In this document: piece by piece, positions 1-64,000 of the stretch
How positions within the stretch are numbered: position 1 is the stretch's first letter
How the letters are laid out: the number at the start of each line of letters is the position of its first letter
DNA from: Obrimoposthia wandeli
Taxonomy: Eukaryota
Assembly (NCBI GenBank): GCA_977020255.1
Contig: CDROCS010006203.1
Span: 124,001 to 188,000 of the forward strand
Direction of reading: 5' to 3'
Length of the DNA: 64,000 nucleotides
Notes under the pieces: generated by a model
Databases searched by the model: none
Told to the model about the DNA's origin: nothing
The model's input: only the letters and a program-made list of their open reading frames with translations
Translations under genes and position numbers: made by a program

Positions 1-1124
1 ATGTGACTATTATTTTTAATGTTCTAAACTTCATTCGTACAGGGCACTCCTCTTAATTAGACGCGATTTATCTTTGACAATTTTGCTTTAATGTAGATAT
101 GTAGATCGTTAATTGGTTATTGGTTTATTTGTAGCTCATCACATTTTATAATTTTAATGAGAATATTTCTTGATTAAATCTCTAAATTACTTTTTGGCAA
201 CAATCCAGAAATTTTTACTTAAAGTATAAAATTTTATAAATATTTATTTATTTAATATTTTGTAAGTATTAAAAACGATCATGAGACAAAAATTTTAATC
301 TCAAACTATCCCTAATTTACAAAATTGCTTGCCTCTATTTTAGTCATGAAGTGCTGTAATTATTTAACTTTTTTCTTATTTCTTACTAATGGTGCCCAAG
401 TTTTATATTAACACGTATTTTATAACTGCACTTATTATTCGTATGTACATTTTATGATATGTCTATTTTCCAAGTACTTATTACAATACATGGAGCTGCG
501 TACGTATATTATGTGGTATTGTACCTAATTGTTCGCTGAAATATATATTTATTATCATAATAATTATTATGGGTTCTGGAACAAATATATGTTGAGTTTT
601 GTTTTGACTTATACTAGGCACTTCTTGCTGGTTAAAAATATTAAAAACTATCCTTTATTCTCTGTGCTTTCTCTAAAAAGTTTGGGTAAATCATATCGTA
701 CAGACGGGTATGTGCTGGAAAGCGTATATTATTTATATATATATATATACATTATGACATATTGTGGTAAACTATGATTCATATTTTGACATTATTAGTG
801 CAAAATATGTCGCCCAAAGAGAAGACAATTGTATAGTCAGTTCGGAAGTCGTTTCTAAAATCGAGGAATGCATGTTCAGTGTTTTTTACAATATTGTATT
901 CCCGACAGTTATTATTACGTTCACTGGAATGCACATTTTGTTGTAATTCAGTGTTATCGATTTTAAAAATAATTATATTCAAACATTTTACATTCTTGAA
1001 AAAAAGGAACAAGAATCCATTTGAAAATCACTGTTTACGATTATATATAGATATTAAGATGGTTCACTGTTATACAAAAAATCGCGTACTTATGGCGAGG
1101 GAGTCAAATTCAAACAATATTATA

Positions 1125-2390
1125 CAAGGTGTGATCCAAAATGCCCCGGACTAATTAAGAAAGAATAAAATAATTAATAAAAAATTATATTTTTATTCAA
1201 TATACGAACCGTTGATACTAACAATTTTATTCCAATATTTATTAAGAAGTTCCTGGAAGGCTTTTGAAAAGAAAGTTTCGTCTTGAGAGTCAAACCAGGT
1301 CGTAACTGCTTCTTTGATCTCTTTAGAATCACTAAACTTAGTACCTCTAAGAATCTTTTTCATCCGCAGGAATAGATAAAAGTCGCTAGTAGCGATATCT
1401 GAACTATATGGAGTATGTGGTAGTAATTCAAATTTACAGTTGACTATTGTTTCTAAAGTTTTTTAGCCGTATGGATTGGTGCATTATGATGCCAAAGGGG
1501 CATTTTTATTTTTTCTTGTACACTTTCGAGCTTTTTTTAAGATCTTACAATAATATTCAGCATTAATTGTATACGGCTTCTCTAAGAAATCTAACTTTAA
1601 AACTCCTTTATTATTCCAAAAAAAAACAGAAAGCATCAATTGTCGTCTTTGAGAACTTCCCATCTTAAACGTTTTGGGCACTGGTTTATCCTTCTTTTTC
1701 CATTAAGTCGATTGCCTTTTGTTTCTGGTAAATATAGGGATAAAGGAGTTTCTTATTCTGTAATTATTTTGTTCAAAAACACATAACTATATTGTTCATA
1801 AACCTTTAAACATTCGGAAGCACAAGTCATTCTTCTTTCTTTCATTTCAGGAGTCAAAAAACAGGAACAAACTTTTAAAATACCTTTCTGTACCCCATAT
1901 CTTTATTCATTCTTTGGCACGACTCATATCCAATGTTTAATAACCCACTGAGTTTTTCTAATTGTTATTCTTCGATTCTGCAAAATGAGAGCATTACACA
2001 ATTCTTCTTTATTGTCAGAAATTTCACTGGGATGACTAACTCCAGAGTAATCTTGTTCGACATCTTCTTTTCCATGCTTAAATTCCGCAATCCAATAATA
2101 TATTGTTGTTCTTTTAGAGCACTCATCTTTATATGCATGCTTTAAATCTTGAAATATGTTTTAGTTCGAACAATTCTTTAATATTAAAAACCTTATTATC
2201 GATCTATACTCAATTTTCTTTATTTTCATTATAATTTTACTTATATGCCTAAAATTTAGATTATAATCAATAAATTAAAAAATAAAAGTACTTTTGGTTA
2301 CTATTAATAAATCTTATATTTAAACGATAAAAATATCACAATAAATTGTTTCTCTCTTAATTAGTTCGGGACATTTTGGATCACACCATG
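1125..2390 (-). mobile_element. Full-length but decayed mariner DNA transposon
   Basis: ~38-bp TIRs (caaggtgtgatccaaaatgccccggactaattaag / cttaattagttcgggacattttggatcacaccatg), TA on both sides, 1266 bp. Broken transposase with LSVFFWNNKGVL, TINAEYYCKIL and HTPYSSDIATSDFYLF motifs. Confidence 0.85.
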
Positions 2391-2753
2391 TACATACGTA
2401 CTAAAATGGATGCCATATTAGTGATAAATTAAACTTTATCTTGCAAATGTCTGTGTCTTTGAGTCTTGGGGATATTAAAAAAGAAGTGTTGCATACATAC
2501 CAGGCAGGTTTATTTACAGCATATTTATTGTGCCAGTTGTCATTGGACCAAATCCATTTGACGAATACTTTCTATAGTTATCTTATGAAAACTAGTTTCA
2601 TCCTAATTTTGAAACTGCACTTTTACTATAATTATAATTTGCAAATTGTGTAGTACTTGTACGATAAACACAGGGACATATAATGATCTGCATTTTCTGT
2701 AGCTTTGTGTCTAATAGATGTTGCTCTAAAGAGGATATGATGAAGCACGCTAC

Positions 2754-2858
2754 CTGGGTATACATCTCGACCGAGCTTTCTCCGGTAATCTGGTGTCCGG
2801 AGAGGTAGGTATTGTGCGAAGAGGCGATGAAGTAATGTGACAGGGGATGATCCAGGCT
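2754..2858 (-). CDS. PLCE1: PLCE1-like exon, PI-PLC X-box start
   Basis: [35 protein letters not shown]; cag acceptor, CAG|gtagcg donor. Confidence 0.92.
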
Positions 2859-5800
2859 CTGTATGGACCTCACACAATTGAGAGGCATGGTCAATGTCAG
2901 AACAAACTCAATCTCAAATAAAATATGTTACAGACAATTTTTTAGAATTCCTTTTATAATTATTAAAATGGTTAATGTTTCTTCTTCTTATTATTATTAT
3001 TACATACTACATTTAAGCATATTTGACAAAAGCATGGTCTTAATTTTTTCAACTAACTTCTTGAAGCCTTTTTTTCACATTTTTAATTATTTTTTTTCAC
3101 AAAATTGTTCTTGGAATATCGACATTTTATTTTAATTTTTGTATCAATTTGTCCATTTCTGAACCTCAACCGTTATAATTATAAAACAATCTAGATATTT
3201 GGCAAAGCTTGCTTTTACAAATGTGAATTCAAAAACATATATATAATTTTTTGAATATTTCCATTCTTTAGATGTATTTTGCAAAAAGAAATTTTCTAGA
3301 AGTACTTGTCAACAATCCTTGATCTACTCATTGGTATTTATTCAGTTAATTCCAAGCAACTGTAAAACAAATTCAATAGTATTTTTACACAAAATATTAA
3401 AAAATTATATGTTCTTTTTCATAACATTTTAATGATATTTAATAGTCTATTGATGTCTTTACACAATTAAAATTAATAACTTCAAATTCATTTCTCAAAC
3501 TATCTAATAACGAGATTGGAAATGTAAGGGTACAAGCTTAGAATAAATAATATGCCCGGTTCAGATTTCAACTAAATGACAAAGTCGCTTTCCCTTTATT
3601 GTTTTATCCAATTCGATCTTCATTGTGGAGATAAAACGAAAATTGTGTTAGATTGGCTGAATACTGTTAATAAATACACTGAGTCTCAAACGTTCGTCTA
3701 ATGGAGAAGGAAATAATATTTCTGAAAATTACATTAATGAGCTTTATCTTATCTTATCTTCCCGGAAAGATTCTTTAAAGTTGTCACAAAATAATGAGTC
3801 TTCGTTAAAAATTTCCCCCTCATTACTTTTTTTAAAATTTAAATATATTGAAATTAGATTACTGGAATAAATACGGACTAATACAGTTAAACAAAGTTCT
3901 CATGAGAAATTTATTGAATACTCACCCAAATTAACTTTATTTGAATATATTTAATCTGAAAGTAATTTCAGTGTCATTTTGTAAAGTTTAATCGTAAAAT
4001 ATAAATGGGGAAATTTTTGGGACGCATTAAATTTAAGGATTAACGGCTAAATGATATGATTATGGTAGCTATTAGACATTGAGGTTTTATGAGAAAGTCT
4101 GAAACTGCTATAGTTTGTCTGGGATAAGCGGTCTAGGGTATTTGATTTATGCGAAGAAAAAACATGTAATTTATCAATGTTTCCATAAACGGTTTATTTT
4201 TATAAGTTTGAATGTTGTTTGGTTAAATTTCATAAAATAATTTTGTCTATTAATTCAAATCATGAATTTTTGTTAAACAAGCCAAACTTAATTTTGTCGA
4301 TTTGAGAACATAATTTGAGTAATATTCCTGAAAAAAAGTAATTTATGCTGAAGAAGTGGTACGCTGACAGGAAGGGCGAGAGAGAAACTCAGACCTCGAG
4401 ACTGTCATCCTCCTCGTCGCCATCCAGCACCCCCGTCAAGAAGTTTTTTTCGTCCATCAGGTAGCACGCGAATCCCTCAAAACTGAGTAGCCCCCTCGAG
4501 CGCAGCTCTAGGTCCAGCTCGTGCCTCTGCCAAAGCCAACAAGGCAACATTATTGTCAAGGTCAGCAATATGACTGCCACTCGTTTAGTTCGATCAACGT
4601 GACAGTTTGAGGATGATGAATTATGGAACTGATAAAAAGATAAATTAATTTCTGAGTTCTCCCTCTGAGTTCTTATTGTGACCCAGCAATGACAATTTCT
4701 ATATGGGTATGCTTGATTTTGTTTAGCTAGTCACAGATAGGCGTAATTAATTTAAAATCAGATAATCTTAATGTTTTATGAAAAGAAATTAAAATAATTA
4801 GCTTTCAGATTTACTTTTTGTATTTTAGTATAAATCGATTTTAATTTTAAAAAATCGACGGAGATGCAGTGGAAAAAGTTTGACTAATGTTAATTTTAAA
4901 CTAATTTTCAATTGTTCTATTTTATTAAATATACTTACTGATTTCTTCCTTTTCATCAATATGACCGTAAAACAGGGTAATCTGATGACACAATATCCCA
5001 TAAATATGGTAGACAAGGTAGTAATTCGCTGTCTAACATTATCATGCAGAATTTAAACTTTTTAGATTCCTGGACATTTCAAGTTAAAATCATCTTCGAC
5101 TTTTTGCAATTGGTTACAATAAATGTGTGAATTAACAGTTTTATTGTTCAAGTATTTTTTATATACACTTAACATCCCCTTCATCTGGTGTATTGGTTGA
5201 TTTTGTTGAAGCTGTGCTGACTGTGCAATGTTGTTTCCATCTATTGATAGCATACAAACGCCCCATTTAATCTTCAGTGAGTATTGTGTCTAACTAATCA
5301 CTTACTGTATGTGACGTAACTAAAACTTCAACAAGTGCAGAACAGAAAAATAAAATAGATAAAAATCCACACGTTTACACCAATCCAATATATTTTTAAA
5401 AATAATGAAATTGTTTGAGAAAGTTAAAAAAGGAAGAATATTTCAGTATAATTCAGTTTAGAAATCCCTTCAATTTGATTTATTTGGTAATTCAGGTATT
5501 TCGGTACAGATGTTTCTCGGTTTTTTTTTGTAATACCCTATTAAAACTTATTAAAACCCCTGTATAGGGATGCATGGTCAAATTATTTTATGGTAAATAT
5601 TCTTGTAACTAGAGAAATTACTCGAATTCCGTATCATAGTGACTATTTTAACTAAATTTTGCTTGTTTGCATACTTTCGATAATATCAATAAAAAAATGT
5701 ATAAGTTATAAATAATATTAATTTAATACAAAATTATGTCTAACAAAATCTCTAGTCAGAGTGTATGATTCAATTAAATTTGAAACATTGTAGTTTTGTG

Positions 5801-8800
5801 CTTTGTGTTTGAATTTACTAAAGGAAAACAAGGAATTTAAATTTTATTACCATTAATTACAAATAATGGATTTTTGTCAATGAAAAAGTGTGAAGATTTT
5901 GATAATATCGGCTGGGTGTTTGTGAAGAAAGTTTAAGTTTCAAAGTAAAGACTAAAATTAGATGGAAATTATTTAATCAATAAATGAATGTTATACATCA
6001 CTTTAGAGTTTAAAACGTTATAATTTGATGAAATGAATCAGTTAAATGCGAGTGACGAAGTTGATCCAGTGTGTGTTAAACATATTCCTCCTCATGTGTC
6101 TCCTATGAAAAGCCGGCATTGACTAGTAAATCCATTACTGGCTCAAGTAAATGAAGCTGCAATCATCAGCCTCATAATAGTTTCAATGTTGCTACAACGG
6201 AAGTAAATTTCTCAGAGGCCAATCTGTATAATACTAAGTGACTGTAATAAGTCCCCTTTGTTTTCTGGAGTCTACAAATTCAACTTTCTATTTCAGCTTT
6301 AAAAACTGAACTCTTTTGTTTATTGAAGATTGAACTGTTAATTTCTTAATTTTCAAATTACTATGAAATATCTTTTTTATACTTTCGTACTTAAATTTCG
6401 CAAATGTCTGTCTGTACGAGTAAATTTCATTTAACATTATTGCATGTCCGGGTCCATATTTACAAAATTTTAAAGTAAAGTAAAAATTGCTAAGAAAACA
6501 TAGACTATAAAAACAGGGTGCTTCAAAAATCGGTGCAAAAAATAAATCAATTTTCCCTTATTCAAAGAAAATAAACATGATTTAATTATTAAAATTAACA
6601 TGTGCGAATACCAGTATTTTTTTATTTTGTATACATTATTACAAAACAATATTTTATCTTAACATAGTTATTTTTACAATTAAAACCATTTTCAATGAAA
6701 ACAAAACCAATATACAGCCAGCATTTATATTGTTTATTCAAATACATCTCCAATGGTCTCAAACAACAATTCAGATTTGTAAAGCACGTCAAATACAGAA
6801 TTTTCTAATTTGTTCTGATTTAATTCCGAGATTTCAATTGCAATCTTTTAATTCTTCTATAGAGCTGAGTCGATCATCTCAATTCACAAGATTTTTGATT
6901 GTGCTCCAAAGAAAAAAAAAACAAAAGAGAAAGGTCTAATGATCGAGGGGCCATATGTTTCTAAATCCTCTACCAATGAATCTTTCTCCAGAAACATTTA
7001 GTACGGTTAGTAACTCTAGAAAAATGACTAATAAAAGTTTCGTAAATTTCCCAGCCTAATTTCATAGATTCAATTTTTCTATAACGCTGACACCACCAGT
7101 TCGAATGTATGTATGATGTAGTTAGTTTACCCATACAAGTTGATGTTCACATAAGTCATTTTTACTGCTTAGTGATCTCAGCTGATTTCAGACATCCATT
7201 ATTGACTAGTGAAACTTAGATTAAATTAGTCTAATTCACAGAGTAGACTGCAGGAAATATCGATTTGAGTTCCAGGAAAATATCTAAGAAAATTGTAAAA
7301 TTCTGCTGTCAGATAAATTTCATTTCCAATTAAAAAGTGTTCGTGATATTGTAAATATATCTGAAAAACGAATTGTCAAGATATCATATTCAAGTCGGTT
7401 TGAGTATTACTAAATTAATACTTTTTTCTGTTTCTAATTATAATAATACCAGAAAAGTCGAATTTTAGTTTATTCACAATTGGATTATTGCCATAGAAGA
7501 TTATTTTCCACATGACCTTACGGTCAAAATACCCTTAATAAAGAAAGGGTGTAATTGTGAGTAACTGTAAAACTTGCATTTCAACTTTACATATATCTTA
7601 TAGAAGTACACGCCACACTGGATGGATTTATAAATAAGGGAAAATTGGGGAAAAGGCTGAATCATGAATTAATTAAACCTTCTTAACAAAGGAATTGTAT
7701 ATTTACACTTTTCCGAAATTTATATGGCATATTTAAACTAATTGAAATTTACTACGATTGAAAAAAAGTAAAATTTAACTCGACAAAAACGCTGCCACCG
7801 ATCGTATGTCGTCAGACAGTGTGGACCTTTAAGCATTTCTAATCTGTCCACAATCAATCAAGAGAATACATACCCTCAATTATCTCTCAAAAACTTTCCA
7901 AAGTTAGAATCACACCCAACACTAATGTTCAATTTGAGATTGTTTGAGATTGTTGAGCTCTTCCAATCCGACACCAAATATGAAGATTTCAATACGCTAA
8001 CGGCGGGAAGCTGAAATTTTGAATAAAATCATTATCTTAAATGTGTTTGTAATTTATAAATTTTTGAGTTTTCCATTTATTTTTGATTTGGTTTTACTTC
8101 TAGTACTGGTAATGTTTTTCTGTATTCTCGAGTCTTTGAGAAAATAATAAAAATTGTTCACAAATCATGGGAAAAGTAGCGCATTATATCCCAGTGTTTA
8201 TAGCAAGGGTTGTTCCTGCAAAATCTTTTATTTTCTTTTTTCTTACAGAAAGATTGAAAGATACGAAACTTGGTTTAAAAAACCTAAATAAAATTGTCTC
8301 TGTAACTTGAGGATTACGCATGGGTCATAATATGTTTTTAAAATTGGAATCAGCTAGCTCTTGAAGAGTTGTTGCATATGCTCAAGGTTCACCTTATCCT
8401 TCAGAGAAATCTACACCCAGAGATAATTAGCGGGCAGATATGTGCTGTGTTAAATGAGCACAACACACTCGACATCACAATTTGGCATCCGATGAAAAAG
8501 GATCTTTTATACATCAAGAGAAACCTGAAGTGCGGCATCATTAATAGAAGAATGTGTTGCACATATCTTACAGACTGCCAACTATGGGTACCAATGTTTC
8601 TGGATACATCACAATATACGGCGTACAATTAACTATTTCAAGGTCCAATTGCCCATCTCATTGCAACATTGGTCAGCTGTAGCTTCATCCAGGTAATGAA
8701 CCTTCCCCCATAGCAATATGTCTGTTAGTAAAGCTTACTTTCATATTCATCTTCAAATATGAAATAGTAAGAATAGATATGTTTTTATTCTATATCATTT

Positions 8801-11800
8801 CATTTGGGGAAAATTCTGATTACTTTTACTTCTGCATTTGTAGATGAAAATGTGGTGACAAGCGTTGAATTATCTCGCTGACAACTTTGGATATGTGAAA
8901 AATTCTTCTATATGTGTTAAAAAAACTAAAAATACTAAATTATGTTCTGAAAACTACTGTATTTACCCACAGCTAAGAAGCCACACGCATGGTACGGACT
9001 CCGATCTTTAGAAAATATACCAAATAATAATTTACGCCCACAGATAAGAAGCACTATCTCCCTTTTAGTATTAGGTAATAAAGAAACATAGATAATGAAT
9101 GATTTTTTGTGTGTTCCATACAAGTTGTACCAAGGTATATTTGAGCGTTAGTGACGTTCTTTAGGTAAGGTATTTGATTTAATCAATTGCACTCCAGTTT
9201 CTTTCATTTCACAAACATACTCGGCATTGTATTCACCATTGTCTTCATCAGAATCCTCAACATCATCATTATCATCGTGTCATCTTCATTAGAATCATAT
9301 CAAGCTGAGGCGTCTTTGAAAAAAAATGCATAAATAGTTTATAGTCGTCAGAACCGCCCTTTACACTTAATATGCAACACTTTTTGAAAGCCTTCGCAAT
9401 TATTTTGGGAAGAATTGCCTCGGCACATATTTCCACCTCTCTATCATCCACTTACAGTACATTTTCTCGAGAGAAGCTTTGAAAAGCTTGTTGAGGCTGA
9501 CATGAATAGGTTGAAGTAGAGATGTCAAGCGCCCGGGAATAATTACCAGACGAGTATTATTTTCTGCAAGTGCTTATTAGACAGATATGCATTTGTGAGC
9601 GGAGTATGAATCTAACACCAATCTGAAGCCGCCGATTTAATTGGCCCAAACAGTTTTTACCCAATCTAAGATCAACTACTTATATATCCAGCCTTACTTT
9701 GAGATCATACAAATATTCCCCGCAGAAAACTATATAGATAGTTATATATAGTTCCGTGAACTAAACGTAACATAATACTTATTCAACAACATAGATATTT
9801 AAATATATTTATGAAATTTCCGCGTATAGTACGCACCTCAAATTTTGGATTTTGTAAATCGATGTTTCGGTGTATTTTATCCGTGGGTAAATATGGTATT
9901 AAAACATAAAGAAAATTTTAAAATTTTAAAAATGTTTAATAAAAAGTACATAGAAAACATTTCTTTGATGCTTGAGGTAGTTAACTACAGCTTACCTCGA
10001 CAATTTTCCAGCAATGCTCTTCCAAATGGGTGGGCCCAGCTACCTCAAGATCCGAGCTTGCTGTACATGCAGTAGTAGCAGAGGTGGCGTCAGCAGCAAC
10101 CTGTGGGGGCGGTCTGTAGTCTGCCTGGTACTTGCAGATCAGAGTAGCCACCTCACATAGGGTCATGACGCGCTTGTGCGACTTCTCGTAGCTGGCACAG
10201 TTATTGATAATGCTGGCCACGGCCACGGCTGCACACACGTGTCTCTGCTTGCTACTGTACTTTCCACAGCCGGGGTAGCTTCGCGTCACCAGAACTGCAC
10301 AGGACACCGACAGTAACTATCGCAATTTGAATTTATCTAATAGAAAGCACAAATAAGATCATTCACAACCTCGAGCCCACAAATATTCGATCAGGCACAT
10401 CATTGATCATGCACACAACCTAGATAATGTACAATATAAACCACACATAATCTCGATCATGCACAACCTCGATCATGCCCAACCTCGATCATGCACAACC
10501 TCGATCATGTACAACCTCGATCATGATCAACCTCAATCATGCACAACCTCGATCATGCTCAACATCAATCAAACATAATCTCGATCAGGCACATCATCGA
10601 TCATACACCCAACCTAGATCATGTACAATATAAACCACAAATAATCTCGATCATGCACAACCTCGATCATGCTCAACCTCGATCATACACAACCTCGATC
10701 ATGTACAACCTCGATCATGCACAACCTCGATCATGCTCAACCTCGATCATGCACAACCTCGATCATACACAACCTCGATCATACACAACCTCGATCATAC
10801 ACAACCTCGATCATGCACAACCTCAATCATGCACAACCTCGATCATGTACAACCACAATCATAATAAACCTCGATCATGCACAACCTCGATCATACACAA
10901 CCTCGATCATGCACAACCTCGACCACACACATCCTCGATAATGTAAAACCTAAAAATCTCACATTGCTTGTTTCCATCGTGAAGCTCGCGAGTGCTAAAG
11001 CGACCATGGTTCGCACCCTGTAGCAGCATTTTATTCTCGCTTGGATCTGGCATCTTCACGGAGAGGTGATCGAAAAGCAGCTTCAGGTCCTGTCGACTGT
11101 AGATCATGAAGCTACGATAGAGAAAGGCAAAGTCCAGGAAGTTGAGACTGCTCTTCTTGGAAATATCATCGATGTTGCCAGAGTTGATGCCGCTAGATCC
11201 AGGAAGAGTCTGGTGGAAGTGGTGATGGTGCTGCTGCTGCTGCTGCTGCGTATTCAACGACTGAGACGGTGAGTCCAGGTAGTCGTACTTGCTTCCACGC
11301 TGCATCTTACTGTCGATGTCTACTGACATAGTCCGACCTGCACGAATTTCACAATTTTACATCAAAATCAGTCTCACTATCGTAATAAAACTTTAATATA
11401 TTCAAATATTTTATCAGTTAATAGATCATGTTTTTCGATCAGATTGGCTATCATTAATAAATGTTTATAATACATGATTTCCAAAACCTTTTCCGATGCA
11501 AAATATTTTTTGATTCAAAACCGTTTTGGGTATACATAAATTCTAATTCCGTTTTATGATCGTAATATAAATAAACTTATATTTTTATAAATAATAAATA
11601 CATACAAAAACAGCAATAATATATTAAAATATGTCTTTTTTAATAAAAAAGGAAAAAAGTATGTTTAAATTTTTATATTCGTCAGAAGTACTTGACAGAT
11701 AAAACAAAATTACTTTGAATTTTTGCATACAATTTATTTCCTCATGCAATTGCAATGACATTGTAACAATTAATGAAAACAATACCTTTGTTTCTTATTA

Positions 11801-14800
11801 TCACTTACTTTTTTATAAATTTTGACTTTATACTTGAGAGTTTGGACTCTCAAGTCCGGAACAGCATTAAGTCTACAGAGAAACTCTGATATAATGAATT
11901 TCAATATAACGAAACCCTACTACAACGAAACGATTTGCTCAATCCATTTAAATGCGTTATCATGAGGTTTTACTGTATTTCGGCATTTAGTTTATTATAA
12001 CCGTTGACTGTGAAAATCCAGTTTCACACAATTAAGTAGTGGGAAATGGCAGTGCTGTTCGTACTGTTTGCTTAACAATATCAGGAAATTCGTGGATCAA
12101 ATTGCGCCAAAAACTTATTCATCATCGAGCCTTTGCTTCAATGAAGTGTGAATGACTGCGTAATCTGATGCATAAAGTTTGAATGGTTTTTCTGTCAATT
12201 AAAATGACTTATTGATCCAACTGTTGTTAATATTTTGGGAAGTACGTGACAAAGTTTTCTTGCTATTTCTTCACGAACTGTTTTATGCAGTTCACTAAAA
12301 ATTTCTGCAAAATATTCATGTACGATTGAAAAACCTTCCATATTGTTCTCGATACATAAATGCCAAAACGGCAATTTGCAAGATGTTCCTGACTTTATCA
12401 TGTGCATTGAACACTGTAATGTTCTTCCCCTACAGTGATAAGTTCAATTCGTTCAGTTTGGCAAAGATGTCAGATAGATATGCAAGTCTCAGTAGCAAAG
12501 TTAGATATATTAAATATCCAGATAGTGAAAACATTTGTGGGCTAAAGAAAATAGAGAGATCCTACCCAATTCAAATACTCGGTAAAGATTCTGGTCACAT
12601 GACCTCCTTCTCACCTCAGTGTGCAATATTAAAACACAAGATTTTGAAAATTCCCGATTGTAAAGGTTGAATTTTAACAAAGTTCATAATTTTCACTGCA
12701 ATATCCAAAACTAACACGAACATATCAATGTACAAGTACCTGCCTGTGAAGAATACAGTGACTACTAGTACATATTGGTACAACATATTTTATTCGTGTC
12801 ACTGATCCAGATCATTTCCGAACAACGCATTAGCTCTGTCAGTGCAAATATGCTAAGAAATTATGTGCTTCTTTATGTAATTGTTAAAATATCTTCTCCA
12901 CAAGCTAATGATTTACATAGGAGAAAATCTTCTTCAACTGCTGTAGTAAAAAAACAACGTAGAAACAGTAGCAAAATTTATACGTCTTCTATATCTGTGG
13001 ATTCATCAATTGTAGAAAAGTGCATCCATGCCGCGTAGGTATGATATCAATTCTTTCTCAATATATTCAAAATTTCTTGAATACATCGTTACATAGTATT
13101 GGAATTGCATACATTTTTGCCACTCTCTTCATTCTGCATACATAACATAATCTACTTAGCCAACGGCTTTAGTAAAGTTTCAGCTGTTGAGTGTGCTTCC
13201 CCAACCTGAGCTATGCAATAACTCACCTGAAATGATGTTTCTGATGCATTCTAAGGGTCTCCTTTAACCATCTTTGACATTAAATGCTGGTTACTTTTGA
13301 GCGTATCCAACTTTCTTCTAAAGAATGTTACTGTGGTTTGTATTCGGTTAGTCGTAGGTTTTATAGGGTAATTTCAATTTGGAAACTAAACTATTAAACT
13401 AGAATCAAGAGTGTTTATAGTTTGGTGAATCGCGACTAGTATGTCGAATGAATGAATTGATTTTGAAGGTTTGTGGGACCGCTGCTGGTGAGTTGAGAGA
13501 ATTGATTGTTTTTACAGGCCACGAAAATATATTTTAAAACTGATTGGGAACGTAAATTTTAATTTAATTAGCATTTATTAAATTTTATTTAATGTTTAAT
13601 ATTTAAATTAATATTTAACACATAATGCCATATCAGCAATCATAATCAAGATCCCAACAGAAGTGTAAAGTGTCGGTTCTAAAACAATAGCACACAAAGC
13701 CCCCCCCCCCGAACAAGGCACAAGGAACAAAGCACATCTGAAATTTGTTTAGTCATACAGATGTGCTTTGTTCCTTGTGCCTTGTTCGGGGGGGGGGGCT
13801 TTGTGTGCTATTGTTTTAGAACCGACACTTTACGTCTCGAAATTTGTTTGGTCTTATGCGTCACTTACGATTATGTAGGTTAATATTTTGTAACATTAAG
13901 TATATAGTTCAAAAATTTAAAAATTCTAAATTTAAAATTTAAAATTAAAAAATTTAAAATTTAAAAATTTAAAATTTAAAATATGAAAATTAAAAAATTA
14001 AAATTTTAATTCGAAAATTAAATATGAAAATTTTGAAATTAAACACAATTGACCGTCCCAAATTTTTATTTGCAACTATTTAATTTACTTAGTACTGCGA
14101 CCTCATTCCAGGAGTTAGACTGCCCCGCATAACCGGACAGTTATCGCATATTTATCATAAGAAACGTTATTGTTTATAGTAGGAGTCTATATTTATATAA
14201 TGAATAAAGCAAAGTAACATCGATAAATATATATTAGTACAATTATAAGCGAACTTGTCCATCAGTAATTTTCCAGATTGGTTTATGAAGACCTGTACAG
14301 TTGATTTTGTATCCCTGTATTGAAATGACGATCATCCACTTGAGTCCAGTTCCCATATTGTCAACATTAAAGTCGTGATCTCGCTTGAAAAGATTAGGAT
14401 CAGCTCGAATTATTATATGATTCCCAACTATAATGTTGAGATGCATCGACTCAAAAGTTTTGTTAAGATCATCAATATCTGACGGATTTAATCTATGTAT
14501 CTTGAAATCGTATTTTGACTTATTCAGAGCCACCGGAAACATGAATCCATATATGATTGGAGTCTTCAAAAAATTCATTTGCCAGTTATAAAACATAACC
14601 GGCTTGGTGTACTTCAAATCGTTAGACTCAAATATTACATCTGATGGTTTATTGTTGAACGGTTTCTTATGTTTGGGTGTAGAGACTATATCATCAATAA
14701 AGAGATCCTCATTTGTTGCTTGCTTCTCAATCTTGATAGTCTTGGTTTGTTTATGGTTGTTGCTTGTCATAGTTTGCTTCTTTGGTTTTGATATAAAAAC

Positions 14801-17800
14801 TACATCATCATCATCGGTATCCACATCTGTGTCTGTAAGCCTTGTTGGTGGTGGCTTCTCGAACTTAAGAGATTTAGTTTGTTTAGAGTTCATATCAAAA
14901 TAATGAATTCTATACCAAAAGTGGTAGCTTATATATATATATATCATACTCGATTCTGATTGGATAATCTTTAGCTTAAAAATTTTATATATAGATTGGG
15001 TTATTTCCAATAATTCAATCATGAATCTTGCAAATATTAATTATAAAGGTAAAGTTAAAGGATACATCAGTCACTTACCCTTCAAAACCGGGAAACCATG
15101 TCAGTACGTGCACAGGTGTAAGGATTATACCCTTATAATCTTCCGTTCAGGTATGTTTTTTATGTTAGTTAGTTAGTTATTATTAGGAGCATGCAGGATA
15201 ATGGGTTGCAAGAAACCTATTACTACAACTTTGCTCAAGTGTCCATTTAGAATAAAGATTGATCGTATTCAATCCGTAACGGTTACTGTCGATTTAGGTA
15301 AGAAGGTGAACCTATACAAGTTGTCTCAAAAGTGTGGAGCTGCATGCATGTTCGAACCTGAGTTGTTTCCTGCTTTAAGGTTTACAAAACACAATCCTCT
15401 GTGCGTCAACATATTTGCAAGCGGGAAAGTGGTCATACTCGGTCTCAAGGATTTGGATTATCACTTTGATGTGACTTTGATAATAACTGATATTTTACTT
15501 TTGATATAAACAATAAATTTTAGTTGAATTTTATTCTTACATGATTTGAAATGCTAGTTGATTATATACTTCATTATACAACTGTTGATGATGTTTTAGT
15601 TAGACGAAAAGTAGGTTATTCTAGAATGAAAGTTTTACACTGGAAATATAGACGTGAAAGTGAAAGATTAAGATCATTAATTATAAATTTTAAAGGGAAA
15701 CAATCTATAAATGATTTAGCTAAAGCCGGATTTTATAAACATGATGATGATTCAACCGATAAAGTAAAATGTATATACTGTCAAGGTGCGTTATCCGAAT
15801 GGGAATGGTATCTTAAACCAATGAAGCAACATATGAAATTTTTTCCTACATGTCCATTTCTTTTAAAGTTAAATGTTTCAAATGTACCAATAATTGAAAC
15901 TATGAACAAGAAAATCGATTTTGATACATCACCATTGATTGGAAAAGTACATGTATCAGATATTGATATAAAATTACCTGATATATGCTATTCAAAATGT
16001 TTAGGACCCTATAATGAGGCTAATGTTATTGAGAAAATCGAAACAGATTGTATAATTGAATATCCATTGACTATCGAGAAATTCGATATGTTGATGGATA
16101 CAAACCAAATCAGATATTTGAAAAAGTTTTTCACAAAAGATAGAATAAAATCTGTTTTAAAATATAAAATGATGCGATATGGTGAATACAATTCACTATT
16201 TGAATTGCTTTGTGATTTATCTAATTTAGAAATGAAACCTGAAAAACAATATATAAATATACTTTCATACATTTTAAAGGTACCCGAATGTGTAGTATGT
16301 TTAAATAATCATATTGAAGTAGTATTTCTCCCTTGTGGACATGTAAATACATGTATATCATGTTCTAGAATGTTACATTCATGTCCAGTATGCAGATGTC
16401 TGATTGAACGGAGAGTAAGAAATGTAAAATTTCATGGTATAAACAATTGAAATTTATGATTTATATAAATGGATGAAAACGATAAATTAGTTGATGATGC
16501 AGTCGAAGAAATTATAAATGGAACAATAAATGGAGTTCAATACTTTTCTAGTTTTGATGGACTTTCTCGTAATAATATAAAGGAAATTGTTTGCACCCAT
16601 GTATATAGAGATATCAAACGAATTAAGGATTTTGAAACATTCGTTCAAATTAATCGTTCAAACATGATGTATATAACCTTTTCTGCGTCAATTTTTAATT
16701 CTCTGTTGTTGTATATATTAATAAAACGTATATAAACAATCGTTTCTTTTGATTTATTATTATTGATGATGATAAAACTTAAAAATAACGCGGTTTACCA
16801 AATAGTAGGACCTAGTGGGAGTGGGAAAACACATTTTGTAACTAAATTACTTCAAAATAAAAACATGTTTAATCAAAAGTTTAGTAGAATATACTGGCAT
16901 TACGGAGGTGTAGGTGAATCTGGTCTAACACGAACAGAATTAGGTAAATTGAAGGGTATTCATTTTATTAATGGTTTTGATAATAAATGGTCTGAGAGGT
17001 TAAATTCAGGAGATGTCATTGTAATTGATGACTTGTATGATGAAGCGAATAAAGAGTCGGGTTTTAATAACCTGTTTACCAAAATAGCTAGACATAGAAA
17101 TGTAACAGTGATTTTTATCACTCAAAATCTCTTTCATCAAGGCGGTCAACACCGTACTCGAAATTTAAATGTACATTATCTAGTATTATTTAAAAATCCG
17201 CGAGATCAAACGGTTATCGACTTTGTTGCCCGTCAAGCTTTCCCTTGTAATAAGCAATATTTGATTGACGCATTTCAAGATGCAACAACTAACCCTCATG
17301 GATACTTGTTTTTAGATTTTACACAGGAATGTCCAGACGATTTACGCGTGAGAACCGATATTTTCAATAATGATTTTGTATATAAACAAAAGAAAAGCCT
17401 ATCTACTTGTTAATCATGTCATTTATGAAAGAAACAATGCCTAGTGGAGTTGGACCTAAATGGAGACCGGGTGATAAATTACACGCTAATGATAACAAAT
17501 TTATGTTAAAGAAGAATGCTCATATTAAAAATCTTATTAAATCAGTGCTTCATCAGCGTAAAGTAGTCGATGAATCATTAAAGAAATCGGTAAAGACAGT
17601 AAAGAGAAAACCTGTAAAAAAGAAACCATTAAAGAAGAAACCTGTTAAGAAAGCAGTTGGAAAGTCGGTTAAGAAGTCGGATAAAAAGCATGTAAATAAA
17701 CTAGTTGGTAAATGGATTAAACTATAAACAATATTGCAAATAGTTTAATTCATTAAACATGTTATCAAAATCTATACTTCCCTACTTTCAGGCTTTAATC

Positions 17801-20800
17801 AAGGCTCCAAGCATATATAGACAACGTATACTCAAGTCATTTCCACCCTTTGTTATTGATAAGTTGGTTGTGGTCTTGTTTAATATTACAAAAGGTACTG
17901 TAAAAATCGGTAATCATAAACATAACCTTAGAAAACATCAAAAAGCTTTACTTGATTTAGTGAATACTAAAAGTAAAACTGGTAAACGTAGAGTAATTCT
18001 AAAACAAAAAGGTGGTTTTATCGGTGCATTAATACCTATAATTGCTACTTTAGTATCTCCTTTGATTGCAAAATTGATAAACTCATAAACAAAATGGGTA
18101 ATAACATACCAAACATCGATTTTAAATTCACTTGTTGTAATGGAAACGATATGGTACGATCCCGAAAACCCAGCTGGGTACAGCGGCATTGGCAAACTAT
18201 CATTAAAAAGTCAATCGACTCAAAAGAAAACTCAGAAATGGCTGAGCAATCAGCTAGCATACAGTCTAAACAAGCCAATGAAGCGGAAGTTCCCGACTCG
18301 AGCATACAGAACAAGCGGTCCTAACGATTTATGGCAGGCCGATTTGATGGAAATGATACCATATGCAAGTATCAATGATGGTAACAAGTATATTTTAACA
18401 TGTATTGACGTGTTTACAAGGTATGCGCGTGCATTACCTGTAAAATCTAAATCAGGTAAGGATATAGAGGCTGCTCTAAGTATAATGACTGATAAAACTG
18501 TCCCCATACATGTGCAAACTGATAAGGGTAAAGAGTTTTACAACAAAAATGTAGGTAGTTTATTTAAAAATTAAATATTGAACATTACTCTGTAGTTTCA
18601 CAATTCAAAGCTGCCCTAGTTGAAAGGTTTAATAGAACATTGAGAGATCGATTAAAAGACATTTTATTGCACAAGGCAATAAAAGATGGGTTGACGTTTT
18701 ACCAAAAGTAATGACTTCATACAATCACAGTAAGCATAGAGGTTTAGACGGATTGAGACCTGTCGATATTAATGATAAAAATGCAATGGAAATTTGGTTG
18801 AGTCGTAATCAAGTCGATAAAGTTAATAAACCCAAACATAAGACTGGTGATTATGTTCGGATATCAAAGTTTAGTGGTAGCCCCTTTATTAAAAACTTTG
18901 ATCAGAATTGGAGTGATGAAGTGTTTAGGATAGAGAAAATAGACAAACGTGCAAATCCTGTAATGTACTCTATAGTTGATGATGACTGTAATGTAATAAC
19001 AGGGAAATTTTATGAACCTGAACTACAAGTAATTGATAAACCTACACTTTTCCGTATCCAAGAAGTTGTAAAATCTAAAGGCCGTGGTAAGAATAAACAA
19101 TATCTCGTAAAGTGGCATGGATATTCTGAATCAACATGGATCAAAGCAAGCCAGATAGAGACTTCTATATGATTTTACCGAGTAATAGTTGTCCGAAAAC
19201 TCAACCTAATAATATGGCTTCATTATTCACTGTAGATTGGGAGAATCCAATTACGTTAAATGGTAAATGGGAGGCGGCATTAACTGAATTTACGTACACA
19301 AACACTCCTGTTATTTTAAATAAGGGCAGTGAAATTAATTATTCTATTAAATTATCCAATCAACAGACTGATCAAATATCTTTATCAGTAATTCATACTC
19401 AAGTAGAAGTAGAAAAGAAAGAACCGCAATTGCATGGTGATAAATCAGAACCAAAAGTTATTAAAAAGACAATTAATAAAATATCAAAACTCACCGTCAC
19501 GTCTAAAGATAAGATTGCAAAGCTTTCTATTTCCTTAAGCACAGTTGGTGTAGGTATTGATAAAAAGGATAATGTTGTACTAATAAAATCCGTCAACAAC
19601 AAAAAATTCTATATCAAGATGGATGCTGACGCTAAAAATGAATTAGGATTCATTTTCAATACATTAACTTCAGAAGGTTTCGAGTCTGATGATAAAGGAG
19701 TTTTACTTGGATCAACGTCTATCAGACCTGATTGCAGTGCACATAATTTACAATATATGCATTATAAAACCGGTTCATACAACAAGAAAATTGTATTTAC
19801 AGAAGATTTAAATAATAATAATGTAAATGCATTAGTAGCATACATTAAATCTAAATGCGACGTCATATTTAAAAGATTTTATATTGATGATAATGATAAG
19901 CTAATAAAATTTGTATTAAAGAATGGAATTGAGCATATTGGATTTGATCAACGTTTAATGTATGTATTAGGGTTAGATAAATCACGATTTACGGGCAACG
20001 GGTCTGGACTACCTCGATTAAATTACGAGTTTGATCACATGTACTTGTATTCTAGTCTGTGTGAACCTGTAAACGTTGGAGGTCAAATGATACCCTTATT
20101 AAAATCTATATGGTTAGATAAAAATAAAGCACCAGGAGACACGGTTAATATCGCAATATACAGACCCATGTATATCCCTTTAGCATCAAATGTAATCTCA
20201 AACATTGAAATTAATATTAGAAACGATGCAGGTGTTCCAATAAGTTTTTCCAACAATGCAAAAGTATCCCTTACCATACATGTCCGTTGTATAGATCAGG
20301 TATAAACAATCTGTATTCAAAAATAGTTGTCCATTACAGTTATGAATATAATTGAGACATTTAGTGGACCTCAACAAGGTGGTGAATTACCATATTTTGT
20401 AGGTAAACAGTACGGTTCGGGATGGTTGAAAACATTGGGGCGGTTAGCATTCCCTATACTGAAAAGATTAGGTCGTGTTGGAGTTAAAACAGTTCAAGAT
20501 GTAATAATGAACAACAAATCTGTGTTACCAATGCTTAAACAACATGCACTAGGGGAAGTTGCCGGAGCCATACCGGAGGCTAAGGAAGCTTTTGGTACAG
20601 TTGTTAAAATTATTAAAAATCGACGTAAACGTAAAGCATGTGAAGCAGCACAAATGGTTGAACCCGAAACTAAAAAGCAAGAGGGTAGTGGTAGAAAGAA
20701 AGCATCTAGTATAAACAAACGAAGAAAACAAGGTACAATATTTGCTTAATAATGGCTTGTGGTAAATCTGAATTATGTATTTTTGATCGAGCTTTGCCCC

Positions 20801-23800
20801 AGGTAGTTGTAAGTAATGGTAGCTTTGAAGATATATATCCAACAAACAATATTACCGGAACAAGAACATCAGAGATTCTGTTTAAAATTCAAGGTTCAGA
20901 TATTGAGTACTTAGATTTGAATGATACCTTGTTGTTTGTGAAAATTAAAGTAACGAAAACTGATGGTACAGAAATAGCTGTTGCAGATAATGTGGTCCCA
21001 TCAAATTTCTTGATGCATTCCCTATTTAAAAGCATAGATATAACAATGAATAATACTGTAGTAGAAACCCATCCTCAATATGCACAAAAAGCTATGATTG
21101 AAACCATACTAAACTATAGCACAGACACTAAAGACACTTGTTTGTCGAGTATAGGTTATGATGATGATGATGATGATGATGATAAGCGTAAAGGTTGGGC
21201 TGCTCGCTCAAAAGAAATTGACTTGTGTGGGACTCTTCGATCTGATATTTTTGAGCAACCAAAGTATCTCTTACCTGGTGTGTCTATCATGGTAAGACTT
21301 GTACCTAATAAATCTATGTTTAGTCTGAACTACGGAACGACTCTATCGCGAATCATATTTATTGAAGCTAAACTTAAAGTCAGAAGAATCAGAGTTGAGA
21401 ATGATGTTTTAATGGGACATAATATTGGTCTTGAATCTAGGAATGCTGTATATCCCTATACTCGCAGAAAGCTAATGTATCATACCTTAGCCATCGGTTC
21501 TACGAGTTTTTACAAGGATCAAGTGTTTGATGATGAACAATTGCCTAAATTTGTGTTGATTACGTTGCAAGCAGGTGAAAAACTTATCGGTAATGCTGCT
21601 ACAGACTCTTCAACATTCGATCATTCTAATGTTAACACTATCAGTCTTGCTAGAAACAGTGATTTTAACGAATCTTACAGTACAAACTTTGAAACAGGTG
21701 AAACCACCTTTGCATATGTCCAATCTATCATTAGAAATATGGGTAATTTGGATAAGAATATAAACAATGGCGTATCACTGGATGAATTCGAAACCAAATA
21801 TCCATTTTTCACGTTTGTTTTAGCCCCTGACTTTGATATCACGCAAAACCAATTAGCAAAACAGGGTAATTTACGCCTTGACATCAAGTTTCACAAGTCA
21901 TTAACAGTCCCAACAAACGTACTGATTTACGGGATTTTTGATTCTGAGTTTGAAATAACTAAAGGCCGACGTGTGATTGTATGAAGTGAGTTTTTAATTT
22001 ATGTTTTAAGATTTTATTAACAACAGTACTGTTCAGGTGAATGAAATAACTAGTTTGCTGCTCGGACCGCGATTTAAGGGTGTATACCCGTTGGAAAAAA
22101 TCCCAACATTAACGCCTGGGGGATATATTGTCAATACACATACCTCAAATCTTCCTGGAGAACACTGGATTGCGTTATTCGTGAGACGGAATTCTGTACA
22201 TGTGTATGACCCTCTTGGAGTATACTATCCAGGAAAACTTATCAAACATGTAGAGTCTCAAGGAAAACATGTATATTACAACAAAATTCGTTCTCAAAAC
22301 CCGCTGACTACTAATTGCGGTCCACTATGTATCTTATGGTTGTATGATCAAACTATATAAATGTCAAACCTTTTTATTTGTGTTGATTGGTAATAAAATT
22401 TGTATTCAAAATCGTATTTGTTTTATAAATAGCTGTCCCATCGAAATTTTAAAAAAAAAATTTGAGTTTTGATAAATTAAAAAATAGATTTAAAATCTAC
22501 TAATTAAGAGAAAATTAATGGTGTTAATTATTTTTAAAAATTTAAAGTTTAACGGTGTGAATTTCAGTTATGAAAAAATTCATAATTGATTGACCGTAAT
22601 TAACCTTTATGATCACGTGTGTAGCAACTAGGGAATAAAGAGTCTTTATTACGCATTCCTAGTTTGTAAGTACACACGTGATGTGTGACGTGTACATCTA
22701 GGGCAGCAACTACACTGATTGTGAACCATATATAAACAATCAGTGTAGTGTCATTTATCAATTTCATTCACAATTTCGAAAAGTAAGTATTTTGATTTTA
22801 TTTTTTATTATTTTTTTTTTTTTTAGATGTCAAAAATTATTTTTGCTTACAACAGCAATAAAAAATGGACAGTGAAGCCTGCAGTCGATGATGATGATGA
22901 TGATGATGATGTCGACTTGGATGCGACACCTGTCAAGAAAAGTAATTTTGATTATTATTATTATTATTATTATTATTTTTAATTTAATTTAGCAATACAG
23001 AGTGTCACACCACCGCCAATATCAATCGCACCATGGCTTTCAACGCACCATGCTCCTACTAAGAAAAGAAGCCGAAAGCAGAAGAAAAAGAAGAATATGC
23101 CAACAACAATATATGATGATGATGATGATGAAAAGAAGAAAATGTCAAAAGTTTTTTTATCTCTTGAGAAATCTTCTCACTCTCAACTTCCTTCTTCTTC
23201 TTCATCTTCTCATTCTCATTCTCATTCTCATTCTCATTCTCATTCTCATTCTCATTCTCCATATGATAATCATTTATATAAACTTTTTGGGGATATAAGG
23301 GATATAAAATCTTATTCTCCCGACTGCGATAGCTGCCCGGTAACGCGGGGCAGTCTAACTCCTGGAATGGGGTCGCAGAATAAGTTAATTAAATCAAGAG
23401 GTTACCCCTTACTTTTTAAACCAGGAACACCTGTTGGGTCACCTGTTAATTCAGTAGAAAATTTCAACGTAAATGAGATATACTCGGGTTTTGAAAATAT
23501 CCCGTTTAAAAAATATTTTAATCAATTAAAGAAAGTAAAAAATCAAAATATTGATTTAAGTAAACTTAAAACAGAAGGTAGGAAAGGTAAAAGATTTCGT
23601 CAGAAGCTGCGTAGATTGAGAAAACTACCAGCAGATATAACAATATTTGCAAATTTATTAGGGTCTTGCAAACCCATTAATATTAGTCCAGGTCTGAAAA
23701 TTACAGATCTGGCAAATAAATTATATGAAGTCTTTGAGACTGATCAAATTTATTTTAACCGTAATGGCATGCCCTTTGAAAGGGAAGCTATTATCGGTGA

Positions 23801-26800
23801 TGTTTTACATGAGTGGGCTATTATCCATGTATACCCTAAACTTCGTGGAGGAAGTAACTTATGTACATTGTACAAGTATTGCACAAACGTTAATCATGGA
23901 ATAGAATGTCATAGTGTAATGCTTAAATATTATAAATTTAAAAGCGGTTTTATTTGTCCACATTGTGATGTGTTATATTGTATTGACTATCAAACATTTT
24001 ATAATGATCATAAGGATCATCTGACGTATTTTAAGTCTTAAAAGTCAGCATACAAACGTAAAGTAATGAGAGTACCAACAATAGACAACAATAAAATAGC
24101 AAAAACTAATAATTTTACTGAAGAGTTTGATGTGGTAGACTCGTGGGAACCGGATAGTGTTGTAGAAATTGATACTTATCCTGAAGTTGTAGAAATTATT
24201 GAGCCTTTAAGTCCTAATGAAATCTTAAATAATAATAATATTGATGAACTTATAGATCAGGACGAGTTTATAACAGAAAATGATTTTTTCGACTCACTCC
24301 TAACTATTACGGATGATGACTTTGATAATATTGTTACAATTAATTCAGATAATATATTAACTTTTAACAATCAAATAGGAGGTGCAATTCAATCAAACCT
24401 TGTTTTTGATGTTAGTGGATTAAACATGCTTAAACTATACATTAACGATACTATGCTAACTGAACTTACTAGCAGTATAGATGTGTTTGGTCCCTGTAAA
24501 ATACAGTTTGGTGTTGAAACCGAATTTGTCAATAACGAGGGTCAACATAAAACATGACATGTAAGCTGTAAAGCAAATATTTTTGAACAAGATTTTATCA
24601 CTACAAGAACAGTTGAGCTCAACAATAAAATTGAAATTTATAAGGATATGAGTTCGGGATGGTCAGTATTTAAAATTCTGTTGGTATCCTTTAAATTTAC
24701 CGCACTTTCAAACGTAGCAGGATCATCATTTATAAAAACCCCGGTTGCGCTTGCTAAAACACTATCTATAGTGAACGTAAATAATACTGATGATCAGTGT
24801 TTTAAATACGCTGTTCTCAGTATCCTACACCATAAAGATTTCAATCGAAACAGACAAAGAGTTGAAAACTATAATGATTATTTAAATGAACTTATATGTG
24901 AGCCTGGTCCTATGAGGATAGACGGCATCAAGGCGTTTGAAAAACTCAATAATATAGCGATAACAGTATTCTCCTATAAACCTACAAAGGTAGAGCCTCA
25001 TAGTAGTCATCTAGTGTTTAAAAACCCAGATGTTAATGTTATTTATAGAACGAGTCTTAAACAGTGCGAAAAAGTAGTAAACTTGTTGCTGTTAGAACAG
25101 AGCGGTAATTATCACTATACAGGGATTACAAACCTGAATAGACTGTTAAATACTCAAAAATATAATGTGCGTCTCTTTTGGTGTGAGAAATGTCTTTTTG
25201 GATTTCGAACCACGATTTCATATGACAAACACAGGGCACATTGTAATATTAATACAGATTTAACAACCTTGTTTACAATGCCTAAAGAGATCAAGTGTCA
25301 ATTTTCCGACTGGTCTAAATCTATTGCGCCACCATTTGTTGTATATGCCGACTTTGAGTCAATACTGAGCCACATAATACTTTCAAACACATTCATAAAC
25401 CAATATCTATAGGGATGATTTTGAAAAACAACACTAATAATTCAATACAATATTTCAGTTATTACGGTCTGCAGTGTGCTAAACACTTTGTAGATAAATT
25501 AACTGAGTTGATAAATGGTGAAGTGGCAGATTTTTGGGTAAATAGTATTAATGTTCCTATGGTTTTTACTAATAATGACATGTTAAACTTTAGAGATTGC
25601 ACTAATTGCTATCTTTGTAAAAAATTAAACGATCGTATGGTTAGAGATCATGATCATATCACGGGTAAATACTTGGGTGCGGCATGCAACAAATGCAATT
25701 TAAGTCGCAAGTTTGCAAAGAGACCGGTTTTACCTGTGGTGTTTCATAACCTTATGGGTTATGATATACATCATATTTTAAAATATGCCGACTTGAAAGG
25801 TAAATCCTTTTCAATTATCCCTAAATCAAGTGAAAAGTTCATGTCCCTCCGTATAGAGATGAAGAGGGGGACATTGAAATTCATTGATTCATACCTTTTA
25901 CAACGTCAAGTCTTGAATCCTTAGTTTCATACTTGCCAAGTTGCCCTTATACTACACAATACCTAAACCCTAATATTGCAACAAGTAAGGCGGTATTTCC
26001 ATATGAATATATTAGTGGTATTGATAGGCTTATGGAGACGCAGTTACCCGCTAAATCTGAGTTTCCTTCTCGAGTCACTGATCAACAATATAATGAAGCC
26101 CTAATGATGTGGACCGTATTAGGGTGTAATACTATTAAAGACTACATGCTTGAGTATATGAAACTTGACGTGTATCTGTTATGTGATGTTTTTGAGGCCT
26201 TTAGACAGAAAGTAAGGGATGATGATAATCTAGAGGCGCTCAATTTCTTTAGTATCCCTGGTCTCAGTTGGGCTAGCGCATTAAAAACATTAGAGTATGA
26301 TGTGGATTTATTGCATGATCCCGAAATGTATAACATGTTTGAGGCAGGGATACGGGGAGGGATGACTTTCATCAATAAACATTACGTTAAAACAACAGAT
26401 GAAACATTCCTCCTATATATTGACATAAATAACTTATATGGCTGGGCCTTGAGTCAACCGTTACCACATACAGATTTTACATGGGTATATGACGGTTTTG
26501 AAGCGATAATTGAGCTTATAACTGAGAGGGATATTCACGGTAATATGCAGGACTTGAGTCTTAAAGAACATGGATACTTGTTGGAAATTGATTTAGGCAT
26601 ACCCATCAGTATTCATGATAAACTTGATGACTTACCGATTGCGCCTAATAGAGAAATCCCTCCCGGCTCAAAAGCTTCAAAGCTGTTGATGACCCATGAG
26701 GATAAAAATAATTACATCATACACTCACAACTACTACAATTTTACTTGTTTCTGGGTGCAGAAATTAAACAAGTGCATAGAGCAATAAAGTTTCATCAAG

Positions 26801-29800
26801 CTCCTATATTTAAAACATATATTGATATCAATAGCCGGAAACGGGCAGAGGGTACTACTACATTTGATAAAGAGTTTTATAAACTCAAAAATAATTCAAT
26901 ATATGGTAAGACAGTGGAAAATCTTAAAAAGCGTAAAGATATCCGTCTTACCAAGAATGATCGTCAGTTTACTAAACTTGTTTCAAGCCCTTGGTTTAAG
27001 AAGCATACCCAAATAACCGACAATCTCAATCTTTTATTTATGCAAAAGAAAGAAATTTGTCTGGATCGCCCATCATATATTGGTCAAGCTGTGTTGGACT
27101 TATCTAAACTACGTATGTACCAACTACAGTATAGTGATCTTGACCGGTATCGTAAGCAATATCATTGTGATATCAACATAGTTGCAATGGATACAGACTC
27201 GTTTTTCTTAGAGTGTAAGCATATAGATAAAGATGTCCTCTTAAAACAAATGATTAAAGATCAGATGTTAGATACGAGTAATTACCCGATCACACATGAG
27301 TTATTTAACGATTCTCATCGAAATGTGATTGGAAAGTTTAAAGATGAAAGCAAGGGGACAGTGCTTTATGATGAATGGGTATTTCTGAAACCTAAATGCT
27401 ACTCATTGAAAACGAGTATGAGGGCTAAGGGTATCTCCCTTAAACAAACCGAAATCAGACATGAGCATTACATAAAGTGTTATGTTGATGAAATTATAAC
27501 TGCCGGTCAGACACGTATTTTATCTCGCAATCATCAATTATTTACAATGTATAATGATAAAATTGCGTTAAGGTGTTATGACGATAAAAGGGTTTGGCTT
27601 GAGAAAAACAAATCCGTCGCATATGGACACTATAGTCTAAGATAGGTGTATATAAAATCTGGGGTAACCTCTTGAAAGTATTAACTAATATCCTCTTATT
27701 TTTAATGTGATAGTATGTATCTTTTTAATGCAATAGTATGTATATATTTTTAATGCTATAGTATGTATATATTTTTATTGATGTTTATTTTTAATACATT
27801 GTATGTATCATAACCATGTCTTGACTTCCTACTAGCTACTCATTGGATAATTTCATTGGTTAATTTCATTGGATAATTTTAACAAATTCTCTATAAATAT
27901 AAACACATTTCAATCAACCAATTTCTCATTATTTCAAATGACTACTTCTAAAGAAAAATTGCAAGCTCTCTATGATAACCTGAGCCCTACCTTGATGGCC
28001 CAGTATACTGAAAAGTACTTTAGTTTATTTGTTGCACCAGAACTTTTTGTCTCAAGGATTGAAGAACTTTATATGTATCACCTGTTTAATGGAGACTTTA
28101 AACCTAAAGTTGCAACAATCATTAAAATAGAAGAAGAAGAAAGCATGGATTGTGACAATGAATATAATTATGTATAAACATAGACTTTTTTTTTTTACTA
28201 AACTCCTACTATAAACAATAACGTTTCTTAAGATAAAACTGCGATAGCTGTCCGGTTATGCGGGGCAGTCTAACTCCTGGAATGAGGTCGCAGTACTAAG
28301 TAAATTAAATAGTTGCAAATAAAAATTTGGGACGGTCAATTGTGTTTAATTTCAAAATTTTAATTTTTAATTTTCATATTTAATTTTCGAATTAAAATTT
28401 TAATTTTTTAATTTCCATATTTAATTTTTTAATTTTTAAATTTTTTTAATTTTAAATTTTAAATTTTAAATTTTTAAATTTTAAATTTTAAATTTTGAAT
28501 TTTTAAATTTTTGAACTATATACAAATGTTACAGAATATTAACCTACATAATCGTAAGTGACGCATAAAACCAAACAAATTTCGAGACGTAAAGTGTCGG
28601 TTCTAAAACAATAGCACACAAAGCCCCCCCCCCGAACAAGGCACAAGGAACAAAGCACATCTGTATGACTAAACAAATTTCAGATGTGCTTTGTTCCTTG
28701 TGCCTTGTTCGGGGGGGGGGGGCTTTGTGTGCTATTGTTTTAGAACCGACACTTTACACTTCTCCCAACAGTTCCATATTTTCCTAATCGAGATGCGCAG
28801 TTTTCAAATGTTTCGAGAGTTTCGCAGGTGCAAAACACCTATTTGACACAATTTCAAGTTTGAAAGTATTATTTGATTGAACAAAGTAAATGAAAATCTT
28901 TGAAATTTATGAAATTTATGAAGTTAGAAAATAACAATAATAACCTTTAGTCCACTTAAATATTTAAAATATTATTTGATGATCAAATAAATGATAATTG
29001 GAAATATTTAATTTCACAATAAAATTGTCGTGTTTATTTAAATACAACCCATATTAAGTATTTAAACAACAACTTATTTGAAATTATTTAGAATTTCTGA
29101 TGCTAAGAAATAATATTCTGAAATTTTTGTACGGAACCCCACACTCCTTTGCGGAACCCACTGGTAAGGGAATTACTGTTATAATATAATTATGTCTTAA
29201 ATTACTTTGATGCATTCATGGCAATGATTTTCATTTAGAAATGAGTTCAAGCCGGCAGCAGTGAAACAGTTAAGAATATGATTTTACTTTTCTATCTATA
29301 AGTAAAATACAATAACATAAAAAATCATATAAAAATTTCAAACTAAAATTAAATGTTGTAAATATCACAAAACGAAAGGGAAAATACACGAATAGTTCAA
29401 TAACCACCCCTTTAATATATGTATAGATTAAAACACTATATTGTGTGTTGTATATCAATGTTTAAGTTTGCAACGAAATTTATCTATGTCATTTTACATC
29501 ATTTATACATTTTCAGAATTTTATTATGTACAGGAATGTAGCCGAGGATAAAACATTTACTTCATATTTCATCAAAATTGGCTTATTAAAACCGAGATTA
29601 TTCCCAATGTATATATCCTGCGCAAAGAATTCATTCACACAATATGTAGCATTAAATCACAAATTTTGTTGTTATTACACAATGTTTTATTTATATTTAA
29701 CATTTTTAATAAAATATAAAACTTCAGTCTATCTAATTTAAAAGTTTTGAAGCCTTGCATATTTGTCATTAATATTCTCCTCTTTTCCATACAAACTTTG

Positions 29801-32800
29801 AAGATTCTTTTGAAGCAGTAATAAATCTCGTATCGATCCTCGCTGATTTCCACATTAGGTCTCCTAAATGAGCAGCTTAAATTCTCAGAATAATGTAGGT
29901 AAGGAATGTTGGTAAATTAGAATCTTATTTTACCCGGAGGAAACCAGCATACATCGCCAGACATACATTTAGAGTTAGAAGAACAATCGAATCATTTAAA
30001 AGCTGCTTACCTTCCCCTCACGATATCTGCATTTTGAGAGTACCTGGTAAAGCAAATGATTACAAGCACTGGGTTGTAAGGTCCTGAACTTATTCTCAAT
30101 CTTTAAATGTATGGCTTTAATTATAGTCACACGATTTAATACCATTGGCATGTAGAACTGCCGGTGTGAGATGAAGGGAAATAGCAATTCAAGAAGATAT
30201 AGTGGTGCTAAAACGTACCGGAATGAGTCTTGTGTGGTAGATCCCCGACATGTGAGTAGAAGGTCGAATGACGAAGGTAGGACGGTGTTGTGATCATGGA
30301 GAGTTGCCGATTGGTGCATACATCTATATTGGCCCCTCCGTGGTTAAGAGTGTTTTTGGAGCCCTCAGAACCTCCGGTCGAGGAGGAACCCATTTGATTA
30401 GTGATCGGGTGGGCTTTACCACAGCTGCTGGATGATGATTGGTCGGAGACTCGCTGCTTCTGGTGGTCAGGGCTGTCCTGCTGGTTACTGCTGCTTGCCG
30501 TCGGCTTGACCTGGACATTGGGGACACCTCGTCAAAAATAAATACCAGAGTTACAGTATTATATGTTTCAATCTAGATACCATTATTAATAATGGCAATA
30601 AAATGGACAAGATAATTAAATCCATATAAAATAAACAAAATATTTATTACCAAATTTTATATTTAAAGGTAACAATTTGTATTTTATTGAACAAAATAAT
30701 CCAAAGCGTGCAACAATTTTTGTCAATCTTAAAAATTTCAAAATTTTAGAATTATAAATTATATTTAAATATTGTTAATTTGTTTTATCATCGTTTTTAA
30801 AGTTTTTGTACAAACTGGATGTTGCACCCATTTCTAAAAAGATAATAGTGACTCATTAAATGCCCGTTACTTCTTTCACCCTGATGCATTCTGAAGGTGT
30901 TGATGCACATAAAGTAGTGCTAAAGCAGAAAAAATAATATACAAAATTTATCTTGTAGTAAAATAATAAACTAATAATATGCACTTATAAGATGAAAATA
31001 TTGAAAAAAGATAGTGAAAAGTAAAAATATTTAACTATTGATGAGCAACTGCTTAAATTGCAGGTTAGTGTATGTACAAAGCCTGGAAAATATGAATAAA
31101 TTTATTTTAGCTATGATGGTGGTGAATATGCGTCAATACTGCTGACATAAACAGCGTTTATACTCCATTTACAAAAGCTTCAACAAAGCAGAGTGAAGCC
31201 GTCGGCATGAAACTAATGAATCCTTTCGTACCGGTGATGTACGTTCTCAACTTATCCTGAAACTTTAAATGGATACGATTTGTGGCTTTCACATGAACTG
31301 GCGATGTGGTATGAATCAAACATTCAAATATGTATATCTACATATAACGTGTAGAAGGAAAGATTGCCATTGAATGATGTGGCTATATGGTTACAAGATT
31401 TTATTCTAACTTTGAAAACACGAAGCTACCTCAAATTGCTATATACAATATATGTTTCAAGAACATATAAACAGTGAATAATATTACTGGGAACAATATT
31501 AATACAATTGAGTTTAATATCCAATCGAGAGAAACATAACATTTTAAAACATAATGGAACTAACAATTAGAATGACTTGGTTGAAGAATATAAATTAGCA
31601 CATTCAAATTTATTTTACCATACACTATTTAAGGAAGTGAAAATTCAATTAAAAATATTTGTATTGAAAAAAGAAATGGTAATTATGCTCACAAGGCATT
31701 GATGAATGAATACTTAATTATAGCAAAGATAAAAAACGTGTTTCATTAGATGCAATTGGTTATGATGCCGATGGTGATGTACGCATAGGGTGGATTGCAA
31801 AATCCCAAGAATTTGAGTTAAATTCGATTGGATTTTCTGAAACAATCTAAATATCTGCTTCTCGGTATGAATGTCGGTATAAAATTGGTTGTTGCAAATT
31901 GAAACTTCTCTTTAAAAACAAGTACAGTTAATTGTAGAATAAAAGTTATACATGCTGAAATTAAAGTTAGGCGGGTGAGAATTGAACCATCCGTATTGAT
32001 GACTCATAATGTTGATTTAGAAACTCAAAATGCGGTTTATACTTATAGACGGGGGAAATGGTACATTATTCTCTACCTAAAGGCACTACAACATTTTATA
32101 AATCACCTATTTTTGATGATGAGCAATTACCTAAATTTGTTTTGATTACATTTCAGCATAATCCTAAAATGGATGGGTCTAGTGCAACAAACTCTTCTGA
32201 ATTCGATCATTGTAATATCAGCTTAATTTCCCTTAATAAAAACACTGATTTTGTTGAAAGATACAATACAAACTTTGAAAAAGATGAGTACTTGTTTGCA
32301 TATATTCAAACAATGGATAGAAACATGGTATTATTGGATAAAAATATAAAAATAGGTATAAAATCTGAAGATTTTAAGGGACATTATCCGTTTTCCACAT
32401 TTGTATTGGTTCCTGAATTTGAAGTAAATCAACATCAATTACATAGACAAGGTTATAAAACATGTTATAAAATACTACTGAATTGTCATAGTTTGTGTTG
32501 TTTGTTATTGGTCATTAAAATATAGTCAATAAAAATTATCTAAATCTTAAATGCTTTTTATAAAATGTTTATATAAAAATTCAAGCTTCTGTAATTACAA
32601 TGGACCATTTTTGTGACCAAAGATTAGCAATTTTTTATTACACAGTGGAATAAAATATAACTTGTATTTTTTCCTTTTAATGAAATAACATAATTCTAGT
32701 GCTAGCTTATTAGGAAAATGTCATTAAAAAATCCATCTTGTCATGATTTTGATATATCGACATGATCAGAAAACACATGTTGATACACAAAACAACGATT

Positions 32801-35800
32801 TGATGTGTATATTAAACGGTACGTTTAGTTATAGCAATTAATATCGTTTTCCATAATAATCTCAGTAATATAAATTTTACAAATTACAGTGTTAATTTAA
32901 TTTAAAAAAGATAACCTATTAAATATGCCACCTTTTTAGATATAAAATCATAATTTTATGTTTCTTTGGGAAGTAAAATTATTTTTGTCCTTATCAGGAT
33001 GCAAAAATTATTTTTATTCCTTTTTATGCCTTATAATTTTATTTTGTCTCTAGTATGATGTAGTATTACCAATCTAATTAGAATAATAATTTAGTTTTGA
33101 GAAATAGTTTAATACAGTACGAAATACAGGTTAAAATCGTTAAAGCGCAATTAAAATAACATATAAGCAGCTTGTAGTTTAACCACCTTCATAGAGGAAA
33201 TATATTATAAAAATAGTTTTCAATGAACTTCTTCTTCAGTCTTACGCTTGACTTCTTATTCATTATTCTACATTTTAATGTTATAGAATTTGAGTTAGTT
33301 TTGTCAGCTAGAAACCTTCGTAAGTGTCTTTTGTTGTTACAATGCTTGATTATAAATATTTAATGGTATAGAGTTTACTAAAAATAAACGAGATTTATTG
33401 ATTATTTTTAAAATCGCAATTTAGCCATAAATTGTTTTCAGAAAACGAGTGAAAACATTGAGAAACACAAAACTCACTGGTGAAATAAGTCCAGAGATTT
33501 GGTAGATAATTTGAATAAAATTGTGCTTCATAAAGATGAACACAAAATGAAAAATAATACACATTTGTGCGATACATCGATCATAGAATTAGTCAATGTG
33601 CCGTTTTGTACATATTTAAAACTGCATACTTTCTCAATTACATAAGAGCCAGAACAAAATTACTTTACCACATGTCAGAAAACAGATTAGCAATCATAAG
33701 AAACCTATCTAAGCGTCTAAAAACGTAGCCCGAGGATTCGAACCAGAATTGCTATATATTTAGAAAAAAACTTCTTAATAAACTTATTTTATTTAAAAGT
33801 AGAGAAATTTCTAAAATTCAAAGTTTGACTATTCAATATTTTGTAGAAAATACTGAATCAGCTATATAAAAAGAGAAACAAGATTGAATGAATAAATATT
33901 ATTTATTAAGGCCAAATATTTTTGATAAATGCTTATTTCAAGGTGAGTTGTGCTTATATTGCTTTTAAATTAATGAGTTTTCCTTTCAATTTTTTCCATA
34001 TCTGCTAAATTAAATTGTATGTTGCTATAAGCACTCTCAAAAATTTAGCGAGATTGGGAAACTCAGTGCATAATTTGTTTCATTATTCTAAAAGGGACCT
34101 ACTATATAATTCGTTTGAACAAATATCAAACAAATATATTATGAAATCGTTACATCATTTAAGTTTAAGTCGAATCATAATTATAACTCTGAAATTCATA
34201 TCTAAAAAATATACTGTGTAACAAATAAAAACTTAGTTTTTGCTTATACGAAATGGCATATTTCTAGTTAAAAAGTGTTCGCTTGTTAGAAAAATTTCTT
34301 AAAATTATTTTATCTCGACAGGATTTGGAGAATCGACATGGTCAGAAAAACATTTTTATACTCAGAATATTGATTTGACACATATATATATGTGTGTCAA
34401 ACGGTATATTTAGATTTAACAATTAATTAATAAGTACGATCTGCTACAAAATCATGAAATGCATGTATCGCTTTTTAATAAATTATATTGTTGCATGTGT
34501 GAGCTAAGAGAGATTATAATCTCTAACCGTAACTTATTGATAAAGGTTCTCTAGACATCGACATTTCAAAACCTGTACCCATAATATCATTTTCAATAAT
34601 AATCTCTTCAGTATACACCTCCAATACAGAAATATTTATATTTATGGGGATAATTTTTAAAATAAAGAGAAAAATATTTAAAAACAGTTTTAAGCATACA
34701 ATTTTAATAAGATTATAATGAGATTATTTTCGTAATCAGGATGCAATACTATTTCTAAATTTGTTGTGCTGTGATATTTAAATGATCTTTTTATCATTTA
34801 TTGTTTTACTTGGAAAATAATTTTTTTACATACTTCAAAATTCATACTAATAAACTAAACTTCTAAAATATTAAACTACATCATTTAAAAAATCGACTCA
34901 GTTCTAGTTCTTTACACAACTTGAACAATATATACCTGTCCAAAAATTGAGGTCTGTTGACTTTAGGTCTTGTGATTTAATAATGTTTATCTCGACGAAT
35001 GCACTAAATATACCTATTTTGCTCTCATTGCATTAATAACTATTTTAGATGTTTATACATAACAATTCGCATCAAAATGCGCACATCTTAATGGCATACT
35101 AAGGTAAACTTATAAAAATATTAAAATAAATGTATAGATTAGTATGAATTCAATTGATTTCTTAAATTTTTAAATAATTTACAAACGCACCATAGAGAAG
35201 AAAGAAAATCCTTTTTGTACTTTGCTAATGTCACAAAAATTTAACAGTTTTGATAGTACAAATATGCAACAGACCGGAAATATCTCTACTATTTAAAAAA
35301 TATTGTTTACGAGTATTTTGCTACTTATACTTATACGTAATACATGTTTGCAAAACTTAAGTTTAACTTTTCAATATTCTTGCAATAATTACAAAATCAG
35401 TTGCACAAAAAGAAAACTAAAGTTAATTGAATAATAAGCCAAAGATTGTTGACAAGTGCTTATTGTAAAACTTTTTTTACAACAAAAGTGTAAAAAAAAT
35501 TAAAATTTGTTTTTTTTTAAATTTATTGTTTACATACTTTTATAAATTTCCCATATTTAACTTATAGCAAACAGTGAATTTAAAAATAATTTTTGTTTTC
35601 AATGATAATTTTTCAATATTTAGGTGTAATAATTCATTGATTTGATATTAACACGTTTTTTAACTTTAACATATTTTACTGACAATATTATGAGGTTATT
35701 TTGTCCTAAAACTATAATTAAGCACATTGATACGGTTGGGACTGTCTGGCTTTTAACTCACGAATATCTATATGTTAATGTTATAAACAAGATGAGTATA

Positions 35801-38800
35801 GATTGCATTAATTTATTTCAAAATTTCAAATCAACATTTGCTTTAAAAAAAATTATCAAAATTACCATTATATAAAATTGTTCAGATGTATATTTATGTT
35901 TCTACTTCCGACACCGTCTAAGTCTGGCAGTAGTCGGAGGAAACATTGCTTATGTTATTGAAAACTTTCCAGACGAATGCTACCTAATAACTGTTCCTTT
36001 TTAATTTATATAACTTTGATCTGTATTACATTTTTGATTTATTCATTCTCTTATCTGTCTCATTATGAAAGTAAAAGAACTCAAAACAGGTACTCAACGA
36101 CTGAAGTTTGCAGTCCAAGGATTGGCATACGTGTTTGACAGCATTGATGAACTTCTGATACTGTAACTTTGAAATATATAGCGCAAATGAATTAAAGAAA
36201 GTCCATACACATGTCGAGATCAGCGAGTAAGGAGGTTTTGAGACCGCAGAATGATTTACAAAATTCATTAACGCTTACAAAATACAGATATTTATTTTTC
36301 TAACAATGTGTGTTGCGAGTTGTTCTAAGATGAACGAAAACTAAGACAGACAAATAGTTGTTCATCGTGCATTTGTCGGTTTGTAGCCAGAGTGGAAATG
36401 GTGCAGCGTGTGGGGTCATCGACTAGCGATGTTCGAGGCAGACAAAGTAGCATGGCCATCCAAGCCACCAACTTTTGTGGCAGCGGCTATGTGTGAAGAG
36501 TGCCGCTAATAAAGTCGCTCTCTTGTTGATTTATGAGACAGTTAACCATAATTGACGCCGCCATTAAATAGGCAAACACGGCAATCGCATCTGCGACAGT
36601 TGAGGTCTTTCAGAGGCCTTCTTTACTTCTTTTTCGTCTCAATGTAAACAGATTGGACACACATGCCAGATCGTTCTTGCAGCAGTGGCTCCTTCAGATT
36701 CCCATGATACTCTTACATCCACCTGTCACCTGCCCATCTGATAGATAAGGGTAACATTCCGTCTACAGTTCTACTTATACCGTGTGTTTGTCAAGTAACG
36801 CAGGGTTTTAAAATATCAACAACATCTTAGCTGAACAAGATAAGTTATTAGAATCAAAAGTTAAATGTAAACTATAAAGTAGAATTTGCGATGTTTTCTG
36901 GAATTGACACAGTCTTATTAGTTTTAGCACACACTCAATTGCATGATAAAATATTGAGCGATGAATCAAATCTATTAGTTTGATAATCTCGGGATTTGGT
37001 TCAGTAACCGCTTTTGATATTGTGCAAGCATAAACTGTATTTCATAAATTTTCGAAAAGGTCTCAAATCTGGGCTATTTGATGGCCAATAAAAGTCAGTT
37101 CCATCAATAATGACTTCAAAAATCACAATTTCTAGCATTGCTGGTTTGTGTGGAAGTTCCATCTTGTTGGTAAAAAGTTGTTCTAAGAAATCATTTTGAT
37201 GGTAAGCATGGGAGAATAAGAAGCAGTATAAATCCAATATGAAAGTAAGTGTGTTCTAATATAATTCCAATATAATATGTGGACAGAATGAGAAAGTCTG
37301 TTCAAATCACAAATGTCAGGTCATAAGAATTGAAAAACTTCATTTGTTGGCTTTGTGTCGTCCCAAAATCGAGTAAACTGTCGATTCACAAGATAAATAA
37401 GTCGCGTAAACCTATCAACACAAAGAAATCACGAAAATAAATAAAAAACGTCATTAACCAAATCCTCATCTACTTCAGAAAAAGGAAACTGTTCTCGTTT
37501 TAGTAGAACAGCAGAAGTCACACTTCAAATTTTGCAATTACTTGAGTAACTGAAGTCACATTTGGATACAATGGATTTTTCTTACTAGCCTGAAAAATGG
37601 TATATCTTATAAGTGCAGTTTGGCAGCATTCATTGTACGGGCAATATACGATCATCCAATTTCAAAATATAATGACGAAATTCCAACAAATATAATTTTC
37701 CTTTACGAACACATGGTAAATTCAACATTTTGACGAATATTATGGGATTCCCAAATGTCCACATGTTCTCTATTTTGACCTTTTGGTAGAATCTAAGTAG
37801 ATTCAAAGAACTTTTCTGAAAATATTTCGAGTTATAATGAATGTTAGACTCTGGTCCCCGAACTGTGGGGAATTCCCCCTGGGTGAATTTCAGTATTCTA
37901 GGGGGGAATGAAATGAGTTTGAATAAAAATTTGCATTGGTACATTTTGACATAATACAATGTATTGTTTATTATATTTTTCTAAAATAAAAATGATTTTT
38001 TTTAAATACGTTATTTTTTAAGAGGGGGTAATTTAATCCAAACATCTTTTCAGGGGGACGGTATAAAATGGTTTGGGGACCACTGGTTTAGAGATAAGTA
38101 TATCAATATTGAGTATAAAAAGTAGTATTTATTTTATCAATTGTTTTTAACTCTAAAAAGTCAAACAGCTTTTTTTACATGCCATTTTTCAAAGTAATAG
38201 TTAACACAGTCGCTGTCAACTAATATTAGGAAATTTCATGACAAAATATTTTATGAAACATAATTTCATTCTACGCCATAAATTAACAAATTTCCAGCTT
38301 TAAGTTGATATAAAGGTCATCTTAACAGTTAAAAAAAATTATTCCAATAATTGTAATGAAAATTAAAAATATTTTTTTTAGACAGCTTCAATTTGAATTT
38401 CTGAAATAAGATCTGAAATTAGGATGAAAAGAAATTGTGCCACCTTAAAGCTGAGAAATTACAGTTTTGTGGTATAGAAATAAAAGTTGAAAGATATTAA
38501 TAGCTTCATAATATGGAACCTAGGACGTTTCGGCCTTTTAAGAGTTTTTCTTCTAATTTTAAGATTTAAAAGATATTTTGAGTCGATTAAGTTTAGTTGA
38601 AGATGGTGTTCGTTCTACTAGGTTTTTTGGTCAAAAAATAAGATTTTAATTTTATATAATTTAGTTTAGATGAAGATGATATTTCTTATTTTGAATTTTT
38701 TTAGAAAGATTTAGATTTGAGCCAATTTATAAGAAATTTGTAGTTTTCAAATAATTTAGTTTAGTTGAAGATGGTGTTCGTTTTTTTGTTGTTGTAAAAA

Positions 38801-41800
38801 ATAGATTAAGCTGAATAGTTCAAACAAAAATGCAAAAAGTTAAACCAAAATCATCATTGCTACCACATTTTGAAAGTTGAATATTGAAAACAGAAAAAAC
38901 TAAAAGAATAATTTGAAACTAGTTGTTTACAGGAAATTTGTCTTTAAACTGTCAATTTTGATAATTTTTTGTGCGCTATATTTCATAGACAAGTATCAGT
39001 AGAATACAATTGAATACATTGAAGTTTTGAAATAAGTAGATTAAAACGGCAAGGCATCACTCCAAATTACATCTCTTATTGATGCTAATCTTTATATTAT
39101 AAGAAAAATTTGTTTTAATCTAGGATGAATAGGTGATATTTTCATGCTTTAATAAGTAAATAACTTCACATTTTTTCAGTTGTTTATATCAATACATTTC
39201 GAAAAGATTGTAAAATTTAATTACAAAACTTTTAATATTATAAGCAACAAAGTCATTTGTATTATTTTAAAATGAATATAGATTCTTTAAATCATTAGTT
39301 AAACAAAATATAATTTTGGAAACTATGGAAATATATTTAAATACATTTATAAACCATAAATAATTTTAAAATTAAAAAATTCCATTAAGTTTTTGTCTAT
39401 AAGCCGTGACATGTAAACAGGAAAAACTTGACTTATACAGGACTCGAGTTTTCACTGAAAAAAATGATTAGTCTAAATTAAAACCACATGATTAAATAGA
39501 TAATTTAGATATATATATACAAATATCTCTATAAATAAAAACATTTAAAACATATAATGCTCAGAAACACTTGTCACATACTAGCCAATTATAATAAAAC
39601 TATTTGCATTTGATATAACAGAAACCTTAAGGAGATATTCCGTTCCAAAGTGACTTTACCCTTATTTTTACCTAAAATAAGATATATTTTCTAAAGTTTT
39701 ATTATATAAATTTCTAGATTAGGACAGTCTCATTTTTGTTAAGTTTAGAGGAGAAAGTTTATAATTACATTCACAACAATCTTGAGAATTTTGCAAAGCC
39801 CTCAAAATTGACGAAACAGAAGATACAATCAACTTTCAATCAAAACACGGTTCCGTTGTTCAATTATTAGAAGACAACAAGTTTTTAGTCAAATACAATT
39901 CAGCAATAGTTGCTTGGCACGATATTGACGACGATCAAGACCTCAGTGATAGCTCAGAACCACTTCCATCGTTTAATCTGGAACCAGACGAGCAATCTGG
40001 ATACTAAACGCGTAGCAAGTCAACAGACGAGCGCGGAAACATGGCAGAGCATCTGATCCCACTCTGGGAGATATTCAACAATTACTACGGGGTATGGACG
40101 TTCAACGTCATGCAGAGAGTGTGCTCCTACTACTCCGTTACTATCTGAACAGCCAAGAGATGCCAATGTTAAATTAAAAATGTTGCAAGATGATAACAAA
40201 CAGGAAAGACTTAAAATTCTCGCCGAAAAAGATAAAAGATCGTTACATAAGGCAGAAAACCTGTACAAACTCAGCGAGTACATCGGATATGTTCTCCTTG
40301 ATGCTGCTCAGCTGCAGATTGCCACAAGAATTGGAATGTTGTACAGTGCAACTAGAATTGGATGGACAGCCGCCAAAGCAAAAATCTCTAACCTCGCGTG
40401 AATTAATGACTTATCAGCGGAAGATATCAACAAATTTGAATTGCATCGACTACTGCAATAAAGGAAAGTTTCCAAGTCATGGTTTCAACATGCGCAGAGG
40501 CCGTGGACGCACGCCAATTGCTAGAGGCGCAGGCGTCTCACAGTAATCCGGCATACCTTCGATGGTGGAGAGATTACATATTAATAACAATCATGTCCGC
40601 CGATGTGTACAAAAATCTGCCTTTGCCTCTCCTTAATGCCGGTACAATCGAAGAATATTTCAGATAGCACCAAAGTTACAATCTATATGTCACACAAGTA
40701 TCACCTATCAGCGAAGCATCAACTGACAGTTCTCAAAGCACTATGCCGGCCTATTTTAATGACTCAAGCGGATGGACCGCATTTCACACGGCCAAAAGAG
40801 AGATATCCAAGAAACCGCATCAACTGACGCTGGTGAAAGCCTATCGACGTAGTCTGCCGGAGGGTTGTTTCACAGTGCCGGAAAATTACGGGGACAGCGT
40901 CGATCTCGACGCCCAGATATATGAATCTATAGATAAATCACAAGAAATCCCAGCTCCTGCCGATGCACATAGTGACCTATTGCGACATGGAAATATATCT
41001 GATGATGCAGCAAGTCAGTTTTTCCAAACAAAAATGGCACACATACAGAAAGATCATCAACGATGACGACTATTCACAAGAAGCACTAGGATTCTCCAAT
41101 TATGTTGATTATGTTTTAAAGTGGCATATTATTTGTATTCAGGTTTAGGCAATAATTGTTTGGCCTTTTTAGAAAAATATGTCACAACTTGGAATTGGAA
41201 CACGAGCACCCCAGAACTTTGGGCCACTGATGCAACCACTTCATAAGTAGCAGTCATGCAGCTCAAACCTCAGAAAATCATACACCTAGCGCTGAAAATA
41301 ACTGAGAAAAAAATATACAAGAAGCAAAAGCGCCTCTCTGGACTATTTGGATGGTGGCACCAGAATCAACAATCCTCAGCAATAATCAAGGCCTAGTCTG
41401 GACAAAACTGCTCAAGAGAATACCGGTAAAGATGGATGACTGGTGGATCCTCATATCCATTTATTTGCTGATAACGTCCAAAAGAATACATGTACAATTC
41501 ATCCTCTCGGAACAGATTCCAGCAAACAAGCCCTCGCAGGATGTACTGGGACCACAGTATCAAGAAGAAGATTGGGCAATATATTTTCAGACTATGACAT
41601 ACCTTGATACACTTGAACAGTAAAATTCCACTTGGAATACAATTTTTATGTCTGTTTTCCGTCAAGTTTTTATTGCTCGTTCTGTCTCTCATCGGTCACA
41701 TCACCTACTGCCTACCACCATTGACAATTCTAGGCGTGATGTGATTGGTGAGAGTTTTGTATATAATGAATTGGCCAAATACAAGTTTAACAATTTAATA

Positions 41801-44800
41801 TAACTTATGTATATTCAAATTTTTTTAAAGGGATCCTCATGCACCAAATCATATAAAAGTACAACTTAAATATAACTGTATTTGAGTTAGGTAAGGAAAT
41901 AGTAAGTAAGAATAATAATAAACAAATTTAATTGATTTAATATATGTAACTGATCTGAAAATACATTTTTTAAATTAAAAATTTGAAACGGAATCAATTA
42001 ATAATTTTCGAAAGTGCAAATATAAATACGACCTTCAAGTAGTTCAGTTAACTATTGTAAAAATTAATATGAATGTAATGGCTTATTCGACGAGTTACAA
42101 GGACAAGTTAAGTTGATTACAAGCGAGAAACCAATTTATCAGTGGCGACTGATAGTTCAGCACGATTCACTATCAACTGAAGGCTACCATATATTTTCAA
42201 TACCTACTGACAATTGAACAGGCGATGTAGACTCGCAGGTATCGACAAAAATATTTACGAAGTATAAATATTTCTTTACGACTAACATTTATGCATTTGA
42301 GCATGTTTCACATACTAAAATATAACAATAATGTACATCAATTCAATTACGATTATAAAACTGATAAACTACCATTGTGCTGAAAGCAAAGATAATGTAA
42401 ATGCAAATCATCTCAATGGCACAACCAAAGTCAGTGTGTAAGGGTTGATAGCAGAATAGGTAATGCAGATAAATCGGATAGAAAACATGGACATTGAGTT
42501 GGAATGGTGTAGTCACCGTTATCGATTTGTTGCATCTGAAAAGTCTTCATATGTTGCGGTGTGGTTTTCCAGACAAAGTGCGAGACTTCACTCGATTTTG
42601 TTGATCTATGCGTATTCAATTCGATTTAAGTACCTCAATGCAAAAAAAGTCTAATAGCTTTAAAAGGAAATATTGAAAGACTTTCATAATTAAAATATAG
42701 TGACGTTTGAAAATATATATTTTATTGAATATAGAGTTTAATTTTAAGTTCTAATAACAATTTAACTAAAAGTTCAAATAATTTTCATGAAAACATCATG
42801 TTATATCAGCTATCAGACATTGTCTATAAATCTAATCTTAAATTGAATCAAAAAATCATCTTTCAATAATTTTAGAAATGGCTTTTGATGGCGTTTACAT
42901 GTTATGAACAATACACTGTATTTATGTATGAATATCAGGAAAAGTAAACTATTTAGTTCAGAATGATTTTTATTTATTTTTATAGGTTAGATTACAGATT
43001 TAATATTATATGAAAATATATTCAAAGTTTAATTTTAAATTAATAATGTTTGCTAATATATTATATATTTTATTTATAATAAAACTTTGTTTATTTGCTT
43101 ATTTGTATCTCAATTTTTGTTTAAAATAAATATTTAAATTATACAAATATTTTTGATTAACAATAGTTACATTTGTATATTATATATTTTAAATATATGT
43201 CAACTTTATAAAATTTAATAAAATAATGTTCATATGATAACTGATTTTTTGTATTAATTTTAATATGACAGATTTCACATCAAAAGGTTGTCAGTGAAAA
43301 CTCAAGTCCTGGACTTATACACAATATCTACTTTCCAGTAAATAACCCACGGGCTATACATACAAAAAATAGTATTTGTTTTCTGTAAATATGAATGGTT
43401 TTTTTTAATTCTTTTAGCTATGTTTAAGCATTGATATAAAAAAATGCAGAGAAAATATTATTACTTATAATATATGTTCTAAATTGTTACCTATATACCT
43501 TTAAGTATTCTCTTTTTCTCTATATAACTTTTAAACTCATTTGAAACAAAAAAGTTATCTGACATATGTAAAATTATAAAAGGTAAATGTTATAAAAACA
43601 TAAATCATGAATAAAAGCCAAATATTTATTAGAAGCCTTCAAAATCATCATCAGTGTGGAAATGGAATGATTAAATCATTCTAATGACATCAACTCTTCA
43701 TCGCTCTTAGTATGGGCAGATTTGTTATGTTGAATGGTTTCCTTAATTTCATTATCTTCTATGTTTTTATCAAAGTTTTTATCAATGGTCCATTCTGAAA
43801 GCAAGACTCTGGTACAGATAACCAATTCTCATTTTTTCACTTGCATATTTCACTATATGACGATCTTTTGATTTTACCAGTCTTATTATATTCTTGACAA
43901 CCCTTCACAATCTATTTATCTCATTTTCGTATAAAATTGATTTAAAATATTTACTGAAACATTTATCGAAACTTCTTTGCTACCTTTCATATTTACTATC
44001 CGTGATGGCATGTCAAAACTAACCCGGAATTTAATATATATATATTATCAATATTCATAGATACAACATCCATCCTATTTTTTCTAAGACATATTTTAAA
44101 CCGCTCAGGTTTTATTTCCCAATAATTTGGTAAATTTTGGTCAACAGTTGTTGCCATCCGAATTGATAAAAAATTCTGTTCATGAATCTTAATACCCAAG
44201 ACAGATATGCTTTAAATTCATGTTTTCAGGTTTCTTCGACAAATATTTTACTTTATATTAATATTCGAGTTGTAGAAATTTTATAACATTCATTCATTTG
44301 TTTCCAAACCCACTTCTTCAAAGCTGTCTATAAATTAGAAAATTTACAATCCAATCTCATAACTATTTTTATTTTGGGAAATTTTATTAACATCTGATAA
44401 TATTATCCATTATCTTATAGTCTGTTCATTAACATTTTATTTTTTGCTGATTATCTGTTACCGTTAATCTCTAGATATGATATGGCTTGAAGCTTGTAAG
44501 TAGCTCGATAACTGCTTCTTCTAGATACCATCTCTAATACTAATATAAAATACTCAACAAAAAAGACAATTATAAAATTATCAATTATAGTGTAAAGATT
44601 TTGCCAGTTATTGGTCTATTTATTATAAATTTTCTTCTATATAAGCTAAGTTTTTGTCTTTAAGCCGCGTCTTGTAAATTATCTAATGGGTGCGGGTTAT
44701 GCAATTAAAAAACATTAAAAACTAATTTTGAATGTTGTGGGTTAAACACTGATTGCAGTTAGTTTACCAGAAAGCACGGTATTTAAACAAATATATTTCT

Positions 44801-47800
44801 TATAGTAATCAAAATTTTCATTAGATTGAGTATTAAAGAGATTATTAAAAGTCACACTTATCATTGCCAATGGTTGTGATTCTGATCTCAGTTTATCTAT
44901 TTCTCTTAACTGTGAAACCACTAGACTTTTAAAAAACTCATCTGAATTCCCAATATGTTCGAAATTGATTCCATAATTTTGCATTTTAACAAAAAGCTCA
45001 AAGATTTTCTCTTCTCAATCTTTCTGCAACTTCTGTCCAATAAATGTAACAGCGCTTACAGATAATTTGCATCTTTCCATGAACAAAAATTCCCAAAATT
45101 TCCTGCTTTGAAGTCATGAATTTTCACATGTTTCGCCAATTCTTTCGCTTTTAAACGAATTCTAGTTGTCGACACTCTTCTATTTTCATTACATCTGAAG
45201 ATAATCTATGTATTTAATAGATACTTCAATTCTGATTAAATCTCTTCCGGGACCGATATGAGCGCTTCTTCGGATTCCTAGTGCTTTTATAAAAGTTATT
45301 TTTAATGTTTTTTCATCGCCTGATGTTTGGTTAGTCTGTTTCGAAATCTTAAGCCGCTGCCGAATTGTCATAATTTTTAGCATAACTTACTACTTCAAGT
45401 TTTCGATGATTAGGATAAGATTTTCGAGTCGTCTTTGTAATATTACAATTTAAATCCATTTTAACGAATAAATTACAATAAAGACTAAAAAGCAATGGTA
45501 ACGGCGATACCATCGGCATATTTATTACAACATTTTTATTTCTAAAAAATCGTATTAGTTTGGTCTCCGGCTTATAGACAAGAACATATGGTATTTTCAA
45601 AAAGGTCATTTATTTAGATCTAAATAATATTTAGACGAATATTTTTCTTTGAATACTGTAATTATATAGCTAGGATTCGCTTAGAAATGTTTTAAATTTA
45701 ATTCACTTGTCAAATATATCAAATCTATTAGTCTTCAGTGGGGGCTTGTCAGATTTGTTTGAAATTATTTTGCTTTTCATTAAATTTTGTTTACAATGTT
45801 ATTCATTTATATATTCCTAAATAAGTCCATTATTTTGATTATCCCTGAAACGTAAAGAAATTCGGGACTAATTGAGACAGTAAATAATTTTATCTCAATA
45901 AAATTTTGTAAAAATGCATTTGGAAAGATTTAATGTAATTTTGTTTGTAAAATATTTTGAAGATATCGGGACAGTTGTTCACAAGAAATGCTAAATTGAA
46001 AGTTTCTAAAAATAAGTAAAATTATTCTACACAAATCATATTTTAAGTAGGGAAAACACGATGCTCTAAACGTATGTTATCAGTCAAATTGGAACTCACT
46101 CGATAGAGAAAGTTTAGCAGCTGAATCTGATCAGTCTTCTTAGTTTTGCTGGAACGTTTTGGTCGCGTCTTTGAGGACAAAGAGCCTCCGGATGCGACAG
46201 AGCTGTCAGGAACGAGGGCTGAACTATTGGAGACTGACCACCGACGTCCACCGAAAACCTGGTATCATAAATGCTCAAGGTCAACTGCAGCGATCAGTAC
46301 AGAACCTCAAAGGTTCATAGGGTTCGTCACACAAGATTTATTTTATTATGAAACTGTGCAGAGATGGAATTAAATAAAGGAGTAAAAGACCTATCCAACT
46401 GTTTAGCAGCTGGACTATTTTTGGTCATTTATACCACATTGTCAGTTCAGCTTATCAAAAATGATTCACTAGGTATATATATTAAATGGTGCGACTTCAA
46501 TAAAAAAGCCACACATCATACCCATTACAATTTAAAGAAAAATGTTTACCAGTTACAATTACAATCTAAATTTCAGTTATCCTGAGGGAAACTATGGATG
46601 TAACCAACTACTATATTATTTGATTAGTCTTTCGCCCCTTAATGTATGTCAGATGACCGATTTGTACGTCATAATGGTTTTTGAATCTAATCGTCGTCTT
46701 CTCTTACTTTACAATACTATTTTTACTATGTTGACATAAATTATTATCAGCTTAATTCATTATTTTTGATTTACAACAAAAGCAACTTTACAATAACCAA
46801 ATTGTACTTACACAAAATAATGACAACCTCGTACTTTCACAACTTCTTACAAAAAAACAAAAAAACATCAAGATCACAAAATATAGTGAAACAATTTACA
46901 CATACAAGTACATAAAAAAGGGCAACCATTAGTAATTAGGCCAACACAAGGCCTGATGAGCCAATCCTTTCAAATCACAATACAGAACGTGCTGAATCAC
47001 ATTATGAAATGTACTTTAAAGTATTTTTAAAATTAATTTATAACAATATGACAACATTAATCAGTTGATACATTTAAATATAATTAATCAAAAATTCCAC
47101 CTTACGATAACTATTTTGAATGTGAAAATATCTGTGAATTTGTCCAATATATTCAAATATAGATCGGAATTTTCACATTACATTTACATTTATTTGGAAA
47201 ACTGTTCAAATTTCGAATTTAAAAAACACAACATTGAAAATATACAGAAAATCCCGTGGGCATTTTGGAGATATTTTTCAGGGACAATAGCTTTAGATTA
47301 GCTCATTCAAAGATGCCATATTGATAGCATATTAAATAGCTGAAATAGCAAATTTCAGCTGATTGATTGATGATTTTTCAATGAGTGACATTAATCGATC
47401 TCAATACTGGACGAGTTCAGAATAGAATGGGGTTTTATTTCAATCAGCAATAATGAAAATTGAGGGCAAGCGAAAGTGTTTTATTTGCATTGCCAGACAA
47501 AATGTGTTGTAGATCACGGAAATAAGTCTCCTTAAACACATTACTGAAAGAAATGTTTCTTTTCATTTGAAGATTTTCTAGAAACGATGTTTTTGTAGAT
47601 TATAAGGGGTAAATGTGCCATTGTATACATTACAATTAATGGGAGATTTAGATCAGTAAACTATGAATTAATTAAGATGACATTAAAAATATTTTCTAAT
47701 TTTAGCAAGACACTGAATTTACATAAAACTTACAATAGTTGAACATGCAAAACGTTAATCCCATGATGTAAATCTTAATTCTGGGATCTGACTAATCACA

Positions 47801-50800
47801 CTCTCGTAACCTAAAATCATATTTATTCTCGTGACCTAAATCTCAAGTAATTCTTGTGACAACCATTCATATTAACCCTTAAACTAATGTTTGTGATAAA
47901 AAAAATCATTGTAATCTAGGTATTCATTCAACCTAGATCCCTGTTTATCCTCGTGACATAGATCCCCACTAACCCTAGTAACCTCAGCCAGTGTGAGGGC
48001 CTGACCCCGCTCTCGTTGGTAGTAGAGCCGCAGGTACTCCTGCTTGAGCCAGAGTAGCCGTTGGTCAGCCCGGTGACGACGCAGTTGCCTGGCAACGGCC
48101 ACGAGGCGTCTGAGACCGGCCAGCCAGTACTTGGCAGAGAGGGAAGGCATCACGAAGTGGATAACCTTGTTCTCTCCAGCGGTGCAGCCGTACACGATGC
48201 TGAGGCAGCAGTGATCGGGCGGAGGTGGATCCGAGTCACGATAGTTGAGTCGCCGCAGGATGCCAGCAATGTTGGAGAGTCCTAGCCCGGAGTTGTGGTG
48301 GATCTGCTTGATGCAGAAAAGATCCAGGTAGCCGCTACTGTCGAGCAGACCGGTCGGGTCGTAGTCGGGCCCACTGGCAGCAGCTGCAGCAGCAGTGGCA
48401 GCTGAAGGAACCGCAGAGGCCGCTTGATTGGTGAGACCGGGTACTCCTCCGTCACCACTGCTGTCTTGCTGCTGTTGCTGTGCTACTGAGTCTGTGAGAT
48501 ACAATGGAGGCGGCCCTGGGCTGCAATAGCGGTTGTGCTGCAGTGCCCGGAACGGAGATCCCACTTCTCCGTCGTCGGAGTACCGGAACAGGAGGTTTTC
48601 TTTGCCACGCATCATCGTCGATGGAACAAACTGAGAGATTGGGAGATGAAGAAACAGGGTGATTCTCTTTCTCGTCAATTAAAATAAGATAAATAGGTAC
48701 TTAAAATGTATAAATCTAGTAGCTATGAAAAATCGTTACACGCCATCTTCTTAAGGTTTTCTTTGCTTTTGTCGCTGCGATTATTCGGCTTTCATGCGGC
48801 AGTTTTAAATACATTTGAATCTTTGGAAAATTAATTTCTCACGATTCGTTTCAAAGTAATTATTATCTTCAAATAAAAGTGTCAGTTAATGTTTTAAATC
48901 TTTACAACTTACATCTTTGTCGTGATTCCTTTAAAAAAATTTATCACCATATTTACCAGTTGAAACTGACATTCTTTTGGTTCCTTATCAAAGCATAATA
49001 TATAAGAAATGGGTCATATACCCCGTTTAAAAATTTTGGAGCCAATTTTGTTTATCATTTTATTAACAATTAAATAATTATAATTGACTTAATTTGTATT
49101 ATATAGCTTTACATATACTTAGTCATTATAAAAAACGCTAAATTGAAAATGCATTCCTTTGTTTATTTATTTCAATTGAATTTATAATATTTACGTAACT
49201 CTGATGTTTCAGAATTTTATAGCCAGCATTATTAATTTCTAAAGTAAGTTATTTATAATAACCAAATTAATGAAATTTTATTTGTTTAGAATTATATTAT
49301 ACTATGCCAAGTGGAAATGATCTATCCCATGATGAAAAAAATTTAATTTTACAATACATAAAGAAGGTAAAATTTATCGGTTTATAAGCCGAACATATAT
49401 GTCGACATATTTCTACAATCTCAAATTTAAAAAAATCCAATGGATTATGGATTATCAATCAAAAATTCTGGTAGAAAGAAAATTGTTGATGATAGAATTA
49501 AAATATCGATTTTTAGAGATGCTAAAGTCCAAAATAAATCATGTAGAGAAATTTCTATAGGATTTTAAAATAAATTAAGTGCAAGCACCATATGTAGAAC
49601 CCCTAAAAAGTCAACGTTGAAAACACGGAAGCTAAATAAAAGACCACAATTGACCAAAAAGCATAAGTGTGCTAGAGTAAAATTCGCAGAAAATGTGTTA
49701 GTGAAAGGGCCTGGTTATAGAAATAAAATCGCGTTTAGTGACGAAAAAAGATTTTTTTCTGGATAGTCCAGACGAATATCGATACTATTGGCATGATATC
49801 TGCAAGAACCTTTTAATACGTGTAAATAATCAGCTGGTGTTATGGTTTGGGCAGTAATTTTAAGGTCTGATAAAGAGCTTTGCGTTCATTACAGGCCATA
49901 TAGATGCTCAATCATATTGTCAAACGCTTCAAGATTATTTTCTACCTATAAATTCAAATACATAAATCATATTTCAGCCAAGAGAACTCGCCAGTGGTTG
50001 CAATCTAATAATGTCGATATATTGGATTGGCCAGCAATTTCCCCGATCTTAATATTATTGAAAATATTTGGGGAATTTTAGCTAATAAAATTTATAAAAA
50101 TACATCAAAATATTACAGCATTGAAGTAATTAAAGAACGAATTATTGACAAATGAAACAAACTCGATGCAAATGTGTTAGATATATAGTAATCGTCATTT
50201 CCACGACGTTTAACTAAAGTTTTATCATCGTGTAGTAATATAGTTAATTAATAAATATTAGTTTTAAATTTAAGTTTTATTAATTTATTTTTATCTGGCT
50301 ACATAAATTTGAAACAATATAGACAAAAATATAAAAAAGTGTTTCATCGTGAAAATTAATGCCATTTTTCTATAAAAAAACTGTTTATATACTTTCGTAA
50401 TATAATTTAGAGTAAAATAATCTTTTCAAATGAAATAAATTACCGATTTAATAAACTTATTTAAAATAAATTAGTGTGGCTACAAAATTTTGAAACGCAC
50501 TATATTCATGATTTGAGTATTTCTTATTATTTTTGCTATATATGCATCATACGAGCGTCTATATTTATCTAGCATATATGGTTCTCATGCTCTATAGACA
50601 TTTGATTCTAGCTTGTCATCATGGAAGAGAATTCCCTAGTCTTGTCGCCTATTGGGGCTACCCGGAACCCGAGCTGCAACCGTTACAGAGTCTGAACGCA
50701 CCTGTGTGATCCTGGCGCTGGTCTTGGTCCACATAAGCAGCGAGTTGGTGTGTGACAACTTCAGGAAGACGGAGGCGCACTTCTGCCAGTCCTTGTCATG

Positions 50801-53800
50801 CCGAACGACGGTGGTGCCCAGATGCATCATTTGCAGACAGAAAGGATCAATACCAGAGAGGCGCGGCTGTATTATCGAGATGGCAGACACTGCCGCCGCC
50901 GAAGGGGACCCGGGCCCGGTGGAGCCACAGCTCTGACAGCTGCAACTGCAGCTCAACATTTTTAGCACCGGCTTATAGCTGTAGTTGAAGAACTCCTCGT
51001 AGAAAGGACTGCACAAGAAAATAATGCCATTATTTCCCCACAACTCAGTTGTATTCATGTTTTCCCTGACGGGATTCTACATGTACAACCACTCACTCCA
51101 TGTATGACTCCAATCCAGGCCGAGCATTAATCTCGGCTGCGGTGCCAGAAGACGAAGGACCCGCCTGCACAAGGCTGTCGATACTGATGGTGTCACTATT
51201 GTGCGACTGGAACATGGAGATGTCGTTCAGGATTACCAGCACCTCCTTTACTTTGTTCATATTGATTAGGCCGCCCACACCAATCCGGGAGATGAACCGG
51301 TCCTCACCGTTGAAGTCAGCAATACACTGTAGGAGTACTGACATCATCATCACATTCATGCTCAACCTACCTATCATTCTTACAGTCATCTTCACCCTAA
51401 TCCTTCAACCTAACATATATACTACAAACATATAATTGCGGCATAAACTGTGCCAATATTACAAACATTAAATAAATGTAAATTAAATGAAAATATGCTG
51501 TTAAAAGAAATGCCAAAAATGATCACAATATTTAACACACTTTAAAATAGTGAAATTTAATTTTTTATCCCATAAGTAAACTTCCACTGAAATACAAAAT
51601 AATGTCCTAATCAAGAAGCATGTTATGAAATTATTAATTAATGTTCAGGCAATACAAATGTCTGGTTTAACAAATTTAAAGCACAGTGGTGAGGGAACGA
51701 ATTTAGAGAAGCTCAGAAATAGGATTTGTTTTAAGACATTAGTAGATAAACTTCAAGGAATTAATAAATATTCTAAATAGAATCGAACAATGTTAAATTG
51801 TCTCAATTTAACTTATATAGTAAATGTATTTCAGAGTCCTATTTTTTCAATTAAATGTTAAATGAATGTTAAATTTTCATTTAAATTATAGTTACGTATC
51901 AAAAGAGCATTGCCAGTGTTTCTGTAAGGAGACGTGCAGTCGAAAATGAGTGTTAATACTTGAGTGTATTGTTCATGTATTTGCAGGTTTACACGTTTGT
52001 GTTTCTTTATGTGTGACATTAGAGATATTAATTTCTTACTTCCATAGTTTACTTTAAAGAAAAATTCTTCATAATCTTCGTAAAATAACCAAGTTCTGAA
52101 TACAATGAGCCTACTCAATATAAATTATTATATTAGCCTTTTTGTCTATACATTTCTGAATTTACCCCTACTGGGGAATATTCTGCCCATGTGCCTGATG
52201 CAAGTGTTAAAAGGGTCACAAAACCCACCGTCACGCCGGCAGAATCGAACATGGGTAGAATGAGAATGTTGGGAGTTCTGTTGACGATCTGCTTCAGTTG
52301 ACTAAGGAAGATGCCGAAGAAGGGTACGACATTGCAGTTGCGGATCTTGAGGGCTCGTGCCGCTGCGTTCCGGTAGAAGTCAGTGGGCTCCACATTCAGT
52401 AGTTCCTCTGAAAGCAAATCGATGACCTTGAGCTCCGTCTTACACGAGTCACGGATTGTGAGCCAGAACGGCTTCAGCTTCTCTGATCTGCAAAGGGCGC
52501 TATCATTGCCAGAGAAATCCAAGAAATTAAGAAATATAAGATACACTCTACAACATAAAAGAATAGCTTGTTAACAATTTAGCGCACGTTTTTTAATTGC
52601 CAATTCTATATTCTTAAGACGCTAAATAATAATTATCTTTAGACACTTTAGCTTCAGGATAACCACTAACCAGACGGACTAGTTAGTTCACGAAATTCAC
52701 ATACCCGAACCTAATTTCATTCACTCCTGGTTTGCAGATTAAAGTAAGGCCAATTTTATGTCATAGATTTAATTATTTTCATTTATTTTAAAATAATTTG
52801 TTATATTTTAGAAGCTTTTGATACGTATATTATTTATAATCCAATTATATTTATTTAACAAAATTAAAAATTATTAAAAAAAGTTCATAACTCCTTCAAA
52901 AACTAAATCGAGGCATTTAATAGTTTAAGTAGGCAATGAGCAACATAACCAAAGAATTACACCAAAGTCGTTCAGAAACTATTAGAGAGCTACAAAACGG
53001 TCGGTTAGAAAATGAGCATTAAGTTACATTTTTTGTATAGCCACCTTTCTAACTTTCTGGAAAACCTTGATGACGTCAGTGATGAGCAATGTGAAAGATT
53101 CCATCAAGGTTATGTGAGATTGTATCTTAAAACGTAAATTTCTAAAATCGTCTATAAAATAAGCACATATTTCTTAAATGCGGTATTTTTATGGGTTTTC
53201 ACTTTTTCTATTTAATTTTATTACCCTTTTGGGCTTCTTACATTTTTTAAAATAGTTCAAAGTAATGCATCTTGATATTTTAATGATATTTAATATACTC
53301 CGATTACTTTTTCATTCTATTAATTTTAATTTGTTCCTCTATCTCGAATCTATTTTTAGTCCGATAAGATAAATTCTCGATAGACCTGTTTAACATTAAT
53401 TCAATGTCTGATCATTAATTCACATTTGAACTATAAATATAAATATTCATATATTTAAATTCGGAATAATAATAATTAATGTAAACATAAGATGAATTCA
53501 AATTGTTCTATGAATCTTTGCATTTGCTATTCTTGGTATTATTACATGGATATCAATTTGTAAATTTTGATCATTTTTGCACTTTTCTTTTCATTGTACA
53601 CATATGTGAGTAATAATTTAATTGTAAATTTTCGCTATATAAATTTAAAATTATTCATTACCATAGCAAATCTAAGAATCTATATATTATAAAAAAAATG
53701 TGATGAAATTACAAAGAAAATTCTCTTAAATTCGCAATATATTTTTAATGAAAGAATTTTAAGTGCAAACATGTTTTGCCATGCACGCTACTTTGCATTT

Positions 53801-56800
53801 TATCAAGAACTGTTTAAAATAATTTGATTCATTCGAATAAAATTCTGAAGTTAGATTGAAATGTGCTAAATAACATTTCAATTATAAAGAATGAAAATAT
53901 TTTGGAGTTGTTAACATTTAAATCAAGTGTGTATTGGACAGCAAACCATCGGTTTAAAACGACAAAATTCCAAACAACGCAACTAGAAGGTTATAGTAAT
54001 ACTAAGCCAAAACAATTTTTAATCCCTTTTCTTATTTAAAATAATGTTTCTAAGATATTCATAATTTAAAATCTAATGTTAAGGGTTTAATGGAGATAAA
54101 ACAAATGTTTCTGTAGCAAATTTTAGAATTATATTTTTAGGAAAATACTGTCCAAAATACGGCATTTCCTAAAAGTTTTGATAGTTTCTCTTTATAATTC
54201 GATACCAATTGAAAACAATCAGTATAAAATTAAATTAGCTTATTTAAATTTTCCATAATTCACCACACTTTTGGAGACCCTATAGTAAAAATAAAGTTTA
54301 GGAAAAATATAAATTTTACAGCATAGGTTTTATTTTTAAAAAAAAACGCTGCTTTAAATATAAGTTAGTACGCTCATTAAGTGAAATTTAAGAATTATTG
54401 TTTTTGTTATATTTATATTTTTGAGTGTAATAAAAAATTCTGCTGACTTGTCGATTAATTTTGTTATGGATAACTTTTCACATTATTTACAGATTAAATG
54501 TTATTTTCTGCATGCAATATTTTATAATATTTTCCTGGCCACATCAAATATCGCTCCTGATATAATTGTGAAACCTATTTTTCAATTCATTTTAGAAATG
54601 CTGTAAATATGAGTTTTAAATGATTTTAGACATTTACAGTGAATCATGAACGATTAATTTGAATTTTCTATTCACTATTGAATTTCGGTAGCACTTTTTG
54701 TACTTCGTTTCGTTGTTTAACTTTCATAGACAAAAAATATCGCTCAAAATCGTATGAAAAAACAAGCCCTTGTAAAAGAATATACACAGAGCTTTTCGTT
54801 GAACATTTTCATATTAACAAATCTTCCCAATTCATGTTATTTCTTGGATTTTCAAGCAATGATTCAATGTGATTTACCGTTATTTATCACTCTAAAATGT
54901 ATTAATTGATAAACAATGCTTCTAAAGAGTCCATTGATAAATCTCTATTTTAAATATGTACCATAGCAATATTAGTGAAACAACATTAAAAATGCATTTA
55001 TAAATTTGGTGCTGCAGTCTAAAATATTTACTCCATTCTAAATCTGATAAGGTAAAATTAGTCTATTTGTGTCAAAGATTCTAAACAAATAGATTAAGTT
55101 ATTGCCCAGAAATTGTTTTCAGAAGTGAAACATGTGATATAGAGATTCCGAAAGTTTCATTTGTGTAGGTGATGTGTTTGTCTTTATCTCGGTTGCAGAC
55201 TTGCCACCCTTTATTCTCTATTCGCCTCATAATTCTGATTACTTGTGATCAATTTACATATTCATAAAACATGTTGCCTTCAAACGGAAATAAATCCGTA
55301 ATTTATCTTTTTTTGAACATATTTCTGAAAGATATAGCTGTAGATTCTTTAACACACGCACACGATTAATGGATCTCAACTATTTTGATGACATTAATAT
55401 TATAAAAGGTGTTTTGAAGAGTCCAGTTTCAATTCTTCGAAATTGACTCAAACAACATGTTTTTCAACCTGGACTAGTTTTATCTCTTATTTTGTTCAAA
55501 GTATTGTTCAAAGCTTGTGCTTGAAAAAACTTTGAATATAAATAGTTATAGATGCTCTTGGTACATTTTCCAAGTCTTAACAAAATATGCTCAAAACTTT
55601 CAGTTATTTAAACTAAGAGTCGATACGAGCAAGAATTGGGACATTTCTGTAATTAAACCCCAAAATATCTACAAATCACGCCTCCACACATTATATGAAC
55701 CTCAAATTTGGAATGTAACAAGTTATGGATGATGAGGCTACCCATTCCATGTTTCTGTACATGCTGCTTTTAATTCAAATACATCCGAAAGTTTAATTCT
55801 AAACAAACTGAAACTACCATTTGCTATATTTACCAGTTTCATTATATTTAAAAGTCCCGCCAATCGCATCACGTATGGATAAGGATATGGTATGTTATAG
55901 ACTCTAGTATAGAGAGTGATGCAAACAGCAGGATATAGAGACATACAAATCAAGAGATTTTAAGACATGGAAATACAATTTTAAGTGTTAGCCGAAAGCT
56001 TTTTTAAAACTTAAAAATATACCAACATCCGTAAATTTTTATTGTTCTTCTTAAGCAACCAAAACATAAAACATATTTTTAAATATAATTATCAAACTAT
56101 TTTCTTTTTTAAAGTAAATTATAAATTAAATCAATATTAAATGAAGATTTTTTACTTTTTATTTTGTTTGTGTACTATTGGTTTTTCAAAGAATTTAATT
56201 AATGAAACTTTAAAAATTCAAATAAGTGTAGATATTTCAATTATTAGAAAATTAATTGATAATTTATTCTAAAAAATATTTAAAATAACAATACATTTCT
56301 TAATTTAAACGTGATTTTTCATATAGTTTCAAAACTGATTCCAGACAAAACATTCAATTTATAAGGATTACTAAAGAGAGCTTTTCAATGGACTGAATTC
56401 TTGCTAAATTGGTTTATTATATGTTGGGTTATTATTTGATTTCTATCAAGTTTTTTTGATTAAAAATGTATATTAAAAAAAAATTAATTGAATCAGCATG
56501 ATGTAGTAATTTTAATGAAGTCTAATAATGAGATCTTTACAACAGGTAGACTGAAAATCATTAAAAATTGTTATTTAGAGTTTTATAATTAATATTTTTA
56601 GATACAGCAAATGAAATATCTCGTTCGGTTACTGTCAAACCAACCGTACCTTAAAAACTAGTTTCGTATATATCTAATTTTCAAAAATCATTTTTGATAA
56701 ATAAACAAATCAGAAAAGACATGCAAGTATGTACTAACTTTTCAAAAATGAGCATTTATTCAATACTGCAGAATGTTATGTAAACAAACTGCAAATGATT

Positions 56801-59800
56801 CAACACATAGCTGCACATTTGCTTTCAAAATAAAGGAATGGGGAAGTATAAATAATAAACTAAGAGTCTGGTTGGATACCTGTTAGAAAAAGAATAATTT
56901 ACTTAAAAAGTGACATTGATAAAGAAGTGTTTAATAAAGAAAATATATGTGAACTAATACCAGAAAACGAGGTTCACATTGCAATAAATTTGAAAAATTA
57001 CAGAAAAATGTAAATAAAAATAACAAATTCTGAAACAAATGCACAAGAAAAAAAATTTTCCAACATTTTCTAAGAAATTTGTGAAAATTAATAGTTACAA
57101 AACTTCAAGAGGCAAGTTAAATCCCATTTACTGCATATGTGTTATCAGCAGCTGGATAAATAAGGATCTGAAGATAAAGAATTGTGACATGAAGAGAGCA
57201 TATCCGAGTAACAGCTGTCAGGTTTGGCACGTACAATACTTGTTTATCTGTCTATTATCTATAATAACATTCGAATACAAGTTGAAATAAAAGCTTATTT
57301 TGAACAATAATTGAACTAAAATTAGATCAAATAAATTACTTTGTAAAATATAAAAATATGTAATCATAAAATCAACACATGAAAACTTGAAAATCAGTTT
57401 TATCATGTTGCTTAAAATTTATAATAATAGTAACATATAAATTTCTCTTATTATCGTGTACTTGTTTAGTGAGGATCTTCAATTGCATCTTAACAAGGGA
57501 GAATATGGTAATAGAATTAATTCACAAGACAGCTATGGATATCACATACTCAGAAATACGGTACAAAACTATTGATTTATTTACAAATGTTTACTCTTGA
57601 TGATAAAAGCTGTTCATTCAAGTACCACAGAATCTTCAACGGCGATATTTTGGATTACTGTTTGATAAAAATAATTCTTAACAGATTTTGTGGTTATATG
57701 AAGTATATTTAGTCGATAATAAAAATGTCTTTCATCATTTAAATTACTTTGGAGACTGTTTGCAACAATAACAAAGCTCTCATTGTAGCCTCATTCATCA
57801 CCTTTTAGTTGTCATTATGGAAGCGTCTAGGCACTGCAGGATTGATTGCTTCCACCTGATTCACGTTAGTGTTTCTCCTGATTCTAGCGCTTGTTGTGGC
57901 CAAGTACCAAAATGGAGTATGTTGTATTGTACCAACTGTGGTCAGTCAAATATGCTGGATCGCTACTTTTGCAAGCCTACAATAGAGATGCAACCACTCT
58001 AGATACATCCTGAGGTACACTGAGTGAACTTGTACACAAATCGACTGGTTGACTGTCTCCCACGACTCACTTCTCCCTCCACATATATCTGTCTCTCTCC
58101 ACAGTCACTATTGTTAAGAATAGACCACAGCAAAAGAGAGATAGACAGCAGGATGGACATCATCAGATTTATAGCCGGGAAACTGATTTCACTGTACTGC
58201 TAATACAACAAACGACGGCAATAATTCTCTCAACAACAGTCTCACTATGGCCTTTTTGCGTATTTTCTATTCTACCACTTAACTTTGCAACGAGTTTATG
58301 ATTGATAGATTTATTAAAAAGAAATACAGACAAAAATCACAAATTGAAAAATAAGTACTTTTTAGAAGTTCTTAGACATTACGTGTACTATAAACATACA
58401 AAATGTATTTTATGTTTTGAGTGAGCGAAGCGATTAAGTTTTGAAAAGCTGCTGATATACAAAACGAGTTTTTTAGTATTACGTAAGGTAATTTCTATAC
58501 AACCGAATTAATAACTTACTGATATAATAATACTGTAATCAAAATACAAAAAATCACATTTATTGATGGGACAAAAATTTTTAAGCGGAGTAGCTAAGAA
58601 ATGGCACGAAGACCATAATCTAAAAATAACCTTACTTCAAAATACCTATGGGTAAAAAGGTACTGTAAGTCGATATTTTCCGCTCACACAATATAGATAT
58701 TAAAAATTTGAAAAAGCCAAAATGAAGTCTACCCTAATACATACACCGACAAAGTTTTAGCTTCCTAAAACTCAAAGAATGAGTCAATAATTATAATATC
58801 TTAGATCAAAGTATACCACAGACATTTTTAGAACTTAAAAAGTATTTTCCATTTTTTGTGAACAATCATCAACTTTAATCACATATATCTACATTGCACT
58901 TTTGTAAAAAAAACAGTCATATATATAGTTGTCAGTTTTCAGTTTTGACAGTGTATGGTAGATCAACATCGATATAAAAATAGAGTTTGTAAGCCATAGA
59001 TAATTGTATAAATCACTTTTCCATGTCTTAGTTTCTTAAAAGCTAAAAGGTGCTAATTTATGATATATATCCTCAGCAATTTAAATAAAGCAAAGAATGC
59101 AAGTTTTAAATCATTAAAAACATACAGAAGAATTCGAATATTAATGTGAACAAGTGTATGTAGAGGGCTTGGAAATAAGATCTAAGCCTTTGTTGCTTTA
59201 AATGACCATTTCCTTTCGATTTAATGTGTAATGATTACGGTGTGCGCAGAGTTTAATTGTCGCTGTTGAGGCTATGTGAAGTAAAGATTACAATTATATG
59301 AATAAAACATCACACATATTTGTCAAACTTAAAACATGAGGAATTTTAATTTCATTTTTCAACACTTTCATTCATATCTAAATGAGCATTAGAACAATAA
59401 TTTGCAAGCAAAGCTTCAAGCGTGGCCAGAGCACTTACTTGAGACCAGTAAGAATCTCTACGACTGCATTGAAGTTGCCTATGCCATAGGAGACGAGGGC
59501 AAGTCTGAGAATGCAGGTGAATATGTTCTTTCTCTCCTCGTGGCTGGGTTGTGTGATAATCAGATGGATGATCCAGGAGCTCACCTGCACAGTGCACACC
59601 ATAATCAATATCTGCTCTTTCACCCCTGCTTATATATGAAAATTAATCGATAAATCTAGACAGGGACTATAAGGACATCAGAAAAATGGTCATTCATTCG
59701 TGATCCAGAATCTGCAATAGAATTTGTTGTGTAAATGTAAATATTTACGTGCAGTATTGGAATCATCATTGTCTTTTGGTTCAGTGTATCTTTATGTATA

Positions 59801-62800
59801 CAATTGGTTTCATCGTGATCCATATAACATAATCTTCAAATATACCGTATTTCTACTTCTAAGCCCCTACAATCATATACCCTCTAACAATCATCCAGCG
59901 TATAATAATCACTAAGCCTCCTATAATCATTCAGCCTTGTTAGAAGACCGAAGTTCAGGCATAATTCTATTAATAAATAAACAGCATTCATTGTTGTGCT
60001 GAACATATATATAGGTCATTGTTGAGTAATGTAAACATACCACACAATCACACATTCATCAGCATACAGATTACCTAAAGACCCGTAGGTCCGTAAACCA
60101 CAGTTTACACAATCTATTACATCTCCCTCGGTTTTTTAAATTGTTTTATCCATTCTATATTTCTTACTTTACATCTTTCATTGGGACATTTTATTTTGAA
60201 AGCTGTATCATGTATTTTCTCTGTTATGACTCCAGGACTCTCATAGCGATTATCATCCGTATTTCTAATAACTTTTTTACCAATACTTCATCGCCGATAT
60301 TAAAATGTCGATAACTATTTTCCTTAAAGTTATTTTCATTCTTTTGATTAATTCTGTTTTTGTAGTTTTTAAATGTGTCTTCGTCTCTTTCTCTGTCTTC
60401 AAACCATTCAAGAGCAATTTTTTTCAAAATATTATTTCAGCTGGACTCATATTTGTTGTTGCTTGTATAGTAGTATTCATAGAGAACTCTACTTCTGGAA
60501 AACGTCAGTCTGTGAATTGCACTGATTTTAGGACCTAAGAGACAGGAATATTCTAAGTTTTGAATCATTATATTTATAGAAGGTGAAATAATATAACATC
60601 ATAAATATTATTGTTTAAAGCATTTAAAAATAAATGTATATTACTAGAAACATCAACATATTTTTTTAATTTACAAATATCCAAAGTATCGCTAAAAATC
60701 ACTCAGACTCACACATTCACAATCAGTCAAACATTCATTGCTCAATATGACAATTACATTGTTATCGTTCGACTACCTCCTTGCGCAGTGGAGCGTTGAA
60801 GTTAGGGTCTAGAATCATCTTCACTGTCATCTCCAGAGTCATAGTCTTCAACTGCAGCTACTGGAATTCGGCTTCTGTGATCTCCTCGAACTTTGTAGCA
60901 TTGGTGCTTGAAATGGCCTTTCTTCTTACAATAAATAAACTTACAATATGGCATTCTGCTCTCGTATGTCCAAGCTCTTTACAAGACCAGCATCGTTTTG
61001 TAATTTGCGGATTATAATCGGAATTTCTTTGGTACGTTCTTCTATTTCCTTATTTTTTTCTCAAACCGATATTGACCGTTGTCTCTTTTCATTGCATGAT
61101 TCTGGTGTCGGTAATCAAGTTGTTAATTCAAACGACGCTGTTGATAAGGTGCCCTGGCAAACCATTGTTGATGTGGTCTTCTTTATGCTGCGTTTGCATA
61201 ACTCCTTCTTATTTTGATAGCAGCTAGTTCTTTAGTTGACGTCAAATCCTTTCTGATCGTGTCCATCCGAGAAATAGTTTCTTTTATTTCCTTCAAATCC
61301 TGAACATTGCGTAGCTTCAATTCTTTCAATGCATCTGAACTCATCGAGTTATCCAAAATGCATTTAATGATACTTTCTTTAGTAATAGCATGCTCCATAA
61401 TCTTCTTTGTCAAATTATCTACTTTTTTAAAATATGCATCAACATTTTCTGTAGTTCTTTTGTAACTCATAGCTTCTGATAAGCACTGGAATAATATTTT
61501 CTTCTGTAGAAAGGCTTTTCTGCATCGTTTTTCAAAACTTCCATCTTTAATCTTGTCTTCTCGCATTCATTGTTGGTTTCATTTGACAGGAACATTAAAA
61601 AATGTTCTGTCTTCACCCATTTCATAAATCTTAGGACATGGAATAAAGACACTTAAGTGTCCTGGCGTGGTTGCCATGTTAAAAGACCGAAGTTCAGGCA
61701 TACATTAATAAATAAACAGCATTCATTGTTGTGCTGAGGATATATATAGGTTATTATTGAGCAATGTAAACATACCACACAATCACACATTCACCAGGAT
61801 ACAGATCACCTAAAGACCCGTAGGCCCGTAAACCATAGTTTACACAATCTATTACAAGCCTCTAACAATCACTTAGCCTCTAATAATCATCTACCCTCTA
61901 ATGTCTATCTAGTACCTAAAAATCGCGTAGGCTCTAATATCCATTATAGTCCTAAAAATCGCGTAGGCTCTAATATCCATATAACCTCTAATAATCATCT
62001 AGCCTCCAATATCCATCTAGTCCCTAAAAATCACGTCGGCTCTAATATCCATATAGCCTCTAATAATTACTTATCTTCTAATAATCACCTAGCCTCTAAT
62101 AATCACTTAGCTTCTAATAATCACCTAGCCTCTAATAATCACCTAGCCTCTAATAATCGTCTAGCCTCTAATATATATCTAGCTTCTAATAATCGTCTTG
62201 TTTCTAATATTCATCTAGCCTCTAATAATTATTTAGCTTCTAATAATAACTTAGCCTCTAATATCCATATAGTCTCTAATAACCGTTTACCCTCTAATAA
62301 TCATCTGGCCTCTAAAAATCGCTTGGTTTCTAAAAAAATATTTTTTTCAGTACAACGATGTAAAGAAAAATTATGAAGAAATGACGAAATTTTTAAAAAT
62401 GAAGAAGACATGATCGCTGACGACCGAACAGATAAATATATAGAAGATGATGTTGACGAAGACAGTGTAGAAGTGTGTACTTCTGACGAGTCTAACTAAC
62501 CTGATAAAATAAATATTTCAGTTCATTGTCTTTTTATTTCTTGTTTTTATTTATTAATGTCATTAGAAAATTTTTCTAAAAACAATAATCTCCTTAGTAA
62601 ATATTAGAAGTAATACTATATTAATCCGACCCTTCAGTAAGTTTAATTTTATATTGACAAGGCATTAAACATGACAAACTAAATTATTTGTGAATGTAAA
62701 AGTGGTTGGGTATCACTGGAGCCAATACCACTCATTGGAGCTGCGTACCTCCTTAAGTCTTGTGATCATTGTCCAGACGCCCTTGTCGTTGTGCTGCTGC

Positions 62801-63002
62801 GGGATCTTACTGAGGTCAAGACTGACGTGCCGCACGTACGATTGCGGCCGAATCGATTGGAACAGTTTTGTTTCTACCTGCGCCAGCAGAAGCGCCACTT
62901 CTTCTGGGAACTGGATAAGCCCAGACAACTCCTCCAACTCCGCAGCATACACCATCCCGTTCTCCATGTCAGGTCGCAGACTTATTTGCCGGTCTGTGAT
63001 AT
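2754..63002 (-). CDS. PLCE1: Host phospholipase C epsilon (PLCE1-like), partial multi-exon gene spanning the window
   Basis: Minus-strand exons with GT donors and AG acceptors: 62749-63002, 59439-59584, 52229-52487 (RasGEF: [32 protein letters not shown]); 51097-51326 ([24 protein letters not shown]); 50702-51008; 47974-48630 (PH-like: [26 protein letters not shown]); 46100-46258 (VFGGRRWS); 30219-30527; ~10963-11337 ([13 protein letters not shown]); 10044-10294; 4395-4526 ([12 protein letters not shown]); 2754-2858 ([37 protein letters not shown] box). Domain order matches PLC-epsilon. Phases chain except between 46100 and 30527. Confidence 0.93.
4815..5300 (-). mobile_element. Mariner transposase fragment
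   Basis: [15 protein letters not shown] and downstream decayed DD34D-like segments; no paired TIRs verified. Confidence 0.55.
9290..9660 (-). mobile_element. pogo/Tigger (DDE_1) transposase fragment
   Basis: Minus strand reads LVLDSYSAH...[24 protein letters not shown] with stops, the pogo-type DDE core. Confidence 0.65.
10365..10925. repeat. 16-bp minisatellite (CACAACCTCGATCATG)n
   Basis: Many degenerate tandem copies filling most of the intron between the 10294 and 10963 exons; source of the 16-aa-periodic ORFs 10539 and 10669. Confidence 0.9.
11876..11975. mobile_element. 100-bp Tigger/pogo-like MITE
   Basis: TA|cagagaaactctgatataatg ... catgaggttttactg|TA imperfect TIRs. Confidence 0.5.
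11990..13486 (-). mobile_element. Decayed hAT (Buster/FAM200-type) transposon
   Basis: Minus-strand fragments [20 protein letters not shown] (CxxH) and [31 protein letters not shown]; TIR-like cagcggtcccacaaacc ending near 13486. Confidence 0.7.
13659..14186 (+). repeat. Left terminal inverted repeat, containing a 76-bp palindrome (13665-13833)
   Basis: Reverse complement of 28202-28763 apart from a few substitutions and a variable AAAATTT low-complexity tract. Confidence 0.95.
14243..14893 (-). CDS. Polinton hypothetical protein (~216 aa from MNSKQ), possibly ssDNA-binding
   Basis: Only minus-strand gene of the element. Low-complexity acidic/basic N-terminus, beta-rich C-terminus ([10 protein letters not shown]...[10 protein letters not shown]). 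ATG at 14893 preferred because the longer ORF start overlaps the TBP gene. Confidence 0.6.
   Translation of the reverse strand: MNSKQTKSLKFEKPPPTRLTDTDVDTDDDDVVFISKPKKQTMTSNNHKQTKTIKIEKQATNEDLFIDDIVSTPKHKKPFNNKPSDVIFESNDLKYTKPVMFYNWQMNFLKTPIIYGFMFPVALNKSKYDFKIHRLNPSDIDDLNKTFESMHLNIIVGNHIIIRADPNLFKRDHDFNVDNMGTGLKWMIVISIQGYKINCTGLHKPIWKITDGQVRL
15021..15509 (+). CDS. TATA-binding-protein-like protein, 150 aa, spliced (15021-15150 + 15187-15509)
   Basis: Repeat 2: [61 protein letters not shown], versus TBP YEPELFPGLIY...LIFVSGKVVLTGAK. Repeat 1 (LANINY...[14 protein letters not shown]) is restored by removing a 36-nt GT-AG intron containing an in-frame TAG. Confidence 0.88.
15551..16450 (+). 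CDS. iap: Inhibitor of apoptosis (BIR + RING)
   Basis: BIR: LAKAGFY...[14 protein letters not shown]...[16 protein letters not shown]-terminal RING: CVVC...[26 protein letters not shown]. Confidence 0.92.
   Translation: MLVDYILHYTTVDDVLVRRKVGYSRMKVLHWKYRRESERLRSLIINFKGKQSINDLAKAGFYKHDDDSTDKVKCIYCQGALSEWEWYLKPMKQHMKFFPTCPFLLKLNVSNVPIIETMNKKIDFDTSPLIGKVHVSDIDIKLPDICYSKCLGPYNEANVIEKIETDCIIEYPLTIEKFDMLMDTNQIRYLKKFFTKDRIKSVLKYKMMRYGEYNSLFELLCDLSNLEMKPEKQYINILSYILKVPECVVCLNNHIEVVFLPCGHVNTCISCSRMLHSCPVCRCLIERRVRNVKFHGINN
16469..16735 (+). CDS. Small Polinton hypothetical protein (88 aa)
   Basis: ATG-TAA ORF tightly packed between IAP and ATPase, flanked by TATAAACA motifs; hydrophobic C-terminus. 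Confidence 0.55.
   Translation: MDENDKLVDDAVEEIINGTINGVQYFSSFDGLSRNNIKEIVCTHVYRDIKRIKDFETFVQINRSNMMYITFSASIFNSLLLYILIKRI
16766..17413 (+). CDS. A32/FtsK-like DNA packaging ATPase
   Basis: Walker A GPSGSGKT, Walker [23 protein letters not shown]...[14 protein letters not shown]. Confidence 0.96.
   Translation: MMIKLKNNAVYQIVGPSGSGKTHFVTKLLQNKNMFNQKFSRIYWHYGGVGESGLTRTELGKLKGIHFINGFDNKWSERLNSGDVIVIDDLYDEANKESGFNNLFTKIARHRNVTVIFITQNLFHQGGQHRTRNLNVHYLVLFKNPRDQTVIDFVARQAFPCNKQYLIDAFQDATTNPHGYLFLDFTQECPDDLRVRTDIFNNDFVYKQKKSLSTC
17416..17727 (+). CDS. Lysine-rich basic protein (putative DNA-condensing core protein)
   Basis: [29 protein letters not shown]; sits in the virion-morphogenesis block. 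Confidence 0.6.
   Translation: MSFMKETMPSGVGPKWRPGDKLHANDNKFMLKKNAHIKNLIKSVLHQRKVVDESLKKSVKTVKRKPVKKKPLKKKPVKKAVGKSVKKSDKKHVNKLVGKWIKL
17759..18088 (+). CDS. Conserved Polinton small virion protein with QKGG|F site and C-terminal amphipathic helix
   Basis: Ends [30 protein letters not shown]. Confidence 0.7.
   Translation: MLSKSILPYFQALIKAPSIYRQRILKSFPPFVIDKLVVVLFNITKGTVKIGNHKHNLRKHQKALLDLVNTKSKTGKRRVILKQKGGFIGALIPIIATLVSPLIAKLINS
18140..19172 (+). CDS. int: Retroviral-type (rve) integrase with chromodomain; two -1 frameshifts in this assembly
   Basis: D (WQADLM), D (QTDKGKEF), E (VERFNRTL, in the shifted frame), C-terminal YLVKWHGY chromodomain. Frameshifts at A5 18566-70 and A4 18654-57. 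Confidence 0.93.
19136..20305 (+). CDS. Minor capsid (penton-like) protein with large insertion
   Basis: N-terminal FYMILPSNS...[16 protein letters not shown] and C-terminal [36 protein letters not shown] are typical of Polinton mCP. Confidence 0.85.
   Translation: MDQSKPDRDFYMILPSNSCPKTQPNNMASLFTVDWENPITLNGKWEAALTEFTYTNTPVILNKGSEINYSIKLSNQQTDQISLSVIHTQVEVEKKEPQLHGDKSEPKVIKKTINKISKLTVTSKDKIAKLSISLSTVGVGIDKKDNVVLIKSVNNKKFYIKMDADAKNELGFIFNTLTSEGFESDDKGVLLGSTSIRPDCSAHNLQYMHYKTGSYNKKIVFTEDLNNNNVNALVAYIKSKCDVIFKRFYIDDNDKLIKFVLKNGIEHIGFDQRLMYVLGLDKSRFTGNGSGLPRLNYEFDHMYLYSSLCEPVNVGGQMIPLLKSIWLDKNKAPGDTVNIAIYRPMYIPLASNVISNIEINIRNDAGVPISFSNNAKVSLTIHVRCIDQV
20342..20749 (+). CDS. Conserved Polinton protein with QxGxG site followed by an amphipathic (membrane-active-like) helix
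   Basis: QQGGE, QYGSG|[25 protein letters not shown]|RKK; lies immediately upstream of MCP. Confidence 0.75.
   Translation: MNIIETFSGPQQGGELPYFVGKQYGSGWLKTLGRLAFPILKRLGRVGVKTVQDVIMNNKSVLPMLKQHALGEVAGAIPEAKEAFGTVVKIIKNRRKRKACEAAQMVEPETKKQEGSGRKKASSINKRRKQGTIFA
20752..21984 (+). CDS. Major capsid protein (double jelly-roll)
   Basis: 410 aa; [24 protein letters not shown]-like [34 protein letters not shown] are Polinton MCP hallmarks. Confidence 0.93.
   Translation: MACGKSELCIFDRALPQVVVSNGSFEDIYPTNNITGTRTSEILFKIQGSDIEYLDLNDTLLFVKIKVTKTDGTEIAVADNVVPSNFLMHSLFKSIDITMNNTVVETHPQYAQKAMIETILNYSTDTKDTCLSSIGYDDDDDDDDKRKGWAARSKEIDLCGTLRSDIFEQPKYLLPGVSIMVRLVPNKSMFSLNYGTTLSRIIFIEAKLKVRRIRVENDVLMGHNIGLESRNAVYPYTRRKLMYHTLAIGSTSFYKDQVFDDEQLPKFVLITLQAGEKLIGNAATDSSTFDHSNVNTISLARNSDFNESYSTNFETGETTFAYVQSIIRNMGNLDKNINNGVSLDEFETKYPFFTFVLAPDFDITQNQLAKQGNLRLDIKFHKSLTVPTNVLIYGIFDSEFEITKGRRVIV
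21981..22360 (+). CDS. Adenain-type cysteine protease, spliced (21981-21985 + 22027-22360)
   Basis: [13 protein letters not shown] (His), YDPLG (Asp), Q...NCG (Cys). Removing a 41-nt GT-AG intron gives [16 protein letters not shown] overlaps the MCP stop (ATGA). Confidence 0.9.
22827..24041 (+). CDS. Spliced 387-aa protein: acidic/basic low-complexity N-terminus, ubiquitin-like domain ending LRGG, Cys/His-rich tail
   Basis: Exons 22827-22941 and 22993-24041 join in frame across a 51-nt phase-1 intron; a further 44-nt 5'UTR intron at 22783-22826. Ubl domain at 23637-23852. Confidence 0.75.
24066..27645 (+). CDS. polB: Protein-primed family B DNA polymerase (~1190 aa); one in-frame TGA and two -1 frameshifts in this assembly
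   Basis: [21 protein letters not shown]-terminal region, VYADFES (ExoI), [55 protein letters not shown]. Breaks at 24555 (TGA), ~25365 and 25896-99. Confidence 0.96.
27938..28177 (+). CDS. Small Polinton terminal hypothetical protein (~79 aa)
   Basis: ATG at 27938 downstream of three ATTGG repeats and TATAAATATAAACA; stop overlaps another TATAAACA. Confidence 0.5.
   Translation: MTTSKEKLQALYDNLSPTLMAQYTEKYFSLFVAPELFVSRIEELYMYHLFNGDFKPKVATIIKIEEEESMDCDNEYNYV
28202..28763 (-). repeat. Right terminal inverted repeat, containing a palindrome (28589-28757)
   Basis: Reverse complement of the left TIR; C/G homopolymer lengths differ (C10/G12 versus C11/G11). Confidence 0.95.
30960..31130 (+). mobile_element. 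piggyBac transposase fragment
   Basis: LTIDEQL...CTKPGKY motif, decayed. Confidence 0.55.
31410..32500 (+). pseudogene. Isolated decayed Polinton major capsid gene from a second family
   Basis: ORF 32058-32525 aligns by hand to MCP 20752-21984 at about 54% identity over 132 aa ([18 protein letters not shown], YPFxTFVL). Degenerate N-terminal MCP sequence (LPQI, NNITG, KYLL.G) lies upstream. No other Polinton genes or TIRs seen beside it. Confidence 0.85.
37040..37260 (-). mobile_element. Tc1/mariner transposase fragment
   Basis: [12 protein letters not shown] motif. Confidence 0.5.
37849..38085. mobile_element. ~240-bp hAT-type MITE
   Basis: ctctggtccccgaact ... ggtttggggaccactg imperfect TIRs; right flank gttTAgag fits a Buster-type target. 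Confidence 0.45.
39990..41640 (+). mobile_element. Decayed retroelement-like segment (possibly DIRS-type gag + RNase H)
   Basis: GC-richer broken ORFs: [21 protein letters not shown] (gag-like), LWATDATTS and [16 protein letters not shown] (RNase H-like). Family assignment is weak. Confidence 0.35.
47974..48630 (-). CDS. PLCE1: PLCE1-like exon, PH-like region
   Basis: 657-nt phase 0-0 exon: [52 protein letters not shown]. Confidence 0.85.
49021..50502 (+). mobile_element. Decayed Tc1-family transposon
   Basis: TIRs ccccgtttaaaaattttggagcca / tggctacaaaattttgaaacgcacta flanked by TA; FSDEK, VMVWAV and [16 protein letters not shown] motifs; inner copy of the TIR core near 50297. Confidence 0.8.
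52930..53110 (+). mobile_element. DNA transposase fragment (Chapaev3-like C-terminus)
   Basis: [33 protein letters not shown]; family name recalled from the motif, not searched. Confidence 0.45.
59938..61856 (-). mobile_element. Internally deleted Ty3/gypsy LTR retrotransposon (1.9 kb)
   Basis: LTRs 61677-61856 and 59938-60121 (TG...CA); 5-bp TSD AGCCT; 18-nt PBS 61659-61676 (complement of ...GTCCTGGCGTGGTTGCCA, tRNA-Arg-like); PPT gagggaga next to the 3' LTR; gag with zinc knuckle [14 protein letters not shown]; integrase tail [12 protein letters not shown]; no RT. Confidence 0.92.
61857..62330. repeat. ~18-bp minisatellite (TAGCCTCTAATAATCATC)n, continued at ~59860-59937
   Basis: Tandem degenerate copies on both sides of the LTR element. 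Confidence 0.85.
62749..63002 (-). CDS. PLCE1: PLCE1-like exon, start of RasGEF domain
   Basis: [34 protein letters not shown]; ttgcag acceptor, GAG|gtacgc donor. Confidence 0.85.
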
Positions 63003-64000
63003 CTGCAACAACAAAATCTCTCCAATCGTGATTCTAAATTTATTTACTTCACCCAATGCTACATCTGGTGATTCTATGGTTTAATAATACAACCTATATT
63101 TAATAAGATTAAAAAACTTACTGAACCAGCTAATCAAACTATATATGGTAAATCATTGTCAATATTGCATACAAATATCGGAAATTAAAAAATAAACTAT
63201 TTTTCTGAAGAAATTTTTGAAACAATAAAAAGTAAAATAAAGAAAATTTTTTGCGTATTTGATGAAAATATGAATAAATTTTTAAAGTGTTAAAAACGTA
63301 ATAGTCATATTAAAAAGATTTATCGAATAAGAAAATATCTAACCACCGAGATAAGTACAATGCTAACGCATGGAATTTTTACATAGAACTAGATTTTAAT
63401 TTTTTTCTGATTAATATCCCAAACTTTTTATTTAAATTGTTTGCAAAAATTTAAACGAAAGCATTAAAATTTAATTCAAATTAAAGAAAGGCTATAGTAC
63501 AAGTGAACATTTAATGAAGCTGAACTGGCTACCAATCAATACGAGATTAGAATTCAGGATCCTTTTGATTACCAAAAATTCATTCTCTCACGAAACTTAT
63601 ATGATCTTCTCGAGCCTGGTGTAATGAACATGTATATGCATCTTTGGAGCAACGATAATGACTGGAGATCAATAATGAAATGATCAAATAACAAACAGAG
63701 TGATGGAATATTTGAAATTTATGTTCTGAACAATCTAATGATGAATATAGAAATCTGTAACAATGTTAATAAATTCAAGAAACAACCGAAGACTTCATTA
63801 TTCAGAAAATATTACGAATAATAAAAGAAAACAGGAAGAGGTTTTGAGAAATAATTCATAATTTAATTAATTACAAATTTTATATGAAATAGATTATAGT
63901 TATTATGAAATAAACAGGGACGGAGGAAAAATAGTTTGTATGAAAATTTATATTTTGGGCAAAAAATATTTTAATAATGGTAATACGATAAACGAATACA

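Follow-up and report, generated by a model that had tools for sequence, protein, structure and literature searches.

The 64,000-nucleotide window analysed here, a whole stretch of Obrimoposthia wandeli DNA (contig CDROCS010006203.1), harbors a Polinton/Maverick element in which each terminal inverted repeat (TIR) carries a long hairpin just inside the last six bases. What appears to be new is that an animal Polinton carrying a gene for a protein-primed family B polymerase (pPolB) has a stem of this length and perfection close to its termini, together with an origin of the stem that can still be read. The best explanation, held with moderate confidence and as one joint reading, is that the element is a decayed animal Polinton and that the hairpin is a real, inherited piece of its terminal repeat. 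The hairpin would be the product of a template switch that maintains itself and is compatible with protein priming, and it would not act as a primer. To our knowledge, neither the exit of a Polinton from the chromosome nor the copying of its ends has ever been shown, and the panhandle is still a model. The evidence comes from one element copy with two ends, read from the assembly sequence alone.

The element spans positions 13659-28763 (15,105 bp, ~15.1 kb), starts with AGAAGT and ends with ACTTCT (coordinates of the features are given in Table 1). Its host site is an intron of a phospholipase C-epsilon-like gene, to which the flanking exons belong, making an animal host most likely. The element resembles animal Polintons/Mavericks and adintoviruses in its size (published range 12.7-24.6 kb), in the length of its TIRs (531 and 565 bp; published range 46-1447), in its 6-bp target-site duplication (TSD) and in its AG...CT ends (PMC8097293, PMC8502044). 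The common genes for pPolB, rve integrase, ATPase, protease and putative capsid proteins are shared as well, with an inhibitor-of-apoptosis-type (IAP) gene as an accessory. A point of difference is that each TIR encloses a perfect stem of 76 bp. The end hexamer AGAAGT has the AG/CT ends and lies one base off the (AGT)2 Maverick end motif, but is absent from the three end motifs listed in PMC8097293. Read as a trinucleotide or dinucleotide repeat it is imperfect.

Table 1. Positions of the terminal structures, repeats and genes of the element within the window.
Feature	Position	Strand	Evidence or remark
Left TSD, CCCAAC	13653..13658	.	Exact match to 28764-28769, 6 bp
Right TSD, CCCAAC	28764..28769	.	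6 bp, intact
Left TIR, 531 bp	13659..14189	+	91% identity to right TIR, 567 columns
Right TIR, 565 bp	28199..28763	-	Alignment to left TIR
Terminal hexamer AGAAGT beyond the stem, presumed protein-priming and integration end	13659..13664	+	
Outer arm of left hairpin, 76 nt with 11 consecutive C	13665..13740	+	Inverted-repeat search
Loop, 17 nt, same sequence at both element ends	13741..13757	+	
Left hairpin, inner arm	13758..13833	-	Exact reverse complement of outer arm, 76/76
Diverged direct copy of arm end and loop (13734-13757)	13832..13856	+	21/25 columns
AT-rich short-period array in left TIR	13911..14009	.	Longer counterpart at 28345-28511
Right hairpin	28589..28757	-	Arms 28589-28663 and 28681-28757; loop 28664-28680
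ORF with C-terminal part like viral single-stranded-DNA-binding (SSB) proteins (lead only)	14243..15022	-	Features and model, see text
TBP-like ORF	15201..15509	+	PF00352 E=2.8e-13
IAP (BIR and RING)	15551..16450	+	PF00653 E=1.5e-13, PF13920 E=6.2e-11
A32-type packaging ATPase	16766..17413	+	PF04665 E=5.1e-07
Protein X / PX-like core protein	17759..18088	+	PF05829 E=3.1e-04, below cut-off
Broken rve integrase bearing a chromodomain	18140..19172	+	PF00665 E=6.5e-11, PF00385
Probable minor capsid (penton), open frame	19136..20305	+	28-36% identity to relatives' ORFs at the same position
Putative major capsid protein, 410 aa, open frame	20752..21984	+	103 homologues
Adenain-type protease, probably spliced	21985..22360	+	PF00770 E=0.0051, below cut-off; single frame against relatives
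Internal imperfect hairpin, 5' of a spliced gene	22612..22682	+	z=-4.4
Coding stretch, 72 bp, ~90% identical to inner TIR	23323..23394	+	28238-28310 direct; 14078-14148 inverted
Putative pPolB with endonuclease VII domain, broken	24066..27645	+	Comparison with relatives

In the left hairpin, the two arms match without exception and both carry a run of 11. The right hairpin is slightly asymmetric, with one arm of 75 nt (28589-28663, run of 10) and one of 77 nt (28681-28757, run of 12). Once the homopolymer run is collapsed, the four arms (runs of 11, 11, 12 and 10) are identical. The six terminal bases lie outside the stem at each end and adjoin the target duplication. An earlier note, written from the letters alone, had described an exact palindrome around a 17-nt loop at the left end, the same structure at the right end differing in run length only, and six terminal nucleotides beyond the stem; all of this is borne out. 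Its suggestion that each single-stranded end can snap back agrees with the predicted folds, which reach z-scores of -24 (left) and -20 (right), with 0 of 200 shuffles being as stable at either end. Besides the two TIR hairpins, no further perfect hairpin of at least 16 bp is present in the 64-kb window. Each arm contains three copies of the motif AACAA-n1/2-GCACA (at 13683, 13712 and 13726 in the left outer arm), and 12 of the 13 matches to AACAA-n-GCACA in the window fall within the four arms, the motif having been derived from the arm itself. ACAAWG sites, which we take to be HMG-box-like, were considered as a signal and dismissed, as two per arm are too few to weigh. A microRNA precursor was likewise rejected for the stem, with Rfam matches below threshold (35 versus 70 bits and 32 versus 60 bits).

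Between the left and right TIR, no substitution separates the outer 175 nt, against 12 over the inner 356 nt (Fisher p=0.011); without the AT-rich array, the inner part holds 8 in 226 (p=0.011). The contrast between a matching outer portion and a substituted inner portion had been noted before and is correct, but a 114-nt inner stretch (14027-14140) likewise shows no left/right differences, so that the outer part of the TIR is not uniquely conserved.

A further feature lies just inside the inner arm. At the left end, the hexamer is followed by the arm, the loop, the inverted arm and then the arm end and loop a second time, in direct orientation. This direct repeat was noticed post hoc; none of 6266 control slices of the window and none of 20000 shuffles reaches its score. 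A single switch-and-return event of a polymerase can create inverted repeats, direct repeats and hairpin loops together (PMC5453318), and the observed layout is the expected product of one such event. Arms and direct copies would both stem from that one event and share its age, yet 4 of 25 columns disagree between the direct copies, versus 0 of 76 between the arms (Fisher p=0.003). The relic has thus diverged while the arms remain without substitution, which argues that the hairpin is old and has been kept perfect. Template switching is known to perfect quasi-palindromes (PMC5453318), and the perfection of the arms is probably kept by fold-back copying. In the simplest reading of the sequence, the arms correct each other and the direct copies drift. 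Alternatively, the switch event itself may have introduced the mismatches of the direct copy as errors. On the assumption that every inner TIR difference is younger than the insertion, the four arms together should carry ~4.5 substitutions, and the probability of finding none would be ~0.01; either the inner differences therefore predate the insertion or the arms have been repaired. The case resembles short-range template switches in that a direct repeat flanks the inverted one and in the later perfecting of the arms. It differs from them in that they are known from chromosomal DNA and involve short fragments, whereas the fragment here is 76 nt long, lies at the end of a mobile element and is duplicated to both TIRs (PMC5453318).

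From the sequence, the predicted folds, the relic and the state of the genes we infer the following course. A polymerase replicating one end would have copied the arm and loop and then switched strand. It would have run back along the arm, stopping six bases before the terminus, and returned close to where the arm ends. The product would be the arm, the loop and the inverted arm, with the arm end and loop following once more in direct orientation. The TIRs may then have paired on a displaced single strand, whereby the new end would be copied to both sides. In subsequent rounds, the arms would snap back on each displaced strand and correct each other, and the unpaired direct copies would be free to drift. 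Replication would remain protein-primed throughout. As the stem halts just before the terminal hexamer, the latter would be left single-stranded next to a duplex that bears repeated motifs resembling binding sites. Protein-primed systems begin on a short terminal repeat (PMC4974454), Maverick ends have conserved 6-bp motifs, and the six unpaired bases occupy the position of this conserved end motif (PMC8097293). During a presumed protein-primed strand displacement, the displaced strand would fold locally at each end, with the inner TIRs still able to pair. In computed stability, the two local folds (-136 and -135 kcal/mol) fall far behind the full TIR panhandle (-583 kcal/mol), so the hairpins may be transient; an inner panhandle (-350 kcal/mol) can coexist with both of them. 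The hairpin would accordingly be a tolerated, self-maintaining structure and not a primer.

The gene content fits strand displacement insofar as the element has a pPolB gene and an SSB-like ORF. In the polymerase gene, an in-frame stop lies near 24555 and frame changes lie near 25380 and 25895. One piece of it matches PF03175 (E=0.0035), and it is 35-52% identical to intact relatives, of which the polymerase homologue of the relative L056 matches PF03175 (E=6.9e-13) as well as PF02945. The rve integrase has two frame changes at ~18560-18710 and occupies three frames when compared with intact relatives. Nine other element genes align to relatives in a single frame. All five lesions found are located in the polymerase and integrase, which make up 46% of the compared coding length (p ~0.02, post hoc). 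No replicase other than pPolB was found in the element ORFs. A PDB sequence search with the capsid and polymerase profiles gave 0 matches. The 410-aa capsid itself has no Pfam, PHROG or PDB sequence match; it is 53% identical to a neighbouring fragment, which matches PF21738 weakly (E=9.2e-04). The name penton is taken from gene order.

The SSB-like ORF beside the left TIR is a weak lead that hints at a single-stranded phase. Its features cluster at 0.90 with Pox_I3 and DUF2738 clusters, with the family present on 10-17% of the members. A four-sequence structure model of low confidence (pLDDT 52.6) matches CP312R of ASFV (Z 4.4, rmsd 5.3, 127 aligned), followed by the Enc34 SSB (Z 3.5) and T7 gp2.5 (Z 3.4), with none at Z of at least 5. 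A homologue search for this ORF was empty, and its single-sequence model has a pLDDT of 33.

The earlier note had compared the ends to those of parvoviruses and proposed hairpin-assisted replication or end repair. The likeness to AAV ITRs consists of fold-backs of ~125-170 nt at both ends. AAV ITRs, however, are double hairpins with a priming 3' end, are nicked by Rep and occur independently in flip and flop (PMC11575299), whereas the Polinton has a simple stem without T- or Y-shaped inner palindromes, an unpaired 3' tail, no Rep match and one loop orientation at both ends. The last six 3' bases match the facing sequence at only 2 of 6 positions and are mostly unpaired, with predicted pairing probabilities of 0.04-0.46. 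Neither an HUH Rep nor a tyrosine recombinase or telomere resolvase was detected in 19 element ORFs with Pfam or in 10 with PHROGs, and 5 ORFs have no family. The diverged direct copy fixes the original orientation of the loop, and both loops share the orientation of their direct copy (2 of 2 ends), for which the chance would be 1 in 4 with free flipping. Parvovirus-like priming is unsupported given the unpaired hexamer, the lack of a detected Rep-type gene and the unflipped loops. A hairpin transfer would moreover drop the hexamer, yet it is retained at both integrated ends. What stands of the proposal is fold-back end repair, which fits the identical arms, while priming and transfer of the parvovirus type are unsupported. 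The flip/flop comparison that had been suggested as a test gives the same orientation at both ends of this one copy, and it is less specific than was assumed because a template switch between strands can also invert the spacer (PMC5453318). Hairpin-primed replication would proceed with the 6-nt tail lost or trimmed, the fold-back priming a host or viral polymerase and a nuclease resolving the closed end. Besides the stable folds, the broken state of the element's own pPolB and its endonuclease VII domain speak for such a route. Enzymes of the endonuclease VII family cut branched DNA. The domain is, however, also found in the distant relative L056, and such endonuclease VII insertions have been ascribed to inteins (PMC11161782). 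Even with the precedent proposed for the ends of virophages as well as Polinton-like viruses (PLVs) (10.64898/2026.07.28.741278), hairpin priming is quite improbable.

Another reading is a selected local origin. Here, snap-back would restore a double-stranded origin on the displaced strand without need for the far end, raise the number of binding motifs from three to six and let terminal protein and polymerase, provided in trans, re-initiate faster, or it would shield the 3' end. The stem terminates exactly at the 6-nt end motif, the arms have stayed perfect and the motif matches are concentrated in them, and the location of all five lesions in polymerase and integrase is as in a helper-dependent element with selected cis-acting ends. 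The arrangement would resemble the folded 3' overhangs of Streptomyces telomeres, where terminal palindromes on a single-stranded 3' end and protein priming occur together. These telomeres have several short palindromes, an internal origin and end patching by Tap/Tpg (PMC4513846), and they serve as an analogy of how such ends may work, with homology not being claimed. Against selection, the sequence offers neither compensatory changes nor conservation across families, and copying alone accounts for the identity of the arms; the motif was defined from the arm itself, the lesions could be younger than the insertion, and a lesion is more easily missed in a short gene. This explanation is regarded as unlikely.

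An artefact of assembly or library fold-back is very improbable. In its favor, the run lengths of the arms differ, and assembly fold-backs do occur: the contig of the relative L071 starts with one (1-396), which lies in an ORF that looks host-like and was dismissed as a terminus. Four sequencing runs (one sample, one study) contain 0.88-0.89 of 1069 words sampled from 13659-23600, a figure that does not address the hairpin and, as the sample may be the source of this DNA, lends no independent support. Yet the fold-back in L071 runs to the contig edge, which the Polinton hairpin does not, and the same junctions recur 15 kb apart, at two sites whose flanks differ and whose TSD is intact. The inner arm is also followed by a diverged and not an identical loop copy. 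As none of the four frame-change intervals has a run above 5, the assembly is not visibly riddled with run errors. The least probable of the explanations is a 169-bp fold-back mini-transposon that would have landed in one TIR, six bases in from its end, and reached the second TIR by copying. A GT dinucleotide borders the 169-bp unit on both sides (13663-13664 and 13834-13835) like a 2-bp duplication, but the match of the loop to the TIR sequence just inside the unit would be left unexplained. The window holds no further copy, since all 4 pattern matches are the arms, and no copy was found in the viral contigs scanned.

Terminal palindromes and the idea of hairpin priming are already in print for this virus group. 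A preprint on Halocafeteria seosinensis reports that four subtypes of virophage and one of PLV have palindromes within their TIRs, adjacent to the TSDs. Hairpin priming is proposed there, with accident given as an alternative (10.64898/2026.07.28.741278). The O. wandeli element shares with them the TIR palindrome by the TSD, here with the stem 6 nt away, in an rve-integrase element. By the description in the main text of that study, the differences are a protist host with 52-nt palindromes versus an animal host with a 169-nt unit, and a preference of the palindromes for elements with non-pPolB replication genes versus a pPolB that is present though broken, accompanied by a relic of origin. The gap limit of 10 in the published search means that a 17-nt loop would be missed, and such settings would overlook ends of this kind. 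For animal Polintons, the accessible text of PMC8097293, PMC8502044, PMC8547959, PMC12220804, PMC11296320, PMC11161782 and 10.64898/2026.10.13.758929 describes no such stem at an element end; a figure in the last marks one palindromic repeat, and the main text of PMC8097293 is free of the words hairpin and palindrom-. No terminal hairpin in an animal Polinton was found in the open-access main texts searched.

With this element, terminal palindromes of the kind known from virophages and PLVs of protists are also seen in an animal element that has a gene for a protein-primed polymerase. Its perfect stem, asymmetric loop and dated relic make up a natural marker for the replication of Polinton ends. 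Across copies, the loop orientation and the divergence of the arms versus the relic would report on a single-stranded fold-back or a hairpin-transfer step. If the hairpin is neutral, it is a clear case of template switching that both makes and keeps up a long terminal stem. It is unlikely, taken as a whole, that fold-back ends have become functional in a lineage of animal Polintons, whether as a self-contained origin or, after trimming of the six-base tail, as a primer. If so, copies with dead polymerase and integrase might be replicated by helper or host enzymes, and synthesis round a closed end would give head-to-head molecules. The lineage would then mark a switch point between protein-primed and hairpin-ended replication within a single virus group, and the mutation that gave rise to the hairpin could still be traced there.

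Relatives of the element were found at 70 loci from 134 candidates in a metagenome scan and at one locus from 333 in a scan of genomes and genome bins; scans of viral contigs found none. A TIR pair is missing from all 9 relative loci of at least 6 kb, and nothing in the 70 metagenome loci matches the TIR significantly (best E=0.10). A relaxed hairpin scan gave matches in 7 of the 71 loci. Those in L003, L008 and L013 were rejected as short, weak or located within genes. Those at L020 794-957, L025 35-100 and L056 88-217 fold strongly (z -7 to -10), at positions that cannot be placed relative to an element end. The polymerase is encoded on the strand of the capsid module in the O. wandeli element, whereas it lies on the opposite strand in L003, L008, L020 and L056.

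All five lesions found in the element lie within two genes, the rve integrase and the protein-primed family B polymerase. Nine further genes for which relatives gave a comparison each follow one frame in the alignment. This clustering corresponds to a p of about 0.02 and was evaluated post hoc.

The SSB-like ORF is shared with L003 and L020, two related loci from the metagenome scan, and weakly with a third, L056. Its possible likeness to a Pox I3 or T7 gp2.5-type fold is a weak lead. A coding stretch in an unassigned gene is approximately 90% identical to the inner TIR, and the polymerase module is inverted compared to four relatives; both features may be traces of a single rearrangement. A second, broken capsid gene is located 3 kb from the right end of the element, and no further core genes were seen near it.

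Strong intergenic hairpins located 5′ of genes are recurrent in the Polinton group of the element. Those of the metagenomic relatives L056 and L025 could not be assigned to an element end. The L056 hairpin lies near the contig start and is made of a repeated motif in both orientations, while that of L025 has a 20-bp stem and the six bases before it start with AG. A fold-back at the contig edge is also present in the genome-scan locus L071, in which the Polinton ATPase is split by an insertion. Its contig belongs to a bacterial genome bin and harbors a eukaryote-type zinc-finger-like ORF (recognized by eye), and its placement in this bin is likely contamination.

The host gene that carries the element in one of its introns is phospholipase C-epsilon-like, with exons within 2598-63033. 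The encoded protein has a PI-PLC-X domain (E=1.3e-12) and a weak RasGEF match, and its closest PDB match is PLC epsilon-1. Because the element-bearing gene is phospholipase C-epsilon-like, its sequence points to an animal host.

Coordinates of features in the window and in related loci
Feature	Sequence	Position	Strand	Remark
SSB-like ORF	window	14243-15022		adjoins left TIR
TBP-like gene, short	window	15201-15509		conserved in relatives L002, L003, L020, L038, L056
Integrase	window	18140-19172
Intergenic hairpin	window	22612-22682		upstream of gene
TIR-like coding stretch	window	23323-23394
Polymerase	window	24066-27645
Second capsid gene, Polinton-type, fragment	window	31574-32525		42-53% identity to the element's capsid protein
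Intergenic hairpin	L020	794-957		upstream of gene
Intergenic hairpin	L025	35-100		upstream of gene
Intergenic hairpin	L056	88-217		upstream of gene
Contig	L071	1-3045
Host-gene exons (examples)	window	2601-2927, 52136-52570	-	phospholipase C-epsilon-like
Tandem array, host DNA	window	10357-10951		period 16
Tandem array, host DNA	window	61857-62320		period 18

Follow-up and report, generated by a model that had tools for sequence, protein, structure and literature searches.

A C7 TATA variant upstream of structural and packaging genes in Polintons encoding a mini-TBP

The element and its genes

The window, as we call the whole 64-kb stretch of Obrimoposthia wandeli DNA analysed here, contains a Beta-adintovirus-like Polinton/Maverick of about 15.1 kb (13659-28763, not assigned to a strand), delimited by its TIR arms and ends, its target duplication and its genes. 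The TIRs are long and are accompanied by a 6-bp target duplication, CCCAAC. Using Pfam, we identified an rve integrase (E = 6.5e-11), a chromo domain, DNA_pol_B_2 (pPolB; E = 0.0035), a Pox_A32 packaging ATPase (E = 5e-7) and an adenain protease (Peptidase_C5; E = 0.005, and 1e-7 in one relative). The capsid matched Capsid_N weakly (E = 0.019), and 103 capsid homologs were found. All of the Polinton/Maverick features that we looked for (TIRs, 6-bp duplication, pPolB, rve, ATPase, capsids and adenain) are present. In this copy, the pPolB and integrase genes are both broken into pieces.

The element also encodes a TBP (Pfam TBP, E = 2.8e-13) at 15021-15509 on the plus strand, interrupted by a predicted GT-AG intron of 36 nt (15151-15186); the 12 residues that the predicted intron would insert are absent from the homolog rows compared. 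Four runs compared with the element consisted of contigs from a single sample, with even coverage and no junction at the predicted introns, a pattern that bears neither on expression nor on transcript starts or ends. The C-terminal ORF of this gene is identical in 149 of 150 scored genome copies of the element. At 150 residues (homologs, about 145-160 aa), the protein is a bare core, hereafter mini-TBP. Its AlphaFold2 model (pLDDT 91) matched TBP over 147 residues (Z 13.9, rmsd 2.5), compared with Z of 5.9 or less for unrelated proteins, and predicts that the two-repeat saddle fold is kept. F41, F116 and F132 are retained in 100-101 of 101 TBP homologs, while K or P stands in place of the first Phe of the N-terminal repeat (with a one-residue uncertainty in register), leaving the set of four intercalating Phe of the TBP family incomplete. 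The model places its only two helices of at least four residues in the C-terminal half, whereas the TBP family has four on its convex face.

The glutamates of the C-terminal stirrup, which contact TFIIB (PMC10005294), are conserved: E112 in 96 of 101 homologs (D in 5) and E114 in 101 of 101. Pfam detected no TFIIB family in the 18 window ORFs or in 31 ORFs adjacent to TBP genes, a search that a divergent TFIIB could escape. Near-invariant R120, C128 and N130 align to yeast I194, V203 and L205, the three specificity positions of TBPm3, whose selections disfavour C at positions 6-8 according to the available text of PMC1636458; that of PMC2396422 has no passage on a base-7 C. Judged by these alignments, the DNA face of the mini-TBP is altered by family-invariant changes. 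Without one intercalating Phe, the viral TBP may bind DNA differently or not at all.

A TATA variant at gene starts

The plus strand of the element carries 13 copies of TATAAACA, where about 1-3 would be expected; an earlier note on this DNA had reported at least 13, and each was recovered. Between the TIRs, 12 copies were observed against 1.2-2.7 expected (Markov orders 0-4), making the motif the top non-microsatellite 8-mer there at orders 2 and 3. Across the whole window, 24 copies compare with 9.85 ± 3.02 in shuffled sequence, and none of 100 shuffles reached this number; the 48.9 kb of flank outside the element hold 3 plus-strand and 7 minus-strand copies. As the earlier note had pointed out, a C at position 7 sets the motif apart from TATAWAWR, the canonical TATA consensus. 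The same note placed this base in the half contacted by the divergent N-terminal repeat of the encoded TBP. That repeat does lack both helices and one Phe, but the C-terminal repeat is changed too, at the three TATA-specificity positions, and the argument stands in part.

Most copies, all on the plus strand, lie a short distance ahead of a gene, and the eight distances to an ATG given previously were reproduced at every site. The first (15505-15512) overlaps the TBP stop codon, 46 nt upstream of the IAP ATG, and others lie 31 nt upstream of an 88-codon ORF (16438-16445), 35 nt upstream of the packaging ATPase (16731-16738), 35 nt upstream of a 103-codon ORF and 32 nt inside the ATPase coding sequence (17381-17388), and 36 nt upstream of the pX-like gene (17723-17730). 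Further along, copies precede o135 by 41 nt (20301-20308), the major capsid ATG by 42 nt, 39 nt inside the o135 coding sequence (20710-20717), and the last ORF by 40 nt (27898-27905). The sites at 16731, 17381 and 27898 overlap canonical TATA boxes, the last following canonical TATAAATA and three ATTGG boxes. The copy at 22731-22738 overlaps canonical TATATAAA and lies upstream of a predicted non-coding exon, for which we infer splicing from a donor at 22783 to an acceptor at 22826, with the ATG at 22827. One-mismatch copies upstream of the integrase and minor capsid genes, also noted earlier, are present: CATAAACA at 18084-18091 is 56 nt from the integrase ATG and 10 nt upstream of a conserved small MG...CC ORF, a spacing atypical in this copy, and AATAAACA at 19092-19099 lies within integrase chromodomain codons, 44 nt upstream of the minor capsid ATG.

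The two copies inside coding sequence, in the IAP gene (15734-15741) and across N-I-N-N codons of the major capsid gene (21759-21766), are probably codon coincidences; the latter is not conserved, being missing from 3 of 5 capsid genes compared. The copy over the stop of the last ORF (28173-28180) has no gene downstream. In the right TIR, 28210-28217 lies 28 nt upstream of a G+C-rich predicted multi-hairpin element (28238-28294, plus strand), and a mirror copy of TATAAACA lies in the left TIR (14171-14178, minus strand). The hairpin element is a candidate small RNA with a second copy at 23323-23379; the two copies fold with z of -2.4 and -3.4 relative to shuffles. It has no Rfam match, and the terminal hairpins gave sub-threshold miRNA-like Rfam matches only.

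Eight of the 13 copies lie 28-50 nt from one of 13 gene starts (binomial p ~5e-11, for a range chosen after the earlier distances were known). The relatives are therefore the fair test of motif position.

Conservation in relatives

On sequence comparison, the same 8-nt TATA variant stands at a set distance in this element and in about two dozen relatives. TBP-encoding relatives from 35 metagenome clusters contain 89 motif sites against 18.0 expected, and 32 of the 89 are positioned, compared with 0 of 89 in the reversed orientation control. The exact motif precedes 12 of 16 ATPase genes, the other 4 having one mismatch at the same place, as well as 11 of 12 pX-like, 10 of 11 major capsid and 9 of 10 o135 orthologs (at 33-41 or 96-107 nt in the last case). 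In 8 of 10 loci, the motif lies 32-35 nt ahead of the unannotated conserved MG...CC ORF. No positioned motif was found at any of 34 TBP genes or any of 4 polymerase genes. Thus, the earlier description of the motif as present at almost every gene junction holds for structural and packaging genes and fails for TBP and polymerase.

The distance from motif to ATG is never below 29 nt and is 33-37 nt in 43 of 73 positioned sites. Variation in these sites is confined to positions 1, 7 (T) and 8, with positions 2-6 almost invariant. Among variants, ATAAACA is positioned in 61 of 206 occurrences, TATAAACG in 6 of 13, TATAAACT in 4 of 12 and TATAAAAA in 0 of 46. No ORF of 40 codons starts 26-60 nt downstream of 52 of the 135 sites; 11 of these belong to a 75-107-nt class, and others are at contig ends, in broken copies or in coding sequence. 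Two TBP-positive loci, L015 (5.3 kb, 10 ORFs) and L016, have no positioned motif, and neither contains a recognised structural gene. A further locus, L160, was chosen by capsid alone and turned out to be TBP-positive with 7 plus-strand copies; although its TBP is changed at R59 and M61, L160 uses the same motif. Within this Polinton lineage, the motif doubles as a gene finder.

Seven TBP-negative Polinton-like elements, two of them from the same host and five of them partial and so only provisionally TBP-negative, contain 10 motif copies against 16.8 expected. The motif is positioned at 0 of their 92 genes compared with 49 of 238 in TBP-positive elements, so that equal frequency in Polintons lacking TBP, which the earlier note had raised as a check, is not what we found. 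TBP-positive loci form one lineage and TBP-negative elements belong to distant lineages; the association thus amounts to roughly a single evolutionary contrast, and its strength is overstated by the Fisher p of 4e-8. A search of the element's own genome with a distant capsid protein returned no close TBP-less relative, giving TBP-carrying families only (wherever that part was present). No relative emerged from IMG/VR when it was queried with the TBP, the ATPase, the capsid (as one sequence or as an alignment) or a DNA pattern; the polymerase alignment, the sole productive query there, returned 5 distant elements. A phage collection gave no match.

The TBP gene itself lies behind a host-type, predicted early promoter (14959-14995, plus strand), with ATTGG at -62 and TATATATAGA at -35. 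Across 34 TBP genes, we found canonical TATA in 17, CCAAT in 14 and an initiator-like TCAYW in 29, whereas initiator-like and CCAAT sequences accompany 11 and 7 of the 73 motif sites, respectively. Where TBP promoters have both TATA and initiator, the first T of the former is 30-32 nt from the A of the latter in 14 of 15, in agreement with the -31/-30 TATA spacing in PMC1779604. The floor of the motif-to-ATG distance, 29-33 nt in genomic positions, lies beside this ruler.

A candidate late promoter and its alternatives

Taken together, we consider it probable that TATAAACA is the core promoter, a C7 TATA variant, of the structural and packaging genes, read by the element's mini-TBP for a predicted late class. 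The late, viral promoter proposed in the earlier note has, as a candidate, survived all the sequence tests that we ran, on strand, spacing and gene class. Host TFIID would first act at ordinary CCAAT/TATA/initiator promoters to transcribe the early genes, that of TBP among them. The mini-TBP would then bind YATAAAC(A/G/T), which host TBP would disfavour, and recruit host TFIIB through its retained EPELFP stirrup, hence host Pol II, with no need for an initiator. Transcripts would begin about 30-32 nt past the first T, with leaders mostly of 1-10 nt. Leaders as short as the 1-6 nt predicted are unusual, which counts against this model.

It is unlikely, in our judgement, that the box is instead read by host TBP/TFIID or a host TBP paralog, as a deliberately weak TATA active only at high template copy number, with the viral TBP serving, for example, as a decoy. 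The TATA geometry would suit any TBP, canonical TATA is overlapped by 13 of 73 positioned sites, and the viral protein is short of one Phe and two helices. Moreover, wild-type TBP has been crystallised on a C(-25) variant (PDB 1qn3, as described in the available record), and host TBP is therefore able to bind a C7 box. However, there are many ways to weaken a box and a single variant is used across the lineage, TBP-negative elements of the same host do not use the motif, and the DNA face of the viral TBP is near-invariant and shows no decay.

Reading by the machinery of an unidentified helper virus, as for virophage late motifs, appears very unlikely. Virophages and Polinton-like viruses are known to share motifs upstream of their genes, but the motif described here tracks the element's own TBP gene, and nuclear Pol II is suggested by the predicted spliceosomal introns together with the host-type early promoters, which speaks against a helper.

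A 3'-end signal (cleavage/polyadenylation or termination) or an operon-style processing signal, one of two alternatives offered in the earlier note, is highly improbable. The TAA of the motif is often the upstream stop codon, which is why the motif is found on gene junctions; the stop falls within it in 14 of 48 sites having an upstream gene. UAUAAA is similar to AAUAAA, and at least 4 of the 52 sites without a downstream ORF close a gene with nothing beyond (L030 10011, L043 3339, C1607 1076 and window 28173). Against this, sites lie 30-100 nt inside upstream coding sequence: cleavage at those 32 and 39 nt inside in the window, or at those that in several relatives reach about 100 nt into the minor capsid gene, would fall before the stop. 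Distances to the previous stop scatter from -194 to +198, whereas those to the next ATG peak. Head-to-head sites without an upstream gene occur (L030 1953; L053 2418, by inspection), and the motif is absent from most tail-to-tail junctions; single cases were used here, as ORF starts were often mis-set in the automated junction table.

The other alternative, a host forkhead site (RYAAACA), is scarcely credible: ATAAACA fits that pattern, position 1 is the most variable and the FoxM1 site is reportedly TAAACA (PMC2910063), yet GTAAACA (0 of 50), GCAAACA (0 of 47) and ACAAACA (1 of 56) are hardly ever positioned, TATAAACG and TATAAACT are in use, and strand is strict, so that unused GTAAACA and strand strictness largely refute it.

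Implications

In the literature searched, there are no mapped promoters for animal Polintons or adintoviruses. Reading of TATAAACA by the mini-TBP would offer a two-stage programme, with host-type early promoters, a conserved late box and a candidate reader on the element, which a single small protein and short DNA probes would suffice to test. If true, this would be a natural TBP of changed specificity, bearing on how TBP reads base 7, and would argue for a regulated, virus-like cycle in these elements. More tentatively, and with somewhat more doubt than belief, we suggest a one-protein orthogonal switch in a widespread animal Polinton lineage, in which a minimal, natural altered-specificity TBP alone might redirect host Pol II to TATAAAC promoters in the manner of a phage sigma factor working within the animal nucleus, giving near-leaderless late mRNAs, with the terminal repeats yielding a small structured RNA as well.

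Comparison with known systems

The element resembles the Beta adintoviruses (Starrett et al. 2021, PMC8502044, bioRxiv 697771) in its TIRs, 6-bp duplication, pPolB, rve, ATPase, capsids, adenain, pX-like gene and IAP; in the available text of that study, TBP is mentioned solely in figure legends concerning MELD viruses, and the main text nowhere uses the word promoter. Like cellular TBP (PMC10005294), the mini-TBP has a predicted saddle fold, three of four intercalating Phe and the stirrup glutamates, and like the engineered TBPm3 (PMC1636458) it is changed at the same three re-specifying positions. It is about 30 residues shorter than cellular TBP, with an N-terminal repeat without two helices and the first Phe, and differs from TBPm3 in being natural and in a predicted specificity change at base 7, not base 2.

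Virophages and Polinton-like viruses (mavirus, Gezel-14T) are likewise small capsid-encoding elements with one conserved motif upstream of many genes. The presumed reader of these motifs is a giant helper virus, whereas the candidate reader here is encoded on the Polinton itself and a second, host-type promoter class is present.

The closest parallel is with late genes of beta- and gamma-herpesviruses, where a viral TBP mimic (KSHV ORF24, EBV BcRF1) acts on TATT promoters (PMC7498053, PMC12529657). From the available text of these sources, the systems share a virus-encoded protein of TBP fold and a division of promoters in which structural genes follow a TATA variant differing by one base and early genes (here predicted) a canonical TATA, as well as host Pol II, by prediction in the Polinton. 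Polar substitutions on the DNA face are reported for ORF24 too. The variant base is at position 4 in herpesviruses and at position 7 here. ORF24 is a large protein, one of six members of its complex, that binds the Pol II CTD and, by prediction, is incompatible with TFIIB; the mini-TBP has 150 residues, keeps the TFIIB stirrup and, as a bare core, lacks the N-terminal Pol II-CTD-binding domain. No partner was found, Pfam detecting none of the families of the five further herpesvirus vPIC activators in the 18 window and 31 further ORFs, and the gene belongs, unlike that of herpesviruses, to a 15-kb integrating element. The sequence shows restriction of the variant TATA to one gene class, and late timing and binding by the viral TBP, as in the herpesvirus vPIC, are predicted. 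By analogy, the Polinton system would work like the herpesvirus TATT/vTBP system without being a member of it and, if so, would mean that the herpesvirus strategy arose a second time, independently and in far simpler form.

The motif in the element and its setting

The Polinton/Maverick element spans 15.1 kb (13659–28763), is bounded by terminal inverted repeats (TIRs) and a CCCAAC target duplication, and encodes a TBP-like protein, an IAP, a packaging ATPase, a pX-like protein, an integrase, minor and major capsid proteins, a protease and a pPolB polymerase, with integrase and polymerase fragmented in this copy. The TIR ends are hairpin palindromes (13665–13833 and 28589–28757; 76-nt arms and a 17-nt loop at each terminus), which are unusual given that protein priming is expected for such an element. 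The 1.35-Gb host genome holds many near-identical copies (TBP C-terminal ORF identical in 149 of 150 scored matches), surrounded by several older nested families; 3 kb from the element, a second Polinton family has left a decayed fragment of its major capsid gene (31704–32453). Host-gene exons in the flanks (for example 2598–2888, 47884–48615 and 62713–62967, pieces on both strands) presumably belong, by their motifs, to a phospholipase C epsilon-like gene. The IAP and next ORF (15551–16450) share 75–90% identity with another family (locus L068), while the capsid proteins are only ~54% identical, which suggests recent exchange. The conserved minus-strand gene at 14243–14893 adjoins TBP in many relatives, and its atlas leads, with scores below 0.9, suggest a single-strand DNA-binding protein of the DUF2738/Pox_I3 type. 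Past the polymerase stop, 3–4 tandem T-rich repeats with TAGTATGTAT (27690–27810) are possible 3′-UTR or termination elements.

The TATAAACA signal is real, lineage-wide and class-specific. The element carries 13 plus-strand copies and 1 minus-strand copy; between the TIRs, 12 were observed against 1.2–2.7 expected (Markov orders 0–4); the 48.9 kb of flanks hold 3 and 7 copies on the two strands. Eight plus-strand copies lie 31–46 nt upstream of an ATG, one precedes a predicted non-coding exon, two fall within coding sequence and two at the right end of the element; on recheck, the coordinates and ATG distances in the earlier note were right.

Conservation among TBP-encoding relatives

We found at least 171 homologs of the TBP, each ~150 residues long, and our alignment comprised 101 sequences (this protein and 100 of the 120 homologs listed). 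Among the alignment rows displayed, it alone has a 12-residue insertion, which coincides with a GT-AG stretch and points to a predicted intron (15151–15186). A metagenome scan yielded 52 loci, merged at 90% identity into 35 clusters, whose representatives contain 89 copies of TATAAACA against 18.0 expected. An ORF starts 28–50 nt downstream of 32 of these 89 sites, and of none in reverse orientation. Since the flanking columns show A+T richness and nothing else, the 8-mer itself is the conserved unit. Four further families of the host genome have it at orthologous places, and locus L160, found by its capsid protein alone, is TBP-positive with seven plus-strand copies, ahead of the ATPase, pX-like, o135 and capsid genes among others, and not of TBP or polymerase.

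Two probable promoter classes

Scoring of gene classes used homology-anchored starts in 40 sequences, namely the 35 clusters plus five families of the host genome, the window among them; the neighbour gene g1m was left out because its start positions are unreliable. Among genes with a testable start, exact TATAAACA occurs within 120 nt in 12/16 ATPase genes (the other 4 have a one-mismatch copy in the same place), 11/12 pX-like, 9/10 o135 and 10/11 major capsid genes. None of the 34 TBP genes whose start could be tested is preceded by it, nor by the relaxed form YATAAAC(A/G/T), and it likewise stands before 0/4 polymerase genes. TBP-gene upstreams instead carry the general consensus motifs: canonical TATA (17/34), CCAAT (14/34) and initiator-like TCAYW (29/34), all of them rarer at TATAAACA-type sites (CCAAT 7/73, initiator-like 11/73). 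Where TBP promoters have both TATA and initiator, the first T of TATA lies 30–32 nt from the initiator A in 14 of 15. The motif-to-ATG distance is at least 29 nt, and 33–37 nt at 43/73 sites, a spacing that would fit a TATA box at −31/−30, the location given in PMC1779604, with very short leaders.

A conserved unannotated ORF, which overlaps the start of the integrase gene in a different reading frame, has the motif 32–35 nt upstream in 8/10 loci, the window copy being one of the two exceptions. Its product, beginning MG with CC at about residue 14–19 (18094 onwards; also loci L011, L018, L021, L028, L030, L033 and L053), looks lipid-anchored from its sequence.

TBP-negative elements

The motif is positioned (ORF start at the set distance) before 49/238 genes of TBP-positive elements versus 0/92 of TBP-negative ones, which amounts to about one evolutionary contrast. 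The TBP-negative set held 10 motifs against 16.8 expected. It comprised an Alpha-type adintovirus family of the same host (one complete TIR-bounded copy included), with no TBP by profile search, and five IMG/VR elements with related polymerases, with no TBP in the 12.8–15.4 kb read of their 14.9–19.8-kb contigs. We used the two longest uninterrupted of 10 Alpha-type loci, the others having nested insertions. Alpha-type genes (host contigs C5437 and C1961; L108, L109, L118, L119, L126 and L127) start behind a T-rich tract and AAAAAATG, an arrangement we take to be reminiscent of poxvirus late promoters. Two TBP-positive contigs above 5 kb (L015 and L016) lack a positioned motif, and also any recognised structural gene.

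Alternative readings and the TIR copies

A 3′-end signal could account for the motif overlapping the upstream stop at 14/48 sites, an overlap that is frequent because the motif contains TAA. Against this reading, two copies in the window fall within coding sequence, by 32 and 39 nt, several relatives have one ~100 nt into their minor capsid gene, and motif-to-stop distances scatter from −194 to +198. The promoter reading does not account for at least four motif sites at gene ends. A forkhead site is very unlikely from the variant profile: TATAAACA is positioned in 50/135 cases, CATAAACA in 8/20, TATAAACG in 6/13, TATAAACT in 4/12 and TATAAATA in 10/57 (early boxes included), TATAAAAA in 0/46 and any GTAAACA in 0/50. 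This profile fits a TATA-like reader.

In two families, TIR motif copies lie 28–31 nt ahead of a G+C-rich multi-hairpin element whose sequence differs between them (28238–28294 and 14080–14148, motif ~30 nt upstream; L068 about 3370–3450 and L069 1555–1632 in relatives). Reading the motif as a promoter explains this arrangement, with the hairpin element, which had no Rfam match, as a candidate small RNA. A further copy lies inside the Ubl ORF (23323–23379).

The element TBP as candidate reader

The TBP model (pLDDT 91) matches TBP over its full length (Z 13.9, rmsd 2.5, 147 aligned). It retains F41, F116, F132 and the stirrup EPELFP; its N-terminal repeat lacks its helices and first Phe. N7, R59, M61, S85, R120, C128 and N130 are near-invariant in the family, and HMMER places R120, C128 and N130 on I194, V203 and L205 of cellular TBP (presumably yeast numbering). 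These are the three positions mutated in TBPm3, an altered-specificity mutant whose selections, as described in PMC1636458, disfavoured C at positions 6–8. The DNA-side surface is thus conserved yet different, as expected for changed specificity. By its title, 1qn3 has host TBP in a crystal on a C7 box, so host TBP can bind such a box. We consider TATAAACA very probably a promoter, and predict that the element's own TBP is its likely reader.

Comparison with known systems

Our literature search, with most subscription journals outside it, found no report of a TBP-linked promoter in Polintons; the available portion of Starrett et al. (PMC8502044) has TBP only in figure legends, and its supplementary maps may show TBP in animal elements. 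The closest likeness in working is late transcription in beta/gamma-herpesviruses, where, as described in PMC7498053 and PMC12529657, a viral TBP mimic stands in for TBP on TATT promoters. Unlike that system, the element TBP lacks a CTD-binding domain, retains the TFIIB stirrup and has no partner that we found. The element system is not a member of the herpesvirus system, although by analogy it would work like it.

Follow-up and report, generated by a model that had tools for sequence, protein, structure and literature searches.

Does the ubiquitin-like domain (Ubl) found beside the polymerase gene of a mobile element of Obrimoposthia wandeli belong to a small gene of its own or to the polymerase, and what would its Gly-Gly end serve? 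In the window analysed here, a stretch of 64,000 nucleotides, the preliminary description placed a Ubl ending in LRGG, with a 62-residue Cys/His tail, directly upstream of PolB.

The Ubl lies inside the polymerase frame of a Polinton

The element (family 1) is a Polinton/Maverick, with terminal inverted repeats that begin with AG, a 6-bp target-site duplication, and genes for a protein-primed polymerase (pPolB), an rve integrase, an A32 ATPase, an adenain-type protease and a capsid, of which the polymerase, protease and capsid give weak Pfam matches below the cut-off. The polymerase is 40% identical to polymerases bearing PF03175. We searched the same genome with the apparent 134-residue product; 150 of 14,531 candidates were scored, and every scored one is at least 98% identical.

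Comparison of the copies shows that the stop codon producing the short tail is private to the window. Of 30 loci, only the one in the window has it; all 29 copies chosen by DNA further downstream lack it, and so does 89-95% of the contig depth given by four sequencing runs of one sample, which are of unrecorded kind, behave like genomic DNA and leave the predicted introns uncovered. Nor does the Ubl stand at the start of a frame, being preceded by 218 open codons. In three other natural copies the polymerase is one open frame of 1,547-1,549 codons, and the order in sister copies is leader, Ubl, Gly-Gly, Cys/His module, terminal protein, vOTU and PolB (about 1,550 residues). Thus, a Cys/His stretch does follow LRGG as first described, but its end after 62 residues is the private stop, and the Ubl is within the polymerase rather than upstream of it. 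The Cys/His module has no named family in Pfam and no name in the ESM Atlas.

Table 1. Features of the family-1 element in the window.
Feature	Position	Strand	Basis or remark
Polinton/Maverick element (family 1)	13659..28763	.	Terminal inverted repeats and 6-bp target-site duplication
IAP gene (BIR + RING)	15545..16450	+	PF00653 E 1.5e-13, PF13920 E 6.2e-11
Adenain-like cysteine protease, provisional start	22010..22360	+	PF00770 E 0.0066, below curated cut-off
TATA box, predicted polymerase promoter	22729..22736	+	Sequence; function inferred
Predicted 5' UTR intron (GT..AG), ends at ATG	22783..22826	+	Sequence
Predicted first coding exon of polymerase	22827..22941	+	Length phase across copies
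Predicted intron (GT..AG) covering in-frame stop	22942..22992	+	Splice-site conservation
Leader: low-complexity part and two motifs	22993..23636	+	Sequence
71-nt copy of inner end of terminal repeat, within leader frame	23323..23393	+	Sequence
Diverged ubiquitin-fold (beta-grasp) domain	23637..23852	+	Structure model, fold searches, phmmer
LRGG, predicted cut site, then Ser	23841..23852	+	Copy conservation
Two-site Cys/His module, probably zinc-binding	23853..24038	+	First polymerase domain in many relatives
Stop codon private to window copy, makes apparent 62-residue tail	24039..24041	+	Copy comparison
Remaining protein-primed polymerase gene, four pieces in window copy	24042..27645	+	Sequence, Pfam
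QIGG, second possible Gly-Gly cut site, before terminal-protein domain	24372..24383	+	Sequence
vOTU-type protease domain of polymerase	24726..25151	+	Position and motif: Cys in DDQC, His in NYHY

The 5' end of the gene is predicted to be spliced. The length of the 5' UTR intron is unconstrained between copies. All 23 measurable copies (33 examined) have a predicted first coding exon whose length is 1 mod 3, for part of which a triplet repeat accounts, and the intron after it keeps GT in 23/23 copies and AG in 22/23. Family 3 has counterparts of two leader motifs, TPVGSP (23427-23444) and a basic NLS-like stretch (23577-23624), and the last 74 codons of the family-1 leader carry 10 synonymous and 2 non-synonymous shared variants. 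The 71-nt repeat copy is present at 55 of 57 loci; a ribozyme was considered for it and discarded (no Rfam match with E up to 1; z of -1.0 to -2.8 on folding). Placement of the vOTU domain, which has no Pfam match, follows the pPolB anatomy given in the available text of PMC11161782 and PMC8502044.

A predicted ubiquitin fold under purifying selection

AlphaFold2, run on 38 element-derived sequences, modelled the Ubl of a sister copy, which has a single change from the window in 72 residues, with a pLDDT of 89.3. Foldseek matched this model to ISG15 (TM 0.85, E 1.2e-5), VIA-align superposed it on ISG15/ubiquitin (Z 12.6, rmsd 1.6, 74 aligned), and the fold matches include BVDV entries. The ESM Atlas assigned the Ubl to a ubiquitin cluster (0.92, 171 features), and phmmer found a match to a Pfam-ubiquitin protein (E 9.6e-4 in 1.84 billion). 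The primary sequence resembles ubiquitin only weakly: the Ubl falls below the Pfam cut-off for PF00240, has no Pfam or PDB ubiquitin match by sequence (the top PDB rows are short chance matches), and shares 17 identities with host ubiquitin; with LRGG left out, 95 of 2000 shuffles scored as well in local alignment and 27 of 2000 in global alignment. Judged by its predicted structure, the 72-residue domain is a real ubiquitin-like (beta-grasp) domain, with the limits originally proposed. A single-sequence AlphaFold2 model of the Ubl plus Cys/His module was set aside (pLDDT 42).

Word-index searches found no Ubl relatives among 77 and 7,998 candidates, nor in viral contigs. A profile of the element Ubls gave no match in 91 metagenome and viral loci and none in the family-2 region. 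Genuine ubiquitin at 22 host loci escaped it as well, so the profile is insensitive to other Ubl lineages.

The same genome holds two further families. Family 3, the sister of family 1, has two tandem Ubls in its polymerase leader, and family 2 has a polymerase with no Ubl that starts with the Cys/His module. The family-1 and family-3 Ubls are about 42% identical (30/72), and all three Ubls, at 35-45% identity, preserve the hydrophobic core. In the family-1 leader, Ubl and module, shared variants are 16 synonymous and 5 non-synonymous against 24 and 57 for singletons (P 0.0003); the family-3 Ubls give 26 and 25 against 38 and 114 (P 0.0009). These counts show purifying selection on the family-1 region and on both family-3 Ubls.

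Gly-Gly at the old polymerase start

The Gly-Gly closes the Ubl fold and is internal, so that it would be exposed only after a cut. LRGG-S is kept in all 29 family-1 copies chosen by downstream DNA. The family-3 junction Ubl ends in VFGG, followed by Ser (xxGG-S) in 28 of 32 copies, and Gly-Gly occurs in 0/32 copies of the upstream Ubl, which ends in xFGV, versus 28/32 of the junction Ubl. In a tree built by a quick method, with P0042 left out as too short, Gly-Gly is one gain common to the two sister families (support 99). The copy counts are therefore not independent, and since copies share ancestry no Fisher P was used for the two family-3 Ubls. Of the proposed conserved LRGG on a beta-grasp fold, the predicted fold and the Gly-Gly held up but the LR did not.

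Because the Cys/His module opens the polymerase in many relatives, family 2 included, the Gly-Gly stands at the old polymerase start. Among 120 more distant polymerases, none has LRGG before the terminal protein, and 15 have the module, which in 11 of them begins no later than residue 6, these starts being gene-caller predictions blind to introns, with upstream exons possible in some relatives. The family-2 polymerase starts M-S-x-C where family 1 has GG-S-x-x-C; a divergent TBP-like gene lies about 100 nt upstream of its start, and TATATAAA occurs within 60 nt of the polymerase ATG in 3 of 6 relatives examined. Gly-Gly directly before this ancestral N-terminus corresponds in position to a BVDV-type processing signal, and the di-Gly is probably a polyprotein cut site, as had been suggested.

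Two candidate Gly-Gly-cutting proteases are on the element, as first described: the adenain-like gene, with recognisable His, Asp and Cys motifs, and the vOTU domain of the polymerase. The adenain cleavage motif is (M/I/L)XGG-X (PMC7464072); family-1 LRGG fits it, and the family-3 P4 residue, Val in 30/32 copies, is outside it. In other Polintons LRGG-S occurs at 7 of 78 parsed terminal protein/vOTU junctions; the family-1 element's own junction there is VAGS-S, not LRGG. Motifs resembling QIGG also occur in some homologues.

A probably removable leader or, less likely, a modifier

We consider it rather probable that the Ubl-bearing leader is a pro-domain that can be removed, with an element protease as the probable cutter; the Ubl is likelier a cut-off leader than a free ubiquitin mimic. 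The precursor polymerase would be made with the basic NLS-like leader and the Ubl, which would assist its import, folding or holding. A cut after Gly-Gly would remove both and release, instead of the short zinc-binding peptide first envisaged, the Cys/His-terminal protein-vOTU-polymerase chain with its ancestral N-terminus. As the cutter, the vOTU is our tentative first choice and the adenain a possible second; a host deubiquitinase is less likely. An element-encoded cutter is likelier than a host enzyme, since neither the surface recognised by host proteins nor Arg74 is conserved.

The Ubl might instead be an integral, uncut domain that sets polymerase abundance or binds a partner, a role already put forward for the N-terminal Ubls of nematode Maverick cargoes, with its Gly-Gly a relic or linker; we judge this improbable. 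The family-3 upstream Ubl has no Gly-Gly and is under the same selection (11 synonymous and 12 non-synonymous shared variants); the fold therefore serves some purpose independent of cleavage, and at about 42% between-family identity the two glycines could have lasted simply as a linker. All three Ubls retain a Lys where ubiquitin has K29, a loose match to the conserved Lys29 that limits toxin dose in MSFT-1, called non-analogous to ubiquitin lysines in the available text of bioRxiv 10.1101/2022.07.12.499685. Against an uncut domain, Gly-Gly is found only at the junction Ubl, at the ancestral start, and family 1 still ends in the four residues of the ubiquitin C-terminus, against about 22% identity over the remainder. 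That a captured ubiquitin is carried along without function is the least probable reading of all. The Ubl is absent from the other polymerases examined and is therefore not needed by Polintons in general, but a passenger is largely refuted by the selection test, and its core is conserved and it is duplicated in family 3.

E1 and binding domains read ubiquitin through Leu8-Ile44-Val70, Arg42, Arg72 and Arg74. This bears on the proposal that the cleaved Ubl undergoes activation and conjugation, or serves as a decoy, the RING-IAP being the ligase of a miniature ubiquitin system. Pfam bears out the BIR and RING of the IAP, the LRGG is present in family 1, the family-3 tandem resembles the ISG15 layout, and the IAP occurs in both Ubl families, with none detected in the family-2 copy that was examined. 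However, alignment shows the positions of Ile44, Arg42, Lys48 and Val70 replaced in all three Ubls, Arg74 present in family 1 only (Phe in family 3), and only Leu8 of the surface kept in all. Of the 21 frames scanned on the family-1 element, Pfam identified none as an E1 or E2, and the Ubl remains joined to about 240 upstream residues. IAP and Ubl have a single common ancestry in the tree, and IAPs have an ordinary role against cell death. A conjugatable modifier thus keeps its RING-IAP and Gly-Gly but is very unlikely. Just as doubtful is a private tag derived from captured ubiquitin, reshaped to go unrecognised by the host, cut by the element's OTU or adenain and arranged ISG15-like in family 3, which would work with the RING-IAP through conjugation or as a decoy.

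Ubiquitin-ribosomal protein and FUBI-S30 fusions also set a Ubl-GG ahead of a zinc-binding protein, and ISG15 shares the tandem layout; these are genes of the host, in which the Ubl opens the protein and the E1 or deubiquitinase partners are known. Among the literature matches listed, there was no earlier report of a Ubl-polymerase fusion. The element shares class, gene set, terminal protein-vOTU-exonuclease-palm anatomy and a proposed internal vOTU cut with Polinton/adintovirus pPolB (PMC11161782; PMC8502044); the extra leader, the Ubl with Gly-Gly and the Cys/His module before the terminal protein go unmentioned in the available text of those papers. In cytopathogenic BVDV, a pestivirus, ubiquitin inserts create the authentic NS3 N-terminus; there too a ubiquitin fold sits in a viral polyprotein, and its Gly-Gly immediately precedes the point where a replication protein naturally begins (PMC8310069). 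Those inserts are host ubiquitin of recent origin, and hydrolases of the host cut them (PMC8310069), whereas the Polinton Ubl is about 22% identical to ubiquitin, old and under selection, with a predicted cut. The nematode Maverick cargoes WASP and KRMA also carry N-terminal diverged ubiquitin folds, on proteases and kinases rather than the core polymerase, and the available text makes no di-glycine claim (bioRxiv 10.1101/2022.07.12.499685).

BEL/Pao retrotransposons of the same genome carry true ubiquitin-GG before Gag, which suggests that unrelated mobile elements of this genome reached the same solution.

The Polinton vOTU has been proposed to process the polymerase, and the available text of PMC11161782 and PMC8502044 gives no tested substrate. 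A Ubl-Gly-Gly at the old start would be a ready substrate for asking whether the vOTU or adenain cuts polymerase precursors and reads ubiquitin folds, with natural controls in the same genome: a family with no Ubl and a Gly-Val paralogue.

A ubiquitin-like domain inside the Polinton polymerase

The Polinton in the window encodes a TBP-like protein, an IAP, an A32 ATPase, a Mu-like protein, an integrase with a chromodomain, capsid proteins, an adenain-like protease and PolB. Near-identical copies are numerous in the 1.35-Gb genome, and we scored 150 out of 14,531 candidates, each at least 98% identical across the 134 residues queried. This element is termed family 1; several Polinton families are adjacent or nested in the same genome (loci L250-L252, L213).

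Features of the window Polinton and of the intact polymerase
Feature	Position	Remarks
Polinton	13659-28763	15.1 kb; terminal inverted repeats, 6-bp target-site duplication
TBP-like gene	15177-15509	single TBP repeat; common to all families seen
IAP gene	15545-16450	
Ubl	23637-23852	72 residues, C-terminal LRGG (from sequence)
71-nt stretch	28238-28308, 14080-14148; 23323-23393	inner end of terminal repeat; polymerase leader
15-mer	23394-23408 (-); 27661-27675 (+)	leader; directly past polymerase stop
170-nt hairpins	13665-13833, 28589-28757	near-perfect, in both terminal repeats
Leader	residues 1-205	
Ubl	residues 206-277	followed by Cys/His module and acidic linker
QIGG	residue 451	followed by terminal protein
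vOTU	residues about 569-710	followed by endonuclease VII-like insert, then polymerase

The preliminary description placed the ubiquitin-like domain (Ubl) and its LRGG, both present, in a free-standing reading frame with a 62-residue Cys/His tail. The stop codon that ends this frame (24039-24041) is missing from 29 of 30 loci, from all 29 copies selected via the downstream DNA, a set that overlaps slightly with the first, and from 89-95% of contig depth (four runs, one sample). The separate tail is therefore an artefact of the stop in the window copy, whose polymerase gene is broken at several places. Three natural copies have uninterrupted frames of 1,547-1,549 codons, in which the Ubl is a domain of the polymerase; the terminal protein and the vOTU protease domain were assigned after PMC11161782. 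Predicted features upstream of the frame are a TATA box, a first exon of 115 nt and two short introns of the GT..AG type. All 23 measurable copies (33 examined) preserve the phase of the exon, although seven of them have a frameshift lying between it and the Ubl.

The GC-rich 71-nt stretch has a computed hairpin-cluster fold and gave no match in an Rfam search. The two 15-mers are identical and inverted relative to each other, with a chance expectation of 0.03, for a pattern picked only after the repeat had been seen.

By sequence methods, the likeness to ubiquitin is barely detectable. Pfam and PDB sequence searches with the Ubl gave no ubiquitin match, Ubiquitin_2 was touched by 2 of 38 Ubl family members (E 0.048), and the score against host ubiquitin, with LRGG removed, was equalled by 95 (local) or 27 (global) of 2000 shuffles. 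A full phmmer scan returned a single ubiquitin-domain protein (E 9.6e-4, 31% across 101 residues), and ESM Atlas assigned the Ubl to a ubiquitin cluster (0.92). Given 38 aligned Ubls, all element-derived and none a ubiquitin, AlphaFold2 returned a pLDDT of 89.3 and the strand and helix order of a beta-grasp. The top Foldseek and VIA-align matches of the model were ISG15, ubiquitin, SUMO and Hub1 (TM 0.85; Z 12.6, rmsd 1.6). Together, these results make the beta-grasp fold well supported as a prediction.

The Gly-Gly junction and the history of the Ubl

The Cys/His module, probably zinc-binding, is a conserved domain without a family name that is repeated in some proteins. In proteins that lack a polymerase (P0121, P0126, P0127) it is present two or three times over, in some of them together with C2H2-like fingers. 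The module was found in 15 of 120 homologous polymerases, at most 6 residues from the N-terminus in 11 of these. The polymerase of family 2, a second Polinton family of this genome without the Ubl, starts with M-S-I-C where family 1 has GG-S-N-L-C, and a divergent TBP-like gene lies about 100 nt upstream of this start. A TATA box precedes the corresponding ATG closely in 3 of 6 relatives examined. The Gly-Gly thus marks the old polymerase start.

Family 3 emerged from a genome search with a distant Cys/His protein; it is older and decayed, and two Ubls stand in tandem ahead of its module. We examined 34 loci, the majority selected by likeness to the upstream Ubl. The upstream Ubl closes with (M/I)FGV, and none of its 32 covered copies shows Gly-Gly; the junction Ubl carries a terminal Gly-Gly, mostly as VFGG-S, in 28 of 32. 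Gly-Gly, but not LRGG as such, is conserved between families 1 and 3. In the 120 more distant polymerases, no LRGG precedes the terminal protein and no ubiquitin domain is listed; this absence is incomplete, since many of them are N-terminally shortened and gene callers are blind to introns.

Ahead of the Ubl, both families have a basic stretch as well as the motif TP-x-GSP. A quick tree built from 59 polymerase segments places them as sisters (support 99), in a clade shared with Cys/His-first relatives, which implies one Ubl gain and one later duplication. Variants in at least three copies are richer in synonymous changes than singletons (P 0.0009 for the family-3 Ubls, 0.0003 for leader, Ubl and module in family 1); the domains were therefore under purifying selection during element activity. 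The IAP genes of the two families (window copy; loci L253, L215) are 80-86% identical, versus about 53-67% for most neighbouring genes, a hint of either recent exchange or strong constraint.

Possible roles of the Ubl and a parallel in retrotransposons

The Ile44 surface and Arg74 of ubiquitin act in recognition by host ubiquitin enzymes and in conjugation. In our alignment the Ile44 surface is lost, as is Arg74 in family 3, which argues against both cutting by host enzymes and conjugation; the conjugatable ubiquitin-like modifier suggested initially is unlikely. The best reading, which we consider somewhat probable, is that the Ubl is a removable pro-domain of the polymerase, whose precursor would be cut after Gly-Gly at the junction. 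A precedent is BVDV, where ubiquitin inserts create the authentic N-terminus of NS3 (PMC8310069). The family-1 LRGG conforms to the adenain motif (M/I/L)XGG-X (PMC7464072), and two probable core proteins of this Polinton contain xxGG motifs. LRGG-S is also found at the terminal protein/vOTU junction of other Polintons (7 of 78 parsed junctions); the window element has VAGS-S there.

An uncut regulatory domain is plausible, if rather unlikely beside the pro-domain, because the Gly-Val Ubl of family 3 is likewise under selection and nematode Mavericks carry such domains on cargo proteins (bioRxiv 10.1101/2022.07.12.499685).

No report of a Ubl within a Polinton polymerase was found in the main texts searched, most subscription journals being beyond reach; supplementary annotated maps of PMC8502044 or PMC11161782 could contain one. 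The word 'ubiquitin' is absent from the text of PMC10748475.

At loci L153 and L154, ubiquitin-like exons that have diverged alternate with short introns in a tandem 270-nt array; this is probably a poly-Ubl gene of the host. BEL/Pao LTR retrotransposons of the same genome (loci L147-L152, e.g. L147:2022-5348) carry a Pfam-positive ubiquitin directly ahead of Gag, an arrangement for which a literature search found no report. It ends in LRGG or LKGG in 4 of 4 frames scanned, and in one group Met immediately follows the Gly-Gly. The ubiquitin-Gag of BEL/Pao elements and the Ubl-polymerase of Polintons would represent convergence.
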